The position numbers and the translations under genes were made by a program. A stretch of 64,000 bases of DNA from Candidatus Aminicenantes bacterium (GTDB lineage: Bacteria > Acidobacteriota > Aminicenantia > UBA2199), in NCBI GenBank assembly GCA_963827565.1, contig CAWHBG010000003.1, positions 124,530 through 188,529 of the forward strand. Reading direction: 5' to 3'. Of this stretch, positions 1 to 64,000 are shown one piece after another (positions within the stretch are counted from its first letter, which is position 1; every line of letters begins with the position of its first letter). The notes beneath the pieces were generated by a model. That model had not been told where the DNA came from, did no database searches, and was given only the letters and a program-made list of their open reading frames with translations.

Positions 1-1458
<1,458 letters not shown>

Positions 1459-2363
1459 TTAATTTGGAATAGAACTCAGCTGAATTTTATCTTGCTTCAA
1501 TTCCCATCCATCGTGCTTATAAAATAATAGTATAATTTTGTTAGAAATAAACAAAAAAAAAGAAAATAAACCAAATATGCCATCCCCCTTCGGGCCCGAC
1601 CGCCCAACCATTCAAATTTCGAACATAAAAACCGGATTAGTTTATGGGAGGCAGGTTAATATGCTTTAAACTCTACTCAGTTATTAATGAAGGGGTCATC
1701 CATTAGAAGGCAAATGTCAATAGTGTAAACTTATCTTTTCATATTTTCATACACTTTACATTTATACACATATGATACACGCATGATTTCGCACCCTTGC
1801 TTTCTTTAATTTAGTTACGGAATAACTATTCCGCACCAGTCATCCATCAGGTTTCAGGTGAAGGATAAGTGAGACATCTTTCCCCATTGATACACATTTT
1901 GTATCCCAGAAAACAATCGGTGCCATACCATGTCCAAAAAGAAAAGATTTCAAGAACTGTGGTTTAAATATCCAACCCCGAACAGGCTCATGGTATGGGC
2001 GAAATAAGTTATATATCATTTTATTTAAAGGGATGCGATAGATTTCCGATCAAGTCTGGTGGTTTTTCCAACCCCTTCGATGGTTCACTATCGCGAATAG
2101 AAAGACAAACGCAATGCCTCCCCTTACAAAAATTATTGCCTGAACGCTGAATAACTGGGATAAACCCTCAACAATAAAACAAACCAAATCGACTTTGCCT
2201 CATTCCGCCCGGTCTAAGCAGATGATCAAAGAACAAGATAGAAAATAGTAGATCTGAGAAGTACTAGAGAGACCTGATCAGGAGATCATCAGATGTTTTA
2301 TTTATAAATATACATGTATATAATCCTGAAGGTGAAAATCATTGTTAAAATGCGAACAACAAG

Positions 2364-2564
2364 TTATTCTTTCTCAAGCTGTGGCTCTGAAGTTATTTCA
2401 CCGTCCGGTAACTGGTATAAGATGGTACCTTTGACAGAAAAAACTGTGGGGATACCCAGTTCTGCATTTTCGTTGATTGCATTCTGGACTGCCTGGTTCC
2501 CTACAGCCTCTATTTCAAATCCTCTCTGGTAGATTTCAAGACTTGAAAACTTACTGATTTTCAT
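2364..2564 (-). CDS. Small partner protein downstream of the zeta-like ATPase (putative antitoxin)
   Basis: 66 aa, overlaps the ATPase stop by 4 nt; the pattern GNQAVQNAINENAELGIPTVFSVKGTILYQLPDG resembles the small ORFs that accompany this ATPase family. Confidence 0.65.
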   Translation of the reverse strand: MKISKFSSLEIYQRGFEIEAVGNQAVQNAINENAELGIPTVFSVKGTILYQLPDGEITSEPQLEKE

Positions 2565-3136
2565 TGTTCAATTATAACATTTTTTTTAAATAAATCGAAA
2601 AGATGATTGTTTTTGATAACATAATCCTTCCCGGATCCCATGGAAATGCGGTCAAATAATTGTTTTGAATTATGAATCAAATACCATTGATCAGCCATAG
2701 GCCTGAAGATATTCCAGAAATTGTTCTTACTTCGGTTGTAGCGGCGGATAACATCAGAATCAGCCACATTGTGTCCTCCCTTGAGCACCCTCTCTTTTAT
2801 CCTTTCAATACATAACTCCGGTGATTCAAGAAAAAGATAAATGATCAATATCGAATACCCCATACTTTTTAGTTTGCTTATATGATGAATCAATGATTTT
2901 CCAGCGAGGGTGGATTCAATAATAAATGAATTTTCATTGTTACTCAATTCCCTGATCTGTTCGTAGAATAACTCACCTGCTTTGAAATCTTTTGTTCTTC
3001 CGTTTTCTGACTTCAATGTTTTCGCAATTTCATCGGCATTCACAAAGGGGAGGTTGAGTTTTTTGGAATAAAGCTTTGCGAAAGTTGTTTTTCCAGACCC
3101 GTTTGCGCCTGAAATAAGTATAATTTCCTTTTTCAT
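2561..3136 (-). CDS. Zeta-toxin-like P-loop ATPase/kinase (COG4185-like)
   Basis: Walker A GANGSGKTT, then FVNADEIA, ESTLAG and RVLKGGHNV. Confidence 0.85.
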   Translation of the reverse strand: MKKEIILISGANGSGKTTFAKLYSKKLNLPFVNADEIAKTLKSENGRTKDFKAGELFYEQIRELSNNENSFIIESTLAGKSLIHHISKLKSMGYSILIIYLFLESPELCIERIKERVLKGGHNVADSDVIRRYNRSKNNFWNIFRPMADQWYLIHNSKQLFDRISMGSGKDYVIKNNHLFDLFKKNVIIEQ

Positions 3137-3373
3137 CTTTTACTTCCATCCTGTTATATAATGATAAATGTTATCATTAAAATTGAACAACTTTGGTTAT
3201 GGTAACGAAATTTAACTAACACTTCAATATTATTCATCAGCACATTTTATTACTATCTTGTTTTATAGCGGGAATTGGAACGATATTCAAAAATGTATAC
3301 TTTTGCGATATAATAGACCTGTTGCCAGAATTTGTTTGAAAAGATCGATATTTTCATTACAACGGAGGATCTG

Positions 3374-4522
3374 ATGAAACTACTGGAAAAAATTCTTGTT
3401 GCCACCGATTTCAGCCATTCATCCGGACATGCAATGAATGTTGCACTTTTTCTTTCAAAAACATTTCATTCTGAGCTGAATATAATTCATGTTCATGGTG
3501 CCGATCCATTAACTGAATCAGAAAGTAAAAAGCTTCATGAATTAACTGTAAAAGAGTTGAATAAAACCATTGATGATTCTGATTATAAAAACCTATCTCT
3601 CTCTGATCCTTTTATCGTGTCTGGTAATCCGTCCGAACAAATTATCAAATATGCGAATAAAAAGGATGTGAATGTCATAATAATTGGCTCTGGGGAAAAA
3701 AAAGATGATGACCGCTTCAAACTTGGTATTACTGTAGAGAGGATTTTAAGGAATAGCAGGAAGCCTGTATGGATAGTTAAGAAAAACTCGCCATCCAGAA
3801 TAAAGAGAATTTTATGCCCGGTAGATTTTTCAGACTCCTCTGAACGGGCATTGAGAAATGCGGTACATTTGGCACGGCATTTAAAAGCAGAACTTGAAAT
3901 TGTCCATGTTATCAAATATTCACCGAGATTATATCTGGGCAGGAAAGAAATTAAAAATGTAGAGAAGGAAAAGTATAAAAACCTGATTAACATCGAATTT
4001 GATAAATTAGTAAAGAAATTGGATTTTGTTGATGTGGAATATAAGCTTCGGTTATTGGAAGGAGATCCACATATAAAGATCCTGGATCACCTGAAAGATC
4101 AACGGTTCGATCTGCTGGTCATGGGGACTGTGGGAAAATCAGGATTTGAAAAAATATTGATAGGTAGTGTCGCAGAAAAAGTGATTCGAGAAGTTCCTTG
4201 TTCCGCACTCATGATCCGGGAGGAATCTCCCATACGACTCAAACTCGAGGATGAAATAGAAAATCTTGATATGTCTATGATACTGGGGAAAGAAATGTTG
4301 AAAAATGGATTTGCAGAAGAGGCATTAAATCAGTTCAAAAACTGCATTTCAATTGATAAATTGTATGCTCCGGCATGGGAAGCACTCTCATTGGCCTATA
4401 AACGGTTGAACCTTCCCGGAGAAGCAAAAATTGCTCTTGAAAATGCCAAAGAAATTCGTCAAAAACTTTGGGAAAGGCAAGTTGAGTTTGAAGTGAAGAA
4501 ACAATATAAGCCTGACAGTTAA
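3374..4522 (+). CDS. Tandem universal stress protein with C-terminal TPR-like extension
   Basis: Two USP domains (KILVATDFS...IIIGS; RILCPVDFS...LLVMGTVG...GSVAEKVIREVPCS) plus a helical tail (AEEALNQFKNCISIDKLYAPAWEALSLAY). Start set at ATG 3374 after GGAGG. Confidence 0.85.
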   Translation: MKLLEKILVATDFSHSSGHAMNVALFLSKTFHSELNIIHVHGADPLTESESKKLHELTVKELNKTIDDSDYKNLSLSDPFIVSGNPSEQIIKYANKKDVNVIIIGSGEKKDDDRFKLGITVERILRNSRKPVWIVKKNSPSRIKRILCPVDFSDSSERALRNAVHLARHLKAELEIVHVIKYSPRLYLGRKEIKNVEKEKYKNLINIEFDKLVKKLDFVDVEYKLRLLEGDPHIKILDHLKDQRFDLLVMGTVGKSGFEKILIGSVAEKVIREVPCSALMIREESPIRLKLEDEIENLDMSMILGKEMLKNGFAEEALNQFKNCISIDKLYAPAWEALSLAYKRLNLPGEAKIALENAKEIRQKLWERQVEFEVKKQYKPDS

Positions 4523-4530
4523 GGAAATAT

Positions 4531-5168
4531 TTGAAAATACAAATCAGTAGAGAACTGCTAACAGAAATAGGTATACGTTCCATTGTCTTTTTAATAATTC
4601 TTTTCACTGCATTTGTAATAGCGAAAGTGATTAAGAAGTTGATGTTGAGAAAACAGCAATTCCTGAGAATTGACAAAACCAAGTACCTGTTCGTAGTTCA
4701 TTTTATATCGGGTATGTTTTATTTTTTCGGGGTTGCCCTAGCGTTGTATTCAATACCTTTGCTGCGTGGCCTTGCAGGGACAATTTTTGCCGGGTCAGGT
4801 GTGGTTGCAGTTATTTTTGGATTTGCATCCAGAAACGCTTTGCAAATATTGTCAGTGGATTTTTTATTGCACTTTACAAACCGTTCGGAATAGAGGACCG
4901 GATTCAATTGGTGGGGAAAGATTTTATTGGAGTTGTTGAGGATATAACACTCAGGCATATTGAACCCGATAAATATAGGAACCCAGCTTCTGTAAATTTA
5001 CGAGCTTATATCTGGACCCGTGATCAGGAAACTGCCTTCACTCTTGGTTGTGATCTGAATTACAGTGTGAAATCAAGATTCGATCGGGAAGGTATCGAGA
5101 TTCCCTTCCCATACAGAACACTGGTTTTTAAGGACAAGAGTAACGTACAAGCAGAAACAAAAAAATAG
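4531..5168 (+). pseudogene. mscS: MscS-family mechanosensitive channel; frameshift near 4840 and a large internal deletion
   Basis: GSGVVAVIFGFAS, then after a frameshift ANIVSGFFIALYKPFGIEDRIQL...GVVEDITLRH, joined within ~10 residues to SVNLRAY...FDREGIEIPFPYRTL. Confidence 0.8.
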
Positions 5169-5238
5169 AGGCGTCGAACCATTCTGTTTTTCAATGATAG
5201 TATGGTCTCAGATTTTTGCACAAAAGCAAGAGCTGTTC

Positions 5239-5583
5239 TTATCTCATGACTGAAAATTCATTGATCTCCAGGTCGAAGGTCTTATCATCTGTGATCACAA
5301 GTCTTTTTTCAGAATTGATTTTATAGAGCGCCTGTTCAATATCAGCATTTGAAGGTAGTACATTGACAATATTCCCCGAATTGCCCGGATCAAAGATCCG
5401 TGTTCTTTTATCCGGTCTACGTTGGTATTGGTTGGTGGTCATATCAAAAATAAATGCATATCCGGTTACTCTGATCAGGCGATTTTCAGCTTCAGTGATC
5501 TCTCCGATGAAATGCCGTCGCAGATCGCTATCAAAAGTCCTGCGGACCATAACATGTACCTTTTCTCCTTTATTTAGAACCAT
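5239..5583 (-). CDS. Hypothetical protein
   Basis: Open frame with protein-like composition; AGGAG RBS before ATG 5583 (MVLNKGEKVH). Confidence 0.6.
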   Translation of the reverse strand: MVLNKGEKVHVMVRRTFDSDLRRHFIGEITEAENRLIRVTGYAFIFDMTTNQYQRRPDKRTRIFDPGNSGNIVNVLPSNADIEQALYKINSEKRLVITDDKTFDLEINEFSVMR

Positions 5584-5788
5584 TTCAGGATCTCCTTGAA
5601 GCAATTATAACACGCCTGTTTTCAATTTTATAAACAGTTAAAAGTATTGAAAATATTTCTTCAATTCAAATTAAAATAACAGGCTATGTTCTTCACTCCG
5701 GATCATGATCTGAAATTTATGAGCGGAAAGAAGAGATCAACCCGGATATCAGGACAATTATTAGAGGTGGATCCCCTGATTATCTTTC

Positions 5789-5992
5789 CTAAAATGAGTA
5801 TCGGAGAGAATTACTGACTGTATATGAATATTTATTAATTCCCGGTGCCGGCATCGAGTCATAGTCAAATCCGACACTAAGGATAAAGGATAATCTCTTT
5901 GTAAGTTTTACATGAAAATGATTCACCGATGAAAGCCTGAAATCAGAAAACTTCTCAATATTGGGTTGATAGTATGTTGTACCGGTAAGCAT
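5789..5992 (-). pseudogene. C-terminal remnant of a DUF481-like outer-membrane beta-barrel
   Basis: TTYYQPNIEKFSDFR...GFDYDSMPAPGINK...SNSLRYSF shows beta-strand alternation and a terminal Phe; no N-terminal part is present upstream. Confidence 0.55.
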
Positions 5993-6058
5993 GGTTTTCA
6001 GATAGGGAGAACTAGTAGGACATGGACTTGCCCCAAGTTCCTGTCGAGAAATTAATTT

Positions 6059-6239
6059 TAGATATATTGGAATTGAATGGAGCTTACACCACTATTAGCC
6101 GGTTTTAATGACTTTTATTTGGCACTACTTGAAATTATTTTTAACAATAAAATTTTAGTGCTGTGGAAATAGCCTATATATCGGAAGGAAAAAACGCACC
6201 CGGAGCGACTCGAACGCCCAACATGCTTATTAGAAGTCA
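6059..6239 (-). repeat. Diverged direct-repeat copy of 21930..22111, including the 3' half of tRNA-Arg (att-like)
   Basis: 6195..6239 matches 22067..22111 at 42/45 nt (first 28 identical). The adjacent ~136 nt align essentially without gaps at roughly 85% identity (hand alignment). Confidence 0.9.
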
Positions 6240-6479
6240 CGCCTAGCTTGATTTAATTATTTTCCAAAATCGTGGAAACATGTTTAAATCAATATTTTTT
6301 TTATTTAAAAAAAATAGAAAACTAAATGAATCTACTTTCTATTTTATTATTCACCAGTTAATAAAGTAATAAATGAGAAAATTTTCCTATTTTCTTACTA
6401 TTTTTTATACGTAAAATAAATATATGAATTTAATGTTAAATCAAACAACTATGGGGAAGGATCTGAGGGGGAAAATAAT

Positions 6480-6971
6480 ATGATCAATAAACTACACAGG
6501 TTTTTCAATTTAAATTTTCTGATTTTTATGATTATCGGGCTGTTAACTGCATCGGGATGTAAAGACATCAAAATCCATGATCTAGAGCTTAATGGAGTTT
6601 TGCTTAATTATTCTGGATGTAAAGAAGATTCCTCAAGTACATTTAAGAATAATAACCAGCAAGACCCTCAGGAATGTATTGTCTTTGATTATAATGGAAG
6701 TGTTCTTAAATTAAAACATGTGAATGCATATTTAAACTGCTGCCCCGGAGAAATTACTGCCGACTTCAGGTTTGTAAATCAATCCATTACAATCACAGAA
6801 AAGGAGGAAAAGATAGGATGTTTATGCAATTGCTATTATGACATTGATTATGTTATTGGTAATATCAGTGCTAAGGTCTATATAATTTCCATTAAAAAAG
6901 GAGATGAAATAGCATTTGAATGTTCAATAGACCTTGCCTCCTGCAGTCATGGAACCATATGTGGGGAGTGA
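6480..6971 (+). CDS. Cys-rich hypothetical lipoprotein
   Basis: Lipobox LTASGC; NCC and CLCNC motifs. Confidence 0.65.
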   Translation: MINKLHRFFNLNFLIFMIIGLLTASGCKDIKIHDLELNGVLLNYSGCKEDSSSTFKNNNQQDPQECIVFDYNGSVLKLKHVNAYLNCCPGEITADFRFVNQSITITEKEEKIGCLCNCYYDIDYVIGNISAKVYIISIKKGDEIAFECSIDLASCSHGTICGE

Positions 6972-6976
6972 ACCTT

Positions 6977-8209
6977 ATGACCACTTTTAATCCGATAGAC
7001 CCGAATAAAAGAGTCGAAATTCTTGATGTGCTCAGGGGTTTCGCACTATTGGGGATTATATTTAATAACATTCTGTATTTCAGTGGCTATTCTTTCATCC
7101 CTTTTAGTGATTTGAAACAATTTCCCGGTTTCCAATTAAACCAACTATTATATAATTTTCTTGACATTGTTGTTACTGCAAAGTTTTATACTCTCTTTTC
7201 AATCCTTTTTGCAGTGGGTTTTTATCTGCAATTCAGTAAATACCGCGATAGTTCGATTGATTTTTTAAGAACGTATCGAAGAAGACTTTTTATCCTCCTT
7301 TGTATAGGCTTAGCACATAGTCTGATCTGGTTCGGTGATATTTTATTTCTATACGCAATCCTTGGTTTTATCCTTATTCTTTTCCGGAATGTCAAATCAA
7401 AGAATCTGCTGAAGTGGTCATTGTTATTCCTGTTTCTGCCAGTATTTTTCGATATGGCATTCTTACTGTTTTCTCAGACAAATCAAATAGCCGGCATTGT
7501 AAGTCAGGGATCTGCCGCACATTCTACTTATCCAGATATAACCGCGGAAGTTGTTATTAACACATTCAAGGATGGAACAATTATAGAAATATTTTTCCTG
7601 AATATTCATAACCTGATATGGAAATGGCTCAGCTATATACCCTCGGGAAGATTAATGATAACATTGGGGATATTTTTGCTTGGCTACTATTTAAGCTCTA
7701 TTAAATTCTTTGAGGAAAAAGCAAAATCCACATTTTTACTGGTTTTCAGTTTAATTGTCGGACTTCTTACTACCATATCAGCTCAGGTATTGGGTGGTAA
7801 TCCATATCTCTTTCCACCAACAATTTCTAACACATTATATAAAGCCCTTTTGACAACAGGTCAGATATTTATATGTATTTTCTATATCACTTCTATTTTT
7901 AAGATCATACAATCTTCCATGGGAAAAAGAATTTTAAATTATTTGAAACCTTTTGGAAGAATGGCATTAACCAATTATATTTTTCAAACAATTATTTGTA
8001 CCTTAATTTTCTACAATTTCGGATTTAATCTTATTGGCAGAATAGGTTTAAGATATATTGTCATCATAGCTGTTTTGGTATTACTATTTCAGATAGTACT
8101 GAGTAATTTCTGGTTGAAGTATTACAGATTCGGGCCATTAGAATGGATCTGGCGTTCACTAACATATAAAAAGAAGATAGAAATAAGGAACGAGGTTTTA
8201 AACAAATAA
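6977..8209 (+). CDS. DUF418 (YeiB-like) membrane protein
   Basis: RVEILDVLRGFALLGI, KFYTLFSILFAVGF, GRMALTNYIFQT, FGPLEWIWRSLTY. Confidence 0.9.
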   Translation: MTTFNPIDPNKRVEILDVLRGFALLGIIFNNILYFSGYSFIPFSDLKQFPGFQLNQLLYNFLDIVVTAKFYTLFSILFAVGFYLQFSKYRDSSIDFLRTYRRRLFILLCIGLAHSLIWFGDILFLYAILGFILILFRNVKSKNLLKWSLLFLFLPVFFDMAFLLFSQTNQIAGIVSQGSAAHSTYPDITAEVVINTFKDGTIIEIFFLNIHNLIWKWLSYIPSGRLMITLGIFLLGYYLSSIKFFEEKAKSTFLLVFSLIVGLLTTISAQVLGGNPYLFPPTISNTLYKALLTTGQIFICIFYITSIFKIIQSSMGKRILNYLKPFGRMALTNYIFQTIICTLIFYNFGFNLIGRIGLRYIVIIAVLVLLFQIVLSNFWLKYYRFGPLEWIWRSLTYKKKIEIRNEVLNK

Positions 8210-8347
8210 ACTTACTTTATTGTATTCAAAAATCGATTATTTTCTTCGTTTAATCGGGTCAAAAAAAAATAGTATTTCAGATTTAATCAAAAAAGTATTG
8301 TAATCCAAGAGATTCAGCATGTTTAACCTAAGCTTTTCAAACGAATG

Positions 8348-8374
8348 AAAAAGGCCGTCCCCGGAGGGACGGCC
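8348..8374 (-). terminator. Rho-independent terminator of the TonB receptor gene
   Basis: Stem GGCCGTCCC/GGGACGGCC (8353-8361/8366-8374), 4-nt loop, T5 tract on the minus strand. Confidence 0.8.
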
Positions 8375-8404
8375 CATATGTTAATACCGTTTTAGATTAC
8401 AGTA

Positions 8405-11269
8405 TTAGAAGTTAACCCTGAATCCGAACTGGAATATCCCGGGATTAAGGATCCTCTGAATGTCACCGGTGTTGGCTGTACCAAGTTTTGGTTCAACACC
8501 CAAAGTAATTGCATTGTTGGTGACATTGTATGCATCTACAAATAATGTTGCTGTTACTGTGTCAGACACTTTAAATGTCTTCTCAAGACCCATGCTCAGC
8601 ATCCAGAATGTTGGAAGCCTGTCTTCTCCAATTTTAGTGCCGGGCAGATACATATCCGTCCAACTGAGACCGGAACCTCTCTGAAATGACTCATGATATG
8701 GAATGACATACCCTTCTCTTGCCTGAAGAACACCGGTGATATTGATGCCCCACGGGAGCTGATAAAGGCCTGACATTTTCAGCATCCATCTGGAGTTTAC
8801 AAAGATACCGGTATATCCTGAACCGCCGGATTCCGGTGCCACAACCCCTCCATCGTAGAAATCATAGTTGGTCTGATCAAAAAACTCTGAAGGATCTCTT
8901 TTGGATACCCAGTCCTGCCAGGTGAACGATGCATCAAACATCCATTTGTTCGAGAACTTCTTGGTGACAACAAACTGAACGGCCATATACTTGTTGTAGG
9001 TCTTCTTATAGTTGGCCATCTGTTGGGCAACAGGATAATCGTATCTCTCATAGTACGGTTTCGTTGCACCATTAGAGAATGTATAAATTCCCTTTTGAAA
9101 CCAGTTGGCAGCAGTTTCAAGACTACCATCTGCCATTATGTTTCTGTATCTTATCTGATTGCTTTTCTTCTTATAGAAAAGGGTAACGTTAGCAGCAAAA
9201 TCATCTCCCAGCTCTTTCTCAAATGAAAGTGATAATTCATCAAGTATAGGTGAATTCAAATCTGATGCGTATGTGTTACTGCTTGTTGCTCCATAAGGAT
9301 TAACTGTATCTACATGCCACCACAGCCAATCATCCGGATCTTCACTCCACTCACCCAACTCTGGAATATTATCGCCATCATCCGCCCAGTATACATCAAT
9401 TTCTCTCCAATCCAGCGCCCAGGTATGGTCCGCAATTGAGTTACCGCTCTGTGATCCGTACCTTGCTGCAGATAACTTTACAACATTCTTTCCGTCACCT
9501 GTAATATCATATGAAAATGAAAGTCTTGGAGAAAATACCTCAAAAGCACCATCTGCTTTAGCGGCGATCGCTGATTTGTCCCCCAGATAATCTGTAAAGA
9601 TGGGAACACCGTTAAATGTTAATCCCGGGGCTGTTGCCGGATTATGTGAGCCTGATTCCTTATCATATCTGATACCGATGTTGGCGGTTAATTTTCCGAA
9701 TGTAACTGTATCGGACAGATAGAATGACATCCTTTCAAATCCGACATCGTAAACCCAATTGGGATACCACCAGATCTCTTTGTAATAGTCTGTGTCATTT
9801 CTGTCCCATGACATCAGCCATCTCTGATTAGGAAGAAGGGTCTGAGATGTGGTATCGGCCGTGTAATAGTCCACACCGAATCTGATCTCATGGTCTCCAC
9901 CCAGTACGCCTTCTGCAAAATAGTTACCGCTGAGTGAAAGGTTCAATGTATTTCTGTTGGTGAAAAAATCGAGCATTCCACCTCCGTAATAATCACCTGG
10001 TACATAATAACGCCAAAGGTCATCGCCAACAAGAAACCCATCTTCAATAACATTTGTAGCATTATCTGATATCAGTTCAAATCCACCGTCTGTATAAGCG
10101 AACTTTGCTGTTAACATCAGATTGCCCATGATGTGCTGCAGTGAACCGGTGTAAACCGCGCCCGGACCATCCTGGTTAAAGAGCGAATCCTGAACAGCAG
10201 CGCCCCAATTTGCCCTGCCCCATTTTTTCTTTGCGTCATATGAATAGTGGAAGTCACCGCTGGTGTTACCCAGCTGGAAATTCACCTTACCATAAGCTGA
10301 TACCAGCCAGGTTGAATCCTCGCCGCCTGTTATCTGTCTGGCGTGAATGTCCTGTACGCCCCATGATCCGAAGAACCATAATTTGTCCTTGATGATCGGG
10401 CCACCGAAGTTAACGCCGTACTGATACAATCTGAAGATACCGGGTGATACCCATCCGTTATCCAAAATAGACTGCGGAAGGTCCTGAGACATTTCCCACG
10501 CTTCATCTTCAATATAAAGATGAAAGTCTCCGCTATAGTTATTACCTGCCCTCTTCGAAACGAAGTTCAGCTGTACACCACCTGTCTGAGCGGTAATATC
10601 ATTGCTGCCAAGTGTGATCTGAAGTTCTTCATAAGCATTAACATTCAGATAAGCAGGAGCAGCTCCGATCGCTGACGGGTCTGTCATGTTAGCACCGTCA
10701 ATGTTCCATGTTGTATCATCGGAATCTGATCCATGGCCATAAAATGATGACTGCTGACCTGATTCAGCTCCACCAACATCTTCCCTGTCCATCATCATAC
10801 CTGGTACCAGGTTCATGACTGTCCATGGGTTTCTTGCTGTTGGAAGTGACTGCATCATTTCCTGTGATACATTTACTGACACTGTGGTCTTCCTTGTGTC
10901 AATCACATTGGCCTCTCCCTTAACTTCAACCACCTCTTTTAATTGAGAGGTTTCCATCTGTACGGTAAAGGTCTTGTTCTTACCAACGAACAGCCTTATC
11001 GCCTTCTGAACTACTGTTTTGAACCCTTCGAGTTCAAACCTTAATTCAAATATTCCCGGGGGATTTGAGAGAAATCTGAAATTCCCCTGTTCGGATGTAA
11101 CTGTAACTTTCTTACCGACAACATCACCGGTCAGAGTTACTGCTACTCCGGGGATCGCTGATCCATCAGGCAGTACTACTGTACCGTAGATGTCAGCTGT
11201 TGCTCCCTGAGCGAATGCCAGTCCTGAAAGAACTGCAACCGCTACGAGAAGTGTAAATAGCTTTTTCAT
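8405..11269 (-). CDS. Oar-like TonB-dependent receptor with N-terminal carboxypeptidase-regulatory-like domain
   Basis: Signal peptide; GTVVLPDGSAIPGVAVTL...GNFRF; plug region LPTARNPWTVMNLVPG; YGVNFGGPIIKDKLWFFGS; C-terminal FQFGFRVNF. Confidence 0.9.
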   Translation of the reverse strand: MKKLFTLLVAVAVLSGLAFAQGATADIYGTVVLPDGSAIPGVAVTLTGDVVGKKVTVTSEQGNFRFLSNPPGIFELRFELEGFKTVVQKAIRLFVGKNKTFTVQMETSQLKEVVEVKGEANVIDTRKTTVSVNVSQEMMQSLPTARNPWTVMNLVPGMMMDREDVGGAESGQQSSFYGHGSDSDDTTWNIDGANMTDPSAIGAAPAYLNVNAYEELQITLGSNDITAQTGGVQLNFVSKRAGNNYSGDFHLYIEDEAWEMSQDLPQSILDNGWVSPGIFRLYQYGVNFGGPIIKDKLWFFGSWGVQDIHARQITGGEDSTWLVSAYGKVNFQLGNTSGDFHYSYDAKKKWGRANWGAAVQDSLFNQDGPGAVYTGSLQHIMGNLMLTAKFAYTDGGFELISDNATNVIEDGFLVGDDLWRYYVPGDYYGGGMLDFFTNRNTLNLSLSGNYFAEGVLGGDHEIRFGVDYYTADTTSQTLLPNQRWLMSWDRNDTDYYKEIWWYPNWVYDVGFERMSFYLSDTVTFGKLTANIGIRYDKESGSHNPATAPGLTFNGVPIFTDYLGDKSAIAAKADGAFEVFSPRLSFSYDITGDGKNVVKLSAARYGSQSGNSIADHTWALDWREIDVYWADDGDNIPELGEWSEDPDDWLWWHVDTVNPYGATSSNTYASDLNSPILDELSLSFEKELGDDFAANVTLFYKKKSNQIRYRNIMADGSLETAANWFQKGIYTFSNGATKPYYERYDYPVAQQMANYKKTYNKYMAVQFVVTKKFSNKWMFDASFTWQDWVSKRDPSEFFDQTNYDFYDGGVVAPESGGSGYTGIFVNSRWMLKMSGLYQLPWGINITGVLQAREGYVIPYHESFQRGSGLSWTDMYLPGTKIGEDRLPTFWMLSMGLEKTFKVSDTVTATLFVDAYNVTNNAITLGVEPKLGTANTGDIQRILNPGIFQFGFRVNF

Positions 11270-11581
11270 TAAAAGCCTCCTTGTTAAGATCAGAAAAAAT
11301 TCTTTTCTGTCACTTTTAACATTCAGATTTCATTCCAGATCAGAAAAAAAGACATGGTGTTTTTGACATCAATCTTATATCGGTGAGTTCCGGTTTTAAA
11401 AGAGGTGAGAAATGCAAATAAAGTTTTGATAAAATTGTAAAAAAAAAATATCAAATGAGATTTTTCATATATATGAATTAAAAAATCAAAAAATCGTAGT
11501 CGGGGACTACCTGTTAAAAGTAAATATTAATAAAAGCAAGAATAAATCCTCTTTAAATTGCTATACGGATCTTTTTTTAAG

Positions 11582-11932
11582 CTAAGATTGTGAGATATTT
11601 ATATTCTCAATGATATATTTGAGGTCCTTTTGACTCCTGATCTTCCTTATCTCTTTAATTTTGAATTTCTTTATCTTTTCATTCAGAGTGGTTGGTTTCA
11701 ACCCGAGAATAAATGAGGCTATTCTCTGGCTCCCGCCTGACACTCTTAATGCCCGGCAAATCATCTCCCTCTCAAATTCCCTCATAAAATTTTTAAGTGG
11801 GACATTAGAGCTAACGCAATTATTCAAAAGATAATTCTTAATGATAATATCTTTCAATTTTTTAATATCATCTGTGATATTTTTTAAATCCGCTCCATTA
11901 TAAAATTCATCAATTTTTTCATCTGTTTTCAT
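11582..11932 (-). CDS. Stand-alone Fis-type HTH protein
   Basis: EREMICRALRVSGGSQRIASFILGLKPTTLNEKIKK; no AAA+ or receiver domain. Confidence 0.75.
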   Translation of the reverse strand: MKTDEKIDEFYNGADLKNITDDIKKLKDIIIKNYLLNNCVSSNVPLKNFMREFEREMICRALRVSGGSQRIASFILGLKPTTLNEKIKKFKIKEIRKIRSQKDLKYIIENINISQS

Positions 11933-11933
11933 T

Positions 11934-12326
11934 TTATATCCTTATTAGTTTGACCAGTCTCTCGCGGTACCTCCTGCCCCATTGCAGAGTTTTATTATTA
12001 GTAAGAACTATTATAAAATTATTGTTCTCCCCTTCCCTCATCTCATTTATCCGGTCAATATTGACTATAGTGGATTTGTTCACTCTCATGAATTTATCTG
12101 CCCCCAGTTTCTCTTCGAGAAAAACTAATGACTTCCTTACAATATAACTTTTATCATCACAAAAAAGTCTGCAATAGTTTCCCTCTGATTCTATAAAATT
12201 AATATTATTTTTATTAACAAAGTAATAGTTCCGACCGTTCTTAATTAGTATTTTTCCCATAATAGGATTGTGGTTAATAATATTTGTTTTCTCTTCAAAA
12301 CTGACAGGATTTGAGTTGAGTGGCAT
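11934..12326 (-). CDS. Stand-alone LytTR DNA-binding domain protein
   Basis: INFIESEGNYCRLF...SLVFLEEKL...FMRVNKSTIVNIDRI...GRRYRERL. Confidence 0.85.
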   Translation of the reverse strand: MPLNSNPVSFEEKTNIINHNPIMGKILIKNGRNYYFVNKNNINFIESEGNYCRLFCDDKSYIVRKSLVFLEEKLGADKFMRVNKSTIVNIDRINEMREGENNNFIIVLTNNKTLQWGRRYRERLVKLIRI

Positions 12327-13633
12327 TACCCTCCTCCATTAACAATAAAAGACCTTGTTATTGTTTCACTGCTGAAATCGGAATTACCGGTATTAGCTCT
12401 GATCTTCCAGAAATAATTAATATCCGTCTCAAGCCCTGACAAAGTATGTGAAAACCGGAATTGATCCGCTGTTGAAATATCACCATCAGAATGCCTGCAT
12501 CCTGTGATAAGCAGCAAAACAATTAAAAACAGCAAAAACCGGATAATGTATCCGGAACGACTCTTATACCCAACTAATACAAATCCCAGGAGAAAAAAAC
12601 AATAATGACCGGTCTTTAAATTGGAAACAAATGCAATCTTTGTATCTATTGAAACTATTTTACATTCAGAAAAATCTTCAATTGGGGAATATACAAGTTC
12701 ATATTTGCTGTCATACTTTCCATCCCATTCAAAAGTAATTTCAGTGCCATTTATCTTTTGCCCATCCTCCGGAAATATGATATTAATATTTGAAAAAATA
12801 CCCGGAATGTCTACTTCCATATTTCTTGCTAAACTATTCTGCTCAAGGGTTATTTTCAGAAATTCTGAAAAATTGTGATAATAAAAAAGGTAAACTGAGG
12901 AGTCAGTAGGATTATAAATATTTGAGTATTGTGTAGGATACTTTCCATCCTGGTAAGTTGAATCGAGGATTTTTATTATCAATGGAATATTCAAAGTAAT
13001 ATCATTGTCCAAAATTTTCTGTGCTGCTTCATACCTTTCACAGGGGAACCCTCCGAGTGAAGGAAAGGAATGATAAAAGTTTGTCATTATCTGATATCTT
13101 TTATCCTTTAATATATATCCATCCCCTTCAACAATCACAGAATTACCCAGTCTGTCTCCGATCAAATATTGAGCCTTAAATTGATCATCACAATAGTATT
13201 TTTCAAAAATTTTCAGAGCATCTTCAATGGTTCTGCATTCCTCCATTATCTTTTTCATTAACGGCCCGTAAAATTTGATCTTATTTGTGACCGAAACAGG
13301 CATATCAAGAAATGGAACTGCCGTTGCATCCCAGAAGAGTCCGTATTCATTCATCCCTCCCTGTGGGAATCCACTCTTGAATCCAAACTTGACCCATCCA
13401 TATTTTTCCCCATCCGGGGCCATAAATGTCATCCTTGTTCTGGAATCACTCCAATCCTCATTGTTACCGCCAAATGAAACCCCCTTCTCTGAAACATAAA
13501 ATACAGTGCAGGGAAAAACTCTTATCCCAGACAAAAAAAATAAAATGAATAGAAAAAACAATAAATTCCTTTTATTATTTCCCCGGCAATATCCTGTTAA
13601 ACTTAACGGATTTCCGTTATTTTTAATTTCCAT
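12326..13633 (-). CDS. Exported Ntn-hydrolase (choloylglycine hydrolase/C45-like) with C-terminal Fn3-like and hydrophobic segments
   Basis: Signal peptide followed by a Cys nucleophile (P|CTVF...GNNEDW); GGMNEYGL; QIMTNF; TQYSNIY. Confidence 0.75.
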   Translation of the reverse strand: MEIKNNGNPLSLTGYCRGNNKRNLLFFLFILFFLSGIRVFPCTVFYVSEKGVSFGGNNEDWSDSRTRMTFMAPDGEKYGWVKFGFKSGFPQGGMNEYGLFWDATAVPFLDMPVSVTNKIKFYGPLMKKIMEECRTIEDALKIFEKYYCDDQFKAQYLIGDRLGNSVIVEGDGYILKDKRYQIMTNFYHSFPSLGGFPCERYEAAQKILDNDITLNIPLIIKILDSTYQDGKYPTQYSNIYNPTDSSVYLFYYHNFSEFLKITLEQNSLARNMEVDIPGIFSNINIIFPEDGQKINGTEITFEWDGKYDSKYELVYSPIEDFSECKIVSIDTKIAFVSNLKTGHYCFFLLGFVLVGYKSRSGYIIRFLLFLIVLLLITGCRHSDGDISTADQFRFSHTLSGLETDINYFWKIRANTGNSDFSSETITRSFIVNGGG

Positions 13634-14637
13634 ATTTCATTCTCTTCATCTTCAACCAACTGGTAGATTTTATTTTTATGAATTGTAAAAGGTGAGAAAA
13701 GGACAGGATTTACAAAATGGAGCGGTAGTTCCTTTCTACCTGAAAAATTGCCGTCTGGCGAAAAGACAAAAGTTTCCAGTCCTCCCTTACATCTTTTCCA
13801 GGTAAAGATATATAATTTGGAGTTATCTGCATATATAAAAAATATAGCCGGATAATATTCGGGGAAGATCAAACTTTTATACATCTTTCTGTATACATAG
13901 TCCGGAGAGTTCGCCTTAAGATAATCCAAAAAGTTCCTCTTATCTTTCACTGTGAACTTCATTCTTTTGTAATCCCGTTTAATGGAGAACAAGCGATTGC
14001 CGCTAATATCAAAAGCATGAACAATAAAACCTTTATCGCCGGAAATATAAATCCGTGATCCCAGTGTTATGAAAGAAAAAGATTTTTCAAAATATTTTTT
14101 TTCCCCTTTTTCTGAGTCAAATCTTGAACCAATACTGCTCCTGTATATCTCTTTAACTTTTTCCAAACTGTTGTTGTAGATATTTATTGTTCTGAATCCC
14201 TCATTTTTAACCATTTCAGTACCGGTTCCGATATATCCGTTATCAATAGGTTGAAATCCACCTGAAATCCCTGAATTTTTCACAGTTCTTACATCCTTGA
14301 TAAATCTCCCGTCAATGTAGAAGTATGAAACTTTCCCGAGGCTGCTTACTAAAATTTTCCCGGACACAATGTGAATTCTTATAACCCCCAAAAACTCGCC
14401 TGGCCCCTCTCCTTTTTGACCAATTTTCTTTAATAGTCTGAAATTATTCAGATCATATATATGTATAGTCGCTTTTTCAGTTACAAACATCCTGTTTTTG
14501 TCGATCACAATAGAGCCAGGTTTTAAGATGTAAGGAAATAAAATATCCTTATCTGACTGTTCCGAAAAAAGAACACTGCATATTAAAAATAGTATAATTA
14601 TTATCAGATATAAAAAAATCATTAATACTCTTTTCAT
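13603..14637 (-). CDS. 6-bladed beta-propeller protein, exported
   Basis: Signal peptide; KKIGQKGEGPGEF; repeated beta blades. Confidence 0.7.
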   Translation of the reverse strand: MKRVLMIFLYLIIIILFLICSVLFSEQSDKDILFPYILKPGSIVIDKNRMFVTEKATIHIYDLNNFRLLKKIGQKGEGPGEFLGVIRIHIVSGKILVSSLGKVSYFYIDGRFIKDVRTVKNSGISGGFQPIDNGYIGTGTEMVKNEGFRTINIYNNSLEKVKEIYRSSIGSRFDSEKGEKKYFEKSFSFITLGSRIYISGDKGFIVHAFDISGNRLFSIKRDYKRMKFTVKDKRNFLDYLKANSPDYVYRKMYKSLIFPEYYPAIFFIYADNSKLYIFTWKRCKGGLETFVFSPDGNFSGRKELPLHFVNPVLFSPFTIHKNKIYQLVEDEENEIWKLKITEIR

Positions 14638-14861
14638 TAATACATCTCCTTCAAACAATTGATCTTTAATATCATTTATTTGAGTAAATCACCAAAACAA
14701 TATTTGATTACATTATATTTGCAAAGATAAAAAACAAATGAGAATATCTTCTCATTTTGCATTTTTATTACTCTGGTAATATATTTTATTATACTTACTG
14801 AAATTAAATTTTTACGACAAAAAATTATTAATTATCGTATTATTAAACAGGAAAGTGGCCA

Positions 14862-17597
14862 ATGAAAATTATTGTTTCAATGCTTTTGCTGTCATCCCTA
14901 TTACTTCCCAATCAAGCTCCGGGACCTGAAGAAATTAAATTCACCGGAATTACCATCAATGAGGGCTTGTCCCAAAACACAGTCTATTGCTCTTTCAGGG
15001 ATTTGAAAGGATTTATGTGGTTCGGAACTGAAAAAGGTCTTAACAGATATGACGGACATGGATTTAAAGTTTATGTGCACGATCCGGAAAACTCCAATAG
15101 CCTTGGATATGACATGGTCCTCTCAATATTTGAATCCCCAAGAGAACCGGGTATTTTATGGATCGGCACTGGTGGCGGAGGACTTGACAGGTTTGATACA
15201 ATGAACAATACATTTCATCATTTCGTGAACGATGATTCTGATCCCGGCTCCATAAACAGCAACAATATCCGGTGTATATCCCAGGATTCTAACGGGGACA
15301 TATGGATAGGAACAGAAAGCGGTATTTCAATCTTCAACAGATCTAAATCCAACTTCAAAAATTTTATGATCGATTCTGGCCAATCTGTCCCTGTCCTTTC
15401 CATTCAGGAAATGGAAGAGGGAAAACTGCTTCTTGGAACATGGGGAAAAGGGATCTATATGATTTTGACCCATAAGAAAAAAATAATTCCTTTTTGTATG
15501 AATAAAGATATTGAGGAGATCCGTCATTCACAGATTAGAGCACTTCTTATAGATAGAGAAGGAGATATCTGGGCAGGGACTTCATCAAAAGGATTATATC
15601 AGGTAAAAATTGATAAAAACGGCAGGTGTATATACAAAAATTTCAGGTCAGGAAAAGGGCTGAACTGCAATATCATCAGAGATCTGAATCAGGACCGGTT
15701 TGGATTCATATGGATAGCAACTCATGGGGGTGGTATCAACAGGTTTGATCCCCGATCCGGAATATCTTCATTTCACACTCACTCAGATGAGAAGACAGGA
15801 AGTATCTCCAATAATATCGTTTTAAATGTCTTTGAAGACAAGGAAGGCCTGGTCTGGGCTGGTACATTCGGAGGTGGAGTAAATAAGTATCATAACAAAA
15901 AATCTAATTTTGAAATAATCCGGTTCAGTCAAAATATAAAGGGGAAGGCCGGGCAAAATAGCATATCTTCACTTTATACCGACTCTAAAGGGAATATCCT
16001 GGTCGGGAGTATGGGTAGCATAGGGAGTAGTATCGGATATATTGACACAATAAGTAAAACAATCAAGTACTTTCCTATTGAAGAATCGAGCAACTCTTAC
16101 CTTTCTGGAAATATCATTTTCTCAATTATCGAGGTTAGTGAAGGCAAATTCTGGCTTGGGACATGGGGAAAGGGATTATTCCTTCTGGACACCATAAAAG
16201 GAAATATTATCAAATCGGATACAATAATCAAGCGAACATCAAATTTAAAGAGTCAACGTATCTTATCCCTCCAAATAACCAATTCGGGAGATCTACTGGA
16301 AGGGACCTGGGGAGACGGTTTAAATATAATCCGTCATGACCTTGCACACATCGATAGCTATAAAAATGATCCTGAAGATCCACATTCTCTCAGTAATGAC
16401 AAGGTTCGAGCCGTTCATTGTGATAATTATAATAATATCTGGATCGGTACAGAGAAAGGATTGAACAAATTTGATCCGGATAATAAGAGTTTTATCCGTT
16501 ATCTCCATCGAAAAAATGTTGCTGGTTCTCTCAGTCATAATATAATACTTTCTATTTTTTCGGACAAAGCCGGACAATTATGGATCGGGACCGAACAAGG
16601 ACTTAACCTTTATGATAGGAAGATGGATCAATTCAAGCACTTTGGAATTGAGTCAGGAATTCATGGTGAATCGATCTACGGAATACTTGAAGATCGGAAT
16701 GGTAATCTTTGGATCAGCACAAATAAGGGACTCAATAAATTTGAAAAAGAAACTGGGCATTTTCTGAACTTTGATGTCAGAAAGAACGTCAGTAAGTATG
16801 AGTTCAGCCTGGCACATACCCTAGGTCTGGATGGGAAAATGTATTTCGGCAGTGTCGAGGGAATCATCGTATTCTCCCCTGAAAAAGTAAAGCAGGATCT
16901 CTTCAAGCCGGAGATAATACTGACATCTTTTAAGAAATTCGGCAAAGAAGTATATCTGAGGCAAAATATCTCTGCTCTTTCAACACTTGAAATATCTTAC
17001 TCCGATAAAATTTTCTCATTTGATGTCTCTTCTCTGAGTTTTGCAAATTCTGCAAAAAATAAGTATAAGTACAAACTTGAAGGATTGATCGATGAATGGA
17101 TCGATCTCAACAATAAACACACGATCTCTTTTTCAAAACTTGATCCCGGATCATACATTCTGAAAGTTAAGGGGACAAACTCTGACGGGGTCTGGAATGA
17201 TTCCATCACATCCCTAAAATTGATCATAACGCCCCCTTTCTGGCAAACCTGGTGGTTCAGATTTGTTATAATAATTTTGATACTAATACTTATTCAAGTT
17301 TGGCATCGAACCAGAATGTCACGGCTAAAACAGCGCTTACGATCAGAACATGCTTTAGATATTTTATGCAGAAAGAAAAAAATATCCCCCCGGGAAAAAG
17401 AGATCATTTTTCTGGTGATAAAAGGGATGAGCAACAAAGAGATCGAGGAAAAATTATTCATCTCTTCTCATACAGTTAAAAATCATATCTATAATATTTT
17501 TCAAAAACTGGATATCAAAAGCAGAGGGCAGTTAATGGAATTATTTAAAAATATATATTTTTCAGATAAAGATAGTGAAACTCAGGACAAAAACTAA
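14862..17597 (+). CDS. Transmembrane one-component regulator: Reg_prop propeller repeats + Y_Y_Y + TM + LuxR HTH
   Basis: GLSQNTV...GFMWFGTEKGLNRYDG repeats; KYKYKLEG...PGSYILKVKGTNSDGVW; PPFWQTWWF TM segment; ISPREKEIIFLVIKGMSNKEIEEKLFISSHTVKNHIYNIFQKL. Confidence 0.9.
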   Translation: MKIIVSMLLLSSLLLPNQAPGPEEIKFTGITINEGLSQNTVYCSFRDLKGFMWFGTEKGLNRYDGHGFKVYVHDPENSNSLGYDMVLSIFESPREPGILWIGTGGGGLDRFDTMNNTFHHFVNDDSDPGSINSNNIRCISQDSNGDIWIGTESGISIFNRSKSNFKNFMIDSGQSVPVLSIQEMEEGKLLLGTWGKGIYMILTHKKKIIPFCMNKDIEEIRHSQIRALLIDREGDIWAGTSSKGLYQVKIDKNGRCIYKNFRSGKGLNCNIIRDLNQDRFGFIWIATHGGGINRFDPRSGISSFHTHSDEKTGSISNNIVLNVFEDKEGLVWAGTFGGGVNKYHNKKSNFEIIRFSQNIKGKAGQNSISSLYTDSKGNILVGSMGSIGSSIGYIDTISKTIKYFPIEESSNSYLSGNIIFSIIEVSEGKFWLGTWGKGLFLLDTIKGNIIKSDTIIKRTSNLKSQRILSLQITNSGDLLEGTWGDGLNIIRHDLAHIDSYKNDPEDPHSLSNDKVRAVHCDNYNNIWIGTEKGLNKFDPDNKSFIRYLHRKNVAGSLSHNIILSIFSDKAGQLWIGTEQGLNLYDRKMDQFKHFGIESGIHGESIYGILEDRNGNLWISTNKGLNKFEKETGHFLNFDVRKNVSKYEFSLAHTLGLDGKMYFGSVEGIIVFSPEKVKQDLFKPEIILTSFKKFGKEVYLRQNISALSTLEISYSDKIFSFDVSSLSFANSAKNKYKYKLEGLIDEWIDLNNKHTISFSKLDPGSYILKVKGTNSDGVWNDSITSLKLIITPPFWQTWWFRFVIIILILILIQVWHRTRMSRLKQRLRSEHALDILCRKKKISPREKEIIFLVIKGMSNKEIEEKLFISSHTVKNHIYNIFQKLDIKSRGQLMELFKNIYFSDKDSETQDKN

Positions 17598-17722
17598 TTT
17601 TATTTGAAGAAATCTTGGGTTGTCCATACACCAAGAGACTTTGTTCATATACCAAAACCGACCTAAACCACATGCTATTGTATAGTCATTAAACATCATA
17701 ATAACCGGCTTAGGGCAGAGAA

Positions 17723-18535
17723 TCAATCCGAAATCGAGTTAATAAAATTTGCTATAACTGAATAAGTGTGTCCTGGATTCTCTTCTGTCATCGCATGTCC
17801 TGAGTCTTTAATATAATAAACAGGGATCCCCGCCTCAAGAAGCATTATTTCTCCCGGATAAACATTTTTATTTTTCTCACCATAAATATAGCATTGATTT
17901 GATAAATGAATAAAATCTGTAAACGCTTGGTCCTCCACAGATGTATCTACAGTATCTTTTGCACTCCAGTAGAGAGCTTCAGTCGTCGCCTGCTTAAAAG
18001 TAACTAAATATGATTTAAAATACGGATTTGATTCAGATTTACTCAGAAGTGTATTCTCGATGTTATCCCTCCCCTTTTTCTGAAACTCTTCAAACGATTC
18101 TTTATTTATCTGACCGGACATGAAGCAGTCCTCCCAGGTAAGATTTCCTTCCAGATTTATAAATGACAGGACTCGCTTCTTTAATTTTTTTGATATTTCA
18201 ATTCCAATAAGTCCCCCCATAGAATGAGCACATAAATGAAATCTATTTAATTGCATTTTATTAATGAATCTGATAATTAATTCACTGTAGTCTTTCATAC
18301 TGTAAGAAAAATTCTTTGATATATAGCTATTCCCAAATCCCGGTAGGTCAAGAGTAACCAAATTAAATGGAAACAAAGACGGCTCTTTGAATGCAAATCT
18401 GAAGAATACTTTGCTGGAACCAAATCCATGAATAAAGACGATAGTATCACTAGTACGATCCTGAACTCTGTATCTATAAGATACACTGATATCACTCTCA
18501 AGTTTTAAAATTCCTTCATGAATCATTTCATACAT
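17723..18535 (-). CDS. Alpha/beta hydrolase
   Basis: FIHGFGSS, DLPGFGNS, nucleophile elbow AHSMGG, C-terminal SGH. Confidence 0.85.
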   Translation of the reverse strand: MYEMIHEGILKLESDISVSYRYRVQDRTSDTIVFIHGFGSSKVFFRFAFKEPSLFPFNLVTLDLPGFGNSYISKNFSYSMKDYSELIIRFINKMQLNRFHLCAHSMGGLIGIEISKKLKKRVLSFINLEGNLTWEDCFMSGQINKESFEEFQKKGRDNIENTLLSKSESNPYFKSYLVTFKQATTEALYWSAKDTVDTSVEDQAFTDFIHLSNQCYIYGEKNKNVYPGEIMLLEAGIPVYYIKDSGHAMTEENPGHTYSVIANFINSISD

Positions 18536-18816
18536 TTTAATTAATCTCCATATAATAAATTCTTATCCTTTTTAAAATAGACTCACTCATTCTTTTTATT
18601 ACCGGATGTAACAGACGCATCCAGGCTGAAGACATTAAATAGGATAAAAAAAAATTTCTCATGTTATTTGATCTTTTGAATTTCATTAACAACATTGGTA
18701 TCCAACAAATAGAGCTTACATGTTGACATGCACACATTTATTGTACCACTCTCAGAATATTTTTTTTTATCCGTCACCATCTTAGAACAAGCAATTGAGT
18801 GGGAATTTAAATATTA

Positions 18817-18972
18817 TGGACTTCACCCCGAATCTTGATCCAAAGTTAATGTTAGTATTTTTGTAAAAATGCGATTAATTAATTGGAGGATAAACAGATG
18901 AAAACGAGGTTCACAGAAGAGCAGATCGCCTTTGCATTGAGGCAGGCAGAATCATCCCCCCCCGTTAACTAA
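18817..18972 (+). mobile_element. IS3-family remnant (left end plus first ~19 codons of orfA)
   Basis: TGGACTTCACCCCG end-like sequence at 18817; GGAGG RBS; ATG 18898 encodes MKTRFTEEQIAFALRQAES, the typical IS3-family OrfA N-terminus, then a C-run and a stop at 18972. Confidence 0.75.
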
Positions 18973-19463
18973 AGATTGATGCACAAAAAAAATACATATC
19001 TCTATACAATATGAAGAGATCAAATCTTGATTTCAAGCATTCAGATATGTTTTGATGGACACAATTTAGGGACATCACAAACTTGACAGTTGCACTATGC
19101 CCAAATAAAAAAATATTTTTGACAATGTATTTTTTGCTGCTGTGTTTCGGTTTCAAAAGCGGGCGAATCCCGTCTGCCGGAATCGTTCGCCCGATAGCAA
19201 CACAACCATAAGGAGCGTCTTCCTTATCCAGTTTCATTCCGCTCCTCAGCATTCTTTTACTGCGTTTTCAGCCAGCAAGTTTTCAAATATCCCAATTTTT
19301 TGACCTAAATATGACCCTAAAAACAGGATTAAATCATTGATTTGAAAATGAGAAAATTTTCTCATGAAATTTTTTAAATCATATTCAATAATATTCATGT
19401 ATGTATTTGTAAAAAGATTGAAATGTTATAATTGGGACAGTATAACTGAGGGGAATTCTATCA

Positions 19464-21716
19464 ATGCCTGATACAGTAATTGTCAAGGGAGCCAGAATCC
19501 ATAACTTAAAGAATTTAAGCGTGGAGATCCCACGGAACAAGATTGTTGTTTTTACTGGAGTTTCTGGTTCAGGAAAATCGTCTTTGGTGTTTGATACAAT
19601 TTATACTGAAGCTCAAAGGCAGTTAATTGAGACTTTTTCCTCTTTTGCCAGAAGAAGGCTGCCCAAGCTGTCTCGTCCTCCTGTTGATGATATCTGTAAT
19701 ATCTCCACAGCAATTGTTATTGATCAAAAGAGGCTTGGGCAGACATTACGAAGTACTGTTGGAACTGCAACAGAAGTCTATACATACTTACGGCTTCTTT
19801 ATTCCCGATGTGGAGACAAATTCATCGGACCTTCCTATTTGTTTTCATTTAATCATCCTGAGGGGATGTGCCCGGAATGCAAGGGATTGGGACAAAAAAT
19901 CCAGGTCAATATTGAATTACTGTTGGACAAAGAAAAAAACCTTCAGGATGGAGCAATATCTCATCCTGAGTACAAAGTGAATGGCTGGAATTGGAGAGAA
20001 CTGGTTGGATGTGAATTGTTTGACGTTGACAAACCACTTATCGATTTTTCTAAAGAGGAATTACAAAAACTACTCTACGCTAAAAGTATCCCAATTACAA
20101 AAAAACATGGTGCAGGGATTTATGCCAAAAATTTTGAAGGAATCGTACACAGACTTGAGCGGTTACATGTCAGTAAGGGTAAGCATGAATCTGTAGCAGT
20201 AAAAAAAGATGCCTATCAAAAATATTTTGTATATTCAGACTGCAACTGTTGTAAAAGAACACGGCTCAATAATAAGGCTCGAAGCGTAAAAGTAGCTGGA
20301 AAAACTATAGATGAATTGGCAGCCATGGAACTAACCGATTTAGATGACTTTTTATGTGGTGTAAAAGGAGAATTGGCTATCCCAATTATTAGAAAAGCAC
20401 ATCATACCCTTGGTCATCTTATTAATATTGGTGTTGGATATCTATCATTAAATAGGGCAGTTGCTACATTATCAGGTGGAGAAAGTCAAAGGATAAAAAT
20501 GGCACGGCAACTCGATTGCGAATTGGTTAATCTCATGTATATTTTGGATGAACCATCCATTGGATTACATCCCAGGGATAATAGCAAACTGATCGAGATG
20601 TTACGAAAATTGAGAGATAAGGGTAATAGCATTTTTGTTGTAGAACATGATCTGGATATCATTATGTCCGCTGATTGGGTGATTGATATTGGCCCGCATG
20701 CAGGAACCGATGGAGGACATATTCTCTATAGCGGTCAGATTGATGGTCTAAAAATGTCAAAGGGTATAACAGGAAAATATTTAAATAAAAAGGAAAAAGT
20801 AAGTGAACAGCGAAAACAGTGGAGTGACTTTATAGAAATTTCAAATGCAAATATTCACAATCTAAAGAATATCACGACAAAAATTCCCAAGGGAGTACTC
20901 ACCTGTATTACCGGTGTTGCAGGGAGTGGAAAAAGCAGTCTTATCAACGATTTTTTTGTAAAAAGACATCCAGGAGCAGTGATAATTGATCACTCACCCG
21001 TGGGACGATCGAGCAGATCTAATCCCGCGACATATACAGGAGTTTTTAGTGCAATTAGACAAGAGTTTGCCAAAGAGACCCATACTACTGCGGCATTGTT
21101 TAGCTTCAATTCCAGTGGTGCTTGCCAAAAATGTAAAGGGCTTGGAAAAATCAGTATAGAAATGAGTTTTTTAGATGCCATTGAAATTATTTGCGATGAA
21201 TGTAACGGCAAACGCTATCAAGAGAACGTATTGGTATTAAAATATAAAAGGAAGAGTATATTTGATGTTTTAAATATGACTATTAAAGAAGCTGCTGATT
21301 TTTTCCAGGAAACTGAAATAAAAAAGCGTCTCCACATTCTATGTGATGTAGGTTTACATTATCTCGAAATTGGGCAACCATTAAGCACTCTTTCCGGTGG
21401 TGAAGCACAACGAATAAAACTTGCCTCAGAGTTACACAAAAAAGGGACTGTTTATATTATGGATGAACCAACAACTGGGCTGCATATGGCTGATATTGAT
21501 AGATTACTTGCAATAATCAGAAAGTTAGTTGAAAATAATAATACAGTGGTGATCATAGAACACAATTTAGATATTATCAAACATGCTGATTGGATCATTG
21601 ACTTGGGTCCCGAGGGAGGGGCTAAAGGTGGAGAGATCATAATCGAAGGGACACCAGAAGAGGTTGCCCGATGTGAAAAGAGTTTTACCGGACGATACCT
21701 TAAACACAGGCTCTAA
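19464..21716 (+). CDS. Class II UvrA-like ABC ATPase (UvrA2/DrrC-like)
   Basis: Two Walker A motifs ([18 protein letters not shown]), two LSGGE signatures, CxxC Zn motifs. At 750 aa it is shorter than canonical UvrA (~940), and no uvrB is nearby. Confidence 0.85.
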
Positions 21717-21929
21717 ATATGTGTCGTTTCAAATAAATTTGGGACGACTTACCCCTTCTTTGTACCAAAAATTAAGTTAGTTTTCATTATTGTTTGTCCT
21801 ATCTGGTTTGTCAAGCAGAGGCTTGTTCCTCTGCCATAGACGGTCCATTTCCCGGGGCAAGTTCCTCTGGAGTCAGATTATTCAGATAGCTGTGAGAAAG
21901 TTCTCAGATTCCTAATCTGGAATTATAAC

Positions 21930-22111
21930 TAGATGTATTGGAATTGAATGAGGCTTACACTATTATTAACCAGTTTTAATGACTTTTATTTGGCACCATT
22001 GGAAATTATTTTTAACGATAAAATTTTGGAGTTGTGGAAACGACCGATATATGGGGAAGAAAAAAACGCACCCGGAGCGACTCGAACGCCCAACCTACTG
22101 ATTAGAAGTCA
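21930..22111 (-). repeat. Second copy of the ~181-bp repeat, overlapping the intact tRNA-Arg
   Basis: Aligns with 6059..6239. Confidence 0.9.
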
Positions 22112-22139
22112 GTTGCTCTATCCATTGAGCTACGGGTGC
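22067..22139 (-). tRNA. tRNA-Arg(TCT), CCA not encoded
   Basis: GCACCCG acceptor stem; anticodon arm ACTGA-CTTCTAA-TCAGT; T loop TTCGAGT. Confidence 0.95.
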
Positions 22140-22153
22140 CTTGTGAGTTAAAA

Positions 22154-22227
22154 TCGGGGCGGCAGGGTTCGAACCTGCGACCCTCGGTTCCCAAAACCGA
22201 TACTCTACCAGACTGAGCCACGCCCCG
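22154..22227 (-). tRNA. tRNA-Pro(TGG), CCA not encoded
   Basis: CGGGGCG acceptor stem; anticodon arm TCGGT-TTTGGGA-ACCGA; T loop TTCGAAC. Confidence 0.95.
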
Positions 22228-22236
22228 AGATTCTTT

Positions 22237-22440
22237 CTACAGGTCAGATATTTCTCTGCGCATTCTTTTACGCATTCTTTTCTGAGCCTGGGCTATCTTC
22301 AGTCTTTTCCGTTCACCCGGTTTCAGGTAAACAGTGTGTTTTTTGATCTCTTTGATTATTGCTTCTGTCTGAACTTTTCTTTTGAATCTTCTGAAAGCAC
22401 TATCAAACGATTCACCCGGTCTTACTTCAACACTGGCCAA
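22237..22440 (-). CDS. rpsU: 30S ribosomal protein S21
   Basis: VEVRPGESFDSAFRRFKRKV...YLKPGERKR. Confidence 0.92.
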   Translation of the reverse strand: MASVEVRPGESFDSAFRRFKRKVQTEAIIKEIKKHTVYLKPGERKRLKIAQAQKRMRKRMRREISDL

Positions 22441-22567
22441 GATTAATCACCACCTTTTTTTATAATGGGATATTTATACTCTATTTCCCCTATCCTGTCA
22501 AGAATCACACCCCTTATACACCTTTATATTACAAATTCAATCATCTATAATCCATTTCAGGAACAGA

Positions 22568-24787
22568 ATGATAAAAAAAGGGAAAAAGAAGAAACAATTC
22601 CTCATCCTCGCGGGAGTGATCATTCCGGGAGTAATTATCAGCATCCTCGGCCTCTACTTTGTTTCCCGGCAGAAAGAGGCCGGAGAACTGAATCTGAAAA
22701 GGGAATATGAAAAAACCATTACTGACATAAGGGACGAGATCGAGAAGGAATCAATGGATATTATCAGCAGGGCTTATTCAGTATTTGACAGTTCTGACAT
22801 AAATCCCGAAGACCCATCATCAGTACTCGGGTCTGTTAAAGCTGCAGTAACAGCGAATCAGATCATCAAATACCCCTTTATCATCAATGCAGAGAGACAA
22901 TTTATTTTTCCCCTGTCGGCAGGGAAAGGGAAAAAGGTGCAAAAAAGCAGGGATGCAGCCCTGTCCGACCCAGTTGTCAGGCCTTTGTACATAAAGGGAC
23001 AAAAACTGGAGTTCAAAGAAAAAGATATCACCGGGGCGTTAAAAATATATATGAGATGTATCAGGCTTTCAGGATCAAGGGCATCTGCTCCCTATATTAT
23101 CAATGCCGTGGGAAGATGCTATTTTAAAGCCGGAAAGCTTCATCAGGCGTTATCCTATTACAGTGAACTCCGTAATAAGTACATTAATGCGATTGAAAGG
23201 GACCTCCCATTCCATCTCACAGTTATCCGGCAGGAAGCATTAACACGATCAAGCCTTGATCAGATAAGTGAATCTGCCGCTCTTTATTTGAATTTGTATG
23301 AAAAGATCGCAGAGCATGAAGCAAAAGCCGGACCCGGACAATTTGAAATGTATAAGAACGAGGCCCTGGATCAGCTCAGCAGGTTAAGAAGGACAAAAAC
23401 CGGGAGGGGAACAGGTCCCTTAATAAAAAACTTTCCCGAACTGGAGAACATCACACCTCTTGACAGGATTATTGACTGGACATTCACAGATCCGGAAAAC
23501 CTGGATCAACTGGCAGAGAACAGCCCCAAAGAGCCCGGAAGTGATAATTTTGATAAACTCAGTGAACTCTATACCCCCAGTGATGAGAAAACCTGGTTCT
23601 ATAGAATAGTAAGAAATTTTATAGACAAGGGAATACCAGGGAACAAAATTGAGATCAAACCTTTCCTTTTCTTTCCAAAGAACCGTAAGATCACGATAAG
23701 TTACAAAAGATCCGGTACTGATAAGAACAAAGATCATGTTATTACCGGATTTATGATCAACGAAGATCACATACTTGAAAATATTGCCCCGAAATATCTG
23801 AAAAATGCCGGATTGAGCAGTAATGCAATCATCAGGATCGGTTATGACAACAATATATATAATTCAGATCAGGAAAAGAGCGGAGAATTTTTACTCCTCC
23901 GTTCTCCATTCACCGAAGTACTGAACGGATATTCAATAAAAATTTTTTCAGCTGACAAGTACCTGTTCCATTCTCTTGCCAATAAAGAGGTATTAATTTA
24001 TTACGGTTTGATCGTGTCACTGGTCCTTGTGTTGATACTTGGAACAATATTGTTCCAGAAATACATTATCCGGGAATCAGAGCTCCTCCGTTCCAAAGGT
24101 GAGTTCATTGACCGGGTATCCCACACATTAAAGACCCCGTTGACCCGAATGAGCCTCCTATCTGAAAATATTCTGTCAGGCTGGATAAAAGATGAGAAGA
24201 AGAGAGAAGAGTTCCTTAAGAGTATTATTTCAGAAACGGGAAGGATGAACGATACTATTAACAATATGCTTAATTTCTCTCAGATCGATTCGGGGAAAAA
24301 ATTATACAAATTCACCAATGTCTCCTTAACAAAAATAATTGAAGAATATTTGAGGAACAATTCAGAGGAATTTTCAGAATTTCAGCCGGGGATCACTACA
24401 GATATCGAAGAAGGAGTTCCTGACATCAAAGGTGACCCGGACGGATTAATGCTCATAATATCCAACCTGGTACAGAATAGTATCAAATACTCCCCCGGAG
24501 AAAAGGACATAAAAATATTATTAAAAAGGGAAGGTGATCAACTGAGACTCGAAGTCAGGGATAAAGGTATAGGGATCACATTCACGGATCAGAAAAAGAT
24601 CTTTGACAAATTCTTCCGTTCGGGAGACAAAACCGTTTCGGCAATTGAAGGGAGCGGACTTGGCCTTTTTCTTGTTACCCATGCAGTTAATGCCCACAGA
24701 GGAACCATCAAAGTAAAAAGTCTCCCGGGTGAGGGTTCCACATTTATTGTTTTACTACCCGTCAGTGATAAAATAGAGGGACAATGA
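22568..24787 (+). CDS. Sensor histidine kinase with TPR-containing extracytoplasmic region
   Basis: Two TM segments; H box VSHTLKTPLT; N box NLVQNSIKYS; G boxes DKGIGI and GSGLGL. Confidence 0.92.
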   Translation: MIKKGKKKKQFLILAGVIIPGVIISILGLYFVSRQKEAGELNLKREYEKTITDIRDEIEKESMDIISRAYSVFDSSDINPEDPSSVLGSVKAAVTANQIIKYPFIINAERQFIFPLSAGKGKKVQKSRDAALSDPVVRPLYIKGQKLEFKEKDITGALKIYMRCIRLSGSRASAPYIINAVGRCYFKAGKLHQALSYYSELRNKYINAIERDLPFHLTVIRQEALTRSSLDQISESAALYLNLYEKIAEHEAKAGPGQFEMYKNEALDQLSRLRRTKTGRGTGPLIKNFPELENITPLDRIIDWTFTDPENLDQLAENSPKEPGSDNFDKLSELYTPSDEKTWFYRIVRNFIDKGIPGNKIEIKPFLFFPKNRKITISYKRSGTDKNKDHVITGFMINEDHILENIAPKYLKNAGLSSNAIIRIGYDNNIYNSDQEKSGEFLLLRSPFTEVLNGYSIKIFSADKYLFHSLANKEVLIYYGLIVSLVLVLILGTILFQKYIIRESELLRSKGEFIDRVSHTLKTPLTRMSLLSENILSGWIKDEKKREEFLKSIISETGRMNDTINNMLNFSQIDSGKKLYKFTNVSLTKIIEEYLRNNSEEFSEFQPGITTDIEEGVPDIKGDPDGLMLIISNLVQNSIKYSPGEKDIKILLKREGDQLRLEVRDKGIGITFTDQKKIFDKFFRSGDKTVSAIEGSGLGLFLVTHAVNAHRGTIKVKSLPGEGSTFIVLLPVSDKIEGQ

Positions 24788-25473
24788 AAAAAATACTCCT
24801 GGTCGAAGATGACAAAACGATCGTTGATGCCCTGACCTCGGCCCTTGGCTTTCATGATTATTCAGTTCAGTCCGCAGAGAGCAGTGAAGAGGGTTATCAA
24901 AAATTCACCGGAGAGAAACCCGACCTCCTCATCCTAGACATCAACCTGCCCGGGGCAGACGGATTCGAATTGTGCCGGAAGATCAGAAAGGAGGATCAGA
25001 CTGTTCCTGTGATCATTCTGACCGCAAGGGTGCAGGAGAGCGATAAGCTCCTGGGATTTGAGCTCGGCGCCGATGATTATGTTACAAAACCGTTCAGTGC
25101 AAAGGAGTTGATAGCCAGGATCGGAGCTGTTCTGAAGAGAGCAGAGTCAGCTCACGCCAAAAGGGGACAGACACCTTTGAAGATCGGTGAAACCGAGATC
25201 CTCCTTGAACAATTCATTATAAAGAAAGGGGGCAAAGAATCTCCATTATCACCGAAAGAGCATCAGATACTGAAACTTTTTCTGGAGAATCCCGGAAAGG
25301 TGATATCCAGGAATAAAATAATTGATGAAGTGTGGGGTGATGAATATTTCCCCTCACCGAAGACAATTGATAATTTTATTGTAAAACTCAGAAATAAAAT
25401 TGAAGAAAACCCGAAGGATCCAAGACACATCATCACCCTCCACGGAGCCGGTTACAAACTGGTCCTGGAATAA
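24784..25473 (+). CDS. OmpR-family response regulator
   Basis: ILLVEDD, PDLLILD, GADDYVTKPF, C-terminal winged helix (LRNKIE...HGAGYKL). Confidence 0.95.
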   Translation: MKKILLVEDDKTIVDALTSALGFHDYSVQSAESSEEGYQKFTGEKPDLLILDINLPGADGFELCRKIRKEDQTVPVIILTARVQESDKLLGFELGADDYVTKPFSAKELIARIGAVLKRAESAHAKRGQTPLKIGETEILLEQFIIKKGGKESPLSPKEHQILKLFLENPGKVISRNKIIDEVWGDEYFPSPKTIDNFIVKLRNKIEENPKDPRHIITLHGAGYKLVLE

Positions 25474-25703
25474 AATATCATCCATTTGTTCAAATAGCAT
25501 AGGCTTATTCCATAATTGCTTTTGACTACCGCAAAATCCTGCTGGTATTTTGCTGGACGTCCCCCCTCCGTTCGATATTAGCGAGACTCGGGCTTCCAGT
25601 CCCGCAAAAGCAAAACATGGAAGCGCCCCAATAAGTCCTGAACAATATGGATGATATTTAACTGAGAGTAAACCAGTTTTAAGTTCAGGAATAGAAACGC
25701 GCA

Positions 25704-25820
25704 GCCATCCATCTGCTGAAGCGGGCACCGCAGGGGGACTCGCAGAAAATCGATCCCCCCGAGGACGGCAGTGTTAGGCGGATGAGAACATCCGTAACGT
25801 GGAGCGGAGCAGATGATGGC
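25704..25820. other. GC-rich multi-stem intergenic element (candidate ncRNA, leader or MITE)
   Basis: Outer stem 25704-25717/25808-25820 (13 pairs, 1 bulge) enclosing GGGGGA/TCCCCC (25733-38/25754-59) and CGGATG/CATCCG (25779-84/25789-94). Confidence 0.45.
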
Positions 25821-25986
25821 GGGAGCGGTATCATTCTTAGATTCAAATCGTCACAAGAAGTATGTACGAAGTAAAACATATGATAAGGGAAACAATAATG
25901 ATTACCTAATTGTTACTAATTGATTACAATTAAGAGACCTCTTTTTATTTGATCCATATTATTATGATGTTGTAAAAGGAGAGAAC

Positions 25987-27411
25987 ATGAAAAAATTATT
26001 ATTTAAGATCATTGTCATTCTTATTGGCATCATTGCATTGTGGGCGGGATTCAACCTGCTGACAGATATCAGCGAACCCGAGTTCGAGGCGGTAAAAGGG
26101 TACAACACAAAAAACATTATCACCTTTTTGAACGATCTCTTTCCACCGATCCCAGTTACGAAAGAGAATGGATTTTACAGGTTATGGACCCTGGGAGAAC
26201 CCTTTGATGCTGATATAGAATCCATGGAATTACTTCAAGATCAGAAAGATCTCAATGATCCTGAAAAAGCAACCGTTGAGGGGGTAAAAGCCTGGGCAGA
26301 CAATACCTGGCATCCCAAGAAAAGAAAATTCCATGAGTATCTCAAAGGAAAAAGGTCTGAGATCTATAAGAAAAGTTCTACCTGGGATAATTATCCCCAA
26401 TATGCGAATAAGGACTGGGGGAGAATACTCTTAAAGGAGAAGAAGTATGTTCTGGAAATGCAGAAACTCTTTGAACCGCTTATGACAAGATATGAGGGTG
26501 TGATCAATGCAGACTATTTTGAGGATTATACATTGATCGTACTGGAGAAAGACAAAGTAAATTTTGCTGCTCCGATCCCAAATCTTCTTGCCTGGCTCTA
26601 TATTGCAAAACAATACAATTGTGTGAATGTTCTGGATGCGCTGGAGGGGGATTGGGAGAAGGCAGCATCAAGACTGATCGATCACCTGGAATTCTCTATG
26701 AAAGCGATCAAAGGGAGCAGGACACTGATCACCAACCTGATCGGTAAAGCGGTAGCAAAGTTCTCGCTGGCAGGGCTCGCATCCATCATGAATCAGCCCG
26801 AATGTCCCGAAACAATTTTTAATCTTGTACTTAACAGGCTTGATGATATCAGCTATGAGGAATACGGGTCGGAAAAACCGTTGTTGGCTGAGGGATTCAG
26901 CACAAGCCAGGTCAAAAAAAGTATCCCGTTCTGGCAGAAGAACAGGACAAAAAAATATTATTTTGATTTCATCTCCAGACTTTTAAAGAGTGAAAGAACC
27001 CCCCCGTATAAGTGGGGTATTGCTCCCAATAAGATAAAAGATGTGAAAAAGGGATTCTTCTGGTGGGTACAGAACCCTCTCGGTAAAGATTTTTTCACTG
27101 ATTTTAATGCAAACTTCCCCACTATCATACTCAAATCATGGCACCTGAAGACAATGTATGACATGGTTAGGATATCTGCGGAACTTCACCTGAAGTATGA
27201 TCCGGACAGATCTGTCCAGGAAAATTTAAATTCCCTTGATCTGTATAAATCACTGATCGATCCATGCTCGGGGAAACCCTACAAATGGCATGAAAAGAAA
27301 CAGATGCTCTACAGCTTTGGCGCTGACAGGGACGATGACGGCGGAAAGGACGGCCCCTTAAAATCATGGGATGCCGATTTTTTCATTCCTGTCCACCTCT
27401 ATATCAAATAG
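25987..27411 (+). CDS. Membrane-anchored hypothetical protein with a GspG-C-terminus-like motif
   Basis: N-terminal TM segment; C-terminal DPCSGKPY...LYSFGADRDDDGG. Confidence 0.6.
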   Translation: MKKLLFKIIVILIGIIALWAGFNLLTDISEPEFEAVKGYNTKNIITFLNDLFPPIPVTKENGFYRLWTLGEPFDADIESMELLQDQKDLNDPEKATVEGVKAWADNTWHPKKRKFHEYLKGKRSEIYKKSSTWDNYPQYANKDWGRILLKEKKYVLEMQKLFEPLMTRYEGVINADYFEDYTLIVLEKDKVNFAAPIPNLLAWLYIAKQYNCVNVLDALEGDWEKAASRLIDHLEFSMKAIKGSRTLITNLIGKAVAKFSLAGLASIMNQPECPETIFNLVLNRLDDISYEEYGSEKPLLAEGFSTSQVKKSIPFWQKNRTKKYYFDFISRLLKSERTPPYKWGIAPNKIKDVKKGFFWWVQNPLGKDFFTDFNANFPTIILKSWHLKTMYDMVRISAELHLKYDPDRSVQENLNSLDLYKSLIDPCSGKPYKWHEKKQMLYSFGADRDDDGGKDGPLKSWDADFFIPVHLYIK

Positions 27412-27432
27412 TTGTCTGAAAAAGGGTGGGGG

Positions 27433-30168
27433 TTATTTAACCTTCCACCCCTTCTTATTGAAAATATCCGCTATTTTCCTTCCCTTATAATTCTTCAGGT
27501 GACCGATCCATTTTTTCTCGATCGTTCTGAAATAGTTTTCAGCATCCCGTTTTTCGAAATAGTGTTTCAGAAAAACATTTTCACCCTCAAATTCCGGGAC
27601 TGAATAAAACAGGAACTTCTCTTTCCCCTTCCCCTTTCCTCCGGTAAATTCAACCGGAAACGGGACATCCTCCAGCAATTCCATTCGGGCGGGTTTTCTT
27701 TCCCTTGCCCACTTGTCACGGAATATTTTCTCTTTTTTCCATCTGTTGAACGCGTACACGGCATAATCCCAATCGGAAAACTTCCTTTTCCCCAGTTCAA
27801 TTCCGCATACTTCACCGGTGGGAAGAAGAAGATCACCCTTCTCAACATTCTCAAAATCAGCATGGTCAAATTTAATAAAGGGCTTTCCTTTAAAATAACC
27901 GATAATAAATTTTCTGCCTGCGACCAATATCTCCCCGGGCCACTTCTTCACTTTCAGGTCGGAGATCACATTCGGGGGGAGGAGAGCCTTAAGGGTTAGA
28001 TTATTAAACTCAGTATGAAAATTGAAAAATATATCAAGATCGGGATTATTCAGGTCATTTACTATCTTTCCGGAAAGGTAGTTGTCCCGATAATAACCGA
28101 ACGGTTTATATTTATATTTAACAACTTTTTTTACCTCATAAAAAGTTTTCTCAATCAACTTGATCCTTTCACTTAATCTGTACTTATCCCCATTCTCATT
28201 CCACCACTTCAGAACATTTGGTAAAATCAACTTTCTTGTCTCATCATTTTTTAGATCCGGTGAACTGGTGAATTGAGACAGGCAAGACCCACCGAAATAG
28301 ATTGAATTAAAAAGTGAAATTGTATTCTTCTCTATCCTCACCTCAACATCCTTACTGTAACTGAAAGGTTTAAGTTCATCCAGAATCTTTAAAGAAATTT
28401 CCGAAGCAAAGGTAAGCAGGGAGATCGTATATTTTTCCTTCTCACCGGTATACCTGTTTTCTCTTTCCACCATCAGATCGAAGGGGAAACCCGAGACCAT
28501 TTCCGGCATTGTTTCGAAAAGGACAGATTTCCTGTCCAGCTGCCTCTCCTCTTCATCTTTAAAATAACTCTTATCAGTACGTGTATAAACATGATCAATA
28601 AACGAAGAGAGAATAGCCCTGTAAAGATCCTTATAATTTATTTCAGATCTTACATGTTGCTTTCTGTTAGTTAAAAAAAGTCTGTTTTTTAATTCTTTAT
28701 AAATATCCCTGGCAAGTGAAAGGCTTTTAAAATTGATGATCTTTTTAAACTTTGATGCGGCGTCCCAAAGGAAAAGCTGATTAACAAGATCGGATAACCA
28801 GAGATCTGAATAGATCCGCTCACCTGCGAAATCCTTGCTTACTATCCCTTTCGATTCAAGTATCGATATCAGCTTCAATCCCATATCAAGGGTTGCAGGT
28901 GTACTCTTCTGTACCTCGATCAAAAGCCTTGCCCCTCTTGTAGAGACAGGGAGTTCCGCCATTTTTTTTCCGTCCTCTGTAATCTCACCTTCATCATCAA
29001 CAGCGCCAAAAACCTTCAGATTTTCGATCGCTTTATAAATAAGGCTTCTTTTCGGAGAATGGAAATAGGGGAAATCAAGGGGTGATATTCCCCATTTGAT
29101 CAACCTGAGTACAACAGATTCGAGATTCAGCCGCCTGATCTCGGGTTCGGGGAATTCTTCCCTATCATCCAGGGGAATATCGGAACAGAGGATATAGGTC
29201 CCATCCTTTACACGCCCCGCCCGCCCGGCCCTCTGGAGACAGTCTGAACGGGATATCTCAACCGGATAGAGACCTTCCACCCCTTTTATATTGTGGATCT
29301 CCTTCTTTACTCCGTCATCGATCACACCGTCAATATCATCGATAGTGAGACTGGTCTGGGCAATATCCGTGGCCACGATCACTTTCGGTTTCCCGTAATG
29401 TGAAAACACCCTGGACTGCTCTTTAACCGTTAATCCCGAGTGGAGAGGAAGGACCACCGCATTCAGTTCATCCTCATCAAGGGTCCGCTTGAGAAGATCG
29501 ATAAACTCATTGATCTCACTTTTCCCAGGGAGAAATACCAAGACATTTTTACCTGATTCAACCATTTGAACCGTATCTGAGAGGAGGAAATGTGAACTGT
29601 TATTGTGCATGGCCACCGGATAACCCCGCCCCGGCACTGAGATAACGGGCGCATGGTTGAAGAATTTCGACAATTTCCCCGCATGCAGCGTGGCGCTCAT
29701 GATAACCACCCGCTTACCACTTTTTTTATAAAATCCGTTATCTACCCGCTTCTTAACAATACCAATCAGAACTTCCTGGTTCAGGTTCCACTCATGGATC
29801 TCGTCGAGCAGCAGAACGTCATAATCGAGTTTACCCCTGATCTCATTGATCATCTGCACGCCGTCGGTCAGGTATAGCAATGTGGTTTTTCCGGTTTTTT
29901 TCTTCTCGAATCCCGTCTGGAATCCGATCTCATCTCCCCATTTTGTCCCGGTATTACCCGATAAAAAATAGGAGAGGGACCTGGCGGCGATCCGCCTGGG
30001 CTGAGTAATATTCACCCTTTTACCCTTCTGATGAAGCCACAACGGTACCCTCGTTGATTTTCCCGCACCGGTCTCGGCTGTGAGAATTGTGATAATATTT
30101 TTATCTATAGTTGACTCTATTTCATTTCTGAACTCATCTATGGGCAGGACAATTGCATTGTCATTCAT
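27433..30168 (-). CDS. HrpA/HrpB-like DEAH-box RNA helicase
   Basis: AETGAGKST, QPRRIAA, LLDEIHE, MSAT, ATDIAQTSLT, QRAGRAGR. Confidence 0.9.
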   Translation of the reverse strand: MNDNAIVLPIDEFRNEIESTIDKNIITILTAETGAGKSTRVPLWLHQKGKRVNITQPRRIAARSLSYFLSGNTGTKWGDEIGFQTGFEKKKTGKTTLLYLTDGVQMINEIRGKLDYDVLLLDEIHEWNLNQEVLIGIVKKRVDNGFYKKSGKRVVIMSATLHAGKLSKFFNHAPVISVPGRGYPVAMHNNSSHFLLSDTVQMVESGKNVLVFLPGKSEINEFIDLLKRTLDEDELNAVVLPLHSGLTVKEQSRVFSHYGKPKVIVATDIAQTSLTIDDIDGVIDDGVKKEIHNIKGVEGLYPVEISRSDCLQRAGRAGRVKDGTYILCSDIPLDDREEFPEPEIRRLNLESVVLRLIKWGISPLDFPYFHSPKRSLIYKAIENLKVFGAVDDEGEITEDGKKMAELPVSTRGARLLIEVQKSTPATLDMGLKLISILESKGIVSKDFAGERIYSDLWLSDLVNQLFLWDAASKFKKIINFKSLSLARDIYKELKNRLFLTNRKQHVRSEINYKDLYRAILSSFIDHVYTRTDKSYFKDEEERQLDRKSVLFETMPEMVSGFPFDLMVERENRYTGEKEKYTISLLTFASEISLKILDELKPFSYSKDVEVRIEKNTISLFNSIYFGGSCLSQFTSSPDLKNDETRKLILPNVLKWWNENGDKYRLSERIKLIEKTFYEVKKVVKYKYKPFGYYRDNYLSGKIVNDLNNPDLDIFFNFHTEFNNLTLKALLPPNVISDLKVKKWPGEILVAGRKFIIGYFKGKPFIKFDHADFENVEKGDLLLPTGEVCGIELGKRKFSDWDYAVYAFNRWKKEKIFRDKWARERKPARMELLEDVPFPVEFTGGKGKGKEKFLFYSVPEFEGENVFLKHYFEKRDAENYFRTIEKKWIGHLKNYKGRKIADIFNKKGWKVK

Positions 30169-31483
30169 CCCCTTCCATCCTCTTTATCTCTTCTTTGATA
30201 TTTTTCCAGTATTTTATCCTGTCCCTTATCTTCTTTTCGAACCCCATGGTATTGGGTTCAAAAAATCCGGAAGCTTCCACGCCCTCAGCCATGGTATTCA
30301 TTATGGTTGTTTTTTTAGGGTGATCATGAGCATAAGCATATCCTTTCCCCGCGCCTTTTTCCCTGCTCAGAAAATTTGAGGGATTTATTATATGCAGGGG
30401 TACTTTTGCATCAACATATTTCTCAATGATCTTCTTCATTTTCTTTTCGGTCTTATATATGGAGTTACTTTTCGGTGCCGAGGAGAGATAGATTATCCCC
30501 TGAGTAAGGAAAAGATCTCCTTCAGGTGATCCGAGATATTCATATGCATCTTTAATGTTCAGGCACAAGGGAAGAGCTTCCGGATCGGCGAAACCGATAT
30601 CTTCAACGGCAATCCTTATCATCCTCCTGATTATAAAGAGAGGATCCTCTCCCCCCTCCATCATTCTATAGAGCCAGAACAGAGAAGAATCAGTATCTGA
30701 ATTCCTGACTGCTTTATGAAGCGCCGAAATATATGCATATCTGTCATCACCCGTCCTGTCATAGGACCCGATCTTCTTCTGGACTATATCCCTGACACGC
30801 TCAGTATCCGGAACTTCTCCGTCAGACAGGGAATTAAGTACCAGTTCGAGAATATTCAGCAGCCTTCTCCCGTCTCCGTTACTTAATTCAATCATCAGAG
30901 CTCTGACATCACTTCCGGGATCTAAACCTGCCCCTGTTTTCTCACTGATAAATTTAAGAGCCCTGTTTATAATTTTCCCCATATCTGTTTCGGACAGAGG
31001 GTTAAATTCGAGAACCCTCAATCTTGAGAGGAGGGCCCTGTTCATTTTATATGCAGGATTTTCTGTCGTTGTTCCCATCAGTATAATATCCCCGCTCTCA
31101 ACATAGGGGAGAAAAGCATCCTGGATATGTCTGTTGAAATGGTGAATCTCATCTACGAACAGAACCAGCGGTTTCCCTCCGATCTTTTTCATATCGGATG
31201 CCTTCTTCATTAAATCCCTGATCTCACCGATCTTTGACACAGTTGCGGAAAATTCAGATGAGGGGAGATCGAGCTGCTTTACCAGGATCCTCGACAATGT
31301 TGTTTTTCCGGTTCCCGGGGGGCCCCAGAATATCAGTGAACTGAGATACCCTTTATCAATGAATGACCTTACGATCTTTCCAGGCCCCGTAAGATGTTCC
31401 TGGCCCGTAAAACCGGATATATTTTCCGGACGAAGCTTGTCGGCCAGCGGGAAAATATCTGATACATTTATATTTTTTTCCAT
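30161..31483 (-). CDS. rarA: Replication-associated recombination protein A (RarA/MgsA)
   Basis: PLADKLRP, WGPPGTGKTT, LFVDEIHHF, GTTTENP, ISALHKAVRNSD, EDIGFADP. Confidence 0.93.
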   Translation of the reverse strand: MEKNINVSDIFPLADKLRPENISGFTGQEHLTGPGKIVRSFIDKGYLSSLIFWGPPGTGKTTLSRILVKQLDLPSSEFSATVSKIGEIRDLMKKASDMKKIGGKPLVLFVDEIHHFNRHIQDAFLPYVESGDIILMGTTTENPAYKMNRALLSRLRVLEFNPLSETDMGKIINRALKFISEKTGAGLDPGSDVRALMIELSNGDGRRLLNILELVLNSLSDGEVPDTERVRDIVQKKIGSYDRTGDDRYAYISALHKAVRNSDTDSSLFWLYRMMEGGEDPLFIIRRMIRIAVEDIGFADPEALPLCLNIKDAYEYLGSPEGDLFLTQGIIYLSSAPKSNSIYKTEKKMKKIIEKYVDAKVPLHIINPSNFLSREKGAGKGYAYAHDHPKKTTIMNTMAEGVEASGFFEPNTMGFEKKIRDRIKYWKNIKEEIKRMEGDE

Positions 31484-31490
31484 CTGTAGA

Positions 31491-34400
31491 TCATTTAAAA
31501 TATTTAACACCGGATTCAAATATTTTCTGTTCCTTATTTCCTGGAATATTTTTGAATGTCCCGTCCGTTACTCTTTCAGAATGGGCCATTTTCCCAAGGA
31601 TTCTTCCATCCGGACTTGTTATCCCCTCAATTGCATGATCCGATCCATTTGGATTGTATTTTATATCATAGGTGGGATTCCCTTCGGGATCGATGTATTG
31701 TGTTGCTATTTGCCCACTCCTTTCCAGATCTCTGATGATATCTTCACCCGCTGAAAAACGCCCTTCTCCGTGTGAAACCGGGATAACATGAGTATCTCCG
31801 GGATCTGACAAGAGGAACCAGGGAGACAATACCGACGTGATCCTTGTGCTAACCATTGTAGAAACATGACGCCCCAGAGAGTTGAATGTGAGTGTCGGTG
31901 AGTCTTCTTTCAGGTCTTTTATCTCTCCGTCAGGCAATAATCCCAGTTTTATGAGAGCCTGAAATCCATTGCATATCCCCAGCATCAGTCCGGATCTCTT
32001 CCGGATAAGTCCGGTTACAGCTTCACTGATGTGAGGATTCCTGAAGACCGCGGCAATAAATTTCCCTGAGCCATCGGGTTCATCTCCTGCAGAAAATCCG
32101 CCCGGAATAGCAATGATCTGGGAATTATTGATCGCATCCGTAAGTTTTAATATGGAATCCTTGATTTTTCCGGTGTTCAGATTATTAAAAACTATTATCT
32201 CAGATAAAGCGCCGGCCCTGTTAAAAGCTGCTGCTGTATCATACTCGCAGTTTGTCCCGGGAAATACCGGGATAACCACTCTGGGCTTCCCGAACTTTGA
32301 CCCGGTCTTAACGGTCCCCCGTTCTTTATACAATTCTGTTTTCGGATTTTCCTTATCCATAGTATCCTTTGTCGGAAATACCTTCTCCAACACGGAATCA
32401 GAAACTTCTATCAATTCATCAATTCCGAATTTTTCTTCACCCGCCTCAATTGTTCCGCTATTTGTTATCTCCCCAAGCAGAGAAATATCCTGAATATCAG
32501 TTTTAAATTCCTGATTTGCTTCAAATATTAGTGAACCGTAATCCGGGGAGAATATATTTTGAAGTATTTTGTCATTTTCAAATCTGAATCCTTTCCGGTT
32601 GCCGGAACACATCTTTTTCAGAGCAAAAGCGATTCCGCCTTCACCAACACTTGCTGCAGAAATAATCCTGTCATTTTTTATCTGTTCATTAATTGATCTG
32701 TATCCTCTGGTCAAAGATACATGATCAGGCATTTCATACTCATCTCTTCTGCATCTGAACAGGTATACATGATTTCCATCTATTTTAAATTCCGGAGAAA
32801 TCACATTCTCCACCTCTGCCGTTTCAACAGCAAAAGTGATAAGGGTCGGAGGAACATTCCTCTCCATGAAAGAGCCTGACATACTATCTTTTCCTCCGAT
32901 TGCTGCAATTCCGAAATGCCGGTGGGCTGTATATGCCCCTAAAAGTGCCGAGAAAGGTTTCCCCCATTTTACCGGATCTTTTCCAAGTTTTTCAAAATAT
33001 TCCTGAAGTGAAGTTCTAATTCTTGAGGGATCCCCACCTGTTGCAACAATTTTCGATACAGCCTCGACTACCGAATAGTAAGCTCCGTAATAGGGGCTCC
33101 ACAAGGATATGCGGGGATTAAACCCAAAACTCATCAGAGTTGCTGTTGAAGTATCCCCTTTGAGTACGGGGATTTTCGCTGCCATAGCTTCAACATCGGT
33201 TGATTCAGTTGCTCCTCCCAGAGGCATAAGTACCGTCCCTGCACCGATCGAACTATCAAATCTTTCAGTCAGCCCTCTCTGAGATCCAAAGTTTATACCG
33301 GTAAAGAGCTCTCTCCAGACTTTTCCCACAGATCCTTCTTCCGGTATTTTATAATAACTCTTAAAATAATTTTCTTCCTTAACCGGGGCTTTAACTTCAA
33401 CACCTGCAGACTGCCTTACCCCGTTTGAATCTAGGAAATCTCTACTGATATTAACTATAAGATCTCCTCTCCAAAACATTCTCAACCTGTTTTGATCTGT
33501 CACATCAGCGATTTTCACAGCAATAAGATTTTCCTCTTCTGCCAATTTCAGGACTTTTTTCAGATTTTCAGGAGAGATAACCACAGCCATCCTCTCCTGA
33601 GATTCAGAAAGGGCAATCTCTGTCCCGTCAAGCCCTTCATATTTTTTTGGCACTTTGTCGAGATCAATATTCAATCCGGGAGCAAGCTCCCCTATAGCAA
33701 CAGACACTCCGCCTGCCCCAAAATCGTTCGATTTTTTTACCAGCCTGGTAAATTCGGGATTTCTGAACAGCCGCTGCAATTTTCTCTCTTCCGGCGGATT
33801 TCCTTTCTGTACTTCGGCACCGGCAGTTATAATCGATTTTTCATCATGTCCCTTCGATGACCCTGTTGCTCCGCCGATCCCATCCCTGCCTGTCTTACCA
33901 CCTATAAGAAGGATAAGGTCCCCTTTTAAAGGCTCTTCCCTCAGAATATTTTTTTTCGGTACAGCCCCGATAACTGCGCCAACTTCCATCCTTTTTGCCA
34001 GATAACCTTCATGATATATTTCATGAACCTTCCCTGTAGCAAGTCCTATCTGGTTTCCATAAGAGCTGTATCCCCTGGCCGCTTCCGTAGTGATCTTTCG
34101 CTGGGGAAGTTTGCCCGGGATAGTATCAGAAACACTTCTTCTGGGATCCCCTGAGCCGGTAACCCTCATAGCCTGGTATACATACGACCTCCCTGAAAGG
34201 GGATCCCGAATTGCGCCGCCCAGACATGTTGCCGCGCCGCCGAATGGTTCTATTTCGGTCGGATGGTTATGGGTCTCATTCTTGAACATAATAAGCCATT
34301 TCTCTTTTTTACCATCGACCATTATGTCCCTTTCAATACTGCATGCATTAATTTCACCGGAAACTTCCATATCTTCCAGAAGTCCTTCTGCCCTCAATTC

Positions 34401-35247
34401 TTTCATACTGAGGGTAGCGACAGACATTAAAGTAAGGTCTTTCTCCTTATCTTTATAAATATGGGAAAAAGAATCTAACATATTTTTATAGCTTTTTTTC
34501 AAAGGTTCATTAAAATAGCCGGGGGATATTTTCACTTTATCTATTTTTGTTTCGAATGTTGTATGGCGGCAATGGTCTGACCAGTAAGTGTCAAGGATCT
34601 TCAATTCCGTTATGGTCGGGTCTCTCTTTTCCTCTGTCTTAAAATAATCTCTGGTAAAAATCAGGTCTTCAGGAGACATTGCCAGTCCCTTATCCTCTAT
34701 AAGAGATTTAAGTTCATTATTGCCGAGCTCCCGGAAACCTTCAAGTATTTTTACATTATCCGGCTTTTTTGAACTCCTGTTGAGAGAATCCGGTTTCTCA
34801 AGGGAAGCATCCCGGGAATCGACCGGATTGATCAGATACTTTTTAATTTTCTCTCTCGCTAACCGTCAGATCGCCATTGAACATATATATCCTGGCGGAT
34901 AACACCTCGGGCCTTTCCTTTAAGGTAATAATCTGGATTGCCTGGGATGCCGAATCTGCCCTCTGATCATATTGACCTGGAAGATATTCTACGCCGAGAA
35001 CCCACTCATTTTCACCGGCATCAATATTCTCAAAATAAACAAGATCAACCGGGGGTTCGGAAAATACCCGACTAACCGCATTTGGAAAATCTTCAGTGGT
35101 CAGTCCCGACACATCATATCTTGAAAATATCCTGAGTCCGTTCAGGCTGCTGATCTCCAGGTTTTCCTTTATATCCTTAAGAAGATTTACCGATTCTGTA
35201 TCAAATCCCTCTTTTTTCTCTACAAATATTCTGTTCACTTCAGGCAT
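31491..35247 (-). CDS. purL: Large fused phosphoribosylformylglycinamidine synthase (~1250 aa), one frameshift near 34850
   Basis: N-terminal ORF (EYLPGQYDQRADSA) continues after a shift as IKKYLINPVDSR... into WSDHCRHTTF, KNETHNHPTEIEPFGGAATC, GTNCEYD, LGICNGFQ, SHGEG, GKMAHSER. Confidence 0.92.
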
Positions 35248-35278
35248 GAATTCCCTCTATAATGATTATATCATAGAC

Positions 35279-36223
35279 CTATGACTTTAACATTGGGGAC
35301 GGTGCTTTCGTTTTTGAGTTTTCATGTTTCTTTAATCGCTCTTTAGAATCTTTGTAGATTCTTCCAAGAGAATTAAACTTTACATCACTAAAAGCATCTA
35401 ATTTTGATATCTCTTTATATGTAATACCTGATCGATCCTTTAAATTGACAAGTAATTCTCCTCTCAACCTTTTGCCTTTGAAAGTTGTTATATCAAGATG
35501 CTCAATCTTAGTTTTGTATTTTCTTTCAAGTTCAAAATATACTTTTTCAACCGATTCAAAATAGAGATCATTTATTCTTTTCCGTTCAAGTCCAACTTCC
35601 TTTTTTCTTCTATCAAATTTATCCTTTGCTTTTTCTATAAATGATTTATCGCCAAGGACTGACCCCATTTTTGTTATAAGTATCTTCATAGATATCCCCT
35701 TTTTCTTATTAACAAATTTTGAAAACGAGTCATACCTATCAAACGAATCCTTTACATAAGAATTATCAATTATCTGTGATTCTTCTGACATAAAATACTG
35801 ATCAGCACTTGACCATTTGTATAAAGAAAAATCCGGGACAATTCCAGCATCAACAGGATTATTTAAGACATAAGAAATTGCATCCAAAAGGTACGAATCT
35901 TCTTGAATTAAGGTTGACTTGAATCTATCCTGGAAAACATAGCCCCTCCCCCCATATTTCTTCCTGAAAATGCTACCGAATTCTCCATTTATTCTTTTAA
36001 AGAAATCAGAGATTCTTCCTGAGTCATTCTGAACTATCAAATGAAAATGGGTATCCATAATACAAAAAGCATGAATTGATATTTTACATATTTCTTTATT
36101 CTTTTTTATTAATTCAAGGAATAATTCCTTATCTTGATTGTTTTTGAAAATCTCCATTCCGTCATGTCCTCTGTTCATTGCATGATGAAATGCTCCTGGA
36201 TATGTAATCCTTGCTCGTCTCAT
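35279..36223 (-). CDS. HUH/Y1 tyrosine transposase (RAYT-like)
   Basis: RRARITYPGAFHHAMNRG, HUH motif THFHLIV, FQDRFKSTLI, catalytic SYVLNNPV. Confidence 0.9.
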   Translation of the reverse strand: MRRARITYPGAFHHAMNRGHDGMEIFKNNQDKELFLELIKKNKEICKISIHAFCIMDTHFHLIVQNDSGRISDFFKRINGEFGSIFRKKYGGRGYVFQDRFKSTLIQEDSYLLDAISYVLNNPVDAGIVPDFSLYKWSSADQYFMSEESQIIDNSYVKDSFDRYDSFSKFVNKKKGISMKILITKMGSVLGDKSFIEKAKDKFDRRKKEVGLERKRINDLYFESVEKVYFELERKYKTKIEHLDITTFKGKRLRGELLVNLKDRSGITYKEISKLDAFSDVKFNSLGRIYKDSKERLKKHENSKTKAPSPMLKS

Positions 36224-36271
36224 AGAGAAATACTATCAAAATTTATTCAAAAACGAAAGCACCGTCCCCAA
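35293..36271. mobile_element. Unit bounded by perfect 25-bp inverted repeats around the Y1 transposase
   Basis: TTGGGGACGGTGCTTTCGTTTTTGA at 35293-35317 and its exact reverse complement at 36247-36271. Confidence 0.8.
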
Positions 36272-36277
36272 AAATTG

Positions 36278-37141
36278 TTAACTACCGTCCCATCCGGCCA
36301 GTCTGGCCATTAGCCACCAGAATGCTTTAGCCTTGTTTTCACAGCTTTTATAAGTAGTGTGCCCGGCCTGATCGCCATTATACTCAGGGTGTTCTATCGG
36401 GATCCCGTTTTCCAGATTCTGTTGGCCATTATACCAGCAGTCAAGATCAGCAAAATCAAACAACACCTTATTATTTTCACGGCAATACTTCCTGATCTGT
36501 TCATTCCGATTATATCTGTTCCTGTCTGAAGATTGAGCATTTCCCGTCATATAGACAAAAACAACATCAGGGAATTCTTCCTCAAATTCTGAGATCTTCA
36601 GCAGATAGTTCTCCACCTCTGAAGATGAATAATAATCCAATTGTGAGCACCAGGCGAACATACTTATATTAACATTATGATTGCGCAGCATATTCCTGGT
36701 CAGTTCAAGCCCGGAGGAGGACTCCCAATAAAGGTCCGGGGAGACATAAGTTTCACAATAATCAGATAAATATTGACCATCCATCAGAGACAGGTGATCA
36801 GGCGTATCCGGCATTGTGCAGTTATCGGGATAATAATTATATTTTTGATTTTTCACTTCTTCACCTGAGAAACTCCCGCTCATCAGCCTTTCAAGCCCGG
36901 TCATGATCTGACTCCCGTGGGAAGTATGGCAATAATGGACATTAATAAGCTCTTTGACTTTCCCAATCCATTCATCAGGTATGGAGTTTAGATCAGTTGA
37001 AGTATGATCGGCAATTATTGAACTTCCATCCCCGGGCAGTCCACTGCTGTTGTTGTCAGTTTCCGGGTCATTTTCGGAGCTACAATTAATTATTGGTATT
37101 AACAAAAATAAAATGAGAACAAAACAACAAAGATTTTTCAT
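36278..37141 (-). CDS. Conserved-looking hypothetical lipoprotein
   Basis: Hydrophobic signal ending in IINC; IADHT...HYCHTSHGSQI...MFAWC...LFDFADL. Confidence 0.6.
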   Translation of the reverse strand: MKNLCCFVLILFLLIPIINCSSENDPETDNNSSGLPGDGSSIIADHTSTDLNSIPDEWIGKVKELINVHYCHTSHGSQIMTGLERLMSGSFSGEEVKNQKYNYYPDNCTMPDTPDHLSLMDGQYLSDYCETYVSPDLYWESSSGLELTRNMLRNHNVNISMFAWCSQLDYYSSSEVENYLLKISEFEEEFPDVVFVYMTGNAQSSDRNRYNRNEQIRKYCRENNKVLFDFADLDCWYNGQQNLENGIPIEHPEYNGDQAGHTTYKSCENKAKAFWWLMARLAGWDGS

Positions 37142-37191
37142 TAGATCTCCTACACAATATATAAGTTTATGAAGAAAATCTCTCAAATATT

Positions 37192-38490
37192 TTAAATTTC
37201 ACCCTCAAATCGTTTAAAAATATCTTCTATACCGGAAAGCAAAGCTTTTTCAGAAAACGCCGCATCCAATTCTTCTCCGGTGCAGAGCTCAGCTATCTTT
37301 TCATCACTTTTTATAAGTTCTCTGAAGCTGACTTTCTCTGTCCATGACCTCATCGCATTCTCCTGAACCATTTCATAAACCTTCTGTCTCGGCACACCCT
37401 TATCCAGAAGAAGAGTGAGTACCTTCTGGGAGAAATAAACCTCATTGGTAATTTCAAGATTCCTTTTCACATTCTCAGGATATACAACAAGGCCGCCCAG
37501 GACAAAATCTATATCATCCACCATCAGGTCAGCAAGATGGAAAGAATCGGGAAAAATTACCCTTTCAGCTGAAGAGTGGGAGATATCCCTCTCGTGCCAA
37601 AGGACATTGTTCTCCATTGCAACATTAAGGTTTCCCCTCAGCAACCTTGCAAACCCTGATATCCTTTCACATTTAACAGGATTTCTCTTATGAGGCATGG
37701 AAGATGACCCCTTCTGTCCTTTAGTGAATGGCTCTTCAGCTTCAAGTACATCTGTCCTCTGGAGATGCCTGATCTCCACTGCAATTTTTTCAAACGCGCT
37801 GCCGAGGGCTGCCAGGGCAAACATAACTTCCATGTGCCTGTCCCTCTGAATGATCTGAGTAGACACTTTACACTGTTTTAATCCGAGACTTTTAAGAGCG
37901 GTGATCTCTCCTTCAGGGGGGAAATGGATATAAGTTCCGACAGATCCGGATATCTTTCCAACAGAAATTATTTCGAGAGCTTTTTTCAGCCTCTCAATAT
38001 TTCTGTTCAATTCTTCATACCAGATCAGGAACTTTATCCCGAAAACAACAGGCTCAGCATGAATTCCGTGAGTTCTTCCGATAGATACAAGATCCTTATA
38101 TTTAAAAGCTCCTTTGATAATGGTTTTTTTCAGGGACTCACACTTTTTTATAATATTCTCAAGAGACTCTCTTAAAAGGAGAGAAAGGGCAGTGTCCACT
38201 ACATCATAGGATGTGATGCCTTTATGGATATAAGCAGAATCAGTTCCTATTGATTCTTCTACAGAAGTAAGAAATGCAATGACATCATGTTTTACTTTTT
38301 TCTCTATATCATCGATCCTGTTTATATCAAAATCAGCATTCTCTCTGATATTTTTCATGCTGTCATCAGGAACCTCTCCCCATGAATGCCAGACCTCAGT
38401 GATAGCTATCTCTACATCAAGCCATTTCCTGAATTTATTTTCAGGACTCCATATTTTTTTTATTACATCAGATTCATATCTTCCAATCAT
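37192..38490 (-). CDS. purB: Adenylosuccinate lyase
   Basis: KHDVIAF, GRTHGIHAEP, GSSSMPHKRNP, WHERDISHSS. Confidence 0.97.
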   Translation of the reverse strand: MIGRYESDVIKKIWSPENKFRKWLDVEIAITEVWHSWGEVPDDSMKNIRENADFDINRIDDIEKKVKHDVIAFLTSVEESIGTDSAYIHKGITSYDVVDTALSLLLRESLENIIKKCESLKKTIIKGAFKYKDLVSIGRTHGIHAEPVVFGIKFLIWYEELNRNIERLKKALEIISVGKISGSVGTYIHFPPEGEITALKSLGLKQCKVSTQIIQRDRHMEVMFALAALGSAFEKIAVEIRHLQRTDVLEAEEPFTKGQKGSSSMPHKRNPVKCERISGFARLLRGNLNVAMENNVLWHERDISHSSAERVIFPDSFHLADLMVDDIDFVLGGLVVYPENVKRNLEITNEVYFSQKVLTLLLDKGVPRQKVYEMVQENAMRSWTEKVSFRELIKSDEKIAELCTGEELDAAFSEKALLSGIEDIFKRFEGEI

Positions 38491-38513
38491 ACTGCCCCCG
38501 GTTAGTAAAAATT

Positions 38514-39674
38514 TTATTTATCTTTTGTCTTTGATAGAGCTTCCTCTACAAGTTCATCATATCTTTTTTCAGAATAATTCTTTCTGCAGAATTCCACCGC
38601 ATTTTTTGATATTTGTTTCCCTTTTTCTGAGGCCGCTTCCATTATTCCCTTTGCAAAATCTTCTGCTTCCGGTTTTTTTAATATTGCTATATCATCAGTT
38701 ATGCTCTGAGAATGGGAATAGATATCAGTAACAACAAGGGGAATACCACTCTTCAGATAAGAATATATCTTTAATGGAATATTCGTCCCAAGGATCCTGG
38801 GTGAAACGAGTACATCTGAAATATTAAGATAATACGGGATCTCCTGAGGATCCTTACTTCCCAATAGTATAATTTTACCGTCCAGACCTTTTTCAGATAT
38901 TTCATATCTGATGCTGTCAACCTGTCCGGGCTTCCCTCCGATCAAAACAAGCTTAAAACTATCATCAAGTAACTCCATACACTCTATCAGAAGAGGTATC
39001 CCCTGATATGCCTCAAGTGTCCCTGCATATGTGATAATTTTTTTCCCTTCCGGGTTCAGCTCTTTTTTATATTTCCCGAGTTTTTCACTGTCCAGCACAT
39101 CAGGAGTATCATCAATAAAATTTTCAATTATTGTCAATTTCTTTTCATCGGTGATATTTGAAGCATACTCATAAAGCGCTCGGCATATCACTATTACCGA
39201 TTTTGCATTGTTCAGGGAAATTTTTTCTGTCTTCCTGAATATTGAAGTAATAAATTTTGATTTAGTGAACTGAAAATTCTCCATCTGCTGGACAAGTGAA
39301 GAATGCATATCGTACAAATGGGGAGTGCCTGAAATTTTACTGAAGAAGGCTCCCATTATATTTGCCTCTTCATGTGTGTGTATCAGGTCATATTTCTTCC
39401 TTAAAAGTCTTCCTGCAGCTTTAAAAAAAAGGGAAAGATCAAGAAAGATCTTTGCACCGGATGGGCCTGTTTTAACTGATCTGACAAAAGGAGGCCTCAG
39501 ACACCTGAAGATCTTCAGCCCGTCTATTTCCTTGTCTTCACCTATAGGGTAGGTCACAAGATCTATCTTATGCCCCATTCGGGAAAGCGATTTTATTCTA
39601 AAATATTCAGAAAAAGGTGTGCCTCTCGGTTCAAAAAAGGGTTCAGGCGCTATCATTAATATTTTCATCATCAA
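38514..39674 (-). CDS. Glycosyltransferase family 4
   Basis: APEPFFEPRGTP, IHTHEE, YAGTLEAYQG, PLKIYSYLKSGIPLV. Confidence 0.9.
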   Translation of the reverse strand: MMMKILMIAPEPFFEPRGTPFSEYFRIKSLSRMGHKIDLVTYPIGEDKEIDGLKIFRCLRPPFVRSVKTGPSGAKIFLDLSLFFKAAGRLLRKKYDLIHTHEEANIMGAFFSKISGTPHLYDMHSSLVQQMENFQFTKSKFITSIFRKTEKISLNNAKSVIVICRALYEYASNITDEKKLTIIENFIDDTPDVLDSEKLGKYKKELNPEGKKIITYAGTLEAYQGIPLLIECMELLDDSFKLVLIGGKPGQVDSIRYEISEKGLDGKIILLGSKDPQEIPYYLNISDVLVSPRILGTNIPLKIYSYLKSGIPLVVTDIYSHSQSITDDIAILKKPEAEDFAKGIMEAASEKGKQISKNAVEFCRKNYSEKRYDELVEEALSKTKDK

Positions 39675-40617
39675 ATCCGTAAGTATCCCTTATCGTATAA
39701 ACATTCTTGTTCAGCCCCTCATGGTAGACCCTCGTCAGCATCTCAGCGATCAGCCCGAGTGTTATCATCTGAAACCCGAGGAACAATACCAGCACTGTAA
39801 ATGTCAATAAAGGCCTGTCTGCAGATTTTCCAAGAAAATATTTTTCATAGGTAATATATAATCCGGTCAGGAACCCGGCGCTCATCATGAACATACCAAG
39901 GCTGCCGAATATCTGAAGCGGCCGGTATGAGAAAGAGAGTAGATATTTTATCGATATCAGATCCAGAATAACTCTGAATGTTCGCCCCAGACCGTACTTC
40001 GATTTCCCGAACCTTCTTTCTCTGTGATTTACCGGTATCTCCACCGACCTTATACCGATCCTTGAGGCAATCGCAGGGATATAGCGGTGCATTTCCCCGT
40101 ACAGTTTAAGGTTTTTCACGACATCTCTCTTAAATCCTCTGAGGGTACATCCGTAATCATGAAGTTTTACTTTGGTAATAAAAGAAACAAGTTTATTTCC
40201 GAAGAACGAGGGGATCTTCTTTGTAAGGCTGTCCCTCCTTTTTTTTCTCCATCCATTAACAATATCATTACCTTCTTCAAGCTTTTCCAATACAACAGGA
40301 ATATCTGCCGGGTCATTCTGAAGATCTGCATCAAGAGTGACAACATAATCACCCGAGGAAAGATCAAATCCTGCAGACATTGCAGCACTTTGCCCGAAAT
40401 TCTTTCTGAAATTTATGAGCCTGACAGATTTATCCTTTTCCCTCAGCATCATCAGCTCTTGAAATGATCTGTCAGTGCTTCCGTCGTTTATAAATATGAT
40501 CTCATAATTTTTTACAAAACCGTGCAGTGCATTTTTTATCTCATTATAAAGTATCGGGATATTCTCTTCCTCATTATATACAGGAATTATAATTGAGAGT
40601 GACTTATTAGTCTTCAT
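39643..40617 (-). CDS. Glycosyltransferase family 2 (ArnC/DPM-like)
   Basis: IIIPVYNEEEN, INDGSTD, DADLQNDPAD, C-terminal TM segments. Confidence 0.92.
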   Translation of the reverse strand: MKTNKSLSIIIPVYNEEENIPILYNEIKNALHGFVKNYEIIFINDGSTDRSFQELMMLREKDKSVRLINFRKNFGQSAAMSAGFDLSSGDYVVTLDADLQNDPADIPVVLEKLEEGNDIVNGWRKKRRDSLTKKIPSFFGNKLVSFITKVKLHDYGCTLRGFKRDVVKNLKLYGEMHRYIPAIASRIGIRSVEIPVNHRERRFGKSKYGLGRTFRVILDLISIKYLLSFSYRPLQIFGSLGMFMMSAGFLTGLYITYEKYFLGKSADRPLLTFTVLVLFLGFQMITLGLIAEMLTRVYHEGLNKNVYTIRDTYGFDDENINDSA

Positions 40618-40903
40618 TAATGTATTCCAATTCCCTCAATTTTTTCATGACCACACTTTTTTCTACTCCGGGTTTTAACTCAACATCAGCAAGGGGATGA
40701 AGTATCTTTCCCATTCTGATAGTTCCCCATATCCTTTCATGCAAAAAGTATGCAACAATTTTAAGTACCATATCAAGTCCTCCGATTTCCAGAGCAACAG
40801 TAACTTCACCTGTAAATAAATAAGCAATACTTACGGTGATAGTTGTGGCAATAAACCTCCAGCTTAAAGCTTTTGCGATACTTCTTGTATTTGTCTCTTT
40901 CAT
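40607..40903 (-). CDS. DUF2061 small membrane protein
   Basis: ETNTRSIAKALSWR...YFLHERIW. Confidence 0.8.
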   Translation of the reverse strand: MKETNTRSIAKALSWRFIATTITVSIAYLFTGEVTVALEIGGLDMVLKIVAYFLHERIWGTIRMGKILHPLADVELKPGVEKSVVMKKLRELEYINED

Positions 40904-41041
40904 ATGATTTTCTCTGAATTTTGTAAATGATTATACATTTTTTGCAATATTATTTCAATAAAATGCAATTCCATTAAATACATAATCTCAGGTTGTTTTT
41001 TTTTCTATTTAATAATAATATATGTTAACACAGGAGATAGA

Positions 41042-41596
41042 ATGAGAGATGTGGATGAACTTATTTTAAAACTGAAGATCGAGCTTGGGAAAGCAGCCCC
41101 AAATATAAAATTCAAGACCGCGATAGATGCGGTCGCAGACTTTTATATGTCAAATTTCATGATATCCAAAAATGAGGTTGCATTACTGTTCACCAATAAG
41201 CAAAAAACGGTTCTTTCTTTTGCCCACCCGCCTTATCTTATTAACGCAGGAATGATACCGGTAAATCTAAGCGAGGCAATCGCTTCGAGGATCTATAGAA
41301 GCGGAAAAGGATTTATTGATAATAACCTGCAGCAGCAGCGCCACCTTTTTATTTTTGAGAGCATAAAAACTCCTGAAAATAAAATTATGCCGATCTGGAA
41401 AATGATAGCTTCAAGGATCTCACATGCAGATGATCACCTTGGAATAATTGAAATTTCAAAAAGATCAATAAGTTACAGTGAGGCCGGAGAAGATTTTTCC
41501 GTTTCCGATCTCCAATTTCTCGAAGATTCAATCAAAAAGGTTGCCCCTATTCTAAGAGAGGTTCTCCCCGAAGATTTCAGAGGATCTTTTAAATGA
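41042..41596 (+). CDS. GAF-like domain protein
   Basis: Beta/alpha pattern ending LGIIEISKR...FSVSDLQFL. Confidence 0.5.
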   Translation: MRDVDELILKLKIELGKAAPNIKFKTAIDAVADFYMSNFMISKNEVALLFTNKQKTVLSFAHPPYLINAGMIPVNLSEAIASRIYRSGKGFIDNNLQQQRHLFIFESIKTPENKIMPIWKMIASRISHADDHLGIIEISKRSISYSEAGEDFSVSDLQFLEDSIKKVAPILREVLPEDFRGSFK

Positions 41597-42126
41597 AGAA
41601 AAGGCTGAAGGAGATTCTACTTGAACTTTCAGTTATAACTGATAGAGAATTCACACTCGCTTCAGGGAAAAAAAGTAATTTTTACGTTGATGCAAGGATA
41701 ACTACTTTGCATCCTGAAGGAGCCTATCTTATCGGCAAAATATTCCTTGAAATGCTTAAGGGGATAGCTGTAGATTCCATCGGGGGTTATTCCATCGGAG
41801 CAGACCCGATTGTCTCTTCAATATCAGTACGAAGTTTTATTGAAAAGAAGCCGATCCCGGCATTTATAATCAGAAAGCAGGAGAAAACCCACGGAACCGG
41901 AAAAATTATTGAAGGAAATTTCAAAAAAGGGGACAAGGTAGTGATTTTTGATGATGTTGTAACTTCGGGAGGTTCTATCCTGAAGGGAGCTGCTGAAGTG
42001 GAAAAAGCCGGTGGGACAATACTGGGGGTTATGGCAGTAATTGACCGTGAAGATGGCGGCAGAGAAACAATTGAAACCGCAGGATATCCATTCAGTTCAA
42101 TATTCACCAAGAGCGACCTGCTCTGA
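41593..42126 (+). CDS. pyrE: Orotate phosphoribosyltransferase
   Basis: FTLASGKKSNFYVDAR, IIRKQEKTHGT, VIFDDVVTSGGS. Confidence 0.95.
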   Translation: MKKRLKEILLELSVITDREFTLASGKKSNFYVDARITTLHPEGAYLIGKIFLEMLKGIAVDSIGGYSIGADPIVSSISVRSFIEKKPIPAFIIRKQEKTHGTGKIIEGNFKKGDKVVIFDDVVTSGGSILKGAAEVEKAGGTILGVMAVIDREDGGRETIETAGYPFSSIFTKSDLL

Positions 42127-42142
42127 GAATTAATAAATCTAA

Positions 42143-42174
42143 AAAAAAGCGGCATCAAACGATGCCGCTTTTTT
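42143..42174. terminator. Bidirectional terminator between pyrE and the cytochrome operon
   Basis: AAAAAAGCGGCATC-aaac-GATGCCGCTTTTTT, a perfect 14-bp stem between convergent genes. Confidence 0.88.
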
Positions 42175-42205
42175 ATATTATAAATAACTATTTACATTAA
42201 CTCCA

Positions 42206-44332
42206 TTAAAAACCAAGAGCCGCTATAGAATCTTTAAGGATTTTCGCAATATACGGAGCATTGTGGATGTACCCGTGAGGTTCCTTTTTAGACATCTGGA
42301 AGTTGTATGCTGCTCTTAACAGAGAGCCATTAAACTGGTAGCCATTTGCCCGATTTGCTTCCTCAGGATCAGGGATCCCATTCCCGTTAAGATCATTTAA
42401 GAAATAGGGGTAATTGTGAGCATCCCATACGATCGGAGACCCTATCCTCTTTCCATAAGCCTGGATCGCAGCATAAAGTTTATCTTCCAAACCTCTGATC
42501 TCACTTTCCATAGATTCCGTTTTATCACCGTCACCATCGTAATCAGGTATATTTGCAGGACGAATTCCGCTGAACTCGAATTTGGCAGGATCTGCACCCG
42601 GATTAGGCTGTGATACATCCTCACCATGACAATTCACACAATCTGCAGGATTAGGTTTATGTACATTATGGCCATTGTTCGGGTCTTTTCCCTTTGTTCC
42701 CATATGACATTCAACACAGGTAACAAATTTTCCGTCATGGTTCGGGAACATAGATCTTCCGGGATAAGTTTTTCCAGAGTATTCATATCCCCCCTGAACT
42801 TCACTGCCAAAATATATCGCAGCTGCAGGAAAATAGTGAATATTTGTAAACGAATAGGGTCCCGGTCCACCCGAGATCTTGCTGTCTACTGATGACTTTG
42901 AGGCTCTGCCCTGGTGGCATGCCATGCAGAGATTACTTGAATCACCGAGATCAACACTGACCCCTGATGGAAACTTAACTTCAGATAACTGATGAAGAGC
43001 AGGAGGTCCCGTGTGGCATGTTGTACAGAGCATACCATTCGCAAGTGGTTCCGGAAATTCATTCAACCCTGTTGCTGCAAATTTTGCCAGCCCTGTTGCT
43101 GAATGGCACCTTGCACAGCTAGCCTGAACTTCACCGTCACCATCCCAATGTCTCCACGCTTCAGAAGAACCATCGAAATGGCCTTCATCTGTCCTGCTCA
43201 TTTTTGACATATCAATTCCACCGGTCTTTGTATTAAGATCTGCAATGGAATCATACACAAGCTGGATAATATATTTTCCACCGTGAGCGAAACCGCCAAG
43301 ATCCTTTTTCGAGAACTGATAATTATATGCTGCCCTTGCAAGTCTCGGTGTAAACATATTGTAGGCATTTGCATAGACTGCTTCACTCTCTTCAATAGTA
43401 CCATTATCATTAGTGTCTTTGAAGAAATAAGGATAGGCTGCGGCATTATATCCGATCGTGGTCCCGACCACTTTCCTTGAATAGATGATGATCGCATTAT
43501 AGAGTTTATTCTGAAGTGTTTTCAATTCATAATAGATTCCTTCAGTTGTATTCCCGTCACCATCATAATCTACAAGAGAACCGAGATAACGAATATCATG
43601 GAGATCTTCCTTGCTTTCTATCCCGGGATGACAGGTATCACATTGTTCCGTCTTTACATGAAGTGAATGAGAATCATGACAATCGGTACATGAAGTGTAT
43701 CCTTCTACATGTCCGAATTTAGCATCATAGGTCTTGCCTGAATACTCATATCCCCCTTTCGCCAGGGTTCCGTTTAATGTGGCACCTGCAGCAGCATAGT
43801 GAACATTCCTGAACCTGACCGCGGGAGAAGGTGTATCTTCTGCTAACCCTGCATAAGAAGCATTAACCGATACAGTAGATTCCCTGCCCTGGTGACAATT
43901 CATACAGATACCTTCATTTCCAAGCGGTTCATGGGTACCATCCTCTTTAAGCGGACCTCTTATTGTAAGCCCGGAAGGGAATTTTACATTTGCATAAATC
44001 CTGGTTGTCCCATTTTCAACATCCGTATGACACACTTCACATGTGAACGAACCCGGTTCATGGTCATTTGTTACAGCACCGTTATCTGCAAACTCAATTG
44101 CACCGGCAGCACTGTGGCATTTAGCGCAGCCTGCCGGAACCAGAGCAGGATCATCCTCATTCCAATGGACAAATGCTTCAGAAACTGAATCATTATGGCC
44201 GGAATCGGCAAACAATGACTCCTGTACACTTTCGAACATTGCTTTATCCATGTTACAGGACTGCAGAATAAACAATCCTGTAATAAAAACAAAACAGATT
44301 CCGATTATTGATAAATTTTTTGTTTTATTCAT
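42206..44332 (-). CDS. Decaheme c-type lipoprotein built from two tandem pentaheme modules; putative surface terminal reductase/oxidase
   Basis: Lipobox FILQSC; 10 CxxCH (CAKCH, CEVCH, CMNCH, CTDCH, CDTCH / CARCH, CTTCH, CMACH, CVECH, CVNCH); the two halves align motif by motif. Confidence 0.85.
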   Translation of the reverse strand: MNKTKNLSIIGICFVFITGLFILQSCNMDKAMFESVQESLFADSGHNDSVSEAFVHWNEDDPALVPAGCAKCHSAAGAIEFADNGAVTNDHEPGSFTCEVCHTDVENGTTRIYANVKFPSGLTIRGPLKEDGTHEPLGNEGICMNCHQGRESTVSVNASYAGLAEDTPSPAVRFRNVHYAAAGATLNGTLAKGGYEYSGKTYDAKFGHVEGYTSCTDCHDSHSLHVKTEQCDTCHPGIESKEDLHDIRYLGSLVDYDGDGNTTEGIYYELKTLQNKLYNAIIIYSRKVVGTTIGYNAAAYPYFFKDTNDNGTIEESEAVYANAYNMFTPRLARAAYNYQFSKKDLGGFAHGGKYIIQLVYDSIADLNTKTGGIDMSKMSRTDEGHFDGSSEAWRHWDGDGEVQASCARCHSATGLAKFAATGLNEFPEPLANGMLCTTCHTGPPALHQLSEVKFPSGVSVDLGDSSNLCMACHQGRASKSSVDSKISGGPGPYSFTNIHYFPAAAIYFGSEVQGGYEYSGKTYPGRSMFPNHDGKFVTCVECHMGTKGKDPNNGHNVHKPNPADCVNCHGEDVSQPNPGADPAKFEFSGIRPANIPDYDGDGDKTESMESEIRGLEDKLYAAIQAYGKRIGSPIVWDAHNYPYFLNDLNGNGIPDPEEANRANGYQFNGSLLRAAYNFQMSKKEPHGYIHNAPYIAKILKDSIAALGF

Positions 44333-44346
44333 CTTTTTTTCCTCCG

Positions 44347-46209
44347 TTATTTCCAACTGTAACCAAAGGAAACTTCAAATATATTGGCCTTATAGTCATT
44401 GTAGCCAAAATCATTTTCCTTAAAATCAACATACCTGTAATTCAACTGACCGATAAAACCTTTTTCACAAAAATACTTGAAGAATAATTTAAGGTTGGTT
44501 CTCGTCAGTTCCCAGGATCCATTATTAATGTAATAATTAAGATAAGCACCGAGTCCAGTCTTATCACTCAGCTTTGAATAGATATAAACATCAAAAAGAT
44601 TCGAGGTTCCCTCAAAAAGAATATCCCATAAATAGGTCCCTTCACCACCAGTCCATGAAGGAGGATAATAGATTCCCCTTTCCCCTTTCCGCGTCACATC
44701 TATCAGAGCATAACCCGCTGAGAAATGGAGTTTTTTCTTATATATACCCATTCTCAGGTTCAATTGATTCTTGTCAGATTCCCACATTTCACCTGACTGA
44801 TCACTTTTAGACTTATTGAGAAGATATGAACCGCTGAAATAGAGATCCTTTTTCTTATATTTTGCAGTAAGCCTGAATCTGTGAAAATCTGTCGGTGAAA
44901 TAAGAGTCAGAGGATTATCATAAGTTCCATACTGATAATCTGCCGTAACCTTTAATTTCTTTGAAGGCTTCCAGTTAAGGTTTCCGAATAATCCCATTTT
45001 AGAAGTTGCCTCATTGTAATCTTCGATCACAACATCATCCTGAACATCTCTCTGCTCCATCCTGTATCCGAGAGTGAATCCGAATTTTGTACTTGGCTGA
45101 TACTGAAGACCTGCTTCCACGCCACCGGTCTCATATTTCAGGTCCATTAAGGTCTTAACTCCCTCAACGATCATTGAACCGGTCTGATCAAAATTATTAT
45201 AGAAAGTAGTCCCGACCAGAGCCATTTTATCACTCAGGAAATAGGTGAAGTCGAGATCATAGATCTGGGATTTTCTTGAAAAATCCCCTTTCCCGTTATA
45301 ATCATAAACAACAGGAACACCGATATGATCAGCACCCATTGCCTCTTCACTGTAGGTAAAATCCGTATTCTGATCCAGGATCTGAAGACTACCTTTCAGG
45401 AGTAATTTTCTGAACGGGTTATAAGTGAATTTTGCCGTGTGAGTATTTCCCTTCATGTTGTACGGCATATTCAGGCTGAAATAATTGAGATAAGTGGGAT
45501 ACCTGGCGAAATCTCCTCCATCAGCATATCCGGGGAGGAACATACTGTTCGCATTTTCAAAATCGATGAATTTTTCTTCAAGGACAAATGCGAAGTTTTT
45601 CCCTGCATAATCAAAGCCCAGAGTAACTTCTGTTGACATCTCATCGATAGGTTTATCAAATTCAAATTCAACTCTTCCAATATCGAGTGTATTTATGCTC
45701 ATACCCTTTTTTGTATAACTGTTAAAATCAATATAGGCATGAGATCTTTTCCCAAGCCACACTTTAAATAATCCCGAGTCGTTGATACGGTCAAATGCAA
45801 AAGTATGAAAATCATGGCCCTCAAGATGATCGTTATAAAAATATTCTGATTTTCGTCTGTCGAATTTGAACTTATACTTTCCGCTCTTCATAATATCAAG
45901 TCCCATACTTTCGAAAGGATCGCCGCCGAAGTTGTTAACGTATACATTCATATAATCAAAATATTTATTCAGCTTCCCGACCGGGGCAAAATGGATCTTA
46001 AAGTTAAAGAGCCTGAGCCCGTCCCCCAGGTTAATATCTTCTTTATACTTTGATTCAACTCCGCTTATATCAACAAATCTGTATCCGACAATGAACTTGC
46101 CGTAAAACTCATCCTCAGTTTTCTCTTCAGCATTAAGGGATACTGATGATATAAATCCGCAGAACAGGATAACCATTAAAATAGTTAAAAATGATTTATT
46201 TCTTTTCAT
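44347..46209 (-). CDS. MtrB/PioB-like outer-membrane beta-barrel porin
   Basis: Signal peptide, aromatic-rich alternating strands, C-terminal FEVSFGYSWK; lies directly after the decaheme MtrA. Confidence 0.78.
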   Translation of the reverse strand: MKRNKSFLTILMVILFCGFISSVSLNAEEKTEDEFYGKFIVGYRFVDISGVESKYKEDINLGDGLRLFNFKIHFAPVGKLNKYFDYMNVYVNNFGGDPFESMGLDIMKSGKYKFKFDRRKSEYFYNDHLEGHDFHTFAFDRINDSGLFKVWLGKRSHAYIDFNSYTKKGMSINTLDIGRVEFEFDKPIDEMSTEVTLGFDYAGKNFAFVLEEKFIDFENANSMFLPGYADGGDFARYPTYLNYFSLNMPYNMKGNTHTAKFTYNPFRKLLLKGSLQILDQNTDFTYSEEAMGADHIGVPVVYDYNGKGDFSRKSQIYDLDFTYFLSDKMALVGTTFYNNFDQTGSMIVEGVKTLMDLKYETGGVEAGLQYQPSTKFGFTLGYRMEQRDVQDDVVIEDYNEATSKMGLFGNLNWKPSKKLKVTADYQYGTYDNPLTLISPTDFHRFRLTAKYKKKDLYFSGSYLLNKSKSDQSGEMWESDKNQLNLRMGIYKKKLHFSAGYALIDVTRKGERGIYYPPSWTGGEGTYLWDILFEGTSNLFDVYIYSKLSDKTGLGAYLNYYINNGSWELTRTNLKLFFKYFCEKGFIGQLNYRYVDFKENDFGYNDYKANIFEVSFGYSWK

Positions 46210-46219
46210 GATTATGCTC

Positions 46220-47029
46220 CTATTTCAAAAACAGCTTATCCAGATTTGATCCGTGGATAGCTGAATGGCAATTTGCGCAATTAGTGTCACTGGCAATGAA
46301 TCTTGTATGCCAGTCCGGAGCAGTCGCATGACAGCTGAAGCACAATTCCCTGACACTCTGATGTTTTAGCATATGCCTGTTTGGTGAACCGTGGACATCG
46401 TGACAAACAGTACAGCCTTCTACTCTTGAGGCTTCATGTTCGTGTATGAACGGACCGCCTTTATCCCGGTGACATTTCAGGCAGGATTCCTGTTTGAATC
46501 CGCCAAGCCTCTGGCGTGTTGCACTCTCATGAGGATCGTGGCAGGAGGTACATTCAAGGATCCCCTCACCAACACGATGTTTCTCATTCAGACTGAACTC
46601 TGCGGCTACATCCTGATGACAGGAAGCACAAATTTTTGTCTTAAGTTTTGCCATTGAATTCACTTTCTTATGAATGCCGTGACATTTTGTACAGTCTATA
46701 CCTGCTTTGGAATGTTCACCATTCATAAACCCACCTACAACAGATTTATGACAGGATAAACATTGTTTTGATTTCTGAAGTGCTGTTTCATTTTTAAAAG
46801 AAAAAATATTTCCCGCTTCGGCATTATCCAGATGTCTGGCAGAATTACCATGACAATCGGTACATTTACCATTGGAAATACCATGAGCAGTTTCAGAAAA
46901 TTTCATGGAAACTCCATCATGACACTCAGCACAGACATTTTCGGATTCCTTTTCTCCGTAAATATCAATCGAAAGAAATAATGTCAGGCTTAGCATTAGT
47001 AAAAATATTCCTAAAATTTGTTTCCTCAC
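46220..47029 (-). CDS. MtrA/DmsE-family periplasmic decaheme cytochrome c
   Basis: 10 CxxCH with MtrA-like spacing (CTSCHDPH, CLKCH..KGGPFIHEH, CTVCHDVHGS, CFSCH, CANCHSAIHGSN). Confidence 0.9.
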   Translation of the reverse strand: MRKQILGIFLLMLSLTLFLSIDIYGEKESENVCAECHDGVSMKFSETAHGISNGKCTDCHGNSARHLDNAEAGNIFSFKNETALQKSKQCLSCHKSVVGGFMNGEHSKAGIDCTKCHGIHKKVNSMAKLKTKICASCHQDVAAEFSLNEKHRVGEGILECTSCHDPHESATRQRLGGFKQESCLKCHRDKGGPFIHEHEASRVEGCTVCHDVHGSPNRHMLKHQSVRELCFSCHATAPDWHTRFIASDTNCANCHSAIHGSNLDKLFLK

Positions 47030-47207
47030 TTTTACCTCCTCTACATTTATTTGAATTTTTTATCATTCTTAAAAAAAAATTTCATTTTAACAATATAAAA
47101 CTGTCCATACCTAATATAATCAGTTTTGTTTTAATTACAATTAAAAAGATTTTTTTAATACTCATAACCGTTACAGCAAACATACGCTTCCTCTGTTTTC
47201 AAATTCC

Positions 47208-47259
47208 ATGACATATTCATGACTTTTATTACTATAAATTGCATATGCAACCATGTCAA
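47208..47259 (-). promoter_or_regulatory. Sigma70 promoter plus shared operator for the mtrA-mtrB-decaheme unit
   Basis: -35 TTGACA (47254-59), 17 nt, -10 TATAGT (47231-36); operator GTCATG-AAT-ATGTCAT (47208-23); palindrome TTGCATATGCAA in the spacer (47239-50). Confidence 0.72.
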
Positions 47260-47590
47260 TCATATTAAGGTTGATTTATGGGTTGATTTTAAATTCGCGT
47301 TTTACAACCATAGTAGTATTCGCTCTTTTTTTTCATTAAGACTTTTTTCCTAGATTTTTCAGTGTTGAAGAACCGAATAGTAATAATTTATTTCTATTTT
47401 AACTGCTTTTTTTCCTCTGGTTTTAGATTATTAAAATATTCATGAATTTTTTCTTAGGGCTAAGTACCAATTTTTTTATGGTTGAATATCCAGATAAATA
47501 GCATTAAATTATTTTACTTGTTCTGATACAGTTAACGATTTTTCAAATCAGGTTGAAACTCCCTCTGCTTTTTAAACCACCGGGAAAATA

Positions 47591-48535
47591 TTATTTATTA
47601 CGTCTCGATTTTCGCAGTAAAATTTTATAGCTTCGTTTGAAAATGTTAATACTTTCTTTAATTCTGCCGTTCTTTTCCAGTATCTCCCCGGCTTTAAAAA
47701 CTGCCGGAAAAAATGAGGGTTCCAGCATGGCAAATCTTAATAAATTCGAGAGGTTCTCTTCTGAAGGATCAGCGGAGGACAGGCTCAGATAAAGACCGAA
47801 CTTCAACCTCTTTGAATCATTATTTTCCAGGGCACCCTTAAAAAGAACCACCGCATCATTTGCTTTATCCTGTTCCAGCAGAATGAATCCATATCCTAAA
47901 TGGGCTTCAATATTTTCACTATCCTTTTCAACAGCTTTTTTATACATCATTCCTGCAAGCTGGTAATTTCTATCAACTATCAGGGTGAAAGCCTGTTCTA
48001 ATACTCTGTTCTTTTTCCTTTGCACAAGTTTAATATCGGTTTCTTTATAAACATTTCCCGGCTTCTCACCCTTTTCAAGAGCGCTCAGGTGACTCGTAAA
48101 GAACATTCCGAGGTTCGGTCTGTAACTTACAATTACCGAGTTAAGGATACCCGCTTCATCAATGAAAAGGATAGAAGGCATTACCACTATTCCGAAATCA
48201 GCATAAATTTTCCTTTGAGGATCGTTCAGTTTTTTTCTGTTCCCCTTAAATTTATCAAACAGGATCAATATTCTATTATCAGTTTCAGCATTCGTATCAA
48301 CAAGTACAAAACTGATCTTTTTTACCGAATTATAAGATTTTAGAAATTGTCTTAAAAAAGCTACTGACCTGAGATCATCAGACTTCAGATACAGCAGAAC
48401 TGTTTTCCCCTGACCCTCTATAAACTTAAGTTCTTCAGTTAACGGAACTTTGTCACCTACCTTTATTTCCCTCAGCCCCTCAACATCTGCCGGGAAAATA
48501 TAAAAGGTCAGCAGGAGGGTGAGAAAGATCCTCAT
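47591..48535 (-). CDS. Exported protein with a redoxin-like N-terminal domain (no CxxC) and TPR repeats
   Basis: IKVGDKVP...IYADFGIVVMPSILFIDEAG; AGMMYKKAVEKDSENIEAHLGYGFIL. Confidence 0.65.
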   Translation of the reverse strand: MRIFLTLLLTFYIFPADVEGLREIKVGDKVPLTEELKFIEGQGKTVLLYLKSDDLRSVAFLRQFLKSYNSVKKISFVLVDTNAETDNRILILFDKFKGNRKKLNDPQRKIYADFGIVVMPSILFIDEAGILNSVIVSYRPNLGMFFTSHLSALEKGEKPGNVYKETDIKLVQRKKNRVLEQAFTLIVDRNYQLAGMMYKKAVEKDSENIEAHLGYGFILLEQDKANDAVVLFKGALENNDSKRLKFGLYLSLSSADPSEENLSNLLRFAMLEPSFFPAVFKAGEILEKNGRIKESINIFKRSYKILLRKSRRNK

Positions 48536-49818
48536 GTACCCTTCACCTTTTTATTTCTGTCATATGAATATTCTTTATGACATCCAGGTGCACAACTCCC
48601 CCCGGATTTGTTTTTCTCAAATCCGATCGGCAGGCTCCATTTTCCGAATGGAGTATCTTTTCTGATATGTTTCGGCAGATTACTGGCGTGGATCTCATGA
48701 CAGGCCCTGCAGGTCCTCCCTTTCTCTCTGTTCACATGAACATAATGGAGATTCCAGTCCCCGTCACGAAAATTTGTGAGCGCAACAGTTCTTTCTGTTT
48801 TTGCCAATTGCTTCTCATGACAATCAAAACACGAATCATATTTTCTCTCTTCATACACCGTATAGAACTCTTTGGGGAAATTACCTTTTAAAAGCATATA
48901 AAAATCAGACCCATGCGGGTTATGACATCCGCTGCAGTTCCCGTCCTTGATCGGCCCATGTTTGAATTTATTCCTGTTGACTATTTTAAAGATATTATAA
49001 TCTTCCCCATCCGTACCGATAATTTTTTTATCATGGCAGTCCAGACATAATTTTAAAGGTGAAATCCTGAGATTATTATCATAAAGCGATCCATGAGCAT
49101 CATGGCAGTTGTAGCATTTTTTAGCTTCATTGACGACCTTATGCTTGAACTTTGCAATATCCACTTTATCAGTTATCTTCTTATGACACTCATTGCAGAG
49201 CTTTTCTCTGTCTGCTATAAGCTGATATTTGTGATCGGATGAGTGGGAACTGTGGCACTTCTGACACCCCTCTTTCATCGGTGTGTGCATCTTTTGATCG
49301 GCCCCCGAATAATCTTTATCCGAGTGACATCTGGTGCAGATGACCTTTAGCGGTTCTACCAGTAAAAATTTGTTATCTGAACTATGCGACTCATGGCACA
49401 ATGAACAATTTCCTGAAGCATTGGGGCCATGGACAAACTTTTTTCTCATGGCATCAGAATCATGACAATCAAAGCATACAGTGTCTATCCTCTTCTGTTT
49501 TAAAAATGCTTTATTATCGCCACCATGAGAAAAATGGCAGTCGGTACAGTCTCCGGAAGATATTGGTTCATGAACATTTTTCTTTGTTGTCTGATCATCA
49601 TGACACTCGTTGCAGTGATCATTTATATTTGGGATCTTTTTAAATTTGTGATCGCCGGTTTTCTCATGGCAGGTAAGGCAATCATCCTCGACAGGTGCAT
49701 GGATAACCTTATAACCTTTCATGTTTTTGTGACATTCTGAAGTCACACAGCTCTTTTCAGCCCCATTCATAAATGCAAAAACAAACAGCATAGCTAATAA
49801 TGCGATAAAAATTTTCAT
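48532..49818 (-). CDS. Periplasmic multiheme cytochrome c, 15 heme motifs
   Basis: 13 CxxCH plus CVTSECH and CAPGCH; repeated H-x-P...CxxCHxxHxS...LCxxCH units. Confidence 0.9.
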   Translation of the reverse strand: MKIFIALLAMLFVFAFMNGAEKSCVTSECHKNMKGYKVIHAPVEDDCLTCHEKTGDHKFKKIPNINDHCNECHDDQTTKKNVHEPISSGDCTDCHFSHGGDNKAFLKQKRIDTVCFDCHDSDAMRKKFVHGPNASGNCSLCHESHSSDNKFLLVEPLKVICTRCHSDKDYSGADQKMHTPMKEGCQKCHSSHSSDHKYQLIADREKLCNECHKKITDKVDIAKFKHKVVNEAKKCYNCHDAHGSLYDNNLRISPLKLCLDCHDKKIIGTDGEDYNIFKIVNRNKFKHGPIKDGNCSGCHNPHGSDFYMLLKGNFPKEFYTVYEERKYDSCFDCHEKQLAKTERTVALTNFRDGDWNLHYVHVNREKGRTCRACHEIHASNLPKHIRKDTPFGKWSLPIGFEKNKSGGSCAPGCHKEYSYDRNKKVKGT

Positions 49819-49828
49819 CTAACTCCTC

Positions 49829-51508
49829 CTATTTTTCATATTCTTTCGGAGAGTGGTCATCTCCATGGCATTGCAGATAGCAATAACCTTTATTACCGAT
49901 AACATTAAATTTTAAATCTCCATTTAAGTTCGGAAAAACAGCGCTTGTATCAAAATTGATCAATCCCGGATTCCTCTGGGAGCCATGCGGATCGTGACAG
50001 ACGGAACATGGCGTGTTCTGTTCATCCACATGTTTTTTATGATATTTAAAAGTAGAAAAGTTCTCGCTCATTACCACCTCGGGCCGGTGACATTTCCAGC
50101 ACAGGTCATAGTTCGATTGCTGATAGATCATCGACGGAGCAACAATATACTTTCTCTCCAGAATATATTCGTGAATTGAACCGTGAGGTCCATTAGGCCC
50201 CACACCTCCATTCATTGTTGAGTTATTTGAATTGTGGCAGTCAGTACAATACATTCTTGATGAATTATTCCACCCTGTCCTCAAAGATGGAACAAAATTG
50301 CCACTACCTTGAGAGGCGACAGGATGATAACTTGGGTTAGAAGGTTGAAAAGCTACCCGCAAGTCCGGATTCTGGTTCAACCTCACCCGGTCGGAAATGA
50401 CATACCTCTCCTGCCCATGACACTTTAAACAGACCTCATATTCATACTGTGCTTCAGGTACAATTGTTCCTCCTAAGGTCATACCGGTTGATCCCTTTAA
50501 CCTCCCATTCAGGAAAGGTGGAGAAGACGATGATGAGTTCAATTTATGTGGATCGTGACAATCCACACATTGGGTATGTACAGAAGATGTCAGAATATTC
50601 TCGGCAGGGTCATGAATATTGTTAAAATTCTCCACATTATGGGAAAAGTTCTTTTCGACCTCACTTTTTATATCTGAGCCGGTAGTTCCATTATGGCATA
50701 CCAGACACACCTGACTATCAGCTCTTTCACTGAGCAGCCTTTCGTTACCGCCCGCGTTATGGGGATGATGGCAATTCTGGCAGGAGTTTTCAACTACTGT
50801 ATTATAACCGGAATGCGGCCATGGATTCTTCCCCGATTTATTCCAGGAAGTGGTTGAGATATCATGAGTGGAGATATTATTGTAACCGGGTAGGTCATGA
50901 CAGGTCTTGCACAATTCCCCATTAACAACACTGCTTACCAGGAATTTAGGGAAAAAATCTTCGTGGGGATCGTGGCAGGTTGTACACTGAATTTTCCCGG
51001 ATCCATCATAGCTGACTGGATCTCCGGGTCTGGGATGCACCAAATCAGCCCTGATTGAAACAGCAATCGAGCTATCAAAAGAGATCGGATGATCATCTGA
51101 AATATCCCTCCCCAGGTTGGTTTTTCTATTCCGGGGAATCCTGCCACCATCTGAATTTTTGACAGAAAGATTTTTTGGGCCTTTCAATATCTGCCCCATG
51201 GCAATATTGCCATCGTGACATGAAAGACATAGTTTTGAAGCCCCATCGGGCTGACCCAGTTTAGAATACAATGTTGAACTATCGTAAAGTGTATATTCTA
51301 CATTAGATTCTTTTCTATTCCATAGTGGCCCGTTATCAGATGACAGAACATGCGAAGTATGACAGAAGATACAGATCTGATTTGTTCCGGTAGTATTTAT
51401 CTCCCCCATACCGGAAACAGAGAGATTATGTCTTGAATGAACAATGTTTTTTGAGCCCACATTAAAAACGATCAACATTAAAATGATATATATAAAAAAT
51501 TTCTTCAT
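49829..51508 (-). CDS. Multiheme cytochrome c, 12 heme motifs, with an N-terminal OmcE-like tetraheme module
   Basis: 11 CxxCH plus CYLQCH; the N-terminal ~200 aa parallel 56249..56866. Confidence 0.88.
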   Translation of the reverse strand: MKKFFIYIILMLIVFNVGSKNIVHSRHNLSVSGMGEINTTGTNQICIFCHTSHVLSSDNGPLWNRKESNVEYTLYDSSTLYSKLGQPDGASKLCLSCHDGNIAMGQILKGPKNLSVKNSDGGRIPRNRKTNLGRDISDDHPISFDSSIAVSIRADLVHPRPGDPVSYDGSGKIQCTTCHDPHEDFFPKFLVSSVVNGELCKTCHDLPGYNNISTHDISTTSWNKSGKNPWPHSGYNTVVENSCQNCHHPHNAGGNERLLSERADSQVCLVCHNGTTGSDIKSEVEKNFSHNVENFNNIHDPAENILTSSVHTQCVDCHDPHKLNSSSSSPPFLNGRLKGSTGMTLGGTIVPEAQYEYEVCLKCHGQERYVISDRVRLNQNPDLRVAFQPSNPSYHPVASQGSGNFVPSLRTGWNNSSRMYCTDCHNSNNSTMNGGVGPNGPHGSIHEYILERKYIVAPSMIYQQSNYDLCWKCHRPEVVMSENFSTFKYHKKHVDEQNTPCSVCHDPHGSQRNPGLINFDTSAVFPNLNGDLKFNVIGNKGYCYLQCHGDDHSPKEYEK

Positions 51509-52443
51509 TTTTCACCTTTCACAACTTTGTAGATCTGCAGTCGATTATTATATGTATCTGCAATATAAATAAGATCATTTTGATCAATCGATAATCCGGA
51601 CGGCATCCAGAACTCTCCATCACTACTTCCAGGTCCGCCGAAATATGACAAAAACCTTCCTTGAATATTAAAAACCTGGACATTGTCAAAAATAACATCT
51701 GTCACAAAGATCCTCTTTTTACTATCAACAGCAATGCCCTTTGGCTGTGAAAACTCTCCACCGTTTTTCCCTTTTTTCCCGAACATCCTTCTAAACTTTC
51801 CCTTATGATCAAAAATCTGAACCCTGAAATTAAGAGCATCATTAACATAGATATTATCATTATCCACAGTCAGGTGTGTCGGGAAATTGAATTCCCCCTC
51901 GCTTATACCACGCTTTCCAAATTCAACAAGAATTTTCCCGTCTTCAGAGATAACAAGCACTTTATGATTCTTAGTATCTGTACAAAATACTTTTTTATCA
52001 AAACAAAAGATACCTGTTATTCTTCTAGAGGGATCGGAAATCAGAAAATTCTTAAATTTAAAACTACTTGAAAATCTGGCTATTAAACGGAGTTGTGAAT
52101 CTGAAATATAAAATCCCCCTTCCATATCAGAACTTCCGCAAACAGGGGATTGGAGATTCATTTTATTTATTCTACCAATCTTCTTTATAATTTGCCCTTT
52201 TCTGTTCAATATAATAATTTTTCCGTATATCTGATCTGTAACCCCAAGGTAATTATCATTAATAAAAAAAACTGATGCTGGTTTCACCGAATAATTAATC
52301 TTTTTCCCGAACAAAACTTTAGTTAATTTCTTGTTTTTTTTCACAGATCCAATTTCAATTGAACTAACAAATTTTATTGATTCAGAAAAACCAAATGCAA
52401 AAAATATCAGGATCAGAAGTAGCAGCAAGAAATATTTTTTCAA
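51505..52443 (-). CDS. NHL-repeat beta-propeller protein
   Basis: GKRGISEGEFNFPTHL, GKKGKNGGEFSQPKGIAVDS, GGPGSSDGEFWMPSGL, ADTYNNRLQ. Confidence 0.9.
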   Translation of the reverse strand: MKKYFLLLLLILIFFAFGFSESIKFVSSIEIGSVKKNKKLTKVLFGKKINYSVKPASVFFINDNYLGVTDQIYGKIIILNRKGQIIKKIGRINKMNLQSPVCGSSDMEGGFYISDSQLRLIARFSSSFKFKNFLISDPSRRITGIFCFDKKVFCTDTKNHKVLVISEDGKILVEFGKRGISEGEFNFPTHLTVDNDNIYVNDALNFRVQIFDHKGKFRRMFGKKGKNGGEFSQPKGIAVDSKKRIFVTDVIFDNVQVFNIQGRFLSYFGGPGSSDGEFWMPSGLSIDQNDLIYIADTYNNRLQIYKVVKGEK

Positions 52444-54395
52444 AAGATTCTCCTCAGTCTTAAAGCAAAATAATTTCTATTCCTTTGAGAATCGCTATAT
52501 TTATTTAAAATATATTCATAAAATAACTCAAGAATTATATTTCTGAAACTCCACTGAAATTTCGAAATCATACTATCTCTATCACGGAAATATGATTCAG
52601 TTTTATAATTAATGTGCCTGTAAATAACATTTAGATACATAGACGAAACAGGCTTGAAATTAATTGAACCATAATATGTGTCAAAATCTACAGAATATCC
52701 TGAAGTTTCATATTTAAGTCTGTTTATACTTGTATTGCCGGTTATTTTTATTTTATTTGTTATATTAAATCCTAAGGAGAGTCTTAAATTCCTCGAGAGA
52801 TATTTCGAAATATCCGAATTGTACTTCTCCAGATAATACTCACCATTAAAATTCCCCGAAGCAAATTTTATCCCGTAAAGACTCGTTGAGAAACTCTGGA
52901 AAGGTGAAACAATATAATCTGATGAAATATCATGATTTAGAGAGTTTAACTTAAAATATAAATAAAAATATTTAATAAAATTCATTTGTATATTCAGCTG
53001 ATTAGTCACACTTGTAAATTTATAATCAGGGAATGAAAGAAGTTCATATGAAATATGAACTCTCCCTCCCGGCGGTATTGCTCCTCCGGGAATTCTGAAA
53101 ATAGTTACCATAGACTCAAAAACCTCCACCTGATAATCTATCCCCTCCATGTATAAATAAGTAAAGTTGTTATCTGTGATATTAATACTGTCAGAACGGA
53201 CTCCAATGGTATTTAAAATAATTGAATCTGATATAGAGAAATTAATTGATTCGGAGACATACGACGAATCACTTTTTGAATTATAAGACCCGTTCTCCGC
53301 ATTATTCATATATATAATATTTATACTGCCGGATGGAATCTTTTTTCTGTACCTGAATTCTAAACCGTAAGAAAATGCTTTCAACTTTTGAAGAGTATAG
53401 CTTTCAAACCTTCCTCCCGAATTGATTTTTGTTTCAAGACTGTCAAATAGTCGATGATTAATTGAAAGTGAAATCAAATGTTTATCTCCTGTCCGGCCGG
53501 CATTATCGCTTTTTGTATATTTGTAAGAATTCAGGAAATAAAGATTGTTTTTCAAATAATGTTTTTGATAAATATCACCCCTGAACAATTCCTGATTTAT
53601 ATCACCGTCCATATTCCTGAATGAGAATAGAGCAAATACTGAATTATTCTTTTCTTTCCCATAAAACTTGCGGTAATCTGACATTATATTAAGGGATTTA
53701 TATTTTACATCAAAAATTCTTTCACTATAATCCCGTGCTTTAACTCTGACTATAGAAGTTCCTCCGGTCAGTTTTGACATATCGGTTTTTAGTTCTATGT
53801 TGTCAGTCAGTTCATCCCTTTCCATATAAGAAATAGATTCCGATTTAAAAATATTCCTGTAAACATCAATTTTAAAGGGTATTATCTTATTTGATGAAGC
53901 AAGTTTAAATCCGTATTTATTTGAATAGAGGAAAAACCTCTCTGAGAACCTTCTGTCAGCAGCTGCATAATCTTTTCGGGCATATAGCTCTAAATTTGTT
54001 GTTTTTCTTTTAAGGAACAATAAATTTATATTGTAATTATTGTTCAATGAATTATTTAAAGATTCATCTGAAAAAAAAATCGATTTTGTTTTATTTGCAA
54101 TTAAATTCAGATCAACATTGAACGTGAGTAAATTAGGATGGTATACACTCCCGTTAAAATTTAACGTTAAGCCGCCCTCAAGATAATTTCTGTTGACTTT
54201 GGAGAACAGATTATTGAAACTGGAATCTTCCTCAATGGTTTTTTGAAACTGAAAAACCAGAGCACCGCTTAAATCATTTAGAACAAAAAATTTGGAGCCT
54301 GAACCAGATCCGTTTAACACTCCTTCGGGATATAAATTTTGGCTGAATATAATTAATAGAGCACAAAAAATTATTATAAAACTTCTATTCTTCAA
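52440..54395 (-). CDS. Outer-membrane beta-barrel (porin-like) of the cytochrome operon
   Basis: Signal peptide, aromatic alternating strands, C-terminal YFALRLRRIF. Start set at TTG 54395, just past the upstream stop. Confidence 0.7.
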   Translation of the reverse strand: MKNRSFIIIFCALLIIFSQNLYPEGVLNGSGSGSKFFVLNDLSGALVFQFQKTIEEDSSFNNLFSKVNRNYLEGGLTLNFNGSVYHPNLLTFNVDLNLIANKTKSIFFSDESLNNSLNNNYNINLLFLKRKTTNLELYARKDYAAADRRFSERFFLYSNKYGFKLASSNKIIPFKIDVYRNIFKSESISYMERDELTDNIELKTDMSKLTGGTSIVRVKARDYSERIFDVKYKSLNIMSDYRKFYGKEKNNSVFALFSFRNMDGDINQELFRGDIYQKHYLKNNLYFLNSYKYTKSDNAGRTGDKHLISLSINHRLFDSLETKINSGGRFESYTLQKLKAFSYGLEFRYRKKIPSGSINIIYMNNAENGSYNSKSDSSYVSESINFSISDSIILNTIGVRSDSINITDNNFTYLYMEGIDYQVEVFESMVTIFRIPGGAIPPGGRVHISYELLSFPDYKFTSVTNQLNIQMNFIKYFYLYFKLNSLNHDISSDYIVSPFQSFSTSLYGIKFASGNFNGEYYLEKYNSDISKYLSRNLRLSLGFNITNKIKITGNTSINRLKYETSGYSVDFDTYYGSINFKPVSSMYLNVIYRHINYKTESYFRDRDSMISKFQWSFRNIILELFYEYILNKYSDSQRNRNYFALRLRRIF

Positions 54396-54396
54396 C

Positions 54397-55020
54397 TTAC
54401 TCAGCACCTTTTTTGCCTTGATTAAGATCAGACCTTTGTTTGTCACTTTGTTTATTAAGAAGAATATCAATATTACTTTCTTTCAGAAAAAATTTATTAC
54501 CGGAAACATGGGGCTCATGACAATCGAGACAATTATCGCCTTTGCAGGGTAGTACCTGGTTGGCAACAGGTGTCCTGTGGCATAGGTCACATAACTTCCT
54601 CCCCTCTTCCAGTAAAAGCTTCCTATGTTTTGATCTGTGTGGATCATGACAAACATTGCAGGCTTTTACTGCAACCGGCCCATGAACAAATCTTCCGGAA
54701 AATTTCTCCTTTTTATGGCATGTAAAACAAATTTCTTTCCGATCCGTTTTCAGGAAATTTGAAATAGTCCTGGAATGACATTTTGAACACTCTTTTGATT
54801 TGTAATACGGATGAATTGATTTAATTTGAACCATATTTTTCCTTCTGATCAATACATTTTCATTTTTTTTTATTTGAGGATTTTGAGTTTCCACTTTTCT
54901 GGAAGGAACCCCATCAAAAAAGACGGACAATAAATTTTTATTCTTTTCTACATTACATGAAATTATAAGCAGAAATGGTAATATAAAAAGCAAAATCAAT
55001 GATCTATTTTGTTTTTTCAT
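54397..55020 (-). CDS. Pentaheme c-type lipoprotein
   Basis: Lipobox LLIISC; CSKCH, CFTCH, CNVCH, CDLCH, CLDCH. Confidence 0.88.
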   Translation of the reverse strand: MKKQNRSLILLFILPFLLIISCNVEKNKNLLSVFFDGVPSRKVETQNPQIKKNENVLIRRKNMVQIKSIHPYYKSKECSKCHSRTISNFLKTDRKEICFTCHKKEKFSGRFVHGPVAVKACNVCHDPHRSKHRKLLLEEGRKLCDLCHRTPVANQVLPCKGDNCLDCHEPHVSGNKFFLKESNIDILLNKQSDKQRSDLNQGKKGAE

Positions 55021-56095
55021 ACTTTCCAAAAGCATATACATTAACTTTGTTTTGACCAAATTGAGATGTTACAAACAGCAGATATTCAGCTTTAAAATCA
55101 GGGGATATATATTTTTTAAAATATTTTATATTATCATAATCCAGACATATTGCAGCTGGCAGAACCACATTGTGCCTTTCAGTTCCTCGACCCAGCATAA
55201 AAAGCAATAATTTATGTTCTTTATTGAATATTTGAACATTCTCAAAAGCAGAATCCACCACTAATATTCTTCCATCTTTATCAACAGCAATTCCTTTAGG
55301 CCTTGTAAAATCTCCCGGCCTTTGTCCTATTTGTCCAAAACTGGATATATGTTTTCCGCTAATATCAAATATATTAACTCTGAAGTTTGTTGTATCTGAA
55401 ATGTATATTTTATCTTTAAAAATATCAAGATTTGACGGGTGATACAATTCATCTTCATTATGTCCGATAGACCCTATCCTTTTTTCGATCTCTCCTGTAC
55501 TTTTATTAATAACTAAAACCTGGTGACTCTTCAGATCTGTAATATAAATTTTACCTTGATAGATCAGAATATCTGCAGGGACATATTCATCTGTTTTTCC
55601 AAAAACAGTTTTTACTTTCCCTTCCAGATCAAAAACAACGATCTGTTTCCTCTGGGTATCTGTAACATATAAAAGACGGTCATCTTTATCAATAAATAAA
55701 TTTACAGGTTTTTTTAATCTGCCTGAACCGGTTACTCCCATATATCCAAAAGTCCTTTTTTTAAGGTTCATTACAATAACAGCATTTGATCTCAGGTCAC
55801 AGACATAGATCACTCCTTCAAAAATCCCTACCCCATAAGGTTTTTTTATAGGTAGAACTTTTAACTCTTTTTCCCCCGCTACAAATTTAAAAAGTGAGCT
55901 TTTCTGCTTAATATCACTTGAATCAGAAAAAGTTGTTAAATATTGGAAACGGGGTGTGTTAGGAAGGGGGGGATAAAATATAAAATCTTTTTCTGGTTCT
56001 ATCTGGGGACGTTTGACTCCACACCCCACAAATAATATCAATATTCCAAAGCATATAATAAATAATTTCAAACCTATTTGCTGTTTCAAGTTCAA
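55004..56095 (-). CDS. NHL-repeat beta-propeller lipoprotein
   Basis: Lipobox LFVGC; YPPLPNTPR; GQIGQRPGDFTRPKGIAVDKDGRILVVDSAFENVQIF. Confidence 0.88.
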   Translation of the reverse strand: MNLKQQIGLKLFIICFGILILFVGCGVKRPQIEPEKDFIFYPPLPNTPRFQYLTTFSDSSDIKQKSSLFKFVAGEKELKVLPIKKPYGVGIFEGVIYVCDLRSNAVIVMNLKKRTFGYMGVTGSGRLKKPVNLFIDKDDRLLYVTDTQRKQIVVFDLEGKVKTVFGKTDEYVPADILIYQGKIYITDLKSHQVLVINKSTGEIEKRIGSIGHNEDELYHPSNLDIFKDKIYISDTTNFRVNIFDISGKHISSFGQIGQRPGDFTRPKGIAVDKDGRILVVDSAFENVQIFNKEHKLLLFMLGRGTERHNVVLPAAICLDYDNIKYFKKYISPDFKAEYLLFVTSQFGQNKVNVYAFGKYEKTK

Positions 56096-56196
56096 ATCTC
56101 CTTAATACTTGTTATTATAGCTTATAAAAAATATAGCAAAAGCAAATCCAAAAGAAAACTATATAGGTAATACACATAAATTTTTTTAAATTTTAT

Positions 56197-56226
56197 AAAA
56201 AAAAACCCCTCCTGAGAGGGGTTTTT
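56197..56226 (-). terminator. Rho-independent terminator directly after the OmcE-like gene
   Basis: AAAAACCCCTC-ctga-GAGGGGTTTTT (56201-56226) with a T9 run on the minus strand. Confidence 0.85.
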
Positions 56227-56248
56227 ATTTGGTTTCAGCCCTTAAATT

Positions 56249-56866
56249 TTATTTGTCGTGACAGGTCAGACAGAGAGCACTATTTGCATTAGATTTGATC
56301 AGAAGATGGCCTGTAGGTCCAAGATCATTTCCATCATGAACATCATGACATGAAGCACATTCTAGGCTGTTTGAAAATAACATATCAGCTGCTATTGTAC
56401 CACCCAAACCTGAATTGGCTACTGAAGGATTATGAAGTTCCCCATCCGCAGTTGCAAGTGCAGTCGTATAATCAAATGAGATCGGATGATCATTGCTGAG
56501 ATCAGTGCCAAAAAGAGCACCACCGGTAATATTTTCAGTACCAGTTGCACCTCCAAAACTATCCAGAGCAACAGATCCGTCATGGCAACTCAGACAAAGA
56601 AGAGATACACCGGTAGGGGCCGTTGGTACAGCGTTCATAGTTCCGCCGGAAGGATATAAGGTGTAAGTAGATGTTGAGACTTCATGGTTCCATAAAGGTG
56701 CACCTGATACTGATGCATCACCGTTATGAGGCGTGTGGCATGGCAGACATATTTCCCCATTTGTGGTCCATGATTCGGCTGAGAAATCATGGCCGGTACC
56801 GGAAATTGCACTATAAACAAAAGCTGCCACAGCAAGTGAAAGTAAAATAAACAAGGCTTTTTTCAT
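56249..56866 (-). CDS. OmcE-like secreted tetraheme cytochrome c (candidate nanowire subunit)
   Basis: Signal peptide; GHDFS, EICLPCHTPHN, PLWN, YTLY, SLLCLSCHDG, GTDLSNDHP, LECASCHDVH, ALCLTCHDK-stop. Motif order matches G. sulfurreducens OmcE as recalled. AAGGAG RBS before ATG 56866. Confidence 0.82.
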   Translation of the reverse strand: MKKALFILLSLAVAAFVYSAISGTGHDFSAESWTTNGEICLPCHTPHNGDASVSGAPLWNHEVSTSTYTLYPSGGTMNAVPTAPTGVSLLCLSCHDGSVALDSFGGATGTENITGGALFGTDLSNDHPISFDYTTALATADGELHNPSVANSGLGGTIAADMLFSNSLECASCHDVHDGNDLGPTGHLLIKSNANSALCLTCHDK

Positions 56867-56893
56867 AAATAACTCCTTTACATTTAGTTTTAT

Positions 56894-56948
56894 ATGACAT
56901 TCCCATGACATACAGAAATAATATAGTCTGTATACTTAACCATGTCAA
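56894..56948 (-). promoter_or_regulatory. Sigma70 promoter plus shared operator for the OmcE-like operon
   Basis: -35 TTGACA (56943-48), 17 nt, -10 TATATT (56920-25); operator GTCATG-GGA-ATGTCAT (56894-56909). Confidence 0.75.
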
Positions 56949-57071
56949 TTTCATAAAGGTTTATTTTTAGTTTGATTTATTTTTTTTTATTATGCAACTT
57001 TAGTTGCAAAAACAAATATAATTATGGTAATACTATATAGGAAAACAATAGAAATTCAGCGAGGAAACCTT

Positions 57072-57821
57072 ATGACAAATAATTCTAAAAACATTCTGAG
57101 AGCAGTTAGTTTCATAGTAGCCTTATCTCTTATCCTTACTTTCGCAATTGGAACCCAAACCGTCAATGAGAAGAAAGAGGTTAAAATACACAAGGGAAAG
57201 TTGGTACAAAAGTTCAAGTCTGGCGGTTATACCTACCTCGAGTATGAATCTGAAGGGAAAAAACATTGGGCTGCATCTAAAATGGTCGTGGCAAATGTCG
57301 GTAATATAATTGAATTCAGAGATCCGTTGGTAATGAAAGATTTTTATTCCAAAACACTTAAAAAGAAATTTGAACTGATATATTTCGCCGGGCTTGTCAG
57401 GGCTTCAGGGGAGTCAGGCCAGTTCCCCATGAGATCGATGCAGAACATGCAGGGGCACAAAAAGATGAACACCGATAAAAAAGTGATAGTTGTTAAGCCC
57501 GGTTCCGTAAAAAAAGCAGATGACGGAATTACTATCGCCGAGTGCTTCAAAAACAGTAAGAATATTGAAGGGGAAGATATAACAATAAGGGCAATAGTAG
57601 TAAAAGTTTCCATGAAAATAAAAGGGAGAAATTGGGTGCATATCCGTGACGGAAGCGGGGAGAATGGGAGAAACGATATAACCTTTACTACTAAGGAGAC
57701 ACTCTCTCCCGGGGACCTAGTCGTGGTCAAAGGTAAATTAATTCTTAACAAAGATATCGGTTCCGGATATCTTTTCCCGGTATTCATGGAAGATCCGGAA
57801 ATAACAAAGGAGAACAAATAG
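57072..57821 (+). CDS. Exported protein with two OB-fold-like domains
   Basis: Signal peptide; SGGYTYLEY...WAA...DFYSKTL and VVKVS..IKGRNWVHIRDGSG...GD.VVVKG. Confidence 0.6.
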   Translation: MTNNSKNILRAVSFIVALSLILTFAIGTQTVNEKKEVKIHKGKLVQKFKSGGYTYLEYESEGKKHWAASKMVVANVGNIIEFRDPLVMKDFYSKTLKKKFELIYFAGLVRASGESGQFPMRSMQNMQGHKKMNTDKKVIVVKPGSVKKADDGITIAECFKNSKNIEGEDITIRAIVVKVSMKIKGRNWVHIRDGSGENGRNDITFTTKETLSPGDLVVVKGKLILNKDIGSGYLFPVFMEDPEITKENK

Positions 57822-58892
57822 TTGTCTCAAAAGAACATATCGACAATTCTTGTTATTGATAACATACTGAAAGGGCTGAGTGCATTTATCCCGCTTCTCA
57901 GAAATGATGAAGTGAAATTTCTCATCACTATTGATCCCGATGAGGCTCTGTCAATAATCAAAACTACCAATGTTGATGTTGTACTCATCTGCTCACACTT
58001 AGAAAAAAAAAGCGGTATGGTGACAGGAGAAACCATTATGGAAATGTCACCCGGCACCCGGGTCATCTTATTTACCGAATACCCCTCATTCGAGACTGCG
58101 ATCGAGGCCACTAAAAAGGGTTTCTTTTATTTCCTGGAAAAATCGACACCGATCGAAATAATAAGGGAAAAAGTTGCCGAGGCGATCCGGTGCGGTACCT
58201 CTTCAGGTAGCAAGCTGGCAGAACAAAAACAGAAAACCTGTTTAAGGTTCATTACCATCTGCAAACATTCACTCATAATTGATCAGATAAAGTTGATCTC
58301 AGATGAAAATATCTGCCTTGATTATTCCCGCAATTTCGATTCAATTATAGAAATTAGCAGGGCTGAATTCCATAAAGAAACCGATCTTGCGATGGTGTGC
58401 GCATCCTGCAGCTTTACAGATCTGGAAGCATCAATAATATCGATAAAACAATTGTACACACTTTTTCCTTTTATCAAGATAATAATTTTTAATGAAAATT
58501 ATACAGATACGGAAAAGGCAAAATTACTGAAATTGGGTGTAAAAGGTTTATTCGGAAGCGAGATGACATCAGCATTGATCCAGAAAGCCCTTCTGGTGAT
58601 CAGGGATGGCGGAATCTGGGCGGAAAGAAAAATACTTAATCTTGCTATTGAACCGGACATTGCCCAGATAAGTAAAATGCTTTCAGATTACAACGATTCC
58701 TACAACCTCTCCCTCAGGGAGAAGGAAATTCTACAGACATTGGTTCTCGGGATCAGGAACAAGGATATTGCGGACCGTCTCTACATTAGTGAAAAAACAG
58801 TTAAAACACACATAAACAGAATATTTAAAAAACTTGGCGTTGACTCCAGGGTAAAAGCGATCCTCAAGGCAAAAGAGGAAAAACTGGTCTGA
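57822..58892 (+). CDS. Atypical regulator: two receiver-like domains + LuxR HTH
   Basis: ILVIDN...DVVLIC...RVILFT...YFLEK; second domain DLAMVC...GVKGLF; LSLREKEILQTLVLGIRNKDIADRLYISEKTVKTHINRIFKKLGV. Confidence 0.85.
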   Translation: MSQKNISTILVIDNILKGLSAFIPLLRNDEVKFLITIDPDEALSIIKTTNVDVVLICSHLEKKSGMVTGETIMEMSPGTRVILFTEYPSFETAIEATKKGFFYFLEKSTPIEIIREKVAEAIRCGTSSGSKLAEQKQKTCLRFITICKHSLIIDQIKLISDENICLDYSRNFDSIIEISRAEFHKETDLAMVCASCSFTDLEASIISIKQLYTLFPFIKIIIFNENYTDTEKAKLLKLGVKGLFGSEMTSALIQKALLVIRDGGIWAERKILNLAIEPDIAQISKMLSDYNDSYNLSLREKEILQTLVLGIRNKDIADRLYISEKTVKTHINRIFKKLGVDSRVKAILKAKEEKLV

Positions 58893-58938
58893 GAAAAAAT
58901 AACACTTTTACTCAAATTCTGATAAAATCAGGTGATCA

Positions 58939-59541
58939 ATGAAAAAAAACTTTACTTTAATTGTAATAATTGTTTTTTTATTTGTTCTGGCAGGCTGCAG
59001 AACTCCTCAGATACATACAGTCCCGGAATTTGACGGGGACAAATACAACTCTGTCAGAATAAAGGTTAAAACAATTACAGAGACAGGAAAAGAAAATACA
59101 AAGATACTGCTTGGATACAATAATAGCGGGGACAGGCTTATTTTTCTCGGGCCGATGAATCAGGTCCTCTTTGAGATACTGGTCAAAGGGAATTATTCCA
59201 ATGTGATCATCCCGAAGAGGAAACAATACTGGGGAGGGGAGTTCAGAGATTTTTTGTTCAGATGGTGGAATATTGACCTCACTTATAACGAGATAAAAGC
59301 ACTTCTCCTCGAACAGCGTGTAAACAGAAAGAAATTAGAAAGGAACGGATTTCAGATGCAGATAATCGAATCCGAGAAAGAAAAATATCCGGTCATGATC
59401 AACCTCACAGGTTCGGAGGTCAGGCTTGAGTTCAGAATATACGAAATGAAGGAAAAATCCGGCAGGCTCATTCTTCAGAAAGAATTAAATAATTATTCCC
59501 AGGTTTCTCTCGATGAACTGATGAGGTCAGATCAGAAATAA
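58939..59541 (+). CDS. LolB-like/DUF4292 lipoprotein
   Basis: Lipobox VLAGC; occupies the lolB position directly upstream of ispE. Confidence 0.55.
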   Translation: MKKNFTLIVIIVFLFVLAGCRTPQIHTVPEFDGDKYNSVRIKVKTITETGKENTKILLGYNNSGDRLIFLGPMNQVLFEILVKGNYSNVIIPKRKQYWGGEFRDFLFRWWNIDLTYNEIKALLLEQRVNRKKLERNGFQMQIIESEKEKYPVMINLTGSEVRLEFRIYEMKEKSGRLILQKELNNYSQVSLDELMRSDQK

Positions 59542-59542
59542 A

Positions 59543-60463
59543 ATGGAATTCAGGTCTTATGCAAAGATCAATCTCGGACTGGAAATCACCGGGAAGAGAG
59601 ATGACGGCTACCATGAACTTAAAACTATCTTTCAGACCATTTCCCTCTTTGACCTGATAAAAATAGAAGAGAACACTGAAAGCAGAATCAATCTTTCCGG
59701 TGACAAAAAAGATATTTCCTGGGATAGCTCAAATACAATAATGAAAGCCTTTGAGCTAATGTATAAAAAATACAAACTTGCAAAAGGATTCGATGTTAAG
59801 GTCAGCAAAAAAATACCTGCCGGCTCCGGTCTGGGAGGCGGCAGCTCTAACGCTGCAGTTATTATGATGTTCATAAAGGACTATTTTGATCTGGACATTT
59901 CAATTGACGACATGATCTCTTTAGGCATAACAATAGGGGCTGATGTCCCTTTTTTCTTTTCAGGCGGAACAATGATCGGGGAAGGTATAGGTGAAATACT
60001 GACTCCGGCCGTCACTCCCGACAAAGGAAGTGTTGCAGTCTTAATGCCCGGTTTTCATATCTCAACAATAGATATTTTCTCCCGGTTTAACTTGACAAAA
60101 TCACCCTTAAAAAGTAAAATAGATTCCTTTTTAGGTTCTGGTGATATCTCTACATTGAAAAATGAGTTAGAATTCACAACTTTTAAAATATTTCCGGAAT
60201 TGGAAAGGATAAAAATAAAAATGGAAAGTTTAGGGTTAGATAAAGTATTAATGAGCGGAACCGGTTCGTCATTGTTCTGTTTCCCCACCGGGACCCAGAA
60301 GACTGCCCTTTTATCTGTCTTTCCGGATATATTTATTGGAGAGCTCCTGGATAAGCAAAACTATCAAAATAATATTGGGGCGTGGCCAAGCGGAAAGGCA
60401 TCGGTTTTTGGAGCCGACATTCGGAGGTTCGAATCCTCCCGCCCCAGGATAAAAAATGACTAA
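59543..60463 (+). CDS. ispE: 4-diphosphocytidyl-2-C-methyl-D-erythritol kinase; the frame reads through tRNA-Gln
   Basis: YAKINLGL, KKIPAGSGLGGGSSNAA, GADVPFF, LMSGTGS. Confidence 0.93.
   Translation: MEFRSYAKINLGLEITGKRDDGYHELKTIFQTISLFDLIKIEENTESRINLSGDKKDISWDSSNTIMKAFELMYKKYKLAKGFDVKVSKKIPAGSGLGGGSSNAAVIMMFIKDYFDLDISIDDMISLGITIGADVPFFFSGGTMIGEGIGEILTPAVTPDKGSVAVLMPGFHISTIDIFSRFNLTKSPLKSKIDSFLGSGDISTLKNELEFTTFKIFPELERIKIKMESLGLDKVLMSGTGSSLFCFPTGTQKTALLSVFPDIFIGELLDKQNYQNNIGAWPSGKASVFGADIRRFESSRPRIKND
60376..60447 (+). tRNA. tRNA-Gln(TTG)
   Basis: TGGGGCG/CGCCCCA acceptor stem; anticodon arm TCGGT-TTTTGGA-GCCGA; T loop TTCGAAT. Confidence 0.93.
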
Positions 60464-61400
60464 AAATAAATATCTGATCTTTTCCGGTTCATCAAACCTT
60501 CCGCTGGCAAAAAAAATTGTCGGCAGACTAAAAAAGGATCTGGGGCAGGCAAGCCTTGGGACCTTTTCTGATGGAGAAATAAGATTTCAGAGTTGGGAAA
60601 ATGTCAGGGGCGCCGACGTTTTTGTGATCCAGTCTTTCACAAAAGATATTAATTTTCATATCATGGAACTCCTCCTTATGTGTGATGCATTTAAGAGAGC
60701 GTCTGCCAGGAGGATAACAGCTGTCATCCCCTATTATGCATATGCAAGACAGGACAGAAAGGACAGGCCCAGGGTTCCGATCTCTGCAAAACTTATTGCA
60801 GACCTCCTGGAAACATCAGGATTCTCAAGGATCCTCGCCATTGACCTGCATGCAAATCAGATACAGGGATTTTTCAATATCCCCGTTGACAACCTGATGG
60901 CTCTCCCTATATTCGTTTCCCATTTTAAGAAGAAGAAATTGAAAGATCTTGTCATAGTTTCCCCTGATGCGGGCGGAGTTGAGAGGGCAAGGAGTTTTGC
61001 TCAAAAATTGAAGGCAGGGCTTGCGATCGCAGATAAGAGAAGAGCCGAGGCCAATGTTGCAGAGATATTGCATATAATCGGTGATGTCAAAAATAAGAAT
61101 GCAATAATTGTCGATGATATTGTGGACACTGCCGGGACAATGACAGAAACAGTAAAAGCTCTTAAAAAGAACGGAGCAAAAAAAATATATGCAGCCTGTA
61201 CACATGGGATCCTTTCAGGTAAAGCATTGGAAAGGCTGACTGATTCTCCGTTGGAGAAATTGTTCATCACAGATACAATACCGTTGCAGAGTGAACTTTT
61301 AAAATGTGATAAGATTGGGATATTATCAGTATCCGACCTATTTTCACAGGCTATAAGCAGTATTTATAAAGAAACATCAGTTTCAAAATTATTTAAATAG
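60456..61400 (+). CDS. prs: Ribose-phosphate pyrophosphokinase
   Basis: FSDGEI, PYYAYARQDRK, DLHANQIQGFF, VSPDAGGVERA, VDDIVDTAGT. Confidence 0.97.
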   Translation: MTKNKYLIFSGSSNLPLAKKIVGRLKKDLGQASLGTFSDGEIRFQSWENVRGADVFVIQSFTKDINFHIMELLLMCDAFKRASARRITAVIPYYAYARQDRKDRPRVPISAKLIADLLETSGFSRILAIDLHANQIQGFFNIPVDNLMALPIFVSHFKKKKLKDLVIVSPDAGGVERARSFAQKLKAGLAIADKRRAEANVAEILHIIGDVKNKNAIIVDDIVDTAGTMTETVKALKKNGAKKIYAACTHGILSGKALERLTDSPLEKLFITDTIPLQSELLKCDKIGILSVSDLFSQAISSIYKETSVSKLFK

Positions 61401-61411
61401 AGAGGTGTAAT

Positions 61412-62107
61412 ATGTCAAATATAATAGCGATGAATGCCGAATCAAGAGATGAGGTCGGCAAGCAGGTAGCAAAAAGAATTCGGAAAGAGAATAAGATTCC
61501 CGCAATAATTTATGGAGAGAAAAAAGACTCTATCCCCATTTCAATAGAAATGGCTGACATAAAAAAGATAATGAAATCGGAGATGGGTGAGAATACTATC
61601 CTTAGAATCAAGAGAGACAAGATCGAAGTTGATGCTATGTTAAAAGATATTCAATACGATTACCTGTCTGATAAAATAATACATGCAGATTTTATCAGGA
61701 TCGATCTGAAAAAGAAGATCGAAGTGAGTGTCCCGATAGTATTGATCGGGGAACCTATAGGGGTAAGGATGGAAGACGGGATCCTCGACCAGGTAAACAG
61801 AGAGGTTGACCTCAGATGCCTCCCTCATAAGATCCCCAGCAAAATAGAAATCAATGTTGAAGACCTTCATATCGGACATTCTCTGAAATTCGAGATCATT
61901 GAACTTGAAGAGGATGTAGAACTTGTCTCAAGCCCTACAAGGGTTATTTGTGCTGTCCAGGTCAAGGGTGCAGTTGAAGAGGAAGTTGAAGAGGAAGAAG
62001 AATTAGAAGAGGGTGAAGAAGGTGAAGAAGCAGCAGAAACTACAGATACCGATAAGAAACCTGCTGATTCTTCTGAAGAGAAAAAAGAGGAAGATAAGAA
62101 AGAATAA
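61412..62107 (+). CDS. rplY: 50S ribosomal protein L25/Ctc
   Basis: KRIRKENKIPAIIYG, IHADFIRI, VPIVLIGEPIGV, acidic tail. Confidence 0.93.
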   Translation: MSNIIAMNAESRDEVGKQVAKRIRKENKIPAIIYGEKKDSIPISIEMADIKKIMKSEMGENTILRIKRDKIEVDAMLKDIQYDYLSDKIIHADFIRIDLKKKIEVSVPIVLIGEPIGVRMEDGILDQVNREVDLRCLPHKIPSKIEINVEDLHIGHSLKFEIIELEEDVELVSSPTRVICAVQVKGAVEEEVEEEEELEEGEEGEEAAETTDTDKKPADSSEEKKEEDKKE

Positions 62108-62167
62108 TATACATAAACTCTTTGCTTTCCTCTCCGGAGGAAGGCTGAAAAACCATAAGGAGGTAAA

Positions 62168-63013
62168 ATGAAAAGAGAGTATGAGATAGGATTGATAATC
62201 AATCCTGAAACCGCTGATGAAGAAGCGGAAAAGATCAAGACTTCAATAACCGATATACTTGAAAAAGGAAAAGGGACTATTGAAAATATTGATGACTGGG
62301 GGCGTAAGGCTCTAGCCTATCCGATCGAAAAACATAAAGAGGGCATTTATGTTTTCATTAAAACAATGTCTCCCGGCGATGTTATTGCCGCAGTTGAGAG
62401 AAGACTTAAACTGAATGAAAAAGTGATGCGCTTCATTGTAATCCGCCTCGATGACAAATTTAGAAAAACTAACAAACTGGTGAAGAAGTGGAAGAGGATA
62501 GAAAAGTTTTCAAAAAAATCTGCTGGAGATATTGAGAGAGAGCGACCTGCAGAAAGGCCGGCTCCTCAGCCAAAAACAGAAGTTGAAGTACCAAAGGTTG
62601 AAACTACACCTGAAGAGGTAAAAGTAAAAGATACTCCTGTTGAAAAAAAGGCCGAAAAGAAGGTTGAAAAGGAAAAAGTGGAAAAGGCCGTAACAGAACC
62701 TGAAGCGAAAGAAGAGAAAAAAGAAGAAAAGAAGGTTGAAAAGAAAAAAGTGGAAAAGGCCGTAACAGAACCTGAAGCAAAAGAAGAGAAAAAAGAAGAA
62801 AAGAAAGTGGAGCTTAAAGAAAAGCCAACAAAAGAAGAAACCGTGAAAAAAGCTGCTAAAAAAGAGAAGAAAGAAGAGAAGGAAGTAAAAAAAGAAAAAG
62901 TCGAAGAAACAGCTGAGAAACCGGTTAAACCTAAAAAAGCTCCGGCAAAGAAGACAACAAAAAAAACAGAGGAAAAAGTAGAAGAGGAGGCAGAAAATGC
63001 AGAGACCAAGTAA
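62168..63013 (+). CDS. rpsF: 30S ribosomal protein S6 with a long Lys/Glu-rich tail
   Basis: REYEIGLII, DDWGRKALAYPI, RRLKLNEKVMRFIV. Confidence 0.92.
   Translation: MKREYEIGLIINPETADEEAEKIKTSITDILEKGKGTIENIDDWGRKALAYPIEKHKEGIYVFIKTMSPGDVIAAVERRLKLNEKVMRFIVIRLDDKFRKTNKLVKKWKRIEKFSKKSAGDIERERPAERPAPQPKTEVEVPKVETTPEEVKVKDTPVEKKAEKKVEKEKVEKAVTEPEAKEEKKEEKKVEKKKVEKAVTEPEAKEEKKEEKKVELKEKPTKEETVKKAAKKEKKEEKEVKKEKVEETAEKPVKPKKAPAKKTTKKTEEKVEEEAENAETK
62654..62811 (+). repeat. 72-bp coding tandem repeat (~2.2 copies) in the rpsF tail
   Basis: Units start at 62654 and 62726 and encode EKKVEK(E/K)KVEKAVTEPEAKEEKKE; 2 nt differences. Confidence 0.9.
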
Positions 63014-63269
63014 GCCGTCAAGGCCCTCAAGATTCCCGAAAAAGCAGTATTTCTCAAAAAAGAAATATTGTTCTTTTTGCAAGGACCGTATAAGGCTCAT
63101 CGACTATAAAAAATCTTCAGAACTTGAGAATTATATTCTTGAAACCGGAAAGATCCTGCCTGCAAGGGTGACAGGAACCTGTGCTTATCATCAGAAACAA
63201 TTGAGCAAGGCAATAAAACAGGCAAGACATATGGCTCTTGTTAAATTCATAGAATCCAGGAGAGGATAA
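62997..63269 (+). CDS. rpsR: 30S ribosomal protein S18 (Zn-binding C+ form)
   Basis: KKKYCSFC...IDYK...GKILPARVTGTCAYHQ..L..AIK.AR. Confidence 0.95.
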   Translation: MQRPSKPSRPSRFPKKQYFSKKKYCSFCKDRIRLIDYKKSSELENYILETGKILPARVTGTCAYHQKQLSKAIKQARHMALVKFIESRRG

Positions 63270-63270
63270 A

Positions 63271-63783
63271 ATGAAAGTTCTACTTAATTCAGATATAGAA
63301 AACCTCGGGAAGGTTGGGGACCAGGTTGATGTAAAGCCAGGATATGCAAGAAATTATCTACTTCCGAAGAATCTGGCCCTTGAGGTTACAAAACATAATC
63401 TTGAGATAATGATCCATAGAAAAAAGAAAGCTGATAAGCAGAGAGAAATTGAAAAATTATCAGCTGAAGAACAGAAGACGAGAATTGAAGGCCTTAAGAT
63501 AGAGATCGAAAAAAAGGCCGGAGAGAACGATGTCCTCTTCGGCTCAGTTACTACTCTTGAGATCGAGAAGAAACTCGCCGAGCTGGGAGTAGAGGTTGAG
63601 AGGAAAAGAATTCACCTGGATGAACCTATTAAGAAACTTGGTGAATTTATCAGCAGGATCAAATTATTCGAAGATGTTGAAGCTCAATTGAAGATCATTG
63701 TAAACAAAGAAGGAGAAGATGAAACGGAGCAGAAACCGGAAGAGAAGCCGGTAGGGAAACCTGAGCCGGAAGAAAGTGAATAA
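63271..63783 (+). CDS. rplI: 50S ribosomal protein L9
   Basis: MKVLL...LGKVGDQVDVKPGYARNYLLP, LFGSVT. Confidence 0.96.
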   Translation: MKVLLNSDIENLGKVGDQVDVKPGYARNYLLPKNLALEVTKHNLEIMIHRKKKADKQREIEKLSAEEQKTRIEGLKIEIEKKAGENDVLFGSVTTLEIEKKLAELGVEVERKRIHLDEPIKKLGEFISRIKLFEDVEAQLKIIVNKEGEDETEQKPEEKPVGKPEPEESE

Positions 63784-64000
63784 CCCTTCAGATAAATCAA
63801 AGCTCCCGGGCAGCGATCATGCGGAAAAAGCTGTTCTGGGGGCTATGCTGATAGATAACAGATACATTGATATTGTTTTCAATGACATAAACTCAGACGA
63901 TTTCTATCGCGCATCAAACAAAACAATAGCCGCAGCTATTTATAAAGTTTATGAAGATGGCAGTAAAGCTGATACACTAACGGTCGGAGAACATCTGGGA
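63776..64000 (+). CDS. dnaB: Replicative DNA helicase, N-terminal part (truncated by the window end)
   Basis: Not in the ORF track. From GTG 63776: ...LPGSDHAEKAVLGAMLID...DDFYRASNKTI...DTLTVGEHLG; follows rplI as is typical. Confidence 0.85.
   Translation, partial: MNNPSDKSKLPGSDHAEKAVLGAMLIDNRYIDIVFNDINSDDFYRASNKTIAAAIYKVYEDGSKADTLTVGEHLG

Follow-up and report, generated by a model that had tools for sequence, protein, structure and literature searches.

The two cytochrome units encoded in a stretch of 64,000 nucleotides from a Candidatus Aminicenantes genome (hereafter referred to as the window, whose numbering and strands are used throughout) are preceded by promoters, P1 and P2, which carry the same direct repeat, TGTCAT-N5-TGTCAT, at both predicted transcription starts because P2 arose from P1 by copying and has since diverged. 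The repeat is probably part of a switch of a familiar kind, namely the site of a two-component repressor, which would link both units in this lineage only. The following features were assigned to P1 and to the gene which it precedes:

56894..56978, minus strand: P1 regulatory module, spanning about -56 to +20 and comprising an upstream A-rich element, the -35 and -10 hexamers and a direct-repeat operator, as delimited by sequence reading and block-wise conservation.
56961..56978, minus strand: upstream element AAATCAAACTAAAAATAA (consensus AAATCaAaCC-TAAATA), possibly an UP element or the site of a second factor.
56943..56948, minus strand: -35 hexamer TTGACA, within the 12-mer ATTGACATGGTT at 56938-56949.
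56920..56925, minus strand: -10 hexamer TATATT, separated by a 17-nt spacer (promoter scan match 11/12).
56894..56910, minus strand: putative operator TGTCATGGGAATGTCAT with two TGTCAT half-sites in an 11-bp period, predicted to span +4 to +20.
56249..56866, minus strand: first gene after P1, encoding a secreted, OmcE-like tetrahaem cytochrome of 205 aa (matches to Paired_CXXCH_1 and Cytochrome_C7).
56201..56226, minus strand: intrinsic terminator directly after this gene, with an 11-bp stem and a T-run.

The corresponding features of P2 and of the conduit operon are:

47208..47289, minus strand: P2 regulatory module, which was copied from the P1 module and has diverged, found in this genome only (alignment and reciprocal blastn).
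47254..47259, minus strand: -35 hexamer TTGACA, within the 12-mer at 47249-47260.
47231..47236, minus strand: -10 hexamer TATAGT, separated by a 17-nt spacer (promoter scan match 11/12).
47208..47224, minus strand: putative operator AGTCATGAATATGTCAT, whose first half-site deviates at one position, predicted to span +1 to +17.
47030..47207, minus strand: leader of the mtr operon (approximately 180 nt) holding a remnant of the ancestral promoter; homology with the orthologs resumes at TGCTGTAAC.
46220..47029, minus strand: DmsE/MtrA-like decahaem cytochrome (TIGR03508, 171.5 bits, under the cut-off of 192.2 bits).
44347..46209, minus strand: MtrB/PioB-like outer-membrane barrel (PF11854, 25.4 bits, cut-off 23).
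42206..44356, minus strand: multihaem lipoprotein of 716 aa, last gene of the conduit operon (translation; weak matches to multihaem families).

Both promoters are of the sigma-70 type, with TTGACA/TATAAT-like hexamers, a 17-nt spacer and a location upstream of a gene. The preliminary description of this DNA had ascribed to both of them the 12-mer ATTGACATGGTT, the 17-nt spacer and a -10 box of the form TATA(T/G)T, followed after 7-10 nt by GTCATG-N3-ATGTCAT, all of which, including the coordinates on the minus strand, is confirmed. At P1, the 16-mer GTCATGGGAATGTCAT (56909-56894, minus strand) is separated from the -10 hexamer by a gap of 10 nt, TGTCAT starting 9 nt past this hexamer, while at P2 the 16-mer GTCATGAATATGTCAT (47223-47208, minus strand) lies 7 nt past it. 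The two 16-mers are identical at 13/16 positions and GTCAT recurs in them with a period of 11 bp. Hence, both sites display direct hexamers at a 10-11-bp period, which are identical at P1 (TGTCAT) and read AGTCAT-N5-TGTCAT at P2, where the offset from the -10 hexamer is shorter by 3 nt.

A TTGACA-17-TATAnT core is common in the genome (309 sites match at 11/12 positions or better, of which 211 do not lie in long ORFs), so that the distinctive features of P1 and P2 are their extended identity and the repeat. Both the 12-mer ATTGACATGGTT and GTCATG-N3-ATGTCAT occur exactly twice in the genome (3.30 Mb, both strands), at P1 and P2 only. In 11 related genomes the exact sequence TGTCAT-N5-TGTCAT is found 21 times, compared to two occurrences of a reversed control, and most of these 21 repeats belong to three orthologous intergenic classes. 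A matrix trained on the sites of the other genomes alone, without any site of the present genome, ranks P1 first, a site at a receptor gene described below second and P2 fourth among 6.6 million positions, P2 being the third-best non-coding match. Judged by this rarity and recurrence, the repeat represents a genuine cis-element rather than a chance occurrence.

At P1, the repeat is conserved in four congeners (G002, G003, G004 and G007) and in one metagenome contig (locus L198), with G002 harbouring three phased copies of the hexamer. In the orthologs TTGACA and TATATT are invariant, while the ATGGTT which follows the -35 hexamer varies. The alignment of the orthologs reveals a clear footprint: the -35 and -10 hexamers, the repeat and the leader are kept, while the 17-nt spacer between the hexamers is saturated with changes, and, compared to these conserved blocks, the protein encoded downstream shows just 57-68% identity. 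The upstream element maintains a constant distance from the -35 hexamer in all six genus members and is kept in P2 as well. A comparison of the orthologous upstream regions shows no repeat at the P1 position of G001 and G028. The P1 leader is conserved as a whole, so that the conservation of the repeat is inseparable from other constraints on the leader. Since just 27 nt lie between the repeat and the start codon of a gene whose product has a clear signal peptide, the repeat cannot act as an upstream activator site. P1 had been regarded as the promoter of a nanowire operon; this applies to the 205-aa gene, but because the terminator is located directly behind this first gene, P1 firmly controls just this one.

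Between P1 and the divergent genes for a 265-aa protein and a LuxR-type regulator, a palindrome, TGCAACTAAAGTTGCA, is present at 56993..57008, which is conserved in all six genus members including the repeat-less G001. It represents a separate candidate operator outside the shared design, and inspection of the P2 region reveals no copy of it.

The origin of the shared design can be read from the comparison of the two regions, which are each other's only secondary blastn match in the genome. Colinear alignment of P2 with the P1 regions of six genomes yields a z-score of 10.6 against P1 of the same genome and of 4-8 against its orthologs. Identity between the modules amounts to just about 68%. 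Matches cluster on the upstream element, the two hexamers and the repeat, with spacer and discriminator being divergent. By these alignments, P2 is an approximately 85-nt copy of the P1 module (-56 to +20) which has itself diverged and is found in this genome alone. The likeness of the two promoters, including ATGGTT, is thus partly due to shared ancestry. The DmsE/MtrA-like cytochrome has orthologs of 83-86% identity in G002, G003, G004 and G007. None of the four orthologous mtr promoters shows the P1-type design; instead, they bear tandem TGTTCA-N4-TGAACA palindromes, which are gone from the region upstream of mtr in the present genome. The -10 hexamer of the ancestral mtr promoter, TATAAT, reads TTTAAT in the leader of this genome. 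The leader itself gives no Rfam match and no unusual fold, and a 33-codon ORF within it (47183-47082) is not conserved in the orthologs. Conservation among orthologs is confined to P1, where four congeners keep the repeat, and does not extend to the four mtr promoters; the shared design, which had been taken as support for a single system, is not ancestral. The OmcE-like promoter would have gained its repeat within a subclade of the genus and, in the present genome only, a copy of the P1 module would have displaced the ancestral mtr control region with its two palindromes, thereby drawing the conduit into the regulon of the OmcE-like gene.

Such a history raises the question of whether the repeat at P2 is in use at all. 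It might be a relic of descent which was copied along with the promoter, in which case there would be no co-regulation through it and mtr would be strongly constitutive. P2 is indeed a paralogous copy found in a single genome, with a mismatched first half-site and the altered spacing from the -10 hexamer, and the ATGGTT common to both promoters is a lineage-specific derived state rather than a conserved element. However, an identity of about 68% with matches focused on the functional blocks is the pattern expected under selection and, despite its mismatch, P2 still ranks third among the non-coding sites of the genome. We therefore regard an unused repeat as unlikely.

The genome contains only four Trans_reg_C genes. 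One of them, located outside the window (G000:C1:295192-295881), encodes an OmpR/PhoB-type regulator of 229 aa together with a histidine kinase, directly upstream of a gene for a haem/transferrin-type TonB-dependent receptor. The gap between the regulator and receptor genes contains an exact copy of the repeat, conserved in G001-G006, G009 and G028, i.e. in three genera. One of the Trans_reg_C regulators is thus flanked at its own locus by a conserved instance of the site, where roughly 6 nt separate the repeat from a -35-like hexamer downstream of it. The remaining three regulators comprise a pst-linked PhoB, with TTAAC(A/T) repeats of 11-bp period beside the pst genes, an OmpR-type protein encoded at 24784-25473 of the window, and one that sits in an efflux operon. 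The gene for the C1:295192-295881 protein is also present in G001, whose P1 lacks the repeat, and in G005 and G006, which lack such a cytochrome gene. On the grounds of adjacency and of a site geometry typical of its family, this protein is the most likely candidate for the regulator.

We lean, with somewhat better than even confidence, towards a mechanism in which the repeat is the site of the C1:295192-295881 regulator, which would activate the receptor gene and, following the copying of the P1 module, repress both P1 and P2. The winged-helix response regulator would bind TGTCAT-N5-TGTCAT in a head-to-tail arrangement along a single face of the DNA helix. Upstream of the -35-like hexamer of the receptor gene, the repeat would occupy an activator position, while at P1 and P2 the phosphorylated regulator, bound just past a near-consensus sigma-70 promoter, would block initiation. 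A single signal would thus turn on the receptor and shut off the OmcE-like tetrahaem gene together with the MtrAB-type conduit. This signal may be the supply of haem or iron, following an iron-sparing logic, a guess from the receptor family which is weakly based since the receptor match is under the curated cut-off of the haem-receptor families (238 vs 323 bits). The kinase reveals no recognisable sensor domain in a domain scan. The location of the repeat at the predicted starts fits a repressor and a common control of both units in this genome. Hence, the earlier proposal of one repressor which sits at the start and co-regulates both units would be compatible with the position and matrix rank of the sites, while both regulators named for this role fit poorly.

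These two are the OmpR-type protein encoded at 24784-25473 and the LuxR-type protein encoded at 57822-58892, and we consider it quite improbable that either binds the repeat. In G000, G001, G002 and G004, a distance of 22-30 kb separates the gene for the former from the cytochrome locus, and the recognition helices of this protein, PKTIDNFIVKLR, and of the favoured candidate, PRTIDNFILKFR, are similar at 10/13 core positions, which makes cross-binding possible. The OmpR-type protein is, however, adjoined by a different conserved repeat, TTG(A)TTAC with a period of 10-12 bp, at its downstream gene in five genomes, with no TGTCAT repeat nearby. All genus members have the LuxR gene immediately next to P1 in divergent orientation, but, together with the 265-aa gene, it adjoins P1 also in G001 and G028, both of which lack the repeat. 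GerE/LuxR-type dimers usually read inverted repeats, and with the conserved palindrome at 57008-56993 a site for such a protein is available.

Less probable still is a classical Pho box which is read by the pst-linked PhoB and by which the cytochrome units would answer phosphate limitation. The sequence form is the same as that of E. coli pho boxes, and for the favoured as well as the pst-linked regulator PhoB is the best or near-best family match, albeit under the cut-off. It would also make geochemical sense, as the reduction of iron oxides releases bound phosphate. Yet the pst/pho locus of this genome contains no TGTCAT repeat within one mismatch and presents TTAAC(A/T) repeats of 11-bp period at the usual Pho-box places before pstS and a porin gene. 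No evident pst/pho gene adjoins any of the exact repeats inspected in three Bacteroidota genomes (neighbouring ORFs were read by eye). Furthermore, the box at P1 and P2 is found 6-9 nt downstream of the -10 hexamer, behind a perfect TTGACA, and does not replace the -35 hexamer.

That the repeat acts in RNA as a 5'-leader element (through stability, translation or an RNA-binding protein), or that its reverse complement, ATGACA, serves as a divergent -35 hexamer, is highly improbable. The repeat would indeed be transcribed at P1 and P2 (predicted +1 to +20), its copy at the receptor locus could be part of a read-through transcript, and for the opposite strand the promoter scan lists ATGACA-17-AATAAT and ATGACA-16-TACTAT. 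However, Rfam yields no match, the leader folds are no better than those of shuffled sequences (z = -0.4, -0.8 and +0.2), and identical hexamers phased by 11 nt are the mark of a signal in double-stranded DNA. A -35 role would leave unexplained the second hexamer as well as the sites at the receptor and psd-like genes and would, at P2, direct a promoter into the end of a gene.

Returning to the favoured repressor site, its occurrence beyond this genus deserves mention. In three Bacteroidota genomes the exact repeat precedes OmcE-like genes and, as in the Aminicenantes subclade, directly follows their predicted -10 (or -7) element. In one of these genomes, 4.2 Mb in size, the copy before the OmcE-like gene is the sole exact one, and in another two tandem OmcE-like gene copies each have a repeat of their own. 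An orphan regulator is present in two of the three genomes; its recognition helix and wing agree with the C1:295192-295881 protein at 11/15 and 8/12 residues, compared to a poorer 6/15 and 4/12 for the 24784 protein. Regulators from both phyla share the helix (R)T(I/V)DNFIL-FRK-F; in the third genome no similar regulator was found. This recurrence suggests that the rule may extend beyond the genus. More boldly, TGTCATG-N4-TGTCAT might be a conserved cross-phylum gate of OmcE-like filament genes, operated by a dedicated class of two-component regulators, tied in Aminicenantes to a haem-type TonB receptor, which would turn nanowire subunit genes off depending on the supply of haem or iron. We put this generalisation forward as doubtful; if true, it would be the first rule of general validity for the regulation of cytochrome nanowires and would supply a sequence tag for finding them. 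To our knowledge, little is known about how extracellular electron-transfer cytochromes are controlled in uncultured bacteria, and a search of a limited literature collection returned nothing on this subject. The present data offer a testable regulon with one small motif, three sites in the genome and one favoured regulator among four candidates. They also provide an example of regulatory rewiring, in that a promoter-plus-operator module was copied before an Mtr-type conduit and replaced the ancestral operator, with the predicted result that filament subunit and conduit answer one signal in this lineage and not in its relatives.

The mechanism itself, with an OmpR/PhoB-type tandem site as operator, is ordinary, and the regulon prediction which emerges from the sequences is solid and belongs to a known kind. 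The pho box of E. coli pstS, TGTCATAAAACTGTCATA, is an 11-bp direct repeat, and E. coli PhoB is described as a dual regulator whose effect is set by the position of its site (PMC10294691). The system proposed here shares with it the hexamer, the direct-repeat geometry and the coding-strand orientation as well as a regulator of the OmpR/PhoB family. In contrast to E. coli, the pst/pho genes of this genome have TTAAC-type boxes, the candidate is another paralogue, whose gene is linked to that of a TonB receptor, and the site at the cytochrome promoters is situated downstream of the -10 hexamer and not in place of the -35 hexamer. OmpR-family repressors which bind over or just after the start site are represented by CovR and by B. 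subtilis PhoP at tagAB. As with these, a putative tandem winged-helix site covers the initiation region of a strong promoter while other promoters would be activated from upstream; unlike theirs, the predicted targets are extracellular electron-transfer cytochromes of an uncultured Aminicenantes. HrrSA and ChrSA of Corynebacterium are haem-responsive two-component systems which control haem uptake and use together with cytochrome genes. While the signal assumed here is guessed from a sub-threshold receptor match and sequence kinship with these systems does not go beyond the family level, the proposed logic is alike, as one two-component system would couple an uptake gene of the haem/iron type with haem-rich respiratory proteins.

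Both cytochrome units of the window are preceded by a minus-strand promoter, termed P1 for the OmcE-like gene encoding a secreted tetrahaem cytochrome of 205 aa, which lies directly 3' of it, and P2 for the mtr conduit operon. Their elements, together with the terminator of the first unit, read as follows.

56948-56943, minus strand: -35 box of P1, TTGACA, followed by a 17-nt spacer
56925-56920, minus strand: -10 box of P1, TATATT, followed by 9 nt up to the repeat
56910-56894, minus strand: direct repeat of P1, TGTCATgggaaTGTCAT, followed by 27 nt up to the ATG at 56866
56226-56201: strong bidirectional intrinsic terminator directly 3' of the 205-aa cytochrome gene
47259-47254, minus strand: -35 box of P2, TTGACA, followed by a 17-nt spacer
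47236-47231, minus strand: -10 box of P2, TATAGT, followed by 6 nt up to the repeat
47224-47208, minus strand: direct repeat of P2, aGTCATgaataTGTCAT, followed by a leader of about 180 nt up to the GTG at 47029

The preliminary description had singled out a 12-mer containing the -35 box as well as the 16-bp pattern GTCATG-N3-ATGTCAT. Each has two exact matches in the window, at P1 and P2, and is rare genome-wide, since in the 3.30-Mb genome (G000, five contigs) the same two places account for all exact matches. In addition, the P1 and P2 regions are each other's sole secondary blastn match in the genome, and an independent promoter scan returns P1 and P2 as the best sigma-70 match of their respective regions, both with 11/12 positions. 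The core promoter design as such is not special in this genome, where 309 sites reach at least 11/12, 211 of them outside long open reading frames. The repeat with at most one mismatch occurs at 23 sites, most of them within coding sequence, which is close to the composition-based expectation (roughly 15-20 by our own estimate) and speaks against a large regulon. Neither this strain nor the P2 region is present in the three DNA runs listed, and a search for RNA runs found none that contain the locus. The observation is confirmed; its interpretation is partly supported.

The strong terminator at 56201-56226 implies that the accessory genes downstream, namely NHL-propeller genes, further multihaem cytochromes and a 676-aa protein which found no match in the family search, rely on read-through or an unseen promoter. 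The P2 operon comprises a DmsE/MtrA-like decahaem cytochrome (TIGR03508 with 171.5 bits, under the cut-off of 192.2 bits), an MtrB/PioB-like barrel and a 716-aa multihaem lipoprotein. A riboswitch or structured leader is dismissed and a role at the RNA level finds no support, as the leaders gave no match in an Rfam search and fold no better than shuffled sequence (z-scores of -0.8 to +0.2). The P2 leader also harbours an open reading frame of 33 codons (47082-47183) with a good ribosome-binding site, which straddles the junction between copied module and ancestral sequence; it is not kept in relatives and probably represents no gene.

Five of the six members of this Aminicenantes genus bearing the cytochrome gene (G000, G002, G003, G004 and G007) and one metagenome contig retain the P1 blocks, i.e. 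TTGACA-17-TATATT, a discriminator of 9 nt (ATTTCTGTA in most), TGTCAT(G/A)GAAATGTCAT and the leader, with the repeat present in three phased copies in G002. Since the 17-nt spacer is different in every genome and the orthologous 205-aa cytochromes share only 57-68% protein identity, these blocks are evidently under constraint. ATGGTT following TTGACA is specific to G000 among the P1 orthologs. G001 retains the promoter without the repeat, and in more distant relatives the repeat was not found at P1. Among the 80 contigs listed in a metagenome-wide pattern scan of low specificity, the metagenome contig (L198) carries the sole P1-type locus, the other 79 being unrelated. The promoter design is conserved at most P1 orthologs but not at the orthologous mtr promoters. 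The mtr operons of G002, G003, G004 and G007 are 83-86% identical to that of G000, and in each of these genomes a single contig holds both the operon and the cytochrome gene. The regions upstream of these operons contain neither a P1-like promoter nor the TGTCAT repeat. These four congeners instead share two adjacent palindromes, TGTTCAAAATTGAACA-N2-TGTTCAATTTTGAACA, followed by TATAAT, about 190-230 nt upstream of mtrA (L031, L032, L033 and L034 from G002, G004, G007 and G003, respectively). The palindrome is essentially confined to this site in the four genomes, and a search across G000 gave zero copies.

Compared to its congeners, G000 shows TTTAAT in place of the ancestral TATAAT, lacks the palindromes and has about 90 extra nucleotides which are colinear with the P1 module from AAATCAACC (at -56) via the -35 and -10 boxes to the repeat. 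P2 aligns best to P1 of the same genome (z = 10.6, about 68% identity, one 3-nt indel), and the alignment to P1 of five other genomes is also clear (z = 4-8). Judged by this colinear alignment to six P1 regions, P2 is a diverged copy of the P1 regulatory module which has displaced the ancestral mtr control region. Across the genus, for which eight genomes at species level were compared, P2 is known from G000 alone. Part of the similarity between P1 and P2 therefore reflects common descent. The matches are, however, concentrated on the functional blocks, which argues that these are still in use. The notion that the shared design unites the two units probably holds within G000, but not as a wider property, the copy being lineage-specific.

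Across 11 related genomes there are 21 exact copies of the repeat TGTCAT-N5-TGTCAT, compared with two of a reversed control, and the majority falls into three orthologous classes. Besides P1, these are a site upstream of a phosphatidylserine-decarboxylase-like gene in G003, G007 and G002 (L126, L118 and L134), of which only a degenerate TGTCAA-N5-GTCAT remains in G000 (contig C1:70480-70800), and the gap between an OmpR/PhoB-type regulator and a TonB-dependent receptor gene. The gap site is exact in G000 (C1:295905-295921) and exact or nearly so in G001-G006, G009 and G028; a similar exact repeat lies on another contig of G026. A matrix trained solely on sites from genomes other than G000 gives P1 the top rank among 6.6 million positions of G000, with the receptor site in second and P2 in fourth place. 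Third is a match at C3:1015702 within the coding sequence of a membrane protein, probably a chance hit. The receptor-gene repeat precedes a -35-like TTGTAA or TTGAAA by about 6 nt, followed 16-18 nt later by TAAAAT or TAAAAA, and from this spacing appears to occupy an activator position. In G004 the intact locus reads kinase, sigma-54 regulator, kinase, regulator, repeat, 751-aa receptor and PAS protein. The best families of the receptor are haem/haemoglobin/transferrin receptors (238 and 228 bits, under their cut-offs). In G000 the receptor gene (C1:295991-298217) and phoR (C1:279288-280824) are, among several such genes, split into adjacent frames; since the orthologs in G004 are intact, this suggests indel errors of the long-read assembly rather than pseudogenes.

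The preliminary description proposed that one repressor co-regulates both units and named two regulators. The repeat at both promoters is consistent with the former, and from its placement a single regulator probably represses P1 and P2 in G000, yet the named proteins are unlikely binders and the shared design is a lineage-specific copy. The LuxR-type gene at 57822 is conserved beside P1 together with a 265-aa gene, even in G001 and G028 where the repeat is missing. Between P1 and this divergent gene pair lies a palindrome, TGCAACTAAAGTTGCA (57008-56993), which all six genus members retain, among them the one without the repeat, and which constitutes the natural candidate site of the LuxR-type regulator. 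As an element shared by both promoters, TGCAAC-N4-GTTGCA is discarded, since P2 has no copy; the two other exact intergenic copies in G000 fall within a repeated element of about 200 nt. The OmpR-type regulator at 24784-25473 adjoins a different repeat, TTG(A)TTAC, located before the next gene and conserved in five genomes.

25899-25927: repeats TGATTAC, TTGTTAC and TTGATTAC with 10-12-bp spacing, preceding the next gene after the regulator (474 aa)

This is probably that regulator's own site. G000 encodes only four Trans_reg_C proteins, and of these solely the one at C1:295192-295881, next to the receptor gene, has TGTCAT repeats adjoining; the one at C2:702610 belongs to an efflux operon. 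As the recognition helix of the C1 regulator resembles that of the 24784 regulator, cross-binding between their sites is conceivable. A search of solved structures for the regulator returned generic family matches alone (RegX3, MtrA, DrrD).

Of 37 OmcE-like loci from many phyla with sufficient upstream sequence for a repeat scan, those of three genomes in the Bacteroidota have an exact TGTCATGA-N3-TGTCAT, which immediately follows ATATTTG and lies about 65-75 nt ahead of the start codon. In a Bacteroidota genome of 4.2 Mb this is the only exact copy. The clusters (L272, L274 and L273 from G061, G062 and G063) are homologous to the first cytochrome unit of the window; an FNR/CRP-like gene replaces LuxR, and an inverted repeat, CTGCnTTTTCGCAG, is conserved about 85 nt further upstream. 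In L273 (9543-12274) the OmcE-like gene is tandemly duplicated including promoter and repeat, a second case of module copying. Two of the three genomes contain an orphan regulator that, in recognition helix and wing, is closer to the C1 regulator than to the 24784 protein; none was found in the third. These cases broaden the link between motif and gene, possibly to a wider rule for OmcE-like genes, but the assignment of a binding protein stays tentative.

The pst-linked PhoB of G000 is accompanied by TTAAC(A/T) direct repeats with an 11-bp period before pstS and a divergent porin gene (C1:278800-281730), likely this organism's Pho boxes, of the Bacillus/cyanobacterial rather than the E. coli type. 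Membership of P1 and P2 in the Pho regulon is dismissed, since a search of the pst/pho genes yielded no TGTCAT boxes and the -35 element is not supplanted by the box. The regulon shared by P1 and P2 is a well-supported prediction of a familiar kind, with promoter rewiring in one lineage. In its form, the TGTCAT repeat corresponds exactly to the pho box of E. coli, whose cognate PhoB is described as a dual regulator with an effect set by the position of its site (PMC10294691).

What the first reader, a model, noticed from the sequence alone, without database searches (positions are those of the whole stretch)
56197..56866. OmcE-like tetraheme with its own terminator: the expression logic of a filament subunit
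Seen: a 205-aa secreted, non-lipidated, Gly/Ser/Thr/Ala-rich tetraheme that ends two residues after the last CxxCH. It is the first gene of the operon, has a strong RBS, and is followed within ~25 nt by a strong hairpin with a T9 run before the accessory genes. Known: G. sulfurreducens OmcE polymerises into conductive filaments and, as recalled, has the same motif series (HDxS, ICxxCHTPHN, PLWN, LY, SLxCxSCHDG, GTDLSNDHP, LECxSCHxVH, LCLxCH). Inference: the terminator gives a large excess of subunit over downstream assembly proteins, as expected for a polymer.
Basis: partly seen in the sequence, partly recalled or inferred. Interest (0 to 1): 0.86.

Follow-up and report, generated by a model that had tools for sequence, protein, structure and literature searches.

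The report
OmcE-type nanowire subunit gene with terminator
This gene encodes a secreted four-heme protein of the OmcE family, whose known members build electrically conductive filaments, in an uncultured Acidobacteriota/Aminicenantes-like bacterium. A transcription terminator right behind it, also found in most relatives across many phyla, probably lets the cell make far more subunit than helper proteins.

Summary
The gene at 56252-56866 (-) encodes a 205-aa secreted tetraheme. It has a strong ribosome-binding site and a near-consensus promoter. An 11-bp-stem, T9 intrinsic terminator starts 22 nt after the stop.

The protein is a true OmcE homologue:
- It is 40% and 39% identical over its full length to the two OmcE filaments with solved structures (7TFS, 9YUQ).
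- All eight heme-ligand histidines are kept.
- OmcE (7TFS) is the only PDB fold match (TM 0.66).
- It sits in the canonical OmcE-type cluster of two NHL propellers, multiheme cytochromes and a large barrel.

It belongs to a very large, uncharacterised sister clade found in at least 577 species genomes of more than ten phyla. This clade is marked by a ninth conserved histidine (PLWNH).

A terminator-like hairpin follows the subunit gene in 49 of 75 related loci, against about 5% in controls, and every stem sequence is different. In 26 of 45 loci there are at most 45 nt before the next gene, so the accessory genes must be transcribed by read-through.

Polymerisation, inter-subunit histidine ligation and the RNA drop could not be tested. 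The run finder was closed and no multimer modelling was on hand. Verdict: a new member of a known kind, with a familiar filament-subunit expression logic.

The parts
56920..56948 (-). Sigma-70-type promoter TTGACA-17 nt-TATATT of the tetraheme gene
   Evidence: 11 of 12 matches. It is conserved in relative L084.
56867..56919 (-). 5' UTR with RBS AAGGAG (56873-56878), 6 nt before the ATG. It contains the GTCATG-N3-ATGTCAT repeat.
   Evidence: It is nearly identical in L084, although the proteins are only 70% identical.
56252..56866 (-). OmcE-family tetraheme cytochrome, 205 aa. The signal peptide is about residues 1-19. CxxCH motifs lie at nt 56735-56749, 56582-56596, 56345-56359 and 56258-56272. 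Distal His candidates are H26, H47, H127 and H177, plus a clade-specific H61.
56197..56226 (-). Intrinsic terminator: 11-bp stem, UCAG loop, nine T in a row
   Evidence: Equivalent hairpins with different stems occur in L084 and L086 and in 49 of 75 related loci.
56090..56196 (-). 107-nt spacer with a perfect -10 hexamer TATAAT (56114-56119) but no good -35, then RBS AAGGAG (56103-56108). A weak internal promoter is possible.
   Evidence: Read. No promoter-like site was reported here.
55007..56089 (-). NHL-repeat six-bladed beta-propeller lipoprotein (lipobox LFVGC) with a TTG start. It is the accessory gene directly after the terminator.
   Evidence: It is syntenic in 71 junctions of related loci.
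54400..55059 (-). Pentaheme lipoprotein cytochrome (doubled-CxxCH family). The start is uncertain, probably 55020.
52443..54470 (-). Large (about 650-676 aa) protein with no Pfam or NCBIfam match and a C-terminal Phe. It is the presumed outer-membrane beta-barrel of the cluster.
   Evidence: Its position is conserved in related loci. The barrel fold itself was not tested here.
51508..52443 (-). Second NHL beta-propeller protein
49832..51508 (-). Its first ~205 residues are a complete OmcE-like module.
   Evidence: 41% id, E = 5e-24; 34% id over residues 1-205, E = 9e-28. It pairs with NHL2 in 43 related junctions.
47594..49818 (-). They end the co-oriented unit.

Best explanation
The gene encodes the major subunit of an OmcE-type extracellular cytochrome filament ('nanowire').

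Proposed path of the protein (inferred from the family, not tested here): the precursor is exported by Sec, cleaved by signal peptidase I, and loaded with four bis-His c-type hemes. It is then passed to the outer-membrane machinery encoded downstream: two NHL beta-propellers, a pentaheme lipoprotein, a ~650-aa barrel and larger multiheme cytochromes. Outside the cell, subunits stack head to tail into one continuous heme chain. By analogy with OmcE, one heme at each interface is completed by a histidine from the neighbouring subunit. My candidate is H26, about seven residues from the mature N-terminus.

Expression logic: a strong promoter, a consensus Shine-Dalgarno sequence and an ATG drive the subunit gene. 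An intrinsic terminator 22 nt after its stop ends most transcripts there. Only read-through transcripts, and in this lineage possibly a weak internal promoter, reach the accessory genes. The first accessory gene also starts with the weak codon TTG. The subunit is therefore made in large excess over the assembly and anchoring proteins, as a polymer of thousands of subunits per machine needs.

Shown here: homology, ligand conservation, fold, synteny, the terminator structure, and its conservation across phyla.

Inferred: polymerisation, which His is shared between subunits, the actual RNA ratio, and the direction of electron flow.
For: Identity:
- Full-length phmmer hits to both solved OmcE filaments, at 40% and 39% identity. 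Those two share 41% with each other (PMC13712944).
- H26, 44, 47, 95, 127, 174, 177 and 203 are invariant or nearly so in 127 relatives.
- The AF2 model from 127 sequences has pLDDT 89.8 and pTM 0.82, with about 16% helix and the rest mostly coil, as reported for OmcE.
- Foldseek against the PDB returns only 7TFS, with E = 4.4e-11 and TM 0.66/0.67.
- The cluster matches the parts list that Petersen et al. 2026 use to define nanowire-competent OmcE loci. It is syntenic in 80 loci from more than ten phyla.

Terminator:
- The structure is canonical.
- The median gap between the tetraheme gene and the NHL gene is 88 nt. Other junctions are -4 to 11 nt.
- A hairpin plus T-tail (dG <= -10) follows the tetraheme gene in 49 of 75 junctions, against 13 of 225 dinucleotide shuffles and 10 of 222 coding controls.
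- All 49 stems differ in sequence, and the stems of the closest relatives differ from the window's.
- In 26 of 45 loci at most 45 nt lie between the T-tract and the NHL start codon. That is too short for a promoter plus leader, so transcripts for the accessory genes must pass through the terminator.
- Such compact terminators are rare in the window.
Against: - There is no RNA evidence.
- No multimer or heme-containing model could be made, so inter-subunit ligation is untested.
- The window's terminator looks very strong (perfect stem, U9). It is followed by 107 nt with a perfect -10 box, so here the accessory genes may depend on their own weak promoter rather than on leak-through.
- The terminator is absent or not detected in about a third of related loci, mostly those with high GC.
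- Terminators in loci without room for a promoter are not significantly weaker (p = 0.11-0.31).
- Codon adaptation of the subunit gene is unremarkable. It sits at the 76th percentile in a genome with very weak bias.
- The clade keeps a ninth His (H61) where the proven filaments have Arg. Petersen et al. argue that a nine-His, four-heme OmcE-like protein could be self-satisfied and non-polymerising.
Confidence: 0.68

Rival explanations
1. Two separate transcription units. The terminator is a full stop, and the accessory genes are driven by their own promoter in the 107-nt spacer. Subunit and machinery would then be regulated independently rather than coupled by attenuation.
For: The terminator has a perfect 11-bp stem and U9. 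The spacer holds TATAAT at 56114-56119. Close relative L086 has TTGACT-18-TATAAG after its terminator. In 19 of 45 related loci more than 45 nt follow the terminator.
Against: No -35 box better than 3 of 6 matches lies at a usable spacing in the window, and one search reported no promoter-like site there. In 26 of 45 relatives there is no room for any promoter. The outcome, subunit far above accessory proteins, would be the same.
Confidence: 0.22
2. The tetraheme does not polymerise. It would be a soluble or surface-bound electron carrier, or a self-capped nine-His form, that merely shares ancestry with OmcE.
For: H61 is a ninth conserved His (120 of 127 sequences), where both proven filaments have Arg. 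The clade is sister to classical OmcE, not nested within it. No filament from this clade has been seen.
Against: The N-terminal ligand His H26 is invariant in 127 of 127 sequences although H61 exists. Identity to OmcE equals that between the two proven filaments. Fold and cluster are the same. R to H at a site next to hemes is a conservative change for a propionate partner.
Confidence: 0.1
3. The hairpin acts mainly as a 3' stabiliser of a processed monocistronic mRNA, as in the pap pilus operon, rather than as a terminator.
For: A stable 3' stem-loop protects against exonucleases. The expected outcome, excess subunit mRNA, is the same. The sequence data cannot separate the two roles.
Against: The hairpin is followed by a canonical U-tract in the window and in most relatives. 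Stabilisation alone does not need a U-tract.
Confidence: 0.07

Closest known systems
OmcE of Geobacter sulfurreducens (GSU0618; cryo-EM filament, PDB 7TFS)
   Same: Secreted protein of about 200 aa with four CxxCH motifs and four further ligand His in the same order. It is 40% identical over the full length and is the only PDB fold match (TM 0.66). It is mostly coil. Its gene lies next to beta-propeller lipoproteins, multiheme cytochromes and a large barrel.
   Different: Arg instead of His at PLWN(R/H)61. It has longer loops (232-aa precursor), some glycosylated. In Geobacter the cluster is followed by many glycosylation genes, and none are seen here. The host is in Desulfuromonadia, not Acidobacteriota. 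In my tree it falls in the sister clade.
OmcE of Desulfuromonas soudanensis WTL (bundled antiparallel nanowires, PDB 9YUQ; Petersen et al., mBio 2026, PMC13712944)
   Same: Best PDB sequence hit (E = 4e-27, 39% identity). [quoted passage not shown]
   Different: Its bundling loops are not conserved. It has Arg at position 61. The authors report no OmcE-like second protein in its operon, whereas the window's cluster encodes a 12-heme cytochrome with an OmcE-like N-terminal module.
uet cluster of 'Candidatus Tenderia electrophaga' (UetA tetraheme, UetC barrel, UetH/I NHL proteins, UetJ undecaheme; bioRxiv 10.1101/2022.05.06.490989)
   Same: The parts list is the same and a tetraheme gene comes first. 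The gamma- and betaproteobacterial loci in my survey have the order tetraheme, NHL, barrel, NHL, 11/12-heme.
   Different: The uet cluster also holds triheme c7 cytochromes, a cupredoxin and a PPIase, and is proposed to take electrons up from a cathode. Homology between UetA and the window's protein was not tested here because I did not hold that sequence.
Major-subunit expression in other surface polymers (papA/fimA of chaperone-usher pili, type IV pilin pilA, flagellin)
   Same: The major subunit gene is first or stand-alone and is followed by a hairpin or terminator, so that subunit mRNA greatly exceeds accessory mRNA. This rests on textbook knowledge and was not tested here.
   Different: The proteins and secretion routes are unrelated. 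Here the polymer is a heme wire, and the assembly route (porin-like barrel plus NHL propellers) is unknown.

Membership tests
OmcE-family cytochrome nanowire subunit | Secreted protein of about 200-230 aa with exactly four CxxCH motifs | tested here: met
   205 aa, four motifs, SPI-type signal and no lipobox.
OmcE-family cytochrome nanowire subunit | Four additional conserved His that give bis-His ligation of all four hemes | tested here: met
   H26, H47, H127 and H177 align with the His of 7TFS and 9YUQ. They are kept in 125-127 of 127 relatives.
OmcE-family cytochrome nanowire subunit | Significant full-length sequence similarity to experimentally proven OmcE filaments | tested here: met
   E = 3.1e-26 (7TFS) and 4.2e-27 (9YUQ), at 40% and 39% identity.
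OmcE-family cytochrome nanowire subunit | The OmcE fold: mostly coil wrapped round a linear heme stack | tested here: met
   The AF2 model has pLDDT 89.8. 7TFS is the only Foldseek PDB hit, with E = 4.4e-11, TM 0.66 and rmsd 4.1 A. The model contains no hemes.
OmcE-family cytochrome nanowire subunit | Gene cluster with a large outer-membrane barrel, beta-propeller lipoprotein(s) and multiheme cytochromes (the criterion of Petersen et al. 2026) | tested here: met
   Synteny holds in 80 loci. The barrel fold of the 676-aa protein is assumed, not shown.
OmcE-family cytochrome nanowire subunit | One heme per interface is ligated by a His of the adjacent subunit | not testable with these tools
   No multimer or heme-aware prediction was on hand, and model coordinates are not returned. 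H26 near the mature N-terminus is my candidate by inference only.
OmcE-family cytochrome nanowire subunit | Forms extracellular micrometre-long conductive filaments | not testable with these tools
   This needs cryo-EM and conductivity measurements on a cultured carrier or a heterologous host.
Intrinsic (Rho-independent) terminator acting as an intra-operon attenuator | GC-rich stem-loop directly followed by a U-tract, downstream of a stop codon | tested here: met
   11-bp stem, 4-nt loop, U9, dG -16 to -18 kcal/mol.
Intrinsic (Rho-independent) terminator acting as an intra-operon attenuator | Kept at the same junction in relatives beyond what sequence inheritance explains | tested here: met
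   49 of 75 junctions against about 5% in controls, with 49 distinct stem sequences. The stems of L084 and L086 differ from the window's.
Intrinsic (Rho-independent) terminator acting as an intra-operon attenuator | Downstream genes depend on read-through (no separate promoter) | tested here: inconclusive
   This holds by geometry in 26 of 45 relatives, which have at most 45 nt after the terminator. In the window 107 nt with a -10-like TATAAT leave room for a weak promoter.
Intrinsic (Rho-independent) terminator acting as an intra-operon attenuator | A step-down of RNA coverage at the terminator in vivo | not testable with these tools

The most novel reading that the evidence does not exclude
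The window's protein represents a distinct, very widespread OmcE sister family with the PLWNH motif and nine conserved His. It occurs in at least 577 species genomes of Bacteroidota, Ignavibacteriota, Calditrichota, Acidobacteriota, Gemmatimonadota, KSB1, Sumerlaeota, Verrucomicrobiota, Proteobacteria and others. In this reading its filaments grow on a dedicated base or 'socket' subunit: the in-cluster 12-heme cytochrome, whose N-terminal OmcE-like module co-polymerises with the free subunits while its eight extra hemes wire the filament to the barrel. The leaky terminator would set the ratio of subunit to socket, and so the filament length. Cytochrome nanowires would then be a mainstream trait of the FCB group and Acidobacteriota, testable in cultured flavobacteria such as Aestuariivivens marinum.
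Probability: 0.3. Interest if true: 0.75.

Novelty: new member of a known kind. Interest (0 to 1): 0.5.

Why it matters
Only two OmcE filaments have been solved, both from Desulfuromonadia. The latest survey lists homologues in five phyla. This locus and its relatives extend a complete, syntenic OmcE-type cluster to Acidobacteriota/Aminicenantes and to much of the FCB group, including at least one cultured isolate.

The conserved terminator behind the subunit gene is a simple, testable rule for telling the polymerising subunit apart from the many other small multiheme cytochromes in metagenomes. It also hints at how cells balance a very costly polymer against its assembly machine.

Two features bear directly on open questions raised by Petersen et al. 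2026 about how filaments start, stop and anchor: the clade-specific ninth histidine, and the OmcE-like module fused to a 12-heme cytochrome in the same cluster.

Tried and rejected
- AF2 with a shallow alignment of 25 sequences gave an unusable model (pLDDT 45.6). A 127-sequence alignment that included paralogues fixed this.
- The original OmcE paper (Wang et al. 2022) is not held. I could therefore not look up which His is shared between subunits.
- I tested whether terminators in loci with no room for a promoter are weaker (fewer U, weaker stems). The trend is in the expected direction but not significant (p = 0.14, 0.31, 0.11).
- The codon adaptation index against 31 ribosomal-protein/EF genes of the same genome was uninformative. 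Bias is very weak (r-protein median 0.727, genome median 0.691). The subunit gene sits at the 76th percentile and the NHL gene at the 94th.
- An Rfam scan of 55900-57200 gave only sub-threshold hits to sRNA and leader models over the terminator stem-loop. There is no riboswitch or leader.
- Literature searches for omcE transcription units or terminators found nothing relevant.
- I rejected a chance hairpin (controls). I also rejected a terminator serving a convergent gene, because there is none: the next gene is co-oriented.

Full report
**1. What is there**

On the minus strand, an ORF runs from ATG 56866 to a TAA stop at 56249-56251 and encodes 205 aa. A longer reading from 56911 is unlikely. 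The homologues all start at the MKK of 56866, and that ATG has AAGGAG 6 nt upstream.

The protein has a signal-peptidase-I type leader and no Cys before C40, so it is not a lipoprotein. It has four CxxCH motifs and ends two residues after the last one. The mature part is 43% G+S+T+A.

A TTGACA-17-TATATT promoter lies at 56948-56920, the best minus-strand match in 6.4 kb. The upstream gene is divergent, so this is the first gene of the unit.

Twenty-two nt after the stop lies AAAAACCCCTC-TCAG-GAGGGGTTTTT followed by TTTT (56226-56197). It has an 11-bp perfect stem and nine T in a row, with dG of -16 to -18 kcal/mol. A scan of the whole 64-kb window with the same rule finds only about four such compact terminators. 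At least one of the others (42146-42171) lies at an operon end, between convergent genes.

**2. What the protein is**

- **Sequence.** phmmer against all PDB chains gives two real hits, both over the full length. One is 9YUQ (E = 4e-27), which has the name, length (218 aa) and 16 chains expected of the bundled OmcE filament of Desulfuromonas soudanensis WTL. That filament was described by Petersen et al. 2026 (PMC13712944). I matched the entry to the paper on these grounds. I did not see the PDB code in the parts of the paper that I read. The other hit is 7TFS, the Geobacter sulfurreducens OmcE filament (E = 3e-26). BLASTP identity is 39% and 40%. The two proven filaments share 41% with each other.
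- **Ligands.** Petersen et al. define the family by the four CxxCH motifs plus four further His that ligate the hemes. Here these are H26 (HDFS), H47 (TPH), H127 (NDHP) and H177 (DVH). With the four proximal His, they are kept in 125-127 of 127 aligned relatives.
- **Fold.** An AF2 model from a shallow alignment failed (pLDDT 45.6). One from 127 sequences is confident (pLDDT 89.8, pTM 0.82). It is mostly coil with about 16% helix, like OmcE. Foldseek against the PDB returns a single hit, 7TFS (E = 4.4e-11, TM 0.66/0.67, rmsd 4.1 A). The Foldseek copy of the PDB ends in April 2026 and did not return 9YUQ.

**3. The neighbourhood**

Downstream and co-oriented lie these genes:

| Gene | Window coordinates |
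|---|---|
| NHL six-bladed propeller lipoprotein | 55007-56089 |
| Pentaheme lipoprotein | 54400-55059 |
| 676-aa protein, no family match, C-terminal Phe (presumed outer-membrane barrel) | 52443-54470 |
| Second NHL propeller | 51508-52443 |
| 12-heme cytochrome | 49832-51508 |
| 15-heme cytochrome | 48535-49818 |
| TPR protein | 47594-48535 |

One search counted 11 and 13 CxxCH motifs, and I did not check the non-canonical sites.

[quoted passage not shown] The same list, with a tetraheme first, was described as the uet cluster of 'Ca. Tenderia electrophaga'. I could not test that homology directly.

**4. How widespread it is**

- A search of 5.8 billion proteins was saturated: 7399 hits among the 8000 candidates scored. 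The top hits are 56-68% identical and are named from Acidobacteriota, Aminicenantes, Verrucomicrobiota, Calditrichota, Bacteroidota, Chlorobi/Ignavibacteria, Hydrogenedentes, KSB1, Dadabacteria and Gemmatimonadota.
One is a cultured flavobacterium, Aestuariivivens marinum MT3-5-12.
- In the 80 loci kept, the order tetraheme, NHL, 5/9-heme, barrel, 8-25-heme is nearly universal. An NHL plus 11/12-heme pair lies upstream or downstream of it.
- The window's own genome is 3.3 Mb in 5 contigs and about 90% complete. It has a single free copy of the tetraheme gene.
- Its Prs protein is closest to MAGs labelled Acidobacteriota (84%) and Aminicenantes (73%). Relative L084 (GCA_039714475.1) shares the whole neighbourhood.
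- In a midpoint-rooted FastTree the two proven OmcE group together (support 0.86). They sit outside the 126 free tetra- and pentahemes of this clade. The window's protein therefore belongs to a sister subfamily.
- A marker of that subfamily is PLWNH. H61 is kept in 120 of 127 sequences, where both proven filaments have Arg.
- Petersen et al. list homologues in five phyla only. I found no open paper that describes the clade in the FCB group or Acidobacteriota.

**5. The terminator as a family trait**

- In the related loci the gap between the tetraheme gene and the NHL gene has a median of 88 nt. All other junctions of the cluster have medians of -4 to 11 nt.
- With one fixed rule (hairpin with dG <= -10 kcal/mol directly followed by a T-rich tail), 49 of 75 junctions after a four-heme gene carry a terminator. 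The controls give 13 of 225 dinucleotide shuffles and 10 of 222 same-length coding stretches from the same loci.
- The hairpins start a median of 32 nt after the stop.
- All 49 stems differ in sequence. The closest relatives L084 and L086 have different stems at the same place. The structure is being maintained, not merely inherited.
- The rate is 34 of 45 loci at GC <= 45% and 6 of 14 above 55%.
- In 26 of 45 loci with a terminator, at most 45 nt lie between the T-tract and the NHL start codon, often 18-35 nt. A promoter plus leader does not fit there. Transcripts for the accessory genes must pass through the terminator, which makes it an attenuator by construction.
- In the window the spacer is 107 nt. 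It holds a perfect TATAAT (56114-56119) without a usable -35. A weak internal promoter may add to, or replace, leak-through in this lineage.
- Either way, subunit mRNA should far exceed accessory mRNA. The NHL gene also starts with TTG, here and in L084.

**6. What could not be shown**

- **Inter-subunit His ligation.** Literature held here confirms that OmcE shares one His between subunits. It does not say which one, and the original paper is not held. No multimer modelling was on hand. My assignment of H26, about 7 residues from the predicted mature N-terminus, is an inference.
- **Two supporting ideas gave nothing.** Terminator strength does not differ significantly between loci with short and long spacers. 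Codon adaptation is uninformative in this weakly biased genome.

**7. Open points**

The ninth conserved His matters because Petersen et al. argue that an OmcE-like protein with nine His and four hemes would be a self-satisfied 'anchor'. H26 is nevertheless invariant, and R to H is a conservative change for a propionate partner, so I give the non-polymerising reading about 10%.

The same authors state that no OmcE-like second protein is encoded in the OmcE operons they studied. Here the 12-heme cytochrome begins with a complete OmcE-like module. That module keeps Arg at position 61. In the tree it groups with classical OmcE (support 0.70). Its NHL + 12-heme gene pair recurs in 43 related junctions. 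That makes it a candidate filament base or cap.

**8. Verdict**

This is a genuine OmcE-family subunit gene in a complete OmcE-type cluster, from an uncultured Acidobacteriota/Aminicenantes-like genome. The expression layout (strong promoter and RBS, then a terminator before the accessory genes) is real and conserved across phyla. It matches the familiar logic of major subunits of other surface polymers. It is a new member of a known kind. The wider points of interest are the size and phylogenetic reach of this sister clade, its ninth His, and the fused OmcE-like module in the same cluster.

Noticed in passing
window 49832-51508 (-): The 12-heme cytochrome starts with a complete OmcE-like module. 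It is 34% identical to residues 1-205 of the tetraheme (E = 9e-28), keeps all eight ligand His, and has Arg at the PLWN(R/H) position. The NHL + 12-heme pair recurs in 43 related junctions. In a tree the modules group with the two solved OmcE (support 0.70). It is a candidate filament base or cap. Petersen et al. 2026 say no such protein is encoded in the operons they studied.
   Followed up: partly
window 56684-56686 (-), codon of H61: A ninth conserved His (PLWNH, 120 of 127 relatives) sits where both solved OmcE filaments have Arg. Its role is unknown. It could be a propionate partner or an alternative ligand of the interface heme.
   Followed up: partly
window 56993-57008: The perfect palindrome TGCAACTAAAGTTGCA lies about 45 nt upstream of the -35 box, between the divergent genes. 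It is kept in L084 and, degenerate, in L086. It is a candidate binding site for a regulator, and a LuxR-type response regulator gene lies at 57822-58889 (+).
   Followed up: partly
window 56867-56919 (-): The 5' UTR with GTCATG-N3-ATGTCAT is almost identical in L084, although the encoded proteins are only 70% identical and the terminator stems differ. This suggests a conserved operator or leader function.
   Followed up: partly
L072 (NZ_JAKMCR010000002.1, Aestuariivivens marinum MT3-5-12), 2986-12817: A cultured marine flavobacterium carries the whole cluster: NHL, 11/12-heme, tetraheme, terminator, NHL, 9-heme, barrel, 10-heme. It could serve as an experimental system for this family.
   Followed up: no
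L005, L007, L009, L029, L042, L055, L061 (ends of the clusters): Many related clusters end with an extra OmcE-like paralogue that has five CxxCH motifs. This is the 'five-heme OmcE-like' group that Petersen et al. 2026 propose as a possible new nanowire family. The window has none.
   Followed up: no
own genome G000:C1:321532-323623 and 325805-326426: fusA and rplD each read as two overlapping ORFs in different frames. This suggests single-base indel errors in the assembly, or less likely real frameshifts. The tetraheme ORF itself is intact and collinear with its homologues.
   Followed up: no
window 42146-42171: A bidirectional terminator (AAAGCGGCATC...GATGCCGCTTT, dG about -17 kcal/mol on both strands) lies between the convergent genes 41593-42126 (+) and 42206-44356 (-). 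It marks the end of the second cytochrome/porin unit.
   Followed up: no
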